A DNA stretch of 32,000 nt. Source: Acaryochloris marina S15 (GTDB lineage: Bacteria; Cyanobacteriota; Cyanobacteriia; Thermosynechococcales; Thermosynechococcaceae). The DNA lies in contig NZ_CP064923.1 in assembly GCF_018336915.1 (NCBI RefSeq), positions 2,640,001 through 2,672,000 of the forward strand, in the 5' to 3' direction. The translations under genes and the position numbers were made by a program. Under the pieces are notes generated by a model. That model had not been told where the DNA came from and ran no database searches. It was given only the letters and a program-made list of their open reading frames with translations. Shown here one piece after another: positions 1-32,000 of the stretch (within the stretch, counting starts at the first letter, position 1; every line of letters starts with the position of its first letter).

Positions 1-1791
1 GGGATGGAATCCAGCTTGGTGTAGGCAATCAATAATTTCATCTGTACTCAAGTTTTCTTCAGCACACTGTTCTAGTTTTTCACATAGTTGGGGATAGAAA
101 CTTAGCTGAGTCCAATGGGCAACCGGACGGGTAATTTGATCATGGGTGGAGTCCCCTCCTACCCACTCAATCACCACTTGAGCGTGTTCACTTTTGCCAA
201 TGATATTCACGCTGATGTTTTGAATCACTTGCCGAATAATTTCTTTGCGTTGAATTTGTGTAGTGGTTTCTGCTTTCCAAAGTGCAGGTAAATCTTCAGC
301 CAGTTGCCGAATGGCCTGTTTCTCATCAGCGGATAGTGATTGAGATTGCTGGGAACAGAAGCGGTTATACTCTTGTTGAAGATCTTGATGTGCTTGTAAT
401 TTGGCTTCCCAGTCTTGAGCTAATTGTCGAGCGACTAATCGATTTTCAGGTTCGACCAAACGATAATGTCGGCCTGCTCGTTCCGCTTCAAATGTAGCTC
501 GCTCCAAGCGGTGTTGCCAAAGCTGATTAAGCTCTAAATGGTCCTGCTCTAAATGCATCGTCGCAGCAAGTGCTAATTCTAAGGCCGCAGGTTTTAATGC
601 CTGCAACACTTGTTTGGAGACGTATATATCTAAACAAGGTCCTGACAAACTTTGACAGAGAACACCGCCATAATTGACAGCCTCTTGGCGGCAGACATAC
701 TGATGATGCCCCTTTTGTGGATAGTGGATCATCATATAGCTACCACATTTGCCACATCTGAGGAGGCCAGATAGCAGCGCTGTTCCTGGGCGTGCTACCC
801 CAACTTCCTTCGCACGGTTTCGATTAGATTGTAGTTGAGAGACATTCCGCTGGTATTGCTCCCAACCAATGTAAGCAGGATGATGGTCTTTAATTAATAC
901 CAACCAATTCTCAGGGGGTTGAACGACTGATCCCGTACGGGGACGTCCTGCTTTCTTTTTTCGAGGATCAATTTGTTTGCGACCATAAGCGTATGCCCCA
1001 GCATAAGCAGGGTTTTTCAGTAAGCACTGTAATGTTGCTCGAGTGGGTCGTCGCCACTCTAGATCACCTTTATGTGCACCAGATAGTACCCGGACTCCAA
1101 TTTGAATTTGATGGGTTACTAAATAGCGAAGAACACCGTGGAGTGTACCGAGGTCTTCAAATTTTCGGAAGATGAGTTTTACAATTTGCTGAGCCTGTTC
1201 GTCTGGGTCAAATTGAACGACTCCAGAAGGATGACGGACATAACCAATAGGCACGCTAAAGCCTAATTCTCCCCGTTGAGCTTTTGCGTGTTTGCCTTGA
1301 ACCAATCGCTGTTTGAGAATGTGGAGCTCTGCTTCACTCATGGTTCCTTTTAACCCCAACAGGAGACGGTCATTATACTGACTGGGATCATAGATGCCAT
1401 CAAGGTCTGCAATCAGCGTTCCGAACAAGGCACAAATTTCTAATAGTTGATGCCAGTCCTTAGATGAGCGAGCAAGACGCGACATCTCTATACCTAAGAT
1501 TAAGCCAACATGATTGAGGCCAACTTCAGTAACCAAGCGTTGAAAACCGACACGACCTTCAGCACTACTACCAGATTTGCCTAAATCATCATCAATGGTC
1601 AGCACTCTCTTGCGGTTCCAGCCCAAAGTCTCAGCACGATGGACCAAACCATATTGAAGTCGAGTCGATTCTTGATGATTCACCACTTGCTGTAAGGTTG
1701 ATTGACGTACATACACGATGGCTAACCGTTCTAGATGATGGGGCTGAAGTTTTTCTGATGTCCATATTCCTAGCTCAATCTTGGAGTTCAT
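1..1791 (-). CDS. Large serine recombinase (resolvase-type catalytic domain, recombinase domain, zinc ribbon, coiled coil). The C-terminus runs off the left window edge.
   Basis: Absent from the ORF track because it is open at the edge. My reverse-strand translation from ATG 1791..1789 reads MNSKIELGIWTSEKLQPHHLERLAIVYVRQSTLQQ...GRVGFQRLVTEV...IEMSRLARS...LKGTMSEAELHILKQRL...LLRCGKCGSYMMIHY...YVCRQ..., then long helical sequence. The YVRQS catalytic-Ser block and the CxxC..C zinc ribbon are typical of large serine recombinases. A strong SD (agggaggtgagca) precedes the ATG. Confidence 0.9.
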   Translation of the reverse strand, partial: MNSKIELGIWTSEKLQPHHLERLAIVYVRQSTLQQVVNHQESTRLQYGLVHRAETLGWNRKRVLTIDDDLGKSGSSAEGRVGFQRLVTEVGLNHVGLILGIEMSRLARSSKDWHQLLEICALFGTLIADLDGIYDPSQYNDRLLLGLKGTMSEAELHILKQRLVQGKHAKAQRGELGFSVPIGYVRHPSGVVQFDPDEQAQQIVKLIFRKFEDLGTLHGVLRYLVTHQIQIGVRVLSGAHKGDLEWRRPTRATLQCLLKNPAYAGAYAYGRKQIDPRKKKAGRPRTGSVVQPPENWLVLIKDHHPAYIGWEQYQRNVSQLQSNRNRAKEVGVARPGTALLSGLLRCGKCGSYMMIHYPQKGHHQYVCRQEAVNYGGVLCQSLSGPCLDIYVSKQVLQALKPAALELALAATMHLEQDHLELNQLWQHRLERATFEAERAGRHYRLVEPENRLVARQLAQDWEAKLQAHQDLQQEYNRFCSQQSQSLSADEKQAIRQLAEDLPALWKAETTTQIQRKEIIRQVIQNISVNIIGKSEHAQVVIEWVGGDSTHDQITRPVAHWTQLSFYPQLCEKLEQCAEENLSTDEIIDCLHQAGFHP

Positions 1792-2003
1792 TGCTCACCT
1801 CCCTCTGTTTTTGGGCCACCATCTGGCTCTTTAACATCTGACTGAGGATACAGACTAATCGCTGGCGTTTGGGATGAGGCAAGCTTAGCCACAGATTCTC
1901 TGTTTTTAGAAAATTTGACGGGGGGACTCGTTTCGCTCTGACATTCGCAACCTTCTTGTTGAGCTGATAAGTGATTTGCTTTCATTCTGGCAACTAGCTT
2001 CAC
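1788..2003 (-). CDS. Small hypothetical ORF (71 aa) overlapping the recombinase start
   Basis: Its TGA (1790..1788) overlaps the recombinase ATG (1791..1789) in an ATGA arrangement. No recognisable motif. It may simply be leader sequence carrying the recombinase SD. Confidence 0.2.
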   Translation of the reverse strand: MKLVARMKANHLSAQQEGCECQSETSPPVKFSKNRESVAKLASSQTPAISLYPQSDVKEPDGGPKTEGGEQ

Positions 2004-2062
2004 TAATTGCAGTAACCCCTTTATTCCGATAATTGGGCAGGCGATACGGTGTGTTTGTATAG

Positions 2063-2343
2063 GGGTTTTATGGCTGGCAGACTGAGCGGCTTTTCGCGCA
2101 ACTCAAGAAGACGGGGTTAGATCTTGAATCGACGCAACTCGAATCGGGTGAAGCAATTCAGCGCCTCACCGTCTTAGCCTTATCGGTTGCGATTGCGACA
2201 TTGCAAATGGTGGAAGGACGAGGCGAGCCACAATGGCCTGCATCTATCACTTTTACCGATGAACAGCAGCAATACCTGAAACAAATTGCCCCCACAGTCC
2301 AAGGTAAAACTACAAAGCTACAAAATCCTTATCCGATTAACTC
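2063..2343 (+). pseudogene. C-terminal relic of an IS4/Tn5(IS50)-type DDE transposase, cut by the IS1-family element
   Basis: Translation reads FYGWQTERLFAQLKKTGLDLESTQLESGEAIQRLTVLALSVAIATLQMVEG...KLQNPYPINS. This matches the Y-x-R-W-x-I-E-x-x-F-x-x-L-K..G....E..QL block around the catalytic Glu of IS4/Tn5-type transposases. A stop at 2060..2062 leaves no N-terminal part. A degenerate, frame-broken continuation follows at 3247..3333. Confidence 0.5.
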
Positions 2344-2407
2344 GGTCGTGCCTCAAGTAATTGTGGGTTGAGTATACTAGAGGCTCAGCTCAGCTTCTAA
2401 CCTACCC

Positions 2408-2785
2408 ATGCAATGCCCACTATGCGGTCATTCCAAAGCACACAAGCATGGCAAGATGCCCAACATGCTTCAACGATACCGTTGTCCTGAGTGCCAGCAG
2501 ACCTTTACTGAACGCTTTGATACCCTTTACTATCGTCGTCAGGTGAGTCCAGAGCAGGTCCGACAAGTCCTCCAAGCCCATGCAGAAGGGAGTAGTCTTC
2601 GAGGTATCACTCGGACCAGTGGCCTGGCTTACAACACTGTAGTCTCTCTAGTAAGAGCTGCTAGCCAACGATCTCAGCAACTCCATAATGGTCAAGTGCA
2701 AGCCGTTGAAACGGAGGATGTCAGTGCAGATGAAATGTGGTCCTTTGTGAAAAAAAGCAAAAACACTGTCTTCCCCATGAGCTAG
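2408..2785 (+). CDS. insA: IS1-family InsA-like protein (zinc finger plus HTH); upstream frame of the InsAB fusion
   Basis: MQCPLCGHSKAHKHGK...YRCPECQQTF is a CxxC...CxxC zinc finger followed by an HTH-like region. The frame ends shortly after the A7 run. ...DEMWSFVKK resembles the IS1 frameshift window. Confidence 0.8.
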   Translation: MQCPLCGHSKAHKHGKMPNMLQRYRCPECQQTFTERFDTLYYRRQVSPEQVRQVLQAHAEGSSLRGITRTSGLAYNTVVSLVRAASQRSQQLHNGQVQAVETEDVSADEMWSFVKKSKNTVFPMS

Positions 2786-3237
2786 AGATGGGTGATTGTT
2801 GGATGGCGATTACCTTGGCAAACACAAGCGGCGTGATCCTCTCGTGTCGTGTGGGCAAGCACACCGATTCATTATTGAATGAACTGGTGACTAGCACTGA
2901 AGGTAAGACCGATTGCAAGGACTGGAATAGCGACGATTGGGGGGGGTACGAAAGAGTGTTGCCTTGGGAGATTGACCATTACATTGGCAAGGACAGAACT
3001 CAACGACTCGAACGCACCAATGGCATTATTCGACAGCACAGTGGTCGATGGCATCGACGCCAGAACAAATTTGGCAAAGTGTGGGCGCAAACCAAAGTCA
3101 CTGCTCGATTAGTGGTCAGCTATTTCAATTGGATTTGGACACACAGTCGGCTTAAAACAACGGCGGCACAACGTGCTGATCTAGCCTCGCGAGCTTGGCA
3201 TTGGGATGACATACTCACCTACCCCACAATTGTTTGA
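2737..3237 (+). CDS. insB: IS1-family InsB frame (DDE catalytic part), expressed as InsAB by -1 frameshift
   Basis: This frame is -1 relative to insA. A fusion at the A-run gives ...DEMWSFVKKKQKHCLPHE..CWMAITL..., followed by WNSDDWGGYERVLP and ...TNGIIRQHSGRWHRRQNKF, typical of IS1 InsB. Confidence 0.8.
   Translation: MVLCEKKQKHCLPHELEMGDCWMAITLANTSGVILSCRVGKHTDSLLNELVTSTEGKTDCKDWNSDDWGGYERVLPWEIDHYIGKDRTQRLERTNGIIRQHSGRWHRRQNKFGKVWAQTKVTARLVVSYFNWIWTHSRLKTTAAQRADLASRAWHWDDILTYPTIV
2750..2756 (+). promoter_or_regulatory. A7 slippery run: predicted -1 programmed frameshift site of the IS1-family transposase
   Basis: The sequence is gtg aaa aaa agc in the insA frame and gaa aaa aag caa in the insB frame. 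This is the same logic as the A6C site of IS1. Confidence 0.7.
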
Positions 3238-3333
3238 TGCACGACCACTCGATTCACTCAATGGGGAGGTAGGAGTATCGTTTTCAACCCAAGCAATGGA
3301 GATGCACAAATGACCCATCAAATAACCTGCTAG

Positions 3334-3400
3334 TAAGGAGTAGAGTGACTTACTGCACTCTATCAGATTATTCCTTAAACCCAGACCTTTTGAACGCTAA
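3334..3400. repeat. Copy 1 of a 67-bp direct repeat
   Basis: TAAGGAGTAGAGTGACTTACTGCACTCTATCAGATTATTCCTTAAACCCAGACCTTTTGAACGCTAA differs from 4914..4980 at 3 of 67 positions. It contains a small hairpin, TAGAGTG-8 nt-CACTCTA. Confidence 0.9.
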
Positions 3401-3408
3401 CTAGTACC

Positions 3409-3551
3409 ATGACTTGGAAGGGTAATCACCCCGTTATAACTTTGACAAATAAGTGTTATGAAACAGGGATTTCACTCACTCAAAAAGCAATGAAAGGCAT
3501 TGAGAAACGATTAGAGAGACATCCTCAATTACCCAAGTGGGACATCCTAAT
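3409..3551 (+). pseudogene. C-terminal tail fragment of a DDE transposase (possibly ISAzo13-like), interrupted by the IS4-family element
   Basis: Reads MTWKGNHPVITLTNKCYETGISLTQKAMKGIEKRLERHPQLPKWDILI. After removing 3552..4873 the frame continues ...DILIHPI-stop (4884..4886). The pattern K.Y..GI.L....M......LPKW..I.P recalls the tails of ISAzo13-type transposases. That family call is from memory and weak. Confidence 0.4.
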
Positions 3552-4864
3552 CTGCCTGCCTGACATAAGTACCTAAAAACCTTTATTTAAGAGACTTTCG
3601 GGAGAAAGGTGAAGAGGACATGTGAAGCTAGATTCAACCAAAAATCAGCTTTGCCCACATGTCTAACTCCACCCCAATTTATAGTCAACTTTTCTCCTTT
3701 CTGCGTCAATACAGCCATTACCGAGATCTGCGTCATCTCATTGCTCTTGCGTGGATGGTGAGCGCATTAATCTGTAGTGGTCAATTAAGCTTGTCTGCCT
3801 GGGAATCTTATGTTCCGAGTCGAGCTAAAAAAGCCCAGAGTGTCGAGCGTCGCTGGCAACGATTTATATCCAATAAACGCATTGATATCAACAAACTATA
3901 TGTGCCTCTGGTCCTGCTAGCGCTCAAGGATTGGCAATCCCATCGTCTTTATCTGGCGTTGGATACCACGGTTTTGTGGAATCAATATTGCATGATTCAT
4001 CTATCGGTCGTCTGCTGTGGCAGAGCAGTGCCGTTTTTATGGCTGGTGTTAGAGCATAAGAGTGCAGCAGTAGCATTTGAGGAATATCAACCGCTACTGC
4101 GACGAGCCCGTTGGTTATTACGGCAGCATCCAGATGTGATGCTGCTGGCAGATCGTGGTTTTGCTAATCATCAACTGATGAGCTGGTTACAGCAGAGCCA
4201 TTGGCATTACTGCTTGCGTATCCCTTGTGATGTCATCCTCCATGGTCCACGTCGATGTCCAAGAGAAGTCCGCAGGCTGTGGCCATCTAAAGGTGAAGCA
4301 GTCTTGTATCGGAATGTGGGTCTTTGGGAAGATGGTATATATCGCTGCGATCTAGTGCTGGCAAATATCCGAGGCGTGAAAGAGCCATGGGCTGTGATTA
4401 CTGATGAATCACCCACTCTACAGACCTTGTGGCAATATGCTTTGAGGTTTCGGGTGGAGGAATTATTTCTCGATAGCAAATCTGGAGCTTTTGAACTGGA
4501 AGAATCAAAAATTCGCTGTGCTGATGCCCTTGAACGGCTTTACTTGGTCGCTGCAGTAGCATTGCTTTTTAGCACCACTCACGGGATGGCTGTTCAAATT
4601 GAAGGACTGCGTGAGCAAGTGGATCCACATTGGCGACGGGGAATCAGTTATCTCAAAATTGGACTGCGATGGCTCCAGGGGGTCGTCAATAAAGGGCGTC
4701 CATTGTTAATGCCAGTTCCCCTACTTATTAATGACCCACAACTGTGTTTTGCATCCAAGAAAGCTCGAAAGAAGTACTACGATAAAATCTGGTTCTCTCG
4801 AATTCGCTCGTTACAGTGCAAAACCATATAGAGATAGCGATACAGAGATGTGTCAGGCGAGCAG
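3552..4864 (+). mobile_element. IS4/IS701-like insertion sequence (1313 bp) with a 9-bp target-site duplication
   Basis: A perfect 9-bp direct repeat, CATCCTAAT, lies at 3543..3551 and 4865..4873. Terminal inverted repeats are CTGCCTGCCTGACATA (3552 onward) against the reverse complement of the right end, CTGCTCGCCTGACACA (13 of 16 match). A single DDE transposase ORF lies inside. Confidence 0.85.
3659..4831 (+). CDS. DDE transposase, IS4/IS701-like
   Basis: 390 aa. The D..D..E candidates are LALDTTV, MLLADRGFANH and YALRFRVEELFLDSKSG, the last being the Y-x-x-R-x-x-I/V-E-x-x-F-x-x-x-K signature. Confidence 0.9.
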   Translation: MSNSTPIYSQLFSFLRQYSHYRDLRHLIALAWMVSALICSGQLSLSAWESYVPSRAKKAQSVERRWQRFISNKRIDINKLYVPLVLLALKDWQSHRLYLALDTTVLWNQYCMIHLSVVCCGRAVPFLWLVLEHKSAAVAFEEYQPLLRRARWLLRQHPDVMLLADRGFANHQLMSWLQQSHWHYCLRIPCDVILHGPRRCPREVRRLWPSKGEAVLYRNVGLWEDGIYRCDLVLANIRGVKEPWAVITDESPTLQTLWQYALRFRVEELFLDSKSGAFELEESKIRCADALERLYLVAAVALLFSTTHGMAVQIEGLREQVDPHWRRGISYLKIGLRWLQGVVNKGRPLLMPVPLLINDPQLCFASKKARKKYYDKIWFSRIRSLQCKTI

Positions 4865-4913
4865 CATCCTAATTCATCCGATTTAGTACGGAACTTCTTT
4901 TCAGGAAATCACC

Positions 4914-4980
4914 TAAGGAGTAGAGTGACCTACTGCACTCTATCAAATTGTTCCTTAAACCCAGACCTTTTGAACGCTAA
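4914..4980. repeat. Copy 2 of the 67-bp direct repeat
   Basis: 64 of 67 positions identical to 3334..3400. It starts 27 nt after the reconstructed stop of the transposase-tail fragment. Confidence 0.9.
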
Positions 4981-5863
4981 TCCCAGTTACGATGCTTACC
5001 ACTGCGTTCAAGCATTTTGTAAACTTAGTTAACGTGAATTGTCTGAAGAATATAATTTCATGATATATAAATAATTACAGACATGAACCAACTGTTGTTC
5101 CCCACTTCATAAAAAATCGTATCAATAAGGAACTTAATTTACCAATGTAAGTAATTTCTACAAGGATACTCTTCAAAAACATAGGACATTGGTCCCTTAA
5201 GAAGAGATTGATTTCCTTAACCAATATTCAATAGGTACTTGCATTTATTTTCTCCACTAATTCTGAAGTATATAGAAAAAAGAGTTTTGAACTTATAGTT
5301 TCTGCTAAAAGGGCAGTACCTAAAAATAATACTTCCCTTAAATATTAAAGATAAAGAGAATTCAAGTGATTTCTCTGACTTAGGTTCTGGTTACTATTAA
5401 AAGTAGACCAAATACTCTTTTTTAATCACTACAAATATTTTTAGACTATGCAGACTAATTTTTCTAAGCTCTTAATTTTTTCCGAATATAGATGAAATAA
5501 ATATCTTTGTAAGCTTTTTCTATAATTAGCCATTGTAGTTCTTGAAATGGTAATTATATTCTTAGTTTTATACTATAGCTTGCCCTAATCAAAATATACA
5601 AACACATCTTCTTCTCTCATAAAGTTCTCAAGATAAAAGCTCATTATTTTCTAAATGTCCTAAATGGGATAGTTTTATCCCTAGCGGCTAAATTTTTCCG
5701 TTTCTATTGAAAAGCTGACTTTAAATATACTTTAATTAACAATATAAATATATATTTACCATAATTTTGAAGTTTCTTTTTGGGATTTTTAACCCTGAAG
5801 TAAGAGTTTTTTCGATAAGACTTACAAAGTATCATTCATATTTTTTCGCTAGGACAAATTGAT

Positions 5864-6088
5864 ATGACAACTGAAAAAAAACTTAAAAACTCTTTCCTAG
5901 CAAAAATCTTTATACAGAAGCATAATTTTCGGTCTGATAATTTGAATAGACCTCTTAATTATTTTAATAAAGTTGAATCCAGTTATTTAAGTAATAAATC
6001 CAACTCTATTAATAATAAAAATCTAGATATTTCTTGGCTAGAGATTGATTTTGATAATACTGACTTAGAAGAAGGAGGCCGAATTTAG
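5864..6088 (+). CDS. Hypothetical Asn/Lys-rich 74-aa ORF in AT-rich DNA
   Basis: The only ORF of 60 aa or more in the roughly 1.1-kb AT-rich stretch. Its composition looks driven by AT bias, and the SD (agga) is weak. It may not be a gene. Confidence 0.2.
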   Translation: MTTEKKLKNSFLAKIFIQKHNFRSDNLNRPLNYFNKVESSYLSNKSNSINNKNLDISWLEIDFDNTDLEEGGRI

Positions 6089-6200
6089 TGAGAATATTAA
6101 ACTTAATCGAAAATAGCATAAATCTTGCTACATAAGGCTTTGAGAGAATATCCAAAATTAACCACAACTACTTTCTGTTTAAGGCTTTGAGGGGGGCGTA

Positions 6201-6327
6201 GTAGGGAGCATGTCACCTTTGCAGATGCACAAAATTTGGAATTAAAAATTTGATGTCCGAAAGCAAAGCTAGCAAGGTTTTTGAAATGAGTATAAATACT
6301 AGCTTGCAAAGGTGACATGCTCCCTAC
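6201..6327. mobile_element. MITE (127 bp) derived from the ISKra4-like element that ends at 11117
   Basis: Perfect 23-bp terminal inverted repeats, GTAGGGAGCATGTCACCTTTGCA at 6201..6223 and its reverse complement at 6305..6327, enclose 81 bp of non-coding AT-rich DNA. The inner 20 nt (TGCAAAGGTGACATGCTCCC) are identical to 11098..11117. Confidence 0.75.
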
Positions 6328-6582
6328 AAGGACCACAGCAAAGCCAGGGTTATCCCTTCAGTACTCTGCTTATTCAACTGTTCTTGAGCATCACTGGAGC
6401 CTAGGCTCGATATGAAGAGACTTATTGGAATACTACAGATTATTTGATGGCAGAGCTGTTTCAAATTCATGAGAATAAATCTGGTGCTACCATGCTTGCT
6501 GGTAGCTATACTTACCTGTCCACTTTTTTGGGTGAAGGACACTTATTGTATTGATACATTGAAAAAGCAGTGAAGGGGAGCA

Positions 6583-7050
6583 ATGAAAACAATAGAATTC
6601 CCACTCTATCTCGACTCATCACAACAAACCAAAGTTACTGAGTGGATGGATACTCTTAAACATGTCTTCAACCGAGGCATAGCTCTGTTGGAGTGGCGGC
6701 AGTTTTACAACCGACTGCAAAAAGTCCTTGAGGTTGACCCAGATTATTGCACCCCTGTCCAACTCAACGTCACTAAAGTTGGAGATGAGTGGTCAATGTC
6801 TTGCGATTGTAGTATCAAGGCTCGCATTGACAAGACCAAATCCTGGGATGGGGCGAATATTGAGTATCGACCTGCTTGTACTCTGGTCAAGCCCCATTGG
6901 TTTACAGAACCCCTTACCACTGGCTATAGCGCCGTAGACCTGCGTAAACCATTTGCCCGCAAGCGCTACGACAAACTAGGTGATATCCCCCAGGTCTATG
7001 TTAATGACTTCATCAGCCTGGTCGTCACTAAAGCCTGGGCCAACTATTTA
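6583..7050 (+). pseudogene. N-terminal part (156 codons) of a TnpB/Cas12-like gene disrupted by IS630-family insertion
   Basis: MKTIEFPLYLDSSQQTKVTEWMDTLKHVFNRGIALLEW resembles the TnpB N-terminus (AYKFRLYPNxEQ...N.AL). The part ends ...VVTKAWANYL at the insertion point. SD gaagggga lies upstream of the ATG. Confidence 0.75.
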
Positions 7051-8196
7051 TACCAAATCCGACTTATTAACCCCTGAAATATCTCATCGGTCAAACTGGC
7101 CACCAATGGTAGTAAGTGAGAGCTTTAATGTCTGATTGCATGGTCATTAAAGTTCGACAGCGCTCCTCGAGCACATCTTCGAGAGCATCGAGGGTCTCAA
7201 AGCATCGATTGGCGATTGGTTCATCCGCTAGCCGCCACAATCGTTCAGCGGGCTGTAGTTCTGGAGAATAGGGAGGTAAAACCTTCAGATGAATGCCTTT
7301 AGGTACCACCAGATTTTTACAGGTATGCCATCCTGCACCATCTAGAACGAGAAGAATCTGTTTGTGCTGTCCCGCTCCAACTTGCTGAGCAAAGCTTTGC
7401 AGGGCTTGATTAAACCATTCTCCATTCACCCGAGGCAGAATGAACCATTCAGTGTCGCCTGTTGCGGGGTGAACGAATCCATAAAGATAGGCCCATTCGT
7501 AGCGATGGTCCACCTCAGCAATCGGACGCTGACCTACAGGTGCCCAGATCTTTCGAATGATGGGTTTAAGGCCTAAGCGGTGTTCATCAAAAGACCACAC
7601 TTCGACTTGAGCATCAGGATAGCGTCGCTCCAATTCTGCTTTGCACTCAGGCAGTTTTTTTAAAGGCGGCTTGTGCCTCTGGGTCGCCTTTACGATGATG
7701 AGGACGTGGGCATTGAAGGGACTGCTCCAATCGCTTGAGATAGTCCCAACCTCGTTGGGGCCAAACCTTCTCAACTCCTGTCATTTGGGCGATGACCTGT
7801 GCTACTTTTGGCCCGTTCCATAGACCACCGTCGGCAGGTGGGGTTTGGAGACGAGTCGACAATTGTGCACATTGGTCTTGAGTCAGGAGACTGCGAGATT
7901 GGTAAGGTCGTTTATCTTTGCGTCGGTTGCGTAATCCATTAGCTCCATTGCGGTTATACTCTCTAACAATTTCTCGGGCGTAATCGTAGTTGAGACCGAC
8001 CACTTGGGCTGCTTGAGTTAGCTTTGTTTGCTCACTGACGAGCCACAGCAGATGCCAGCGGCGCGATTCTACTGGGTCTTGGCTGGCCCGATAATGAGAC
8101 TTCAGCTCCTCAGGCGAAAAATGAGGTTCGAGATACAGTTTTCTTGGCATTCTCTAATTATGAATTATATCGGAGTTATATAAATCGGATTTGGTA
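7051..8196 (-). mobile_element. IS630/Tc1-mariner-family insertion sequence (about 1.14 kb) inserted at a TA within the TnpB-like gene
   Basis: Terminal inverted repeats: TACCAAATCCGACTTAT (7051 onward) against the reverse complement of the right end, TACCAAATCCGATTTAT (16 of 17 match). The ends are TA...TA, and a flanking TTA occurs on both sides (7048..7050 and 8197..8199), so the duplication is either TA or TTA. Confidence 0.85.
7091..8150 (-). CDS. IS630-family DDE transposase, split into two frames at an A7 run
   Basis: The N-terminal frame (7647..8150) is HTH-rich and ends ...DPEAQAAFKKTA-stop. The C-terminal frame (7091..7774) reads ...LKKLPECKAELERR... with FDEHRLGL, LVLDGAGWH and PPYSPELQPAERLW (D, D, E). 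The two frames join at the run 7655..7661. Confidence 0.85.
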
Positions 8197-9465
8197 TTAG
8201 ATCCGAACAGACCCGAAATTAGACGACCTCGATATAAAGGCAAGTGTGACCGGGTAAACACCATTCCCTGTGAATCTTTCCGCGCCCAAGCCAAAATTGA
8301 TTTTGCTACAGATCGGTTGCAGCTCCCTGGCCTAGGTTGGATCGGTATTCCTGCCCTCTCTGTTCGATTGGGGAGTGTCATGATTAGACAGCAAGTGCAG
8401 ATGGCAAAGTATCCCGACCGCTACCCAGAACTAGCCAAAAAGCTGAATGAGCGGGATGCATTTTTGAGTGTGGCTAGATGGCTGGAGAGGGATATTCCAA
8501 TGCCAGAGAAGATAACGGGAGATATCAAAAAAGCTATCAATCATGCTGAATGCGTTATCAAGAAATCGGGCCAGGTCACACAGGCCATTGCAAAATTGAG
8601 AGAATTGTCAGAGAAGCGAGAATTACAACAGGCGATTAATGACCTTTGTACTCCTGGAGTCTTTAGGATTTGTCGACGCGGGGATAAATTCTATCTCCAA
8701 ATCGCGGTCCGCTCAGTAGTGAATCCTGGTAATCCTCGGCCCAAACCAATAGGTTTGGATGTAGGTTTAGATCTACTATGCTGCACGACCAATGGCGTGC
8801 AGACTAAGCATCCTGATTTGAGGCGATTGACTAGCAAAATTATTCGCCTCAAGCAGAAACAATCGCAGATGATGTTAGGTTCTGCAAACTGGCACCGTAT
8901 TCAAAAAAAGATTAGTAACGCGGAACGACAGAAAACTAAAGCCAAGCGCAACAAACAGCACTATATTGCAGGCTGGTTAGTGGACACTAATCAGCATATA
9001 GCGATCAAGAAAGTCAATCCAAAAGAGGTTGTCGCACGACCCTTGCCGCGACCGAGTGAAGACAACGAGCAATATCTACGTAATGGTAGAGAAGATCAGC
9101 GTATCATCAACTATCAGTCGAAGGAAGCCTCAGTTGGTCAGTTTATCAGCTTAATTCTTTCGAAAGCCAGTGACAGAGAAAATCGCATGATAGAATTGGT
9201 AGCATGTGAGCCTGAAGCCACACCGACTAAAATTTTGGAAGCGTCCAGTTTCCACTCCGGCGGTCCACAGTCGGAGCCAGCCCAAAACCTGCAAAGGACA
9301 CGGGAAGGTGATGCGGTAACGCTCACCATGCGAGGGGAAAGCAACAGCGACTCCTCAACAACTCATAGATCGAAGCAAGCCCATGAGCTTGCCAATCCAG
9401 CTAAAAGCCCCAAACCTTTCAAACGTCCACGGCGTAAGCCATGGGCTGAACGTAAGACCTTTTAG
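8197..9465 (+). pseudogene. C-terminal part (422 codons) of the TnpB/Cas12-like gene; RuvC-I is retained, while RuvC-II, the zinc finger and RuvC-III are lost
   Basis: DPNRPEIRRPRYKGK matches the P-R/K-F-K-x-K motif. Also present are LQLPGLGWIG, FRICRRGDKFYLQIAV, PIGLDVGLD (Asp codon 8758..8760) and GSANWHRIQKKISNAERQKTKAKRNKQHY. IAIKKV replaces I-x-I-E-D-L (Lys at 9007..9009). There is no Cys-containing zinc ribbon. QSEPAQNL (9268..9291) replaces D-x-N-A-A-x-N-I. Confidence 0.75.
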
Positions 9466-9523
9466 GTTTTTCAAATACTGACAGATTGGTTGTGGCTGAA
9501 GTTTGCGCCTTAGCAATTTATCC

Positions 9524-9556
9524 AATGCTTTCTACATGACAAAAGCATTTTGTTTA
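9524..9556 (+). terminator. Candidate intrinsic terminator downstream of the TnpB-like ORF
   Basis: AATGCTTT (9524..9531), a 10-nt loop, then AAAGCATT (9542..9549), followed by TTGTTTAT. The 8-bp stem is AT-rich, so this is only moderate support. Confidence 0.3.
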
Positions 9557-9708
9557 TGGGGTTATTCTTCCTTTTTACTTTCAAAAATACTGTGGAGACT
9601 AAGTTTTTGAAGACTGGGTGATTTAGGGCATTAGATCTAAAGTGTTGGTGGACATTGGGCCTACAGTTATCTGTTCTCAAAGCTCAACTTTACCCATCAA
9701 GCATCATA

Positions 9709-10122
9709 GCAAGCGTAAATATTACACATTTTAGCAATATTTCATGTTACTATATTTTCTTTGAGAGTAATGGTGAGAGATGGACTACGAATTTAGAGTA
9801 ATAGTCGAGAAAGTCTCCGTCACCAGCCAGGAAGTAGTCAAGCGAGACACTCAAAAAATATATGACATCCAACAACCCGAATCAATTCTCGATCTAGGAT
9901 TGCGTCATGAAGAGCAAATCTCTCTACTTTCCAAAGTCCAAAGTGCTCTGTTAGCCGAGCAATCAACCCTTATCGATCCTGGATTCAAGCAGTGTATCAA
10001 ATGCGGAGAGAAAATAGGCAAACTGGGTTTTCAAGCATCTACATTTCATGCCGTCTTCAGCGATCATAAACTCCGAATCCAAAAACATCGGTGCAAGATC
10101 CCTGAGTATTGTTGGCAAAGTA
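9709..10122 (+). mobile_element. 5' fragment of an ISKra4-like element (copy 1), truncated after about 113 codons
   Basis: The terminal repeat GCAAGCGTAAATATTACACATT at 9709..9730 matches the ends of the intact copy at 18988..20454. ORF 9780..10130 (MDYEFRVIVEKVSVTSQEVVKRDT...HRCKIPE) closely matches the first 110 or so residues of the 450-aa transposase. Nucleotide identity is roughly 85% by eye. Homology stops at ...tggcaaagtat (10122). Confidence 0.8.
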
Positions 10123-10268
10123 TCAACTGATTTCGGGTTTTAATCCATGGGTAAGATTATCTAAAACCCTTTTTCTGCATAGCATTCCACCGACACAAAC
10201 TAAAATGACGCCAGCCATTTAGTTTACCGTTCGTTAGGAGTGCAAATGCCTCAAACTAAGTCCCATAA

Positions 10269-11108
10269 ATGGATTCCAACCTACTTTTTGCAGGTACGAT
10301 AAACTTCGAAAAAAAGCTTAAAAGTAGCTTTATTCACATTAATTGTTGCTTGCGCATCAGTGCGAATGTCTCCTACGCTCAAGCTGCTAAAGATGTGACT
10401 TATTTAACGGGTATTCAGGTTGCAGCCAAAACCCAGCAACGCTTGGTCCATCAGCAACGGTTTCCTACGCCCCAGGCCCACGAAGCTTTAACTGAAGTGA
10501 GTGTCGATGGTGGCAAAGTACGCATCCGCACACCTGCAGGCCAACCTTGTCAGTGGAAAGACTATAAAACCTTAGCAACAGACGTGGGACTCATTGCGGA
10601 TTATCACAATAATGCCCGGCTCATTGGCTGGACTCACCAGCAACCGTTAGCCTCTCCAGTGACTTGCTTAGGGGATGGTCATGATGGCATTTGGAACATC
10701 ATTCGTCAGCTGAGCATACCTGAGCAACGACGGGAGATTCTGGACTGGTACCATCTGGTGGAAAATCTTCATAAGGTCGGTGGATCTCTCAAGCGTCTGC
10801 ACCAGGCTGAACAACTCTTATGGCAGGGGAAGGTGGATGAAACCTTGACTCTGTTTGAATCGTTGAAGAAAAAGCAAGCCCAAGTCTTTTGCAACTATAT
10901 CCGCAAACATCGGCATCGGATCGTCAATTATGACTATTACCAGAGTGAGCAAATTTGTTCTATTGGGTCTGGAGCTGTTGAATCTGCTATCAAACAGATT
11001 AGTCGCAGAGTCAAAATTTCAGGGGCGCAGTGGAATGAAAGCAATGTCCCGCAAGTGCTTGGACACCGATGTGCTTATCTCAATGGTTTAATTTGCATGC
11101 AAAGGTGA
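10269..11108 (+). CDS. ISKra4-family-like transposase of a second subgroup; probably N-terminally truncated, as no left end was found
   Basis: 279 aa with LGDGHDGIWN, LDWYHLVENL, LWQGKVDE and IGSGAVESAIKQISRRVKISGAQWNESNVPQVLGHRCAYLNG. These parallel LADGASNCW, LDWFHIGKKF, LWHGKVDD and SQVAESHID...MQWT in the 450-aa protein. The stop lies inside the terminal repeat at 11098..11117. A stop codon lies immediately upstream of the ATG, and no matching left repeat is nearby. Confidence 0.7.
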   Translation: MDSNLLFAGTINFEKKLKSSFIHINCCLRISANVSYAQAAKDVTYLTGIQVAAKTQQRLVHQQRFPTPQAHEALTEVSVDGGKVRIRTPAGQPCQWKDYKTLATDVGLIADYHNNARLIGWTHQQPLASPVTCLGDGHDGIWNIIRQLSIPEQRREILDWYHLVENLHKVGGSLKRLHQAEQLLWQGKVDETLTLFESLKKKQAQVFCNYIRKHRHRIVNYDYYQSEQICSIGSGAVESAIKQISRRVKISGAQWNESNVPQVLGHRCAYLNGLICMQR

Positions 11109-11117
11109 CATGCTCCC
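11098..11117. repeat. Right terminal repeat of the second ISKra4-like element
   Basis: TGCAAAGGTGACATGCTCCC is identical to the MITE terminus at 6305..6324 and is the reverse complement of 6204..6223. GC content drops abruptly immediately to its right. Confidence 0.8.
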
Positions 11118-12291
11118 GGACCTCTAGTTATGTATGGTAATTATTTTTTCAATACATAATATTACTTTATAAACAATGGATAGATACTAATATTACTTTT
11201 ACATAACAAAAAAAATGACTTTTAAATAGACTTTCTAGTAGTTTTTTAAAAACAGGTGATAATTAGTGACTTTAAACAGACTATTACTAAAATTAAATAT
11301 ATATATAAATATTAACAGTCTGGACAATAATATTTTTTAGAATATAATTAATTATCGGTTCCATTAATCTATAGCAGCTTATCTTCAAATCATGAATGCC
11401 TACAAATAATAGTCAGCATAGAAGATTTTACTTTTGTTTCAGTAATTCAATATGATTAACTATTATAATCTACATTTTCGTCTGAATTAAATTACTATTA
11501 ATAAGTTAAGTCAGAAAGCGTATATATCACACTCCTATTGGCATTAAGCTCCTTTATAAATTCTTTAATCTCATCTTTAATTATTTTTGTAATGGTATAA
11601 AATTTGGAATATGAGTACTGCGTTAGGTAAGATACTCAAAAAGTTCGTCAACAGTGCAAAGTAGAGTTTATGACATGGCAAGTCAGATTATCTTTTGAAA
11701 AGATGCTCATATATTGGTATTACATATCAAATAATGGAAGTAATCAAAGCTCAAAGCCTTTGACGTTAAAGAATAATTTGTGGTTCGATAATAATGTGAG
11801 CTAATAGAAAAGAGATGCACTTCACCAATGTATTTGCAAAAAAAAATATATAAAAACTATCATTAATGCTTGCAGCAAAATAAAAAAAACCTGTTTTTTT
11901 TTCGCAGTAAAGCTTACATCATTTTGTTAAACTAGGGCTGCTATAATCATTAATAAAAAAACAATGATGCTTATGAAAAAGTCATAAAGTTGACTTAAAT
12001 TATCTAAACAATGTAGGCTTTTCTGTTTTTCAAAAACTATAACTTATTAAACTAAACATTATTTTATTTATAAAATCAGCTTATATCAGTTTAGAAATAT
12101 TTTTTAACCCATTGTAAATTTAAGTGTTATGCCAATAAAATCACCTCTGAAATAAAAGGAGAAAAAAATTGTAGTTGTGAGAATCTCAAAGCATAAATTT
12201 TAACCTATCTTTTATGCAATTTTAGTAGCGATAACTCTTCCTAAGATAACCGATTAGTTTGAATAATTATTTTGTATGGCCTGGAGCAATT

Positions 12292-12879
12292 ATGTCAAAT
12301 TCAGTCAAAACTGAGTATTTTGAGTTTATGAGAACCGATCTTCAACAAACATTTTCTTCCAGTCATATAGAACCAAGCAAATTAAGTACATTTCAGCGAA
12401 TACTATTAACAACTGATGGAACAGTAACTGATATTCTTGAAGCTTATGCTTTTGAGCAAATTCAGATTGTAAAACTTTCAGAGAGTCTGTTTATACTGGA
12501 AGACGATATTAACTCTATGAAACTAAAAAAGGGATCTGAAGTAATCGCAAGAAAGATTTTGTTACAGGGGAAAATAAGCCGAAAAAACTTTGTTTACGCA
12601 GAATCAATTATTGCTCCAGAAAATCTAAATATTCGGTTTAGAGAAGCCCTTCTTAAAACTAAATCACCTATCGGAAAACTGTGGTTTGAACAACGCGTTG
12701 AAACATTTAAGGAAATAGTTAATACAAGTATTGAGTCTGCTACGAATCTATCAAAATATTTCAACATAGGAATTTCTGATAAACTTTTCTCAAGAACATA
12801 TCAAGTTTTTACAGATAATAAACCGGTTATGATGATTACGGAGAAGTTCCCAGAGTCTTATTTTACAGACTTATTTTGA
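12292..12879 (+). CDS. Chorismate pyruvate-lyase family (DUF98/UbiC-like fold) protein
   Basis: FQRILLTTDGTVTDILEAY, ...ARKILLQG..S...FVYAESII, SPIGKLW and PVMMITEKFPESYF fit the pattern I recall for DUF98 chorismate lyases such as mycobacterial Rv2949c. I prefer ATG 12292 (ggag 6 nt upstream) to the track's TTG at 12259. Confidence 0.65.
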   Translation: MSNSVKTEYFEFMRTDLQQTFSSSHIEPSKLSTFQRILLTTDGTVTDILEAYAFEQIQIVKLSESLFILEDDINSMKLKKGSEVIARKILLQGKISRKNFVYAESIIAPENLNIRFREALLKTKSPIGKLWFEQRVETFKEIVNTSIESATNLSKYFNIGISDKLFSRTYQVFTDNKPVMMITEKFPESYFTDLF

Positions 12880-13318
12880 TAAATTAGTATTCTCAGAGTC
12901 AAGAACTGAATTAGTATTTTGGTAAAGATATAAGTGGTCATATTAATCAGCCTATTTTGAATATTAAATGCTAAATGCAATATTGTAAAAACCAACTACT
13001 AATAAAAATTTCCTAAATTATTTTTTTCGTTCTTTATTAGCGATTACATAACTAATAGTTTTGCCTTAGAGAAAATATTTAATTTGTGAATGCTTCAACT
13101 CATATATATTTACTTTAATTTTGGATCTTTATTTTAAAGAATTAGTTATATATATCAACCTTTTTAATTAATGCTTAACCCAAAATTCCTAGAAATCTAT
13201 TAAGTATATATAAATAGAATAAGTAAAATATGCTGGACATCGTATTACGGTTAAATAAAAGGTTTATTTTTTAGAAAATGCAAAGATTTAACGTTTTCAA
13301 ATTTAGATAAGAGGAATA

Positions 13319-14851
13319 ATGCTTTATAACATCTTAAAAGAAGTAGCTATAAAAAACCCAAATGAAATAGCAATTATATACGGTGAAACAAAGATAACTT
13401 ACAATACCCTACTAGAAAAAATAAGCGGCTTAAGTGAAGGATTGAAGTCTATAGGGCTTAAAAAGGGAGATTGCTTAGCACTATTACTACCCAACTGCCC
13501 TGAATTCATTTTTACATTTTATGCTGCTATGACACTTGGAGCTATTATTTTACCCCTCAATCACTTGTTCAAAGCAGAGGAAGTAGAATTTTATCTGCAA
13601 GATAGTCATGCGAAATACATCATTACAGATAGTCATCGGTTTCAATCTTGTATACAGCTAATTTCTAATCTATCTAACTCAGTTGAAGTCATAGTAATAG
13701 ATTCTACTCGGACAAGTAGTCAATCTTTCTCTGATTTAATTAAATCGAATATTTTGGATACTAGACCTATACATATTGATCCTAACTCTAGTGCTATTTA
13801 TCAGTATTCATCAGGTTCGACTGGACGTCCCAAACGAGTTACCCGGACTCAATCGAATCTAGTCAGCGAAGTAAGAAGTTTCGGGGCAACCACTAATATA
13901 ACCCCTACTGATAAAATCCTCTGTATCGTCCCACTCTATCATGCTCATGGATTAGGGAACTGCCTGCTCGCTTCAACCTGTAATGGTGCGACACTAGTAA
14001 TTTTAGAGCCACTTATGAAGAATGATCTTCCAGTTGAAGTTCCATTTGTGTTTAGATGTCCAAGAGTTCTTGAACTAATAGAAAGTAAGAAAATTACAGT
14101 TTTACCTGCTGTTCCTTATATTTTTAGCACAATGGTTGAGACACCTGTATGTACCAATGCCAACCTTAACTCTTTAAGGCTTTGTTTTTCAGCTGGAAAC
14201 TTTCTTGACCAAAAAACTTTTGATCATTTTTTAAATAGATATGGTGTTCCTATTAGACAGCTTTATGGTTGCACAGAAGCTGGTTCAATTTCAATTAATT
14301 TAAGTACTGAGGTTGCACAGACTGCTAAGTCAGTAGGACAATCACTACTCGGCGTTCAAGTTTCCATTATTGACGATAACGGTAAAATTTTACCAAATGG
14401 TGAAATCGGGGAAATAATTGTTAAGAGCCAAGCTTTGACGAAAGGCTATGACAAAATGCCTGAATTAACTTCATTCGCTTTTCAAGATGGAGCTTACTAT
14501 ACAGGAGATCTAGGATTTTTAGATCAAAATAGATATTTATATATTACTGGCCGAAAAAAAATCTTAATTGATACAGGGGGACGGAAAGTAGATCCCATTG
14601 AGATTGAAGATGTCCTATTAACTAATCCTAAAATTAAAGAGGCTGTTGTAGTAGGTGTTAAAAGTAATCTTGCAGGAGAGTTGATTAAAGCAGTTGTGGT
14701 ATTAAAAAATGGTATTTATTACAGCGAAAAAGAAATTCAAATTTTTTGTAGAAAATATTTAGCTGACTATAAATCACCGAAGATGATTGAGATTCGCGAC
14801 GAAATCCCTAAGAGCCCTCTTGGAAAAGTTTTAAGGAAGGAGTTAATATAG
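13319..14851 (+). CDS. Stand-alone adenylate-forming enzyme (acyl/aryl-AMP ligase, ANL superfamily)
   Basis: Core motifs are present: YSSGSTGRPKRV (A3), YGCTEAG (A5), YYTGDLG (A7), GRKKILIDTGGRKVDPIEIE (A8) and PKSPLGKVLRKEL (A10). SD gagga precedes the ATG. Confidence 0.9.
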   Translation: MLYNILKEVAIKNPNEIAIIYGETKITYNTLLEKISGLSEGLKSIGLKKGDCLALLLPNCPEFIFTFYAAMTLGAIILPLNHLFKAEEVEFYLQDSHAKYIITDSHRFQSCIQLISNLSNSVEVIVIDSTRTSSQSFSDLIKSNILDTRPIHIDPNSSAIYQYSSGSTGRPKRVTRTQSNLVSEVRSFGATTNITPTDKILCIVPLYHAHGLGNCLLASTCNGATLVILEPLMKNDLPVEVPFVFRCPRVLELIESKKITVLPAVPYIFSTMVETPVCTNANLNSLRLCFSAGNFLDQKTFDHFLNRYGVPIRQLYGCTEAGSISINLSTEVAQTAKSVGQSLLGVQVSIIDDNGKILPNGEIGEIIVKSQALTKGYDKMPELTSFAFQDGAYYTGDLGFLDQNRYLYITGRKKILIDTGGRKVDPIEIEDVLLTNPKIKEAVVVGVKSNLAGELIKAVVVLKNGIYYSEKEIQIFCRKYLADYKSPKMIEIRDEIPKSPLGKVLRKELI

Positions 14852-14920
14852 CGAATTATTAATCGATTAATATCAAAAGAGCTAATATTGTTTATAAAAA
14901 ATTATTTGTGGATCACTAAA

Positions 14921-15169
14921 ATGACATATTCACCTGAAAAATTAACTGAAAAAATTAAAAGTGTGATTCTTGACCTTATACCTATCGATGAAGATAAATT
15001 GTTGGATAACTCAGATATCTTTAATTTAGGTTTAGACTCAATTAACGCTATGACACTAGTTTTTAATTTACAAGATACATTCTCAATAAAATTTGAAGTT
15101 CTTGAAATTGATGTTGAAAATTTCAGGAGTGTCAAGGATATATCCAAGCTTATAAGAAGCAAACTCTAA
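14921..15169 (+). CDS. Stand-alone acyl/peptidyl carrier protein
   Basis: LGLDSINAMTLVFNLQDTF carries the (L)GxDS phosphopantetheine-attachment serine. The protein is about 83 aa from ATG 14921; the track's TTG start at 14888 is less likely. Confidence 0.8.
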   Translation: MTYSPEKLTEKIKSVILDLIPIDEDKLLDNSDIFNLGLDSINAMTLVFNLQDTFSIKFEVLEIDVENFRSVKDISKLIRSKL

Positions 15170-15191
15170 TGACTTATTTTTTATTCTGAGA

Positions 15192-16046
15192 TTATTCTTC
15201 AAGGTGATTGGAAAAAAAAATTTCTACCATATTTAATATGCCCGGAGATGAGAATTTTTTACCATGTCCTCCACCATGAATAACTTCAAAAGTAACTTCA
15301 TTACCAGCTTGACTTAATGATTCATATAAGATTTGACTTTGATTTAAAGGAACAAGTAGATCATTATCTGCGTGCATAATAAGAAATGGCGGGACTGACG
15401 AGGTGATATGAGTGATTGGATTAGCTAAAGCGACTTTATCTACGGCTGATTGAATAGGATATCCAATTAACTCCGATTCGGGAGAGTCATAAGCATCATG
15501 ATCAATTTCACTAGGGTAACTATTCATTCTTAAAAAATCTGTCGGACCAAACCAATCACAAACAGCTTGAACTTTACTTGAAGATGATCTCCATGGTCCC
15601 GACTTATCGAATTCTTTCATATGCTGAGTTGTACCTAGGAGTGCTGCTAGATGCCCTCCTGATGAAGAACCCCAGACACCAATTTTCCTTGGATTCAAAT
15701 TTAACTCATTTGCGTTAGCTCGAAGAAACCGAACTGCACATTTGCAGTCTTCAAGCTGGGCTGGAAAGGGTGCTTCAAAGCTCAATCGATAATTAATACT
15801 TACGCAAAAGTAGCCACGTAGAGCAAAAGGGATAATTTTTTTCTTACCATCCTTCTTAGTACCTGATCGCCATCCACCTCCATGGATCCAAATTATTACA
15901 GGCATTGGCATTTTTGAGGGACAAATGAGATACATCATATCCATTGTTAGCGAACAAGTATTTGTTCTGCAATATTCAATGTCTTGTCGGTAAATTAGTT
16001 GTTTTCTTAGTCGTATGATGGATTCGAAAATTTGCAATTTATTCAA
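15192..16046 (-). CDS. Alpha/beta-hydrolase (esterase/lipase, HGGG-type)
   Basis: VIIWIHGGGW supplies the oxyanion HGGG. GVWGSSSGGHLAA is the GxSxG nucleophile elbow. HADNDLLVP and GGGHG supply candidate Asp and His. It is convergent with the carrier-protein gene. Confidence 0.85.
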   Translation of the reverse strand: MNKLQIFESIIRLRKQLIYRQDIEYCRTNTCSLTMDMMYLICPSKMPMPVIIWIHGGGWRSGTKKDGKKKIIPFALRGYFCVSINYRLSFEAPFPAQLEDCKCAVRFLRANANELNLNPRKIGVWGSSSGGHLAALLGTTQHMKEFDKSGPWRSSSSKVQAVCDWFGPTDFLRMNSYPSEIDHDAYDSPESELIGYPIQSAVDKVALANPITHITSSVPPFLIMHADNDLLVPLNQSQILYESLSQAGNEVTFEVIHGGGHGKKFSSPGILNMVEIFFSNHLEE

Positions 16047-16147
16047 TATCAGAAGAAGTTAACTCATTAAATTTATATTTCTATGAGCAAGCTGCAGGCA
16101 ATAGATTCTTATTTAGTGTTCGGTATATCTGGTATTTCTAAAGATAA

Positions 16148-18802
16148 GTGGGTACATTTTATACTATGAATACAAGCTTTAACTCCGACTCGTCGATATC
16201 AAAACTAGAACCTCTAGAGAAGAAAAAACAATCTAGTGAGACGAATTTGTGGACATCTATCCGTAATATTATTGCACTACAGAATCAAGCGCCTGAACTT
16301 AAAAAGCTATCAAGTGGCCTTACTGCACCAACCTCTTTTAATCAAGAGAGACTTTTGCTTTTAGATAAGCTTAGGCCAAATAGTATTGTTTATAATATAC
16401 CATTCGCATTTCGCATTTTTGGAGACCTTGATATATCTACCTTAGAGAAGTCTATACAAGTCCCAATTTATCGACATGAGGTTTTGCGAACTACTCTACT
16501 TCAGGATGATTATGGTGTCACTATTCAACATATTCATCCAATGCCTGAAAATACGCTATCTATTCAAGATCTACATATGCTCAATGAACTTGAACAAGAT
16601 ATGTTGATTGATAATTTTGTAAGGGAAGTTGTAGAGACTCCCTTCAATCTTGATAAAGGCCCACTAATTCGAGCAAATCTTCTCAAAGTCTCATCTCAAG
16701 ATTTTATTTTAGTTCTAACGATCCATCACGCTATATTTGATGGTTGGTCTGAAGGCATTTTGTTTGATGAAATATCCAAAGCTTATAAGACTTACTATGC
16801 TAGAGAAGATTTACAGCTGGATAGAATTCCGATTCAATATTCTGATTACTCCATTTGGCAACGCCAGTGGATAACAGGTGATTTTCATCAGGTCCTTACT
16901 AACTATTGGAAGACTACTTTAGATGAGTCTTTGAGAAGATTAGACTTACCGGTTGATATCTCAGCAATTAAAGCTAACCAATCTCAACGTAGTGCTTGCG
17001 AGAAGTTGTATCTAAATTCACAAATCACAAATTCTTTAAAAGAACTATCTTGCCAACAAAAAACAACTCTTTTTTGTGTACTTTTATCTGCTTTTTATGT
17101 TCTTTTATATCACTATACTGGGCAATCGGATCTTGCTGTTTGTACACCCACAGCGAGTCGTAATCGAAGTGAATTAAAGGGAATGATTGGTTACTTTGTT
17201 AACCTATTAGTGCTACGCAATGATTTATCTTACAAGCCATCATTCAGGCAATTAATTGAACGTGCTAAACAGGTTATATCTGGTGCAATAGCTCACCAAG
17301 ATTTGCCCGCGCAGGACTTGCTAAATTGTATTGCGGGAGATCAGATGGTAATGTCCCAGGTTTTGTTTGTGCTACAGAATACTCCACAGAAATCACTCTT
17401 ATTGCCAGATCTTGAGGTTCAGCGATTTGAAGTTGATAATGGTATAGCCGATTTTGATTTGTTTCTTTCTTTGATGGATGATGCAGGATCAATTAAGGGG
17501 ATACTTAAGTACAATGCAGATCTTTTTGAAGCTAATTCAGTACTTAAAATGCTTCAACACTATAAAGAGATTCTATCAAAAGCGATTGTAAATCCTGATA
17601 GTTCTATCGACAACTTATTGAAGCTATCAGTTTATGAAAAACGAGAACTTACTGCTAAACGTCATCAGGAAAAGCGTCTATCATCAGTTAAAACTCAGGA
17701 GAAAGTCCAGTTTGTTACACCTCGTAATGAGACGGAGAGAAAACTGCAAAATATTTGGCAGATAGCCTTAAATATTCAGCCTATTAGTATAACTGATAAT
17801 TTCTTTGATTTAGGAGGAAAGTCTCTTGCAGCAGTTAAACTTTTTAGTCAGATTGAAAAAACCTTTGGTAAGAAGCTACTGTTCAGTGATATTTTTAAAT
17901 CTCCCACAATCGAGAAACTGGCTATAAAACTTAAAGAGGAAGAAACTATAGGCTATAAGAAATCGCTTGTGGCAATTAATTGTGAAGGGTCCAAACCCCC
18001 ACTTTTTTGTATTCACTCAGTTGAGCCAAGTATTTTACACTATCGCTATATTTCTAACTATTTAGATACCGATCAACCGTTTTATGCTCTTCAGCCTCCT
18101 GCATTGTGTTCCAGTGATGAGATCCTGTTTGCTTCTATTGAAGAGATGGCGCTTTACTATGCTAATGAAATTCAAAAGTTTCAACCTCAAGGCCCTTACT
18201 TTCTTACCGGACATTCAATGGGAGGAGTGATTGCTTACGAGGTTGCTTGTAAGCTCCAAGGAAAAGGGGAAGAAGTTGCCTTCCTCGGTCTTATTGACAG
18301 CTTTGCACCTCAGTACCATAAGCATGATACATCTAGCACCAAAATCTTCTATCAGCTTTTTATCCATTGTCGCAATATAATACGAGTCTCCCCTAAACGG
18401 AAGATAGGGTACATTATAGAGCGGTTGAAATACGTGATTCCAAACTCTATATGGAGTATACTAAATAAACAATCAATATTTGAGATAATTGACATATCAG
18501 TCCACAATGAGTTAACTGATATATACCAAAATCTTCCTATTTATAAGAAAATTAAGCAGGCACATTATAAGGCTTATAAAAAATATATCCCAACTCATTT
18601 ATACTCTGGTAGCATATTTTTATATCGTGCCACTGAGCGACCTACTACGATTCGTTATTATTCAGCCCTAGGCTGGGAAAAATATCTCTCTGAGAACATA
18701 GAAATTATAGAAGTTCCTGGAAATCATAATGCAATAGTTCATGAACCTTATGTCAAAGTTTTGGCTAGAAAAATTCAGAAATCTATTGATAAACAGCTGT
18801 AA
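16148..18802 (+). CDS. NRPS-like condensation / thiolation / thioesterase (C-T-TE) protein without an adenylation domain
   Basis: C domain: SFNQERLLLLDKL (C1) and IHHAIFDGWS (HHxxxDG). T domain: FFDLGGKSLAAVKL. TE domain: PLFCIHS, GHSMGG, LIDSF and VPGNHNAIV. No A-domain core motifs occur between C and T. The start is either GTG 16148 or ATG 16166. Confidence 0.9.
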   Translation: MGTFYTMNTSFNSDSSISKLEPLEKKKQSSETNLWTSIRNIIALQNQAPELKKLSSGLTAPTSFNQERLLLLDKLRPNSIVYNIPFAFRIFGDLDISTLEKSIQVPIYRHEVLRTTLLQDDYGVTIQHIHPMPENTLSIQDLHMLNELEQDMLIDNFVREVVETPFNLDKGPLIRANLLKVSSQDFILVLTIHHAIFDGWSEGILFDEISKAYKTYYAREDLQLDRIPIQYSDYSIWQRQWITGDFHQVLTNYWKTTLDESLRRLDLPVDISAIKANQSQRSACEKLYLNSQITNSLKELSCQQKTTLFCVLLSAFYVLLYHYTGQSDLAVCTPTASRNRSELKGMIGYFVNLLVLRNDLSYKPSFRQLIERAKQVISGAIAHQDLPAQDLLNCIAGDQMVMSQVLFVLQNTPQKSLLLPDLEVQRFEVDNGIADFDLFLSLMDDAGSIKGILKYNADLFEANSVLKMLQHYKEILSKAIVNPDSSIDNLLKLSVYEKRELTAKRHQEKRLSSVKTQEKVQFVTPRNETERKLQNIWQIALNIQPISITDNFFDLGGKSLAAVKLFSQIEKTFGKKLLFSDIFKSPTIEKLAIKLKEEETIGYKKSLVAINCEGSKPPLFCIHSVEPSILHYRYISNYLDTDQPFYALQPPALCSSDEILFASIEEMALYYANEIQKFQPQGPYFLTGHSMGGVIAYEVACKLQGKGEEVAFLGLIDSFAPQYHKHDTSSTKIFYQLFIHCRNIIRVSPKRKIGYIIERLKYVIPNSIWSILNKQSIFEIIDISVHNELTDIYQNLPIYKKIKQAHYKAYKKYIPTHLYSGSIFLYRATERPTTIRYYSALGWEKYLSENIEIIEVPGNHNAIVHEPYVKVLARKIQKSIDKQL

Positions 18803-18820
18803 GCGTAAAAATCACACATT
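18797..18820. repeat. Solo terminal repeat of the ISKra4-like element, overlapping the C-T-TE stop codon
   Basis: CTGTAAGCGTAAAAATCACACATT compares with CTGTAAGCGTAAATATCCTACATT at 18986..19009. The TAA stop (18800..18802) is part of the repeat. Confidence 0.65.
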
Positions 18821-18987
18821 CAACTGGTTTCGGGTTTTTATCTAGCTGACCTAAAATATTGGCTGTTAACCCCAATATGAACACCTGAAAAAGATTGAAC
18901 AGGTAATTGCATCGCCTCACTTTGAGAATTCACCTTATAGTTCCCAACTGATTTCGGGTGTCGGGTAGAGAGGACTCCTTCGAAACT

Positions 18988-20454
18988 GTAAGCGTAAATA
19001 TCCTACATTAAAAGCCTAATTCTCAAGCAGCTTTTTCTTCTTCAGGAAGAACTAAATCTAGCCAATTATCACTCCATTCATTACTGATCATACTCGCCCT
19101 GATTTGCAAGACATTATGGGCACCTACCCGAGTCCATTGCATCTTCTGCTTCTTTTTATGGCGAGCATTAATGAGGGTGTCAATATGAGATTCTGCAACT
19201 TGACTGGTATAAGCTAGCCCCGCTTTATCTCGCTCGTCATAATTGACAAGATATTCACTGTTATTCTTTAAGTAATCGTATAAGCCTTTGAGCTTTGTTT
19301 GCTTCTTCTCATCTGAAATGTTGTCTCGAAGCATGGCAATCTTCTGCAGAGCATCATCTACTTTTCCATGCCATAAACTCCCCTTCGCACTATCGAGGGA
19401 TTCTGCAAAGGTTTCACCCAGTGCATTGCTGACATTTCGGAATTTCTTGCCGATATGAAACCAGTCCAAGATCAGCTCTAATGCTTTGCAATGAGGCTCA
19501 AGAACTGAGATGACTGACCAGCAGTTGCTAGCACCATCGGCCAAGGCAGTGACCTGTGTCTCTTCTGTCATCCCTTGTTTAAGTGCCGCATGATGCAGAT
19601 AGGTCTTGATGGTTTGCAACTCATCCTCTAAGGCGGAAACAACACAAGTCTTTTCCGTAATTTGGCGATGATGTTTATCAACTACTTCAATGGCACTAGG
19701 ACGATAAACGATGCCAGATAAGGCTTCAAAACTGCGCTTGTCTTTATCTTTGGTAGGAATATGACCCCCATCGACTTGAGCAATGAGTTCTGCTGCCGGG
19801 GTGGGTAACTCTTCTTGATCTGGAGGGGTAGTGTTCGCTTGAGATAAACGCTCACCGACTTGATTGGTCACGTTTTTGATTTGGACATGGTTATTCACAC
19901 TCCGGCGCTGAGCATTCAGCCGCTCCATATTATCCTGAGCTTCTCGATAGCTATGCAAGGCACCATTCTCACATTGCAGTTTTACTAAGTCAGGATGAGT
20001 ATCTGTGCCAAAGACGCTCAACACCGATGGCATACTTTGCCATCGACACTCAGGATTCTTGCACCGATGTTTTTGGATACGGAGTTTATGATCGCTGAAG
20101 ACGGCATGGAATGTAGATGGTTGAAAACCAAGCTTGCCTATTTTCCCACCACATTTGATGCACTGCGTAACTCCAGTATCGATGAGGGTAGATTGTTCGG
20201 ATAACAGAGCACTTTGGACTTTGGAAAGCAGAGAGATTTGTTCTTCGTGACGCAATCCTAGATCTAGAATAGATTCTGGTTGCTTGATGTCATAGATTTT
20301 TAGAGTGTCTCGTTTAACGACTTCCTGAGTGGTAACCGAAACTTTCTCCACAATCACTCTAAATTCGTAGTCCATCTCTCACCGTTACTCTCGAACCTCT
20401 GCAAGAGATAGAGTAACACTAAAAACTTGAATAATGTACAAAAATTACGCTTTC
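18988..20454 (-). mobile_element. ISKra4-like insertion sequence, apparently intact (copy 2, about 1.47 kb)
   Basis: Imperfect terminal inverted repeats: GTAAGCGTAAATATCCTACATTA (18988 onward) against the reverse complement of the right end, GAAAGCGTAATTTTTGTACATTA (ending 20454). It holds a single 450-aa ORF. I could not identify a clear target duplication. Confidence 0.75.
19023..20375 (-). CDS. ISKra4-family-like transposase (450 aa)
   Basis: An N-terminal Cys cluster (CIKCGGKIG...HRCKNPECRW) is followed by LADGASNCW, LDWFHIGKKF, LWHGKVDDAL and YTSQVAESHIDTLINARHKKKQKMQWTRVGAHNVLQIR. The family call is from memory and needs an ISfinder check. Confidence 0.8.
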   Translation of the reverse strand: MDYEFRVIVEKVSVTTQEVVKRDTLKIYDIKQPESILDLGLRHEEQISLLSKVQSALLSEQSTLIDTGVTQCIKCGGKIGKLGFQPSTFHAVFSDHKLRIQKHRCKNPECRWQSMPSVLSVFGTDTHPDLVKLQCENGALHSYREAQDNMERLNAQRRSVNNHVQIKNVTNQVGERLSQANTTPPDQEELPTPAAELIAQVDGGHIPTKDKDKRSFEALSGIVYRPSAIEVVDKHHRQITEKTCVVSALEDELQTIKTYLHHAALKQGMTEETQVTALADGASNCWSVISVLEPHCKALELILDWFHIGKKFRNVSNALGETFAESLDSAKGSLWHGKVDDALQKIAMLRDNISDEKKQTKLKGLYDYLKNNSEYLVNYDERDKAGLAYTSQVAESHIDTLINARHKKKQKMQWTRVGAHNVLQIRASMISNEWSDNWLDLVLPEEEKAA

Positions 20455-20577
20455 AATGGAGGGTGCTTTGGTACGGAAGGAATTGTCGGAGGAGTTCCAT
20501 AACCTTACCTGGTAAGGGTTGATCTCTCTATTCTCTAACTCTTATTTCAGCATCACCAAAAGAGGACAAGAGCCTTA

Positions 20578-21708
20578 TTACGACATCATTTGTCTTAACT
20601 TACTTACTATTTTTTTGGGCGAGACAAGGGCTGATAATTTATAGGCAATTTGACCACGACATAACCCTAAAGAAAATAGCGTTTCAGTTCGCTGTAAATA
20701 CTTCAACATCTTAGAAGACCGGGATGAAGGTTCTAGATTAGTAGTATTCTCCTGAGTCATATTAGGAGAAATTTGCATCCAAATCTCTGGAGAACTTGAC
20801 CAAGGAGAAGAAGATTTTGATGAACTCCCAAATTCCATATTCTCAACAGAAAATCCTGCTCTATTTGCGATTCGATACAATCCGTCAACAGAAAAGTTGT
20901 ATTTATGGGCAATGTGTAAATACATCAACAAATTACCAAGGGCAGGCAAATGCCCAAACTGATCAATACGACTGATATCAGGCACAATCAAAACGATCTT
21001 CCCATTGGGGGTGAGATACTGACGGATGTCTTGCAAGAACTGGAGCGGTTGATCAAGATGCTCAAAGACATGGTGTAGGTAGATTAAATCAAACTTTGCA
21101 TCTTTCTGTTCGGCGGGAAGGGCACTCAGATCGCCATAGTAGAGGTGTTTCACACCAAAGCGACGGCCAGCTTGTAATGCTGCAACATCATAATCACAGC
21201 CGATTGCATCATATCCCCGTTCCTGCATAAACTTGACGCTACCGCCCCCTCCGCAACCCACTTCACAAAGTCGACTTGCTGGTGTTAAGGAGTCGCTAAT
21301 GAATTGGAGTAGCTTCTCAGAGTAACTGCTTTGGCTAGCAATATAATCTCCATAATCTTCCGAGTCATCAACATCCATCGCATACATTTTTCGATACATG
21401 TTGGTATAGAAGTCAGCTAGGCTCTCTTCATCCAAATAGGGATCAAATCTTACCGTTCCACATCGATTACATACAACAGATGTTAGTGGAATCCCATATC
21501 TATCAATTTCGGAAACAATCACATCTTCTGAGTCATTAGCTTCGCAAGGACAGGCAGAATGCTGCAGTGTATAGGAATTATTGTCGATATTTAATTTTAT
21601 TTTATCTATGAAATTTTGCTGAGTCTTAGACACAGAAGGTTGATATGGGTTAAGGGAATCAAACTCATATCGAGGAGAAATAATTTGTCTTTCTAAAGTT
21701 GCATTCAT
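20578..21708 (-). CDS. Class I SAM-dependent methyltransferase with an N-terminal Cys4 zinc-ribbon-like region
   Basis: LCEVGCGGGGSVKFM is the SAM motif I (ExGxGxG). FDLIYLHHVFEHL and PNGKIVLIVPD are post-I motifs. CPCE...CNRCG lies upstream. Confidence 0.8.
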   Translation of the reverse strand: MNATLERQIISPRYEFDSLNPYQPSVSKTQQNFIDKIKLNIDNNSYTLQHSACPCEANDSEDVIVSEIDRYGIPLTSVVCNRCGTVRFDPYLDEESLADFYTNMYRKMYAMDVDDSEDYGDYIASQSSYSEKLLQFISDSLTPASRLCEVGCGGGGSVKFMQERGYDAIGCDYDVAALQAGRRFGVKHLYYGDLSALPAEQKDAKFDLIYLHHVFEHLDQPLQFLQDIRQYLTPNGKIVLIVPDISRIDQFGHLPALGNLLMYLHIAHKYNFSVDGLYRIANRAGFSVENMEFGSSSKSSSPWSSSPEIWMQISPNMTQENTTNLEPSSRSSKMLKYLQRTETLFSLGLCRGQIAYKLSALVSPKKIVSKLRQMMS

Positions 21709-21878
21709 AATCCAATACTTGATGAATAAGCCAGAGCGTTAGAATAAATACTAGTCGGCTAAAAATAACAACGAAGTAATCTAAGTCACAATAAATATCT
21801 GATCGTTCAAATAAAAAAATACATATATTTGAAATAATATGAATGCAGAGTTACTTTATTTTCTGAGGCGAATTACTG

Positions 21879-22817
21879 CTATAGCTCTTCGGATAAACGA
21901 TTGACAATATGATTCGCCCGAAGCAAAGAGCCAGATTGGTTTAGATGGTATTCACTATCAAAAAAATATTTCACCTGAAATGCCATTTCTTCAGGAGTAT
22001 CGATAAAATCAAGTTCAGAAGTGTTCTCAATCACTGAACTAATTTGATCAATAGCCTTAGCATTATTTTTATATACATTTTCAGCTAGGGGCGGATAAGA
22101 AAAATATACTCGTGCACCATTTTCTTTTGCCACTCGATCAAATTTTTGGATAATTTTTAAAGAAGTTTGGATTGATCCATCAGTGACTTCCAAAGTACGC
22201 TTAATTTTAGAAATATCTCGCGGAGTTCCAGTATTTTCTGTCATATCCCCAGCTTGGTTAAAATTACTCCGTTTATATATGCTATTTAGTTCATAATTCT
22301 TGGTAAGAGTAGAAACAACATTTCGAATAACTCCTCCAAAATAAAGCTGTCCTTTATCTAACAGCACAGGTGCATAGTAGTAGGGAACAAACTTTACGTT
22401 TTGAACTCGATTATCAATCGTGTTAAACAGACGTTCTGGAATATCAGGTAAATGACTAGAGAAATTTTCATATTCCAATGAAACGACAGCAACATCACCC
22501 GGCCTCAATGCCTCCTCAACTTCATTGAGGGTATACTCAAGACCCAGTGCAGCATGAAGTCCCATATTGACGGGCCTACGCTGGAGATTACTGGCGATAA
22601 GCTGGGAATTTATCCCAAATGCAACGTTAGAGCCACCAACAAAAATAATTCTTGGCTTTTTTTGCTGCTTGAGAAGAGCATGCTTGTCGATGGTTGCCGC
22701 TAAATACTGTTTTTGAGCCAACTGATCGTGAGTCTGAATGTAGTAGAGCGTAATGGCAGCTAGCACAAGACATTGCAGAGAAGCAAACTTAAACAGTCTA
22801 ATCAAAAACTTATTCAT
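21879..22817 (-). CDS. Hypothetical membrane-anchored or exported protein
   Basis: The N-terminal hydrophobic segment FKFASLQCLVLAAITLYYI suggests a membrane anchor or signal. PRIIFVGGSNVAFGI faintly recalls block I of SGNH/DltD-like proteins, but I cannot support a family call. Confidence 0.55.
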   Translation of the reverse strand: MNKFLIRLFKFASLQCLVLAAITLYYIQTHDQLAQKQYLAATIDKHALLKQQKKPRIIFVGGSNVAFGINSQLIASNLQRRPVNMGLHAALGLEYTLNEVEEALRPGDVAVVSLEYENFSSHLPDIPERLFNTIDNRVQNVKFVPYYYAPVLLDKGQLYFGGVIRNVVSTLTKNYELNSIYKRSNFNQAGDMTENTGTPRDISKIKRTLEVTDGSIQTSLKIIQKFDRVAKENGARVYFSYPPLAENVYKNNAKAIDQISSVIENTSELDFIDTPEEMAFQVKYFFDSEYHLNQSGSLLRANHIVNRLSEEL

Positions 22818-23567
22818 GTCTCTTTAAGGTATCTATGGCAATAGGCAATAAAAGCTTAGGGTGACTAGCCAATTAATCTAGAAGAAGAGAGTGAACTCTA
22901 TCAGTTTAATTTTGACGACTCAATTCTAGATTCTCTATTTGGGGGTGTATAGTTAGCTCTGAGCTGATGTACAACCACTCTGAGTATCAATATAAATCTT
23001 ACGCCTATTTATTTTTTCACAATGTGATTAAGCTTACTTTTATCAACTCACAAGGTTTATTCCTTCAGTTTTTACGCCAGGAATCACTTCTCGATCAGAA
23101 GAACTGTAAATTTAGAACAACAAGGTTATCTACCCCAATATTTCGAAGAATTGATAGCTTTGCTAGTGGACTGCAAATCTTTGAATTATAGGGTACCGCT
23201 GACTCAACGAATCAGCTTGGTAATTACCCTTATCTAATGACTGGTCTCACTGTCAGTGCCAACTTAAAAATACTTAGAGATGCAGAATGAAGTCTTGCCA
23301 ATACTGGCAAGGTAAAAAAATCTTGAAATCCTATAAGCTAAGCGCCACCCTGTTTTAACTGATGTAGGAACTTACATCATCCGTTCTGGAAATTTTGCAG
23401 CCATTTCTAATATCATCATCTATGCAGACTCCTTTATAACAGGAGGGTCAAAGCATTTGTATCTAGAGCGTCCCATTCTCAGGTCGCCAGGTACAAAGCC
23501 CTGAGTTGATCACTAGCATCCGAATTGGCTGGTTTCACCTTCCTATAAGAAGTCTGTACTATTGCGA

Positions 23568-24746
23568 TTATTCAACCGCTGCCATTTGCAAAATGGCCCC
23601 TAACCCAGAACCCATTTCTGCAGGGGTGATTTTGCCATCATGATCTTGATCAAGGGCATCAAAAACTGCATCTGTACCTAACCATTCTTCGCGGGTGATA
23701 AAGCCATCACCGTCTAGATCGTAGCTATGAAAGATATCGGCTGTTGCTGTACTGACTTTAACGTCAGCTTCTAGTCGCACTAATCGGTTCACTAGAAGTT
23801 GTTCTAGTGTTTCCAGGGCTTTACTAAACCCCTTAATACCTTCTTCTAGTTTTTCCGAAGCCATACGATCTTCTGTATGCATTTTTTCGAAGTTCGTTTG
23901 GTTAATAGCTATCTTCTCTATCTCCATCCCTGCAGCTTTACTTGGATCGAGCTTTCGGGGCATGTCTTCAGTACTGTCTTGAAGCTGAGCCAGTAGCTTA
24001 GGTGAAATCGTAAGAAGATCGCATCCAGCTAGTTCCAGAATCTCGCCAGTATTGCGAAAGCTAGCCCCCATAACTTCAGTGGAGTATCCAAATTTTTTGT
24101 AGTAGTTATAAATCTCTGTAACAGACTGTACACCTGGATCTGCGACAGGAGAATACTCTTGTCCAGTCTCATTCTTGTACCAATCTAGAATTCGACCCAC
24201 AAATGGAGAGATTAAGGTAACGCCTGCTTCAGCACAGGCGATGGCTTGATGGAGACCGAACAGTAGCGTCAGATTGCAGTGAATGCCCTCTTTTTCCAAG
24301 ACTTCTGCGGCCTTAATACCTTCCCAAGTGGAAGCAATTTTGATCAAGATGCGCTCGCGATTAATTCCCGCTTTTTCATATTCAGAAATGAGGTAACGGC
24401 CTTTGGCAATTGTGGCCTCTGTATCGTAGGACAGCCGAGCATCAACTTCAGTTGAGACTCGCTGAGGAACAATTTCCAAAATCTTTTTACCAAAGGACAC
24501 TGCTAAGCGATCAAAGGCTAAGGAAGCAATGTCTGCATGAGTCGCACCAGAACCTGCATCTGCTTTGGCTTGCAGCAACGTTTCATCAACAATCTCTTGA
24601 TACTCAGGCATTTGTGCTGCTGCAGTGATCAGAGATGGGTTGGTAGTCGCATCACGAGGCGTAAACTGCTCAATCGCTTGAATATCACCAGTATCAGCAA
24701 CGACAACTGTAACCGCTTTGAGTTGGTCTAGTGCACTTTTGGACAT
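23568..24746 (-). CDS. tal: Transaldolase with a C-terminal pair of EF-hand Ca-binding loops
   Basis: The N-terminus reads [45 protein letters not shown], with [11 protein letters not shown] and [10 protein letters not shown] carrying the Schiff-base Lys context. The C-terminal extension holds [13 protein letters not shown] and [15 protein letters not shown] agga is present. Confidence 0.95.
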
Positions 24747-25094
24747 GACTGATTCCTGTAGTAATGGGTGATGCCTTTACAATGTAGCGTCGAAAAACTA
24801 GAGCCATCAATCCATTCAATCATTGGCTCAACATTTCGGATCTAGTCGTGAATAACAGACTTAACTTATTACACAATATTCACTCTAGATATGGATTAAT
24901 GCCATATGAACCTTATCTTGGAAAATTCTCAGAAGGCTCTGGATTCAACCTCAGTTTCCTATGACTTAATCAACATAGACATTCAAAGGTTGATGCACTC
25001 CTCACTCCAATTCTAGATGGATGAGTTATTTCGATGATGGTCGAATCCCTTCCTTATCAATGTCTAGCTCTGATATCAAAACGAAGGATTAACG

Positions 25095-25427
25095 ATGCCC
25101 TCTCTTCACTCTGCTATAGGTTCACTTGGTTTTTTGATTGCGATGAGTTCTGTCAGCCTCCCGGTCTGGGCAGCACCTCAGTCTATTAATACAGTCCCTT
25201 CTGCTTCGGGTTTGGGGGAACCCATCACAATTTCACCAACCCCGCCAATTGTTGAACCCACTCCTGCAACCAAACTCATTGAAGAAGTCAATTCTCAACT
25301 GGAAGGTACAGAAATTGCTCGCCGTCCTTCCCCTGAGCCAGACCCTTCTTTTAAGTGGCAGTCAGAGCTTCAGAATAATCAACGCCGCAGTGATCCAGGC
25401 TATCAATTCTTCCAGTCCAAGTTCTAA
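25095..25427 (+). CDS. Small secreted hypothetical protein (110 aa), Pro-rich
   Basis: A signal-peptide-like N-terminus (GFLIAMSSVSLPVWA|AP) is preceded by SD aagga. No recognisable domain. Confidence 0.5.
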   Translation: MPSLHSAIGSLGFLIAMSSVSLPVWAAPQSINTVPSASGLGEPITISPTPPIVEPTPATKLIEEVNSQLEGTEIARRPSPEPDPSFKWQSELQNNQRRSDPGYQFFQSKF

Positions 25428-25761
25428 ATTTCATCAGTAGGCAGCTCTAGGTTTCCAAATTTCTGAGGGGCGGATGTTGGCAGACTTTTGCAGCGCACCT
25501 ATGCAACTTATTTGCGATCGCAACTCCCCCCTCGCCCATCACCAACCGTAATAACCCAGAATTTTTAGGTCTGAGTCAATCTATCCGGCATCCATCAACC
25601 CAGCCAACCGATATCAGACCAAACTGTCAGAGGGCTGCATCATAGTCATCTAAGGGCTACCTTTGTATGATGTGAACTATAGCTCCAAAGCTATTTCAGG
25701 ATTCTGATGTTGTGTCCTTGATGGGATCTGAATCCTTGACTAAAACGGTGCTCTAATCAGG

Positions 25762-26967
25762 ATGACATTTGGCATGATCCATTCCTCAAAAATTTTCACT
25801 CCAGGAATAATGCTGATGTCCCTAGGAGTGATTGCCTGTACGTCCCCACCACAAACGGGGCCAAACTCTTTAGCTTCAGAGCCCGCCCAGTCAGGATCGG
25901 CTCAATGTACCTTGGTGGAAAATGGCTTTGGCCCTCCAGGACAAGTGCAGGTAAGGGTGGAAGAAGTTGTCACAGGGCTAGAAGTGCCTTGGGGAATTGC
26001 CTTTCTGCCGAATAACGGAATGCTGGTAACGGAGCGGCTGGGGCGAATCAGGTTGGTTCAAAATGGCAAACTGCACCCTCGGCCCATTGCCACCGTTAAA
26101 GTGAGTGATCGGGGTGAAGGGGGATTGTTGGGAATTGCTACCCATCCTGACTTTGCCAAAAACCGATTTTTCTATATCTATTTCACAGCCAGCCTGCCAG
26201 GGAAATCGGTCAATCGAGTGGAGCGCTGGCGATTGTCAGAAGATGGGCAAAAAGCAACCCGCGATCTCATCATTGTAGACAACATCCCCGTTGCTCGATT
26301 CCACAACGGTGGACGAATTCGATTCGGCCCGGACGGGATGCTTTACATTGGCACTGGCGACGCTCGCGATCCTGACCTGTCTCAGGATGTCAACAGTTTA
26401 GCGGGCAAGATATTGCGGTTTACCCCAGAGGGACAGGTGCCCGCAGATAATCCTTTTTCAGATAATCCAGTCTATATTTCGGGGATTCGCAATACCCAGG
26501 GATTTGATTGGATCAATCCTTCCACCCTTTGGGTGAGTGATCATGGCCCCAGTGGAGAGTTGGGACGTTCAGGGCATGATGAAGTCAGCGTAGCCCAGGC
26601 TGGGGATAATTTGGGTTGGCCCACGGTTTATCGATGTGAATCCCAATCTGGATTGGTGCCTCCTACCCTCACCTGGCGTCAGGCCCTGCCCCCTGGTGGT
26701 GCTGCCGTATACACCGGGGATGCTATTCCAGAGTGGAAGGGGAGCTTTATGGTGGCAGGACTGCGGGCTGAACAATTGCAGCGTATTGTCATTGATCCTA
26801 AAACAGGTCAGTTGCAGCACCATGAAGTGTACTTGCAGGGTCAGCAAGGACGCTTGAGAGAAGCAGTGATGGGTCCTGATGGCGATTTGTATATCACAAC
26901 GAGTAATTGTGATGGTCGGGGTAGGTGTCCAGCAAAGCGAGATAAAATTTTGCGCATTACTCGCTAG
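25762..26967 (+). CDS. PQQ-dependent soluble sugar (glucose/sorbosone) dehydrogenase, probable lipoprotein
   Basis: LEVPWGIAFLPNNGMLVTERLGRI, GGLLGIATHPDF, HNGGRIRFGPDGMLYIGTGD, GIRNTQGFDW and DHGP...DEVS...GDNLGWP match the beta-propeller GSDH/YliI family. SLGVIAC resembles a lipobox. Confidence 0.85.
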   Translation: MTFGMIHSSKIFTPGIMLMSLGVIACTSPPQTGPNSLASEPAQSGSAQCTLVENGFGPPGQVQVRVEEVVTGLEVPWGIAFLPNNGMLVTERLGRIRLVQNGKLHPRPIATVKVSDRGEGGLLGIATHPDFAKNRFFYIYFTASLPGKSVNRVERWRLSEDGQKATRDLIIVDNIPVARFHNGGRIRFGPDGMLYIGTGDARDPDLSQDVNSLAGKILRFTPEGQVPADNPFSDNPVYISGIRNTQGFDWINPSTLWVSDHGPSGELGRSGHDEVSVAQAGDNLGWPTVYRCESQSGLVPPTLTWRQALPPGGAAVYTGDAIPEWKGSFMVAGLRAEQLQRIVIDPKTGQLQHHEVYLQGQQGRLREAVMGPDGDLYITTSNCDGRGRCPAKRDKILRITR

Positions 26968-26977
26968 GGTTTATTGA

Positions 26978-27994
26978 TTAATCGCTCTCATGAGCTTGGG
27001 TGACTTTTCCTCTAAAGACCACATAGTTATAGATGTTGTAGAACAACATAATCGGGATTAAGAAACCGATAAAGATGATCATAAAAACCAAGGCACTCGG
27101 TGAGGCAGCGGCCTGATAGATCGTGATTTGGGGGGGGATGATATACGGAAAAATGATCAAGCCCAGGCCCAAAAATGAGAGTAAGAAAATCAGCACGGTC
27201 CAAACAAAGGGCATCCGCTCTTGCTCCTTGCCGAGGCTCCGCAATAGCAAAGCCACAAATAAGCTGCCCAAGAGAGGAATGGCTGCAAAAAAATAAAACA
27301 GAGGCGGATCAAACATGCGATCGCGCATCTGTTCGTAAAACACAGGCGTACTCACCGTTATAAATACCGCTCCTAGGAAGGTTGTCACCGCCGCTAATTT
27401 GGCCGTTTTGTAATGGGTTTGTTGCAGCGTTCCCGTCGTTTTCATCACCAAATAAGTGGAACCGATCAGGACATAGCCTTGAATCAGTGTCAGAGCTACT
27501 AGGAGCGATTTCCAGCTCAACCAATCCCAAACACCACCCACAAAATGACCTGCTGTATCAACTGCAATCCCCTCAAACACAGTCCCTACCGCAAACCCCT
27601 GGCCCAAGGCAGCCATAAAACTCCCCGCTCCAAAGGCAAAATTCCACAGTTGCTTACTGCGCACCGAATTTTCTCGAAACTCAAAAGCAACAGCTCGCAA
27701 GATTAATCCACCCACCATCACACTGACAGGAATATAAAGAGCATGTAGCACCGTGGCATAGGCCAGGGGGAAAGCGCCAAATAATGTCCCTCCCACCAAA
27801 ACCAGCCAAGTTTCGTTGGCATCCCAAATATTTCCCAGACTGGTCATCAAAATACTGCGACTTTCTTCATTCGAAGCCGTCAGGGACAAAATCCCTACTC
27901 CTAAATCAAACCCATCCAGGGTGACGTAGAGAAATAGAAACAACCCCAGAATCACAAACCAAACCTGGGGCAGAAATTGTTCTAATGCTTCCAT
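26978..27994 (-). CDS. cydB: Cytochrome bd quinol oxidase subunit II
   Basis: LPQVWFVILGLFLFLYVTLDGFDLGVGIL is a typical CydB N-terminus, and the protein is polytopic and hydrophobic throughout. It starts 10 nt after the cydA stop, with a gagg SD. Confidence 0.9.
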   Translation of the reverse strand: MEALEQFLPQVWFVILGLFLFLYVTLDGFDLGVGILSLTASNEESRSILMTSLGNIWDANETWLVLVGGTLFGAFPLAYATVLHALYIPVSVMVGGLILRAVAFEFRENSVRSKQLWNFAFGAGSFMAALGQGFAVGTVFEGIAVDTAGHFVGGVWDWLSWKSLLVALTLIQGYVLIGSTYLVMKTTGTLQQTHYKTAKLAAVTTFLGAVFITVSTPVFYEQMRDRMFDPPLFYFFAAIPLLGSLFVALLLRSLGKEQERMPFVWTVLIFLLSFLGLGLIIFPYIIPPQITIYQAAASPSALVFMIIFIGFLIPIMLFYNIYNYVVFRGKVTQAHESD

Positions 27995-28004
27995 GGACGA
28001 ACCT

Positions 28005-29447
28005 CTACTGTTGGGTTTCTACGGGACGCTGATCAGGCTGATGCTGCATGGGTTCAACCTCAAGAGTGTCTTTGCTGACTGATTGGGGTAAGGGCAACTC
28101 CAAATTCGGGCCTTTGCGAATAATGCGACTACCAAAATACAGCGCCCCTACAAATAACATGCTGTACATGGCTGCAAATCCCAGAAGAGACGTTAAAACT
28201 TCAGGAGCAGGCAGGGGCGTTGCCATATCTGCGGTGCGCAACTCACCATAGACCGTCCAGGGCTGGCGTCCGACACAGCGAACAATCCAGCCACATTCCA
28301 CCGCCACATAGCCCATAGGTGCGGCTAGCAACCACCCCCAAAGCATCAGTTTTTGGTCAACGATAGCTTCCGCTGTCAGTTTGCCCCGTAACCATCGCCA
28401 CACACTAAACCCCATCAACCCCGCCAAGAAAATGCCAATCCCACTCATGATTCGAAAGGAATAGTAAATCAATCCCACCATATGGGGGCGATCCTGGGGT
28501 GCCCATTCGTTTAAACCTTGCACTGGCTCCGATAAGGTGGGCTTCAACTCCAGTAAATAGCTGAGCATACCGGGGACTTTGACTTCCCATTTATTCTGTC
28601 CTTCCCGATCATTAGGCAAAGCCACCAGACTCCAGGCTGGCGACGATCCAGCAGGAATCGTCTCCCACTGGGCTTCCATCGCCGCTAGTTTTGATGGCTG
28701 GTAATGATAGACCTGCTCAGCGCTCAGGTGACCGATGAAAATCTGGAGGGGGGCAACGACTAAGGCAACGGCCAGTACCACCTTCAGAGATTGTCCAAAG
28801 AATTCTGGGTGACGACGATTGAGAATATACCAGGCACTAATGCCCCCAATCACAAATAAAGAGGTTTCCAGGGTGGCGAAAAACATATGCAGAAAGCTAT
28901 TCAGCATAAACGGGTTCAGAATCGCCTGGAAGTAGTCGCTGACAATAAACTTACCCTCAATAAATTCTCCACCCGTTGGGGTTTGGAGCCAGGAATTCGC
29001 CGTCAGGATCCAAAAGGTCGATAGATTTGCACCAAAGGCCACCATAATCGTCGCCAGCCAATGCATCAAAGGCGGCACTCGATCCCAGCCGAACAGCATA
29101 ATTCCCAGAAATCCCGCTTCGAGCATAAAGGCCATTGCCCCTTCAAAGCCTAGAATGCTGCCAAAGAAATCTCCCACAGCTTCCGAAAACGGTGCCCAGT
29201 TAGTACCAAACTGAAACTCCATGGGTAAACCAGAAGCCACACCAATGCCAAAGTTCAAAACATAGAGCTTGGCCCAAAAGCGGGCATGAAGGTAATAATC
29301 TCGATTTCGGGTTTTTAACCACAACCCTTCAACCACCACTAAGTAAATGGCCATCCCAGTAGACAAGACTGGCCAAAGCATATGAAAAATAGCGGTCAAG
29401 GCAAACTGCATCCTCGACAGCACAACGGTATCAGACAAAAAATCCAT
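28005..29447 (-). CDS. cydA: Cytochrome bd quinol oxidase subunit I
   Basis: LSRMQFALTAIFHMLWPVLSTGMAIYLVVVEGLWLKT, PMEFQFGTNW and GWIVRCVGRQPW (the GRQPW motif) are characteristic of CydA. Confidence 0.95.
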   Translation of the reverse strand: MDFLSDTVVLSRMQFALTAIFHMLWPVLSTGMAIYLVVVEGLWLKTRNRDYYLHARFWAKLYVLNFGIGVASGLPMEFQFGTNWAPFSEAVGDFFGSILGFEGAMAFMLEAGFLGIMLFGWDRVPPLMHWLATIMVAFGANLSTFWILTANSWLQTPTGGEFIEGKFIVSDYFQAILNPFMLNSFLHMFFATLETSLFVIGGISAWYILNRRHPEFFGQSLKVVLAVALVVAPLQIFIGHLSAEQVYHYQPSKLAAMEAQWETIPAGSSPAWSLVALPNDREGQNKWEVKVPGMLSYLLELKPTLSEPVQGLNEWAPQDRPHMVGLIYYSFRIMSGIGIFLAGLMGFSVWRWLRGKLTAEAIVDQKLMLWGWLLAAPMGYVAVECGWIVRCVGRQPWTVYGELRTADMATPLPAPEVLTSLLGFAAMYSMLFVGALYFGSRIIRKGPNLELPLPQSVSKDTLEVEPMQHQPDQRPVETQQ

Positions 29448-29586
29448 AGGGACAACCTGTTGACAGAGAGGAATGAAAGACTAATGGTCCATCCCACACC
29501 CCTTGTAACAAATCTGTCTAAAGCTTTGCCAAAGACGGTTTGTAGAACTTAGCAGTTCAGCAATTCAGCAACCGGTTCCCTGGGGC

Positions 29587-30486
29587 TTATCCCGTCACCC
29601 ATTCCCGCATCACATAGCGAATCAATAAAATCAAACGATCCCCTGAGGTGGGTTGGGCTCCTTTATGGAAGACTTGGGGTTCTTCCGCAAACCCAAACCC
29701 TGCCTCTCCTTCTAGGCTCACCAGGGATTCTTTGCCATAAAAGTCGATCAGGTCTTGATCGGAGCGAAAGCGCGACAGGGTGATCTTATCCGTTAATCGC
29801 TTGTGATCGTGGGTGCCCCGCACAATCATATGGGGGCCACAGGCAGAATCCACTTTGGTGAGATAAAAGAAAAATCTTAGGGCCCCGAAATCATCCACAT
29901 CATAGTGAAAACGCTGCCCTGCATGGTCAATATCATAGGGAGGGACATTGGCATAACTCCACCACAACCGCGATCCGTTATGAATCGGTCGCACACCTAA
30001 ATAGCCCTGAGCAATCTTCAACAGCTTTGGATCATGGATAATGCGCTGAATCGCCGGGCAATCGAGGAATGTATCTGGATATCGTCCCCTGGAATAGAGC
30101 TTATTGAATCTAGGAGCTGTAAGGCTATTATCAACCTCAGGGGGAATATAGGCTGGGCCATCATGGTCGGGATAGTAGTCGATGGTTTCAAGAAATTGAA
30201 AGATATCCTGAACCGTTGTCGATGGAAGATTTATGCCCGCATAAAACCCATCTTTTTTGATGCCATGTACAACCGTATTAACGTGTAGGTCGGAAAATAG
30301 AGAAACTCTATCTTCGATGCCAATAAAGAGCGAATTGGTCGTTTTTTGGCTTTGGGCACTACCATAAAGCCGAGTAATAAGCTTCCGCATCGTGCTGAAG
30401 CGGCTTAAGGCATACATGAGAAACCAATCTGGTTTTCGAAGCTTGAACAAGACTTGCTGGAGTCGTCCAAGCACAGCAGTATTCAT
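29587..30486 (-). CDS. Putative Fe(II)/2-oxoglutarate oxygenase, PhyH-like
   Basis: QRFHYDVDD supplies an HxD motif and ...HKGAQP... a distal His, in a roughly 300-aa soluble protein. I chose ATG 30486; the track uses TTG 30498. The family call is weak. Confidence 0.5.
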   Translation of the reverse strand: MNTAVLGRLQQVLFKLRKPDWFLMYALSRFSTMRKLITRLYGSAQSQKTTNSLFIGIEDRVSLFSDLHVNTVVHGIKKDGFYAGINLPSTTVQDIFQFLETIDYYPDHDGPAYIPPEVDNSLTAPRFNKLYSRGRYPDTFLDCPAIQRIIHDPKLLKIAQGYLGVRPIHNGSRLWWSYANVPPYDIDHAGQRFHYDVDDFGALRFFFYLTKVDSACGPHMIVRGTHDHKRLTDKITLSRFRSDQDLIDFYGKESLVSLEGEAGFGFAEEPQVFHKGAQPTSGDRLILLIRYVMREWVTG

Positions 30487-30986
30487 AATCAGACTCAACT
30501 TAGTAGGTAGCCCTAAAAACTCTCTCTTAAAAGTAATTTCAATCCACTGAGTTGAATTTTGTGGAAGCCTTAGTGTAACTTATATTGCTGATGGGTGATG
30601 TGATTTAAATCCCAAGCTAAATTGATAGGAAAAAATTGGGTTAATTAAAGATTAAGTATTGATGTCACCCTAAAAAAAAGAAATCTTATTCTAGTTGAAG
30701 ATTACTTTTATATAAAGTTCCAAGTTAAAAAGAATGCGATTCTGAGCAAAGCATCATTAAAACAAATGGGAAAGTAGCCTTAGAGGATATTTGAATAAAC
30801 CTTGGTCCTCAAGGCTTATTCTGGAGCCTTGCCGACGTTGAACTGCAGGTAGGAGGAATTCAAGGCGTTTTCCTTGCTCTAAGGGTAACTCGGGTATGAC
30901 TTACCTATTAATCTTTAAGGCGATCGTGTAGCGATAACAGCCTACTCGCCGAGGGCTTATGGAAGCCTCGAATTCTCAAATATCCT

Positions 30987-32000
30987 TTAAAAAGTAATCG
31001 TTAAATATCCACCTTGAAATTTTGCGGCTTTAACGGGCTTCCCACGTAGCTCAGGGGGTAAGAAGATATTACGCCGTTGGTCTCCTGCTTCAATGGTCAC
31101 TTCAGGACCATATTGGGTTAATTTAACCTGGGATTTTTCAAATTTGGGCAGAAATAATTTCACCTGCCCCAGGATAATGTCAATTTCGATGGGTTTAGGA
31201 GCATTGGCGGCTTGTTTTAGATCAGGTAGGGCCGCCATCAGGGACTGCCAATCTCCGGTGTATTCCGGCAGAGTTACTACAGAGAGTGGATCAAAGGCCG
31301 ATTGCAAAGCTGAGGGATTGAGGGGGGTTCTAGCAGGATTGGCAATCACACCACCAATGCTTAATCCCACTTGCTGGGCACTGCCCCAATAGTATTGAGC
31401 AGTTGCGATCGCAACTTCGTCCCCAGTGGTAACCAAATAAGCTGCAACTCGATTCGGATCTGAGATCGCCCGCTTGGCATCATCCAAGACGGTATTGGCT
31501 TGCTCAGTTGGTCCAGCAAAATTGTCCCCGGCCAAATTAACGGTGAACACAGCAGATGTGACGGGCTGGACAAAGGGAGAGAGTGCTTTACCCAAATCGG
31601 AGTCAGCAATCACCTGGCGAAATCGACGGGCATACCAACTCAGGATCTCTGGCGACCCAATCATGCGAAGCGTAGACAGATCGCCCGGACCATCATAAAT
31701 AATGACGTCATAACTGCCACTGCCCTCATACTCACGCAGAGTATTGAGGGCGAGGACATTATCCATACCGGGCAGAATGCCAAGTTCTTGGCCAAAGACC
31801 GTCTTAAAAAAAGGCGTGCGAACATATTCTGCTTCGAGTTTCTTGAGATCTTCCCAAGCTTTCTCTAGCAGAACCGTGCTGCGGAGCTGCACTGCTTTTA
31901 AGTTGACGCCGAGTTCTTGAGGTTCCGTGCCAATTGTGGCACCCATCATTAAATCAAAACCGGGACCCGGATTCTGACTGGCCAATAAGACCCGATATCC
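30987..32000 (-). CDS. ArsA/Get3-like ATPase with a C-terminal HSP20-like domain; the N-terminus lies beyond the right window edge
   Basis: The frame stays open to the edge (...GYRVLLASQNPGPG...), so the track's Leu-coded start at 31985 is not the true start. YDVIIYDGPGDLSTLRMIG fits the ArsA/Get3 family. The C-terminus KLTQYGPEVTIEAGDQRRNIFLPPELRGKPVKAAKFQGGYLTITF resembles the ArsA_HSP20 domain. Confidence 0.8.
   Translation of the reverse strand, partial: GYRVLLASQNPGPGFDLMMGATIGTEPQELGVNLKAVQLRSTVLLEKAWEDLKKLEAEYVRTPFFKTVFGQELGILPGMDNVLALNTLREYEGSGSYDVIIYDGPGDLSTLRMIGSPEILSWYARRFRQVIADSDLGKALSPFVQPVTSAVFTVNLAGDNFAGPTEQANTVLDDAKRAISDPNRVAAYLVTTGDEVAIATAQYYWGSAQQVGLSIGGVIANPARTPLNPSALQSAFDPLSVVTLPEYTGDWQSLMAALPDLKQAANAPKPIEIDIILGQVKLFLPKFEKSQVKLTQYGPEVTIEAGDQRRNIFLPPELRGKPVKAAKFQGGYLTITF

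What the first reader, a model, noticed from the sequence alone, without database searches (positions are those of the whole stretch)
6583..9465. An IS630-split gene reconstructs to a ~578-aa TnpB/Cas12-like protein with every nuclease element lost but the frame intact
**Reconstruction.** Deleting 7051..8196 (1146 bp, a multiple of 3) joins 6583..7050 in frame to 8197..9465. Deleting 7051..8199 does the same if the flanking TTA is the target duplication. The junction reads ...VVTKAWANYL(L)DPNRPEIRRPRYKGK..., which is the W..N(F/Y)....P(R/K)(F/Y)K.K junction of TnpB-type proteins.

**Landmarks kept.**
- KTIEFPLYLDSSQQ at the N-terminus
- LQLPGLGWIG and FRICRRGDKFYLQIAV
- RuvC-I as PIGLDVGLD (Asp codon 8758..8760)
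- the basic helix GSANWHRIQKKISNAERQKTKAKRNKQHY
- the usual ...GES...SP tail

**Catalytic elements lost.**
- RuvC-II reads IAIKKV instead of I-x-I-E-D-L (Lys at 9007..9009).
- The CxxC..CxxC zinc ribbon is gone; the region reads TPTKILEASSFHSGG with no Cys.
- The RuvC-III helix D-x-N-A-A-x-N-I survives only as QSEPAQNL (9268..9291).

**Interpretation.** Three separate catalytic losses with 420 or more codons still open suggests a nuclease-dead derivative maintained by selection before the IS630 hit, rather than random decay. The protein also has two insertions not expected in a minimal TnpB: a roughly 90-aa helical insert (MIRQQVQMAKYPDRY...QQAINDL) and a Cys-rich N-terminal insert. No Y1 tnpA gene is adjacent. 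Known analogues of nuclease-dead TnpB/Cas12 relatives are TldR (RNA-guided repressors) and Cas12k (cyanobacterial type V-K CAST). This protein matches neither in length or context, since there are no tnsB/tnsC/tniQ genes here.
Basis: partly seen in the sequence, partly recalled or inferred. Interest (0 to 1): 0.78.

Follow-up and report, generated by a model that had tools for sequence, protein, structure and literature searches.

The report
IS-split nuclease-dead CRISPR Cas12-like gene
An Acaryochloris gene cut in two by a jumping element rebuilds into a Cas12-like protein that has lost its DNA-cutting site.

Summary
**Observation confirmed.** Removing the IS630-type element (7051..8196) plus one TTA copy joins 6583..7050 to 8200..9465. 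The product is 577 aa. That is the exact length and junction (ANYLDPNRPE) of intact Acaryochloris orthologues (74-86% identity).

**Nuclease loss confirmed.**
- RuvC-II is Lys426.
- The zinc ribbon and the RuvC-III segment are absent.
- All 35 clade representatives lack an intact catalytic set.
- dN/dS among orthologues is 0.07-0.13, so this is not decay.

**Interpretation incomplete.** The protein is a monophyletic dead offshoot of type V-U2 (C2c8). Its best solved relative is Cas12p. It is CRISPR-associated: 10 of 12 distinct loci carry an array downstream, and seven of them place it 148-154 nt after the stop. Several loci are phage-like.

**Guide RNA.** A stretch 110-124 nt before the stop is complementary to each locus's own repeat, across three repeat types. 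Synonymous change is low there. This fits a tracrRNA that starts inside the ORF.

**This copy is dead.** The gene is split. One repeat (9618..9653) and one spacer remain. A second IS starts at about 9705, and the RNA scaffold has excess private changes.

**Likely function:** RNA-guided DNA binding without cleavage. This is inferred; no spacer target was found.

The parts
6583..7050 (+). 5' part of the dead Cas12-like gene: codons 1-156, ending in Leu156 (TTA, 7048..7050).
   Evidence: ORF list and translation. It aligns to residues 1-156 of the 577-aa orthologues P0001-P0004.
7048..7050 (.). Left copy of the TTA target-site duplication.
   Evidence: The sequence shows it directly. Removing one copy restores the orthologue junction.
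7051..8196 (-). IS630-family insertion sequence, 1146 bp. Terminal inverted repeats TACCAAATCCGA lie at 7051..7062 and 8185..8196. The transposase is in two overlapping frames: 7647..8150 (HTH) and 7091..7774 (DDE_3).
   Evidence: Pfam HTH_33/HTH_23 and DDE_3. Inverted-repeat check. A 91% identical partial copy on A. marina pREB5 ends at the same ...TTTGGTA and is followed by TAA.
8197..8199 (.). Right copy of the TTA duplication.
8200..9465 (+). 3' part of the gene: codons 157-577 plus stop. It holds the RuvC-I Asp343 (8758..8760), Lys426 in place of the RuvC-II Glu (9007..9009), no zinc ribbon, and a basic disordered tail (residues 510-577).
   Evidence: The 424-aa fragment is annotated as 'transposase' in an A. 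marina genome (P0005, 100% identity).
9351..9372 (+). Predicted anti-repeat inside the ORF (CTCCTCAACAACTCATAGATCG), complementary to the 3' half of the repeat at 9618..9653.
   Evidence: RNAalifold long-range helix with compensatory changes. The same position (-110 to -124 from the stop) is complementary to each locus's own repeat in 7 loci. dS is low in codons 510-577.
9351..9617 (+). Predicted tracrRNA-like scaffold. It runs from the anti-repeat through the 152-nt stretch between the stop codon and the repeat. It is degenerate in this copy: the GTGCTTGC motif kept in six other loci reads ATTCTTCC at about 9567..9574.
   Evidence: The stop-to-repeat distance is 148-154 nt in 7 loci. The region is conserved downstream in L005, L007 and L018. 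A GCAAGC:GCTTGC helix is kept in 6 of 7 loci. The window has 33 private differences against 9-16 in the others.
9618..9653 (+). Single surviving 36-nt CRISPR repeat: GTGATTTAGGGCATTAGATCTAAAGTGTTGGTGGAC.
   Evidence: It aligns with the first repeats of the arrays in L018, L007 and L005. It occurs only once in the window.
9654..9689 (+). Spacer-position sequence (ATTGGGCCTACAGTTATCTGTTCTCAAAGCTCAACT). No second repeat follows it.
   Evidence: No match in the window, the fetched loci, INPHARED phages, PLSDB plasmids or IMG/VR.
9705..11117 (+). ISLre2/UPF0236-like insertion sequence with a frameshifted transposase (9780..10130 plus 10269..11108). It lies about where the array should continue. The right end is approximate.
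   Evidence: 84% identity of 9705..10123 to the reverse complement of 20032..20458, beside the intact 450-aa paralogue at 19023..20375. Both match Pfam UPF0236 only below its cut-off.

Best explanation
**What it is.** The two ORFs are the halves of one gene for a 577-aa, nuclease-dead, CRISPR-associated Cas12-like protein. It belongs to a monophyletic dead branch beside type V-U2 (C2c8), found in Acaryochloris and related cyanobacteria and on phage-like contigs.

**The intact module** is about 2.1 kb:
1. the gene;
2. a tracrRNA-like scaffold whose anti-repeat lies about 110 nt before the stop codon and which continues through about 150 nt of conserved non-coding DNA;
3. a short array of 36-nt repeats, with no cas1/cas2 among the called genes of the loci looked up.

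**How it most likely works (inferred).** The protein binds the tracrRNA:crRNA duplex and finds a complementary DNA target. Lacking the RuvC-II Glu, the RuvC-III segment and the zinc ribbon, it stays bound without cutting. It would then act as a roadblock to transcription or replication, as shown for Cas12m, Cas12c and TldR. The likely use is phage-host or phage-phage conflict, or gene control.

**State of this copy (shown).** It is inactivated:
- an IS630-type element with a TTA duplication splits codon 156 from codon 157;
- only one repeat and one spacer remain before an ISLre2-like IS;
- the RNA scaffold has lost a motif kept in six other loci.
For: **Reconstruction.** Exact length and junction match to four intact orthologues.

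**Family placement.**
- NCBIfam C2c8 is the best hit, at 145.6 bits.
- The nearest intact relatives pass the C2c8 cut-off (408-481 bits against 350).
- The best solved sequence and fold match is Cas12p.

**Nuclease loss.** None of the 35 representatives in the clade has D/E/D plus CCCC. The intact proteins lie outside the clade.

**Selection.** dN/dS is 0.07-0.13.

**CRISPR link.** Arrays lie downstream in the window and in L018, L007, L005, L011, L019 (14-15 repeats), L017, L009 (11), L010 (6) and L020.

**tracrRNA.**
- The stop-to-repeat distance is fixed at 148-154 nt in seven loci.
- The anti-repeat sits at the same ORF position and matches each locus's own repeat: CAACAC/CAAAGC, CGATCGACT or CAAATACC.
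- dS is low in the tail codons.

**Phage contexts.**

**Degeneration of this copy.**
Against: - No spacer target was found, so no biological role is shown.
- DNA binding without cleavage is inferred from missing residues, not tested.
- The Acaryochloris subclade keeps the RuvC-I Asp, and Glu492/Glu494 flank the position of the RuvC-III Asp. Residual or RNA-processing activity is therefore not excluded.
- The anti-repeat evidence rests on 7 loci. Shuffle tests on single loci are modest (fraction of shuffles as good or better: 0.004 to 0.15).
- Two loci have no array next to the gene: the 67-kb phage L012-L015, and MBIC11017 pREB1, where an IS21 fragment follows the gene.
- L009, L010 and L020 have a different layout: 29-30 nt repeats only 51-54 nt after the stop.
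Confidence: 0.7

Rival explanations
1. RNA-guided targeting module for a partner enzyme. The dead protein finds DNA and recruits a transposase, as Cas12k does in type V-K CAST or the Cas12 of CasMu-V does, or it recruits a separate nuclease.
For: [quoted passage not shown]
- L011 carries Mu-type portal and gp36 genes and an RRXRR-HNH gene.
- Arrays are short, as in CASTs.
Against: - No tnsB, tnsC, tniQ, MuA or MuB lies among the window ORFs that were scanned or the called genes of L001-L006, L011-L013, L019 and L020, and neighbours differ in every locus.
- The Cas12k model NF038191 is not among the NCBIfam hits.
- Foldseek to Cas12k reaches only E of about 3e-3.
- CasMu-V is described as V-F derived.
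- L019 has 14-15 repeats, unlike a homing array.
Confidence: 0.13
2. Plain decay. The clade is a set of dying TnpB/C2c8 pseudogenes, and the open frame is luck.
For: - This copy is IS-disrupted.
- The MBIC11017 copy has lost its downstream RNA region.
- The region is full of IS elements.
Against: - Five orthologues keep exactly 577 codons at dS of 0.8-1.6, with dN/dS of 0.07-0.13.
- 35 representative clusters at 50% identity share invariant non-catalytic residues.
- The flanking RNA elements and arrays are conserved.
Confidence: 0.02
3. Still a nuclease or RNase. The retained RuvC-I Asp, with other acidic residues or a host cofactor (as thioredoxin activates Cas12p), cleaves DNA or processes pre-crRNA.
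For: - Asp343 is kept in the Acaryochloris, P0006 and P0011 subclades.
- Glu492 and Glu494 lie near the RuvC-III position.
- The closest solved relative, Cas12p, needs a host factor (10.1101/2025.01.20.633832).
- Cas12c uses RuvC only for crRNA processing (own knowledge).
Against: - The RuvC-II position is Lys in this subclade, and Gln, Thr, Asn, Ala, Tyr or Leu elsewhere.
- The RuvC-I Asp is Ala, Ser, Thr, Glu, Gln, Lys or Asn in other subclades.
- No acidic residue is conserved at RuvC-III.
- The zinc ribbon is missing in every member.
Confidence: 0.1
4. TldR-type single-guide transcription factor. In Acaryochloris the module has been domesticated to control one host gene with its one or two spacers.
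For: - Acaryochloris loci have only 1-2 spacers plus a degenerate terminal repeat.
- The protein shows the TldR hallmarks of RuvC decay plus loss of the C-terminal ZnF/RuvC part.
- Chromosomal and plasmid contexts lack phage genes.
Against: - Spacers differ completely between orthologous loci.
- Neighbouring genes are not conserved.
- No target was found in 32 kb of this genome or in A. marina plasmids.
- Relatives have real multi-spacer arrays.
Confidence: 0.05

Closest known systems
Type V-U2 CRISPR-Cas effector C2c8 (NCBIfam NF038192)
   Same: - It is the best family hit for the rebuilt protein (E=2.4e-42).
- The nearest intact relatives are bona fide C2c8.
- Both are TnpB-sized to slightly larger, sit next to CRISPR arrays, and have no adaptation genes among the called neighbours.
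- V-U2 effectors are reported as especially prevalent in cyanobacteria, and one cyanophage carries a putative V-U2 system (PMC6293099).
   Different: - The score is far below the curated cut-off (145.6 against 350 bits).
- The match covers only residues 271-491.
- The catalytic Glu, the RuvC-III segment and the zinc ribbon are lost.
- It has extra N-terminal and helical inserts and a basic disordered tail.
- A 2019 review names only V-U5 among the V-U groups as predicted inactive (PMC6452270).
Cas12p ('Cas12 hacker'), PDB 9jfs/9jg3
   Same: - It is the best solved-structure match by profile (E=1.8e-21) and by fold (E=1.4e-13).
- Both are phage-encoded, 500-700 aa and use a tracrRNA.
   Different: - Cas12p is an active DNA nuclease with an intact RuvC and needs host thioredoxin.
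- Identity is only 12-13% and TM-score about 0.32-0.36.
- Whether the Cys-containing insert here corresponds to its thioredoxin-binding domain was not shown.
Cas12k (type V-K CAST)
   Same: It is cyanobacterial, naturally RuvC-dead, of similar size and has short arrays. From my own knowledge, its long tracrRNA is encoded between the gene and the array.
   Different: - There are no tnsB/tnsC/tniQ genes in any locus examined.
- The Cas12k NCBIfam model does not hit.
- The fold match is weak.
- The anti-repeat here lies inside the ORF.
TldR (TnpB-like nuclease-dead repressors)
   Same: - Both show RuvC decay together with loss of the C-terminal ZnF/RuvC part.
- Some members are phage-borne.
- The predicted mode of action is binding without cutting.
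   Different: - TldRs use one fixed guide next to the gene, are described without CRISPR arrays, and associate stably with fliC, oppF or csrA. From my own knowledge they are also smaller.
- This family has true repeat-spacer arrays with up to 14 spacers and no conserved neighbour.
Cas12m (V-M) and Cas12c (V-C)
   Same: They are CRISPR effectors that interfere by binding DNA and blocking transcription rather than cutting it (PMC12669027). Cas12m is common on plasmids and in some prophages.
   Different: - The fold match is weak (E of about 1e-3, TM 0.2).
- They are different TnpB lineages. Cas12m works without a tracrRNA.
- From my own knowledge they keep the zinc ribbon.
TnpB omega-RNA and TranC intermediates
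   Same: The guide scaffold begins in the 3' end of the effector ORF, as omega-RNA does in TnpB. The split of omega-RNA into tracrRNA and crRNA is the step described for TranC (PMC13565253). The TranC fold is among the top hits.
   Different: - There are no transposon ends and no TnpA.
- The effector is nuclease-dead.
- The arrays are regular 36-nt repeat arrays.

Membership tests
Type V-U2 / C2c8 | Passes the curated NCBIfam NF038192 score cut-off (350 bits). | tested here: not met
   145.6 bits for the rebuilt protein; 52-235 bits for other clade members; 408-481 bits for the nearest intact relatives.
Type V-U2 / C2c8 | TnpB-like effector encoded next to a CRISPR array, without an adaptation module. 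| tested here: met
   Arrays lie downstream in 10 of 12 distinct loci. One repeat remains in the window. No cas1/cas2 is among the called genes of the loci looked up.
Type V-U2 / C2c8 | Intact RuvC D/E/D triad and CxxC..CxxC ribbon. | tested here: not met
   D/K/- and no Cys in the window protein. None of the 35 clade representatives is intact.
Cas12k (type V-K CAST) | Sequence membership (NCBIfam NF038191). | tested here: not met
   Not among the hits at E up to 1. No Cas12k chain appears in the PDB profile search. Foldseek E is about 3e-3.
Cas12k (type V-K CAST) | Sits in a Tn7-like element with tnsB, tnsC and tniQ. | tested here: not met
   None in the window ORFs scanned or in the related loci.
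TldR | [quoted passage not shown] | tested here: met
   Definition taken from 10.1101/2023.11.30.569447.
TldR | A single adjacent guide RNA (no CRISPR array) and stable association with the regulated gene family. | tested here: not met
   The family has repeat-spacer arrays of up to 14-15 repeats and no conserved neighbours.
Cas12p | Active RuvC nuclease that depends on thioredoxin binding through a TB domain. | tested here: not met
   The catalytic residues are absent. Thioredoxin binding cannot be tested with these tools.
Cas12p | tracrRNA-dependent guide. | tested here: inconclusive
   Anti-repeat:repeat complementarity is seen at a fixed ORF position in 7 loci. No RNA data are available.
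IS630 family (the inserted element) | DDE_3 transposase with an N-terminal HTH, short terminal inverted repeats, and a target duplication containing TA. | tested here: met
   Pfam DDE_3 at 3.5e-21 and HTH_33 at 9.5e-16. 12-nt inverted repeats and TTA flanks.
IS200/IS605 TnpB transposon | Adjacent Y1 tnpA and/or transposon ends, with an omega-RNA that ends at the right end. | tested here: not met
   No Y1 transposase is among the window ORFs scanned. Homology between loci stops within about 45 nt upstream of the ATG and after the array. The TnpB NCBIfam models score far below their cut-offs.

The most novel reading that the evidence does not exclude
This is an undescribed type V lineage: a nuclease-dead branch derived from V-U2, carried by cyanophages and Acaryochloris. 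Its tracrRNA anti-repeat is encoded inside the effector's own C-terminal coding sequence. That would make it a living intermediate between the TnpB omega-RNA and split tracrRNA:crRNA guides. The system would act as a natural CRISPR-interference device in phage-host or phage-phage conflict.
Probability: 0.45. Interest if true: 0.7.

Novelty: new variant of a known kind. Interest (0 to 1): 0.55.

Why it matters
Naturally dead Cas12 and TnpB relatives (Cas12k, Cas12m, Cas12c, TldR) have each revealed a new use of RNA-guided DNA binding and given compact tools.

- **A further loss on the least-studied branch.** This family would be another independent loss of nuclease activity, on the V-U2 branch, with real arrays on phage-like contigs.
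- **A window on guide-RNA evolution.** An anti-repeat embedded in the effector ORF bears on how the omega-RNA split into tracrRNA and crRNA.
- **A compact candidate tool.** At 577 aa, with no zinc ribbon and a guide scaffold that can be defined, it is a candidate compact programmable DNA binder.

The copy in this window is a recently killed example. Its main value is as the pointer to the family.

Tried and rejected
**Scans of the window that found nothing**
- Tandem-repeat, Rfam and tRNA scans found no array, known RNA or tRNA.
- The repeat was found only by comparison with orthologous loci.
- The promoter and terminator scan of 6300..9800 was at chance level.

**Searches for more loci**
- The narrower alignment found only 4 loci in GTDB species representatives, 1 in IMG/VR and 3 in JGI metagenomes.

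**Spacer targets: none found**
- 26 spacers against INPHARED phages gave only a chance hit at E=0.5.
- 7 Acaryochloris spacers against PLSDB plasmids gave nothing.
- Two exact 20-22-mers against IMG/VR gave nothing.
- All spacers against all fetched loci gave only self matches.

**Anti-repeat search**
- A first ungapped search gave a different best site in each locus.
- A site at -243 in the four Acaryochloris loci was set aside because it is rich in G:U pairs and lies in conserved coding sequence.

**Readings rejected**
- A TA duplication with the IS at 7053..8194 gives a frameshifted product and does not match the orthologues.
- CasMu-V was considered because it also lost RuvC-III. It was rejected because it is reported as V-F derived and no Mu transposase accompanies this family.

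**Lineage-specific relaxation of the window ORF**
- Private nonsynonymous/synonymous counts are 24/18. That is similar to L007 (20/17) and L005 (25/26), so no clear relaxation is seen.

**Literature**
- Shmakov 2017 was not held.
- The 2025 classification names inactivated subtypes V-O and V-P without describing them in the text held. I could not tell whether one of them is this clade.
- No paper found names a cyanobacterial dead V-U2 branch.


Full report
**1.

The + strand carries ORFs at 6583..7077 and 8191..9465. Between them, on the minus strand, lie an HTH ORF (7647..8150) and a DDE_3 ORF (7091..7774), typical of IS630. The element has perfect 12-nt terminal inverted repeats (TACCAAATCCGA; 7051..7062 and 8185..8196), with TTA on both sides. 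A 91% identical partial copy on A. marina MBIC11017 plasmid pREB5 ends at the same ...TTTGGTA and is followed by TAA.

Deleting 7051..8199 gives a 577-codon frame. A search of 5.8 billion proteins returned four uninterrupted proteins of exactly 577 aa, all from Acaryochloris genomes or metagenomes, at 86, 82, 80 and 74% identity. All read ...KAWANYLDPNRPEI... across the junction. The same search returned the 424-aa 3' fragment itself, annotated 'transposase' on a 5.88-Mb A. marina contig. The window is most likely A. marina chromosomal DNA.

**2. The nuclease is gone, and selection keeps it that way.**

Pfam sees only weak OrfB_IS605. NCBIfam gives type V C2c8 (E=2.4e-42, 145.6 bits, cut-off 350), followed by the TnpB models. 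A profile search of 1.84 billion representatives found about 35 clusters (at 50% identity) that match over the full length. The intact TnpB/C2c8-like proteins match only the RuvC core.

In one alignment of 144 proteins, most proteins outside the clade have D/E/D plus four Cys. No clade member does.
- The window protein has Asp343, Lys426 and no ribbon.
- Other subclades also lack the RuvC-I Asp.

A rough neighbour-joining tree, without bootstrap, puts the 35 dead proteins in one clade with no intact member.

Among five Acaryochloris orthologues, dN/dS is 0.07-0.13 at dS of 0.8-1.6. It is equally low (0.05-0.15) in the RuvC-like part.

The AlphaFold2 model (mean pLDDT 77.7, tail 510-577 disordered) matches Cas12p best (Foldseek E=1.4e-13). 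ISDra2 TnpB, TranC and Cas12f follow. Cas12k and Cas12m are weak matches. The PDB profile search agrees, with Cas12p at 1.8e-21.

The RuvC-III helix remnant is EATPTKILEAS, which aligns with VAAAINILSKA of the intact relative P0018. It is not QSEPAQNL.

**3.

Homology between the window and orthologous loci extends past the stop codon. It ends in 36-nt direct repeats spaced 70-75 nt apart.

| Locus | Source | Repeats found |
|---|---|---|
| L018 | Acaryochloris orthologue, 86% identity | 2 |
| L007 | Acaryochloris MAG | 2, plus a degenerate third |
| L005 | JGI metagenome orthologue | 2, plus a degenerate third |
| L011 | more distant relative | 3 |
| L017 | more distant relative | 5 or more |
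| L019 | more distant relative | 14-15 |
| L009 | Thermosynechococcaceae MAG | 11 (29-nt repeats) |
| L010 | Thermosynechococcaceae MAG | 6 (29-nt repeats) |
| L020 | more distant relative | 3 or more (30-nt repeats, contig end) |

No cas1 or cas2 is among the called genes of the loci looked up.

The nearest intact relatives pass the C2c8 cut-off. The family is therefore a dead branch beside type V-U2.

Several loci look like phage genomes:
- L011 has a Mu-type portal, gp36, a lysozyme and a Clp protease.
- L012-L015 is an IMG/VR viral contig of 66,991 bp.
- L019 has a lysozyme, methylases and HicB.
- L020 has a DNA polymerase exonuclease and Dam.

The Acaryochloris copies sit in unrelated chromosomal or plasmid contexts.

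The window keeps one repeat (9618..9653), 152 nt after the stop, and has no second copy.

**4. A guide scaffold that begins inside the ORF.**

- The distance from the stop codon to the first repeat is 148-154 nt in seven loci, including proteins only about 34% identical.
- RNAalifold on the four Acaryochloris loci predicted a long-range helix between an ORF segment about 110 nt before the stop and the 3' half of the repeat. It has compensatory changes: CAACAC/CAAAGC pairs with GTGTTG/GCTTTG, and the codons change Thr to Lys.
- At the same ORF position, L019 and L017 carry CGATCGACT, and L011 carries CAAATACC. Each is complementary to that locus's own, different repeat.
- Cross-pairing energies are strongest within each repeat type. 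Shuffle controls on single loci are modest (0.004-0.15).
- dS falls to 0.2-0.5 in codons 510-577, against 0.6-3.6 in the other three gene segments. That is the expected pattern if an RNA overlaps the coding sequence.
- A second helix (GCAAGC:GCTTGC) is kept in six of seven loci.

I read this as a tracrRNA-like scaffold in the position of a TnpB omega-RNA. There are no RNA data, so this remains an inference.

**5. This copy is dead.**

- The gene is split by IS630.
- After one repeat and one spacer-length stretch comes an ISLre2/UPF0236-like IS, from about 9705. It is 84% identical to the end of the paralogue at 19023..20375.
- The scaffold has 33 private differences, against 9-16 in the orthologues. 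It has lost the GTGCTTGC motif that the other six loci keep.
- The ORF itself shows no clear lineage-specific relaxation. The insertion is therefore probably recent.

**6. Mechanism.**

Shown:
- a dead RuvC and no zinc ribbon;
- purifying selection;
- linkage to arrays;
- a conserved RNA region with an anti-repeat.

Inferred: the protein binds tracrRNA:crRNA and a complementary DNA target and stays bound, blocking transcription or replication. This mode has been demonstrated for V-C and V-M (PMC12669027) and for TldR.

No spacer target was found in phages, plasmids, IMG/VR or the fetched loci. The biological role is therefore open. It could be phage competition, host takeover, defence or regulation.

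Recruitment of a partner transposase or nuclease is the main rival. It lacks any conserved neighbouring gene.

**7. Comparison and novelty.**

The family is not Cas12k: the Cas12k model does not hit and there are no tns genes. It is not TldR: the family has true arrays and no conserved partner gene. It is not Cas12m. It fails the curated C2c8 cut-off and lacks the C2c8 catalytic features.

- V-U2 is listed as uncharacterised in reviews.
- A 2019 review names only V-U5 among the V-U groups as predicted inactive.
- The 2025 classification mentions about 50 independent TnpB-array associations and inactivated subtypes V-O and V-P. It does not describe them in the text held. The clade may therefore already be catalogued.

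I rate it a new variant of a known kind. The interest is moderate, and lies in the family rather than in this disrupted copy.

Noticed in passing
window 9705..11117 and 19023..20458: Two copies of an ISLre2/UPF0236-like element. One has an intact 450-aa transposase (19023..20375, minus strand). The other is frameshifted (9780..10130 plus 10269..11108). Similar 27-mers (GTAAGCGTAAA.AT...ACATT) at 9707, 18797 and 18986 may be element ends; this was not checked.
   Followed up: partly
window 6183..6345: A 41-nt inverted repeat (6183..6223 and 6305..6345, 85%) lies just upstream of the gene. Its arms carry a 20-23-nt match to the right end of the ISLre2-like element (11095..11117). It looks like a MITE derived from that IS.
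   Followed up: no
window 3334..3400 and 4914..4980: 67-nt direct repeats (96% identical) flank the IS4-like transposase ORF 3659..4831 (Pfam DDE_Tnp_1). I did not work out whether they are part of the element or a duplicated target.
   Followed up: no
window 2408..3237: IS1-like pair of overlapping ORFs: an InsA-type zinc ribbon and an IS1 DDE transposase. Together with the other elements, at least five IS or MITE types lie within 11 kb.
   Followed up: no
window 12259..18802: Small non-ribosomal-peptide-type gene set: a chorismate lyase-like protein, an AMP-binding enzyme (510 aa), a BD-FAE hydrolase on the opposite strand, and a condensation / carrier / thioesterase protein (884 aa).
   Followed up: no
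L019 7859..8177: In the 14-15-repeat array on a phage-like contig, spacers 1 and 5 are variants of one sequence (...GGAATTGCAGATTCCCGCAA against ...GGGATTGCAGATTCTCGCAA). Spacers 3 and 4 share their 3' ends. They may target variants of one protospacer.
   Followed up: partly
L012 1152..1497 and 6001..7731: The 67-kb viral contig carries a family member with no array beside it; a convergent gene overlaps its stop codon. About 4.5 kb upstream it has a 47-bp tandem repeat of 7.5 copies (93% matches) that is not CRISPR-like.
   Followed up: partly
L001 1092..1223 (A. marina MBIC11017 pREB1): A 132-nt fragment, 74% identical to window 9230..9361 (the gene's 3' part), lies on the opposite strand about 7 kb from the intact pREB1 copy. 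The intact copy has lost the downstream RNA region to an IS21 IstB fragment.
   Followed up: no
window 6733..6957 (residues 52-125 of the rebuilt protein): The Cys-containing beta-rich insert holds the family's most conserved motif (RIDKTKSWDxxNIE). In the protein it occupies roughly the place where Cas12p has its thioredoxin-binding domain. No sequence alignment to that domain was obtained.
   Followed up: partly
window 9046..9123 (residues 439-464): The loop after the RuvC-II strand carries residues invariant across the whole dead clade (Pro437, Pro439, Tyr448, Asn451, Asn460), although the catalytic residues are not conserved. The role of this loop is unknown.
   Followed up: no

Follow-up and report, generated by a model that had tools for sequence, protein, structure and literature searches.

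The window analysed here, a 32-kb stretch of the Acaryochloris marina S15 genome, contains an AT-rich island (11118-18802) encoding a DUF98/chorismate pyruvate-lyase family protein, a free-standing ANL ligase, a free-standing carrier protein (ACP), an oppositely oriented esterase and a C-T-TE protein (Table 1). These five genes had been named in an earlier note made from the letters of the sequence; all were confirmed by Pfam, none of the five ORFs is shortened relative to its homologues, and the catalytic motifs that we checked are all intact.

Table 1. Features of the AT-rich island and of the insertion sequences on either side (window coordinates).
Feature	Position	Strand	Evidence or remark
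ISKra4-type left end with N-terminal transposase fragment (ORF 9780-10130), truncated at 10123	9705..10123	+	Inverted-copy match
Another, distinct ISKra4-family transposase, C-terminal fragment, 279 aa	10269..11108	+	NCBIfam NF033572
AT-rich non-coding spacer, 1.17 kb	11118..12291	.	GC 0.25; 5' of cassette
DUF98/Rv2949c-like chorismate pyruvate-lyase family protein, 195 aa from ATG	12292..12879	+	Pfam
AT-rich intergenic spacer, 0.44 kb	12880..13318	.	GC 0.22; no ORF
Free-standing ANL (adenylate-forming) ligase, 510 aa	13319..14851	+	Pfam AMP-binding and AMP-binding_C
Free-standing acyl/aryl carrier protein (ACP), 82 aa	14921..15169	+	PF00550, 42.6 bits
BD-FAE/Abhydrolase_3, hormone-sensitive-lipase-type alpha/beta hydrolase (esterase)	15192..16046	-	PF20434, 225 bits
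C-T-TE protein, 884 aa, without adenylation domain	16148..18802	+	Pfam Condensation, PP-binding and Thioesterase
Solo ISKra4-type terminal repeat (copy 18797-18823)	18797..18842	.	Repeat families D1 and D2; sequence inspection, blastn
Complete ISKra4-family IS, 450-aa transposase (19023-20375)	18986..20458	-	NF033572, 269.6 bits, full profile

The earlier description of an AT-rich, foreign island lying between insertion sequences holds. Its G+C content is 0.326 (2,509 of 7,685 bases, 33%) compared to 0.445 for the remaining window and 0.472 past 23500, and every 500-nt segment between 11001 and 19000 has a GC of 0.26-0.39, compared to 0.42-0.52 for most segments elsewhere. The left edge is abrupt, a drop in GC from 0.44 to 0.18 within 11050-11150, and the change at the right edge is gradual. 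Of the two spot counts given previously, 14 G+C in 60 at 13321..13380 is correct, and 34 of 60 at 26001..26060 becomes 33 of 60 on recount. The lack of HIP1 GCGATCGC, previously read as a further sign of foreign origin, is real (none in the island) but statistically empty: there are only 3 sites in the whole window, all past 25.5 kb, so that with about 0.95 expected in the island the probability of finding zero is about 0.39, and the absence is no evidence by itself.

ISKra4-type elements bracket the island on both sides. The left end, with the terminal repeat AAGCGTAAATATTACACATT at 9711, matches 20458-20032 in inverted orientation (84% identity over 427 nt), and its fragment 9780-10130 gives a weak match to NCBIfam transpos_ISKra4. 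The second fragment (NF033572, 244.8 bits, profile positions 121-420 of 422) has just 28% protein identity to the right-hand ISKra4 copy, and the left edge of the island lies at its stop. The right edge is the solo repeat, which overlaps the C-T-TE stop codon and is fused to sequence found at 10123-10145 in the left copy. The complete IS is inverted relative to the left copy and carries terminal repeats AAGCGTAA...TACATTA at both ends. About 10 kb around the island is dense in transposase genes, a "graveyard" of such elements.

The two long AT-rich spacers reported earlier are also real. Neither has an ORF with a Pfam match, an Rfam match, remnants of the genes that adjoin the cassette in related loci, or pseudogene remnants. 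The first is a putative promoter/regulatory region; its sole ORF of at least 40 aa (11670-11804) has no Pfam match, and promoter-like sites are not enriched in it compared to shuffled sequences. The second sets DUF98 and ligase 0.44 kb apart, against about 15-215 bp in related loci. As stated before, no amino-acid adenylation domain, phosphopantetheinyl transferase (PPTase), transporter or regulator occurs in the island. Across the window, no halogenase, P450 or PPTase match was obtained among scanned ORFs of at least 60 aa, a scan that omitted some short or overlapping ORFs; a DAHP synthase is likewise absent from the window, and a 303-aa ORF at 29587-30498 has no Pfam match.

Assignment of the DUF98 protein to the chorismate-lyase family and fold, as the earlier note had proposed, is supported by sequence and by a structural model. 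It matches PF01947 (Rv2949c-like, 67.4 bits) and PF04345 (Chor_lyase, 25.8 bits against a cut-off of 23.6); its nearest solved structure, 2NWI, is itself a DUF98 protein, and its AlphaFold model (pLDDT 74.5) matches 2NWI, UTRA domains and UbiC. R87 and Glu184 of the TEKF motif are invariant and align with the catalytic residues R76 and E155 of UbiC, respectively. Direct comparison with the cassette-linked copies of six loci, of which four carry all four core genes, gave identities of 53-74%. An in-frame TTG lies upstream of the ATG, at 12259.

The ligase is without diagnostic similarity to known aryl-acid activating enzymes. Among solved structures it is closest to oxalyl-CoA ligase, 4CL and FadD13, with EntE, DhbE and benzoate-CoA ligases scoring far below these; the 60 best of these matches include no fatty acyl-AMP ligase (FAAL), and its NCBIfam matches are all below cut-off, the top names being long-chain-fatty-acid--CoA ligase subfamilies. 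We infer that it adenylates 4-hydroxybenzoate (4-HBA) and loads the ACP from strict synteny, not from a specificity code. The ACP carries a GLDS phosphopantetheine site, shares 43-70% identity with its positional counterparts in related loci, and is called as an identical 82-aa product in L001. The esterase, divergent from the C-T-TE gene, has HGGG and GxSxG motifs; copies with 56-59% identity occupy the same position between ACP and C-T-TE, in the same orientation, in L085, L169 and L170, and it is not incidental: one cassette variant has it as a conserved accessory gene.

The C-T-TE protein comprises condensation (about 60-501), carrier (532-592) and thioesterase (617-884) domains, and its closest relatives are 53% and 50% identical. 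The HHxxxDG motif (H193, H194, D198) and the carrier residue Ser559 are shared without exception by 32 family members, of which 24 have Ser and 8 have Cys as the thioesterase nucleophile (position 690). In its C domain the protein is similar to ordinary NRPS enzymes such as AB3403, TycC and Txo, and also to PvdL.

Co-occurrence in other genomes had been set as a test of the earlier proposal, and the cassette does recur: the unit DUF98-ANL-(DAHP synthase)-ACP-C-T-TE is conserved in at least 16 loci, cyanobacterial wherever the host is named, with C-T-TE proteins 38-53% identical to that of the window. This order is found in L002, L003, L004, L085, L091, L102, L117, L130, L135, L151, L169 and L170, in all of which the ligase following DUF98 shares 50-60% identity with the window ligase; L106 has the same genes in another order, the L131 sequence breaks off where the C-T-TE gene begins, and the ligase is missing from the cassette in L086, L126 and L133. 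The proposed link between ligase and carrier is borne out, with ligase, ACP and C-T-TE traveling together in many loci. A DAHP synthase gene lies within or next to the cassette in at least 10 loci; it is often inserted in it and thus independently indicates a shikimate-derived substrate. Tailoring genes vary: a flavin halogenase (WxWxIP, Pfam Trp_halogenase) lies directly 3' of C-T-TE in L091, L102, L135 and L151, halogenase and P450 lie directly 5' of DUF98 in L117, and an O-methyltransferase is found in the C-T-TE sister-clade loci L086, L126 and L133. PPTase genes are present in L002, L086, L169 and L170; in L002, the closest relative, the PPTase is about 3 kb upstream and a DAHP synthase lies in the cassette. 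L003 has the four core genes and no extra enzyme, on a contig that ends about 440 bp past C-T-TE. L170 has two tandem C-T-TE genes and an A-T protein, and an A-KR-T-TE synthetase lies close by in L169 and L171. Glycosyltransferase/polysaccharide genes surround L085, L087, L004 and L171.

Based on these comparisons, the island is probably a conserved cyanobacterial cassette that makes and handles 4-HBA, acquired by horizontal transfer and still intact. The DUF98 protein would convert chorismate to 4-HBA by removing pyruvate, a step suggested by its family, fold, conserved Arg and Glu and linkage to DAHP synthase; together with the synteny of the cassette, this upholds the earlier logic of chorismate lyase, ligase and carrier. 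The ligase would adenylate 4-HBA and pass it as a thioester to the free ACP, the C domain would move the aroyl group from the ACP to the T domain of its own protein, and the TE would release it, either hydrolytically or onto an acceptor. These C-T-TE steps are suggested by domain order, by the invariant catalytic motifs and by Ab9 of the ambigol cluster, the sole characterised relative, which is reported merely to transfer and hydrolyse. The halogenase or O-methyltransferase encoded nearby in sister clades presumably modifies the intermediate while it is bound to the ACP; given the conserved esterase and the lack of halogenase and P450 here, the product should be a non-halogenated 4-hydroxybenzoyl compound, either the free acid or an ester made or trimmed by the esterase. 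The phosphopantetheinyl transferase would have to come from the host. Transfer into the host is favoured by the IS ends at both borders and by the GC gap between cassette (0.34) and host (0.445-0.47), in which the window differs from most other loci, where cassette and flanks are similar in GC. The source would be a lower-GC donor, and the flanking ISKra4 elements probably helped.

A route from chorismate through 4-HBA, ACP and T domain back to 4-HBA, with no tailoring enzyme, looks futile, and the model therefore lacks something, be it an acceptor, a partner encoded at another locus or a true condensation. The last of these is a possible, if rather unlikely, explanation: the one ligase could charge both carriers, the free ACP and the C-T-TE carrier domain, with 4-HBA, and the C domain or an iterating TE could join units via the phenolic hydroxyl into depsides or oligoesters, or the TE could hand the aroyl group to an alcohol such as a sugar or a glycan, with the esterase trimming or recycling the ester. 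The futile cycle of the halogenase-free variant would then disappear, the invariance of HHxxxDG argues for real catalysis rather than a scaffold, and the partner conserved in four loci is of the feruloyl/acetyl-esterase type; the tandem C-T-TE and A-T genes of L170 and the A-KR-T-TE synthetases of L169 and L171 point the same way. So do the glycosyltransferase/polysaccharide surroundings of L085, L087, L004 and L171, but cyanobacterial genomes often have such neighbours, and chance could account for them. Against this, the window encodes no enzyme that activates an acceptor, the C domain is close to ordinary amide-forming rather than known ester-forming types, and Ab9 reportedly does no more than transfer and hydrolyse. 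This explanation is the nearest form of the earlier idea that the pathway feeds a condensation domain; that idea entails a bond to a second substrate, and none is encoded.

It is improbable, in our view, that the island is a stranded fragment of a larger cluster, cut and moved by ISKra4 and now silent or without a useful product. The terminal repeat lies over the C-T-TE stop, which suggests that downstream partners may have been lost, and the IS fragments at the left edge, the surrounding transposase genes and the unusually long, very AT-rich spacers fit such a history, as do the PPTase, DAHP synthase and downstream second C-T-TE or A-KR-T-TE present in relatives but missing here. Yet all five ORFs retain full length and intact motifs, the spacers hold no pseudogenes, and L003 has the same core genes alone, albeit near a contig end. 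Chance adjacency of a generic fatty-acyl-CoA synthetase, as the sub-threshold NCBIfam names might suggest, and an unrelated UTRA-like ligand-binding protein, whose fold is common to effector domains of GntR regulators and many of whose subfamily members sit in other contexts without a ligase, is highly improbable and on synteny appears close to refuted, given a gene order that is conserved, with protein identities of 38-74%, across at least 16 loci, the linked DAHP synthase, the invariant UbiC-aligned Arg and Glu, and a DUF98 protein that has no DNA-binding domain.

Compared to known systems, the parallel to mycobacterial FadD22 drawn earlier survives as a functional analogy only, since the window ligase has no fused ACP and is closest to 4CL, oxalyl-CoA ligase and FadD13. 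The view that known cluster types give no means of predicting the product is not upheld: Ab5, Ab6, Ab8 and Ab9 of the ambigol cluster reportedly form the same domain set as our cassette, Ab7 is said to be a DAHP synthase, and the ab1-ab10 arrangement reportedly includes a halogenase and a P450, both of which such a pathway requires and which sister loci carry. By description, the cassette with the tailoring genes of those loci resembles the Ab5-Ab10 part of that cluster. The titles of papers on ambigol biosynthesis are given in PMC10300848 and PMC13500791. The window version itself has no halogenase, P450, DAHP synthase or PPTase, so that its product would not be an ambigol. The core of the cassette recurs in many cyanobacteria and reportedly in the ambigol pathway.

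The AT-rich island at 11118-18802 carries a five-gene cassette whose domain content, motif conservation, synteny and foreign composition are observed directly, and from these we infer, at every step, a route for an aryl acid. Chorismate would be converted to 4-hydroxybenzoate (4-HBA), the ANL ligase would put the acid on the free-standing carrier protein (ACP), and the condensation (C) domain of the C-T-TE protein would move it to that protein's own carrier (T) domain, from which the thioesterase (TE) would free it. We hold this reading with moderate confidence; the product should be a non-halogenated 4-hydroxybenzoyl compound. The five genes lie at the positions and have the domains given in an earlier note on this DNA, and the core logic proposed there (lyase plus ligase plus carrier), together with the reality of the finding, is borne out by domains, motifs and synteny in related loci. 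The C-T-TE protein lacks an AMP-binding domain and no other adenylation (A) domain is present in the window. Among the scanned window ORFs, which are all but some short or overlapping ones, there is no ketosynthase or acyltransferase domain and no halogenase or P450; copies of the latter two may lie elsewhere in the genome.

Coordinates of cassette genes, insertion sequence (IS) features and right-hand neighbors in the window
Feature	Positions	Strand	Remark
IS1 transposase	2408-3237		
DDE_Tnp_1 transposase	3659-4831		
IS630 type, DDE_3 and HTH ORFs	7091-8150	minus	
TnpB-like OrfB_IS605	8191-9465		
Truncated ISKra4-type copy	9705-10123		84% identical, inverted, to complete copy 18986-20458
C-terminal fragment of another ISKra4-family transposase	10269-11108		
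DUF98/Rv2949c-like protein	12292-12879		
ANL ligase	13319-14851		
ACP	14921-15169		
BD-FAE esterase	15192-16046	minus	
C-T-TE	16148-18802		
Solo ISKra4 terminal repeat	18797-18842		Overlaps C-T-TE stop codon
Complete ISKra4-family copy	18986-20458		
SAM methyltransferase, 376 aa	20578-21708	minus	Just past right IS copy
312-aa protein, weak AlgX/SGNH-like match	21879-22817	minus	Just past right IS copy

The cassette is a conserved unit. Its order of DUF98, ANL ligase, ACP and C-T-TE genes is repeated in the related loci L002, L003, L004 (from Gloeocapsopsis dulcis) and L085, and a free ligase and a free ACP accompany the lyase, in the same order, in at least 12 related loci. When the DUF98 subfamily alignment was searched against metagenome contigs, 80 loci were returned, nine with a C-T-TE of this family, complete or partial, next to DUF98 and six further ones, on short contigs, with the ligase directly after DUF98. 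With L169 and L170 counted, the cassette is carried by at least 16 loci, so that the co-occurrence in other genomes on which the earlier claim had been made to depend is indeed found. Relative to the window's proteins, the DUF98 copies are 53-74% identical, the ligases 50-60%, the ACPs 43-70% and the C-T-TE proteins 38-53%. A DAHP synthase gene lies between ligase and ACP, or beside DUF98, in at least 10 loci, a link to the shikimate pathway that does not depend on how DUF98 is annotated. A search of genome contigs with the C-T-TE family alignment, using patterns (HHxxFDGW and similar) that are generic to nonribosomal peptide synthetases (NRPS), kept 80 loci, nearly all of them ordinary NRPS and none with a DUF98 gene; a few (L005, L006, L007, L009, L017 and L084) hold a full-length C-T-TE. 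A literature search for a chorismate lyase together with a condensation domain turned up nothing specific for cyanobacteria.

Membership of the DUF98 protein in the chorismate-lyase family, as first proposed, is supported by matches to PF01947 (67 bits) and PF04345 (25.8 bits), both above cut-off, by a UbiC-like fold and by the retention of the aligned Arg and Glu. The AlphaFold model, with a moderate pLDDT of 74.5, matches UTRA domains, Escherichia coli UbiC and 2NWI, a DUF98 protein that is the sole solved sequence relative. R87, which does not vary across the subfamily, is aligned with UbiC R76, and the equally invariant Glu184 of a TEKF motif aligns with UbiC E155. Identity to UbiC is about 20%, and the match of the subfamily profile to UbiC alone, used just to place the TE.F Glu, is weak (E of 0.05). 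Fold and aligned catalytic residues are shared with housekeeping chorismate lyases. Assignment as the housekeeping cyanobacterial chorismate lyase was nevertheless rejected, since the 40 bits that the protein reaches against NF037993, the model of the cyanobacterial plastoquinone enzyme, fall short of the cut-off of 175. It belongs instead to a separate subfamily, with 737 relatives at an E of 1e-5 or better, that is linked to secondary-metabolism genes. A second conserved DUF98 context, which has no ANL-ACP-C-T-TE set, recurs in 11 loci (L113, L114, L116, L121, L128, L142, L153, L157, L158, L164 and L165); judged by sequence features rather than a Pfam scan, its neighbors look like sulfotransferase-like proteins, a HemN-like radical-SAM protein, a small ACP, a ThDP enzyme, an aminotransferase and a P-type ATPase, and it appears to be an uncharacterized cluster type.

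The ligase is an ordinary 510-aa ANL enzyme with AMP-binding and AMP-binding_C as its only domains. Its nearest solved relatives are oxalyl-CoA ligase, 4CL (both at 1e-67 to 1e-70) and FadD13; EntE, DhbE and salicylate-AMP ligase match at 1e-39 to 1e-40, benzoate-CoA ligases also fall far below the best solved relatives, and none of the 60 solved structures that it matches best is a fatty acyl-AMP ligase (FAAL). We know of no validated pocket-residue code for substrates in the 4CL/FACS-like subfamily, and it is from gene context only that we infer 4-HBA as the substrate. Across 32 members of the C-T-TE family, aligned together, neither the HHxxxDG motif nor the carrier serine varies, and the TE nucleophile, at position 690 of the window's protein, is serine in 24 members and cysteine in the other 8. 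The family is about 860-930 aa long, those members that have a named source come from cyanobacteria, and the window's protein shares only 53% and 50% identity with its nearest relatives. Its exact 884-aa sequence has a record on one 4.2-kb Logan contig only, and an 878-aa version has none. The C domain of the window's protein is similar to those of ordinary NRPS and to the one that comes after the acyl-starter unit in PvdL. The esterase can no longer be regarded as incidental: copies 56-59% identical to it are kept in the same place, on the opposite strand between the ACP and C-T-TE genes, in L085, L169 and L170, loci that are spread over different C-T-TE clades.

Around this core the tailoring genes vary. 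A neighbor-joining tree of C-T-TE proteins groups the window with L002 and L003, apart from a halogenase-carrying clade. L002, the closest relative, adds a DAHP synthase and a nearby PPTase, and L003 has just the same four core genes as far as its contig runs, about 440 bp past C-T-TE. No tailoring enzyme is seen in either locus. In the halogenase clade (L091, L102, L135 and L151), a flavin halogenase (WxWxIP motif, Pfam Trp_halogenase) lies directly 3' of C-T-TE and is sometimes followed by an FAD monooxygenase. In L086, L126 and L133 an O-methyltransferase gene stands between ACP and C-T-TE and a PPTase gene comes afterward; in L117 the genes directly 5' of DUF98-ANL-DAHP synthase-ACP-C-T-TE encode a halogenase and a P450. 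Two tandem C-T-TE genes, a PPTase and an A-T protein are found at L170:4417-9902, and an A-KR-T-TE protein of about 1,760 aa at L169:1544-6820 and L171:12548-17908; some esterase-bearing variants may build larger products. C-T-TE members also occur beside glycosyltransferase, sulfotransferase, flippase or pyruvyl-transferase clusters (L085:10650-20619, L087:8041-17993, L004:76-4383 and L171:3531-12455), in L087 without DUF98, ligase or ACP genes. Such neighbors may be there by chance, or the aroyl group may be destined for a glycan. Taken together, the cassette is a widespread cyanobacterial platform with varied tailoring—halogenase, P450, O-methyltransferase, esterase or second C-T-TE—and the wider family, with its differing tailoring enzymes, is a useful lead for genome mining, offering a defined search target for new phenolic metabolites.

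The weak point of our model is that the route is circular without a tailoring enzyme, and the halogenase-free variant raises the question of what purpose is served by tethering and freeing unmodified 4-hydroxybenzoate. There are three ways out: (i) the C or TE domain forms an ester; (ii) a partner is encoded elsewhere in the genome; or (iii) the cassette is a stranded, non-productive fragment. A real ester-forming role of the C or TE domain, with the esterase as partner, is an unlikely but serious contender. Slightly more doubtful is a specific form of this idea, in which the esterase-bearing, halogenase-free variant (here, L085, L169 and L170) would represent a distinct, uncharacterized biosynthetic type: one ligase would load two carriers, and C-T-TE would esterify 4-hydroxybenzoyl units with each other or with a glycan or alcohol acceptor. 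If so, it would make depsides of 4-hydroxybenzoate or polysaccharides bearing aroyl groups; to our knowledge, neither such a product class nor such a role of C-T-TE has been described for cyanobacteria. To the stranded fragment we give a lower probability still. In its favor are the position of an IS end at the stop codon of C-T-TE and the absence of PPTase and DAHP synthase genes from the window; against it, all five genes are intact and L003, as far as its contig reaches, presents the same four core genes without an additional enzyme. Chance adjacency of these genes with a fatty-acid ligase is very improbable, being essentially excluded by synteny. We retain the transfer of 4-HBA from ACP to C-T-TE, followed by TE release, as the preferred reading.

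The composition of the island bears out its foreign character. Its GC content is 0.326, compared to 0.445 in the rest of the window and 0.472 beyond 23500; in the composition profile, sixteen consecutive 500-nt windows spanning 11001-19000 have values of 0.26-0.39, compared to 0.42-0.52 for most of the remainder. The left edge is abrupt, GC falling from 0.44 to 0.18 inside 100 nt past the transposase stop at 11108, and the change at the right edge is gradual. In 11 of 12 related loci the GC of cassette and flanks differs by no more than about 0.05, the exception being L002 (0.40 in the cassette, 0.49 in the flanks). Low GC is thus not a property of these genes, which indicates that the cassette was imported into this genome from a lower-GC donor. 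The lack of HIP1 sites (GCGATCGC), also put forward as a sign of foreignness, is real (zero in the island; only three in the whole window, all beyond 25.5 kb) but carries no weight: about 0.95 sites would be expected in the island, zero has a chance of about 0.39, and the argument adds nothing. A second very AT-rich patch, unrelated to the cassette, lies at 5001-6000 (GC 0.26-0.28); its only ORF of at least 60 aa, 5864-6088, has no Pfam match.

Insertion sequences frame the island, with ISKra4-family sequences on both sides, in agreement with the bracketing originally described. Transposase genes of IS1, DDE_Tnp_1, IS630, TnpB-like OrfB and ISKra4 types fill the 10 kb to its left, with at least five IS families in the dense run at 2400-11108. 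The right ISKra4-family copy is complete; the left one is cut at 10123 and followed by the fragment of a different ISKra4-family transposase, and a solo repeat begins at 18797. This repeat is fused directly to a 23-nt sequence that is also found at 10123-10145 in the left copy, the exact point where likeness to the right copy stops; the junction suggests an internal-deletion derivative or the scar of a recombination. A composite transposon in the strict sense would call for two intact copies of one IS with matching outer ends and a target-site duplication; no such duplication was identified around the IS-flanked cargo. IS-mediated capture of the cassette is plausible, and the island is, for this genome, a clear case of a small set of biosynthetic genes brought in from a lower-GC donor, with insertion sequences on both sides.

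Within the island, no ORF in either AT-rich spacer (GC 0.25 and 0.22) has a family match, and comparison with 812 ORFs of 85 related loci revealed no remnants of halogenase, DAHP synthase, PPTase or other neighbors in them. An Rfam scan of 9500-20500 gave nothing at an E of 1 or better, and a promoter and terminator scan, uninformative in AT-rich DNA, gave counts not above those of shuffles. The methyltransferase and the 312-aa protein past the right IS copy (GC 0.38-0.40) were considered as cluster members and rejected, as they have no relatives beside any related cassette; they probably do not belong to the window's cassette. Farther right, a transaldolase (23568-24746, minus strand) has a pair of EF-hand calcium-binding motifs at its C terminus, and a 303-aa ORF at 29587-30498 has no Pfam match.

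Compared with known systems, the cassette shares individual steps with several pathways. The Bmp pathway of marine bacteria combines the chorismate lyase Bmp6, the halogenase Bmp5 and the P450 Bmp7, a three-gene logic described in PMC10579414. As in the window, a dedicated chorismate lyase gives 4-HBA, there for phenolic secondary metabolites, but the Bmp pathway processes free 4-HBA and has no ligase, carrier protein or C-T-TE. Aryl-capped siderophore synthetases (EntE/EntB/EntF, DhbE/DhbB/DhbF and VibE/VibB/VibH) pass an aryl acid from a free ligase to a free carrier and then to a C domain, and EntF, a C-A-T-TE protein, condenses it with serine. The window has the same succession of chorismate-derived acid, free ligase, free carrier and C domain, and a terminal T-TE as in EntF; it differs in having no A domain for an acceptor, in a ligase that is not of EntE/DhbE type (about 1e-39 versus 1e-70) and in an aryl acid that comes from a lyase and not from the isochorismate route. 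In the mycobacterial phenolic glycolipid route (Rv2949c, FadD22 and Pks15/1), 4-HBA is adenylated and held on a carrier; FadD22 is a FAAL-type enzyme with a fused ACP and feeds a polyketide synthase. The chorismate pyruvate-lyase of PF01947, above cut-off here, is common to both, so this part of the Rv2949c/FadD22 parallel drawn in the earlier note stands. The FadD22 part does not, because the window has a free 510-aa 4CL-like ligase with no FAAL in its best 60 matches, a separate ACP, an NRPS-type C-T-TE as the next step and no ketosynthase or acyltransferase domain among its scanned ORFs, and the parallel is one of functional analogy only.

The closest counterpart is the ambigol cluster, ab1-ab10, of Symphyonema bifilamentata ("Fischerella ambigua 108b"), in which Ab5-Ab10 reportedly form a route to 3-chloro-4-hydroxybenzoate. 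Ab5 is said to be a chorismate lyase of DUF98 type, Ab6 a stand-alone adenylating enzyme, Ab7 a DAHP synthase and Ab8 an ACP; the flavin halogenase Ab10 is said to chlorinate the Ab8-bound acid, and Ab9 to be a C-T-TE without an A domain, whose C domain passes the acid on to the carrier of the same protein, for release by the TE. The set reportedly also includes another halogenase (Ab1) and two P450s that act in coupling (Ab2 and Ab3); the pathway is the subject of studies by Duell et al. in 2020 and Kresna et al. in 2021. Set against these reported roles, the window has the same kinds of protein in the same order, with lyase, ligase, ACP and A-less C-T-TE corresponding to Ab5, Ab6, Ab8 and Ab9. 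In relatives of its cassette, the DAHP synthase between ligase and ACP matches the reported position of Ab7, in some the halogenase after C-T-TE matches that of Ab10, and L117 has halogenase and P450 before DUF98; ambigol-like layouts are seen at L117:6631-15635 and L091:5317-15323 and in L102, L135 and L151. The characterized example of the module is reportedly Ab5-Ab9, and the notion of a cluster type without precedent has to be given up. That shikimate-pathway enzymes take part in ambigol biosynthesis is stated in PMC10300848 and PMC13500791, which also cite the biosynthesis studies. The ambigol-type logic is not a one-off: an aryl acid is made, tethered, sent through an A-less C-T-TE and released. 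Ambigol-like halogenated phenols may be among the products of the family, despite a published cblaster search that found the ab cluster in no organism beyond one known producer (PMC8065813). The window's own cassette differs from the ambigol cluster in having no halogenase, P450 or DAHP synthase, and therefore cannot make chlorophenols or ambigols, and in having a conserved BD-FAE esterase between its ACP and C-T-TE genes. By analogy with the reported roles of the Ab proteins, it would be a halogenase-free, esterase-bearing variant of the ambigol Ab5-Ab9-type module.
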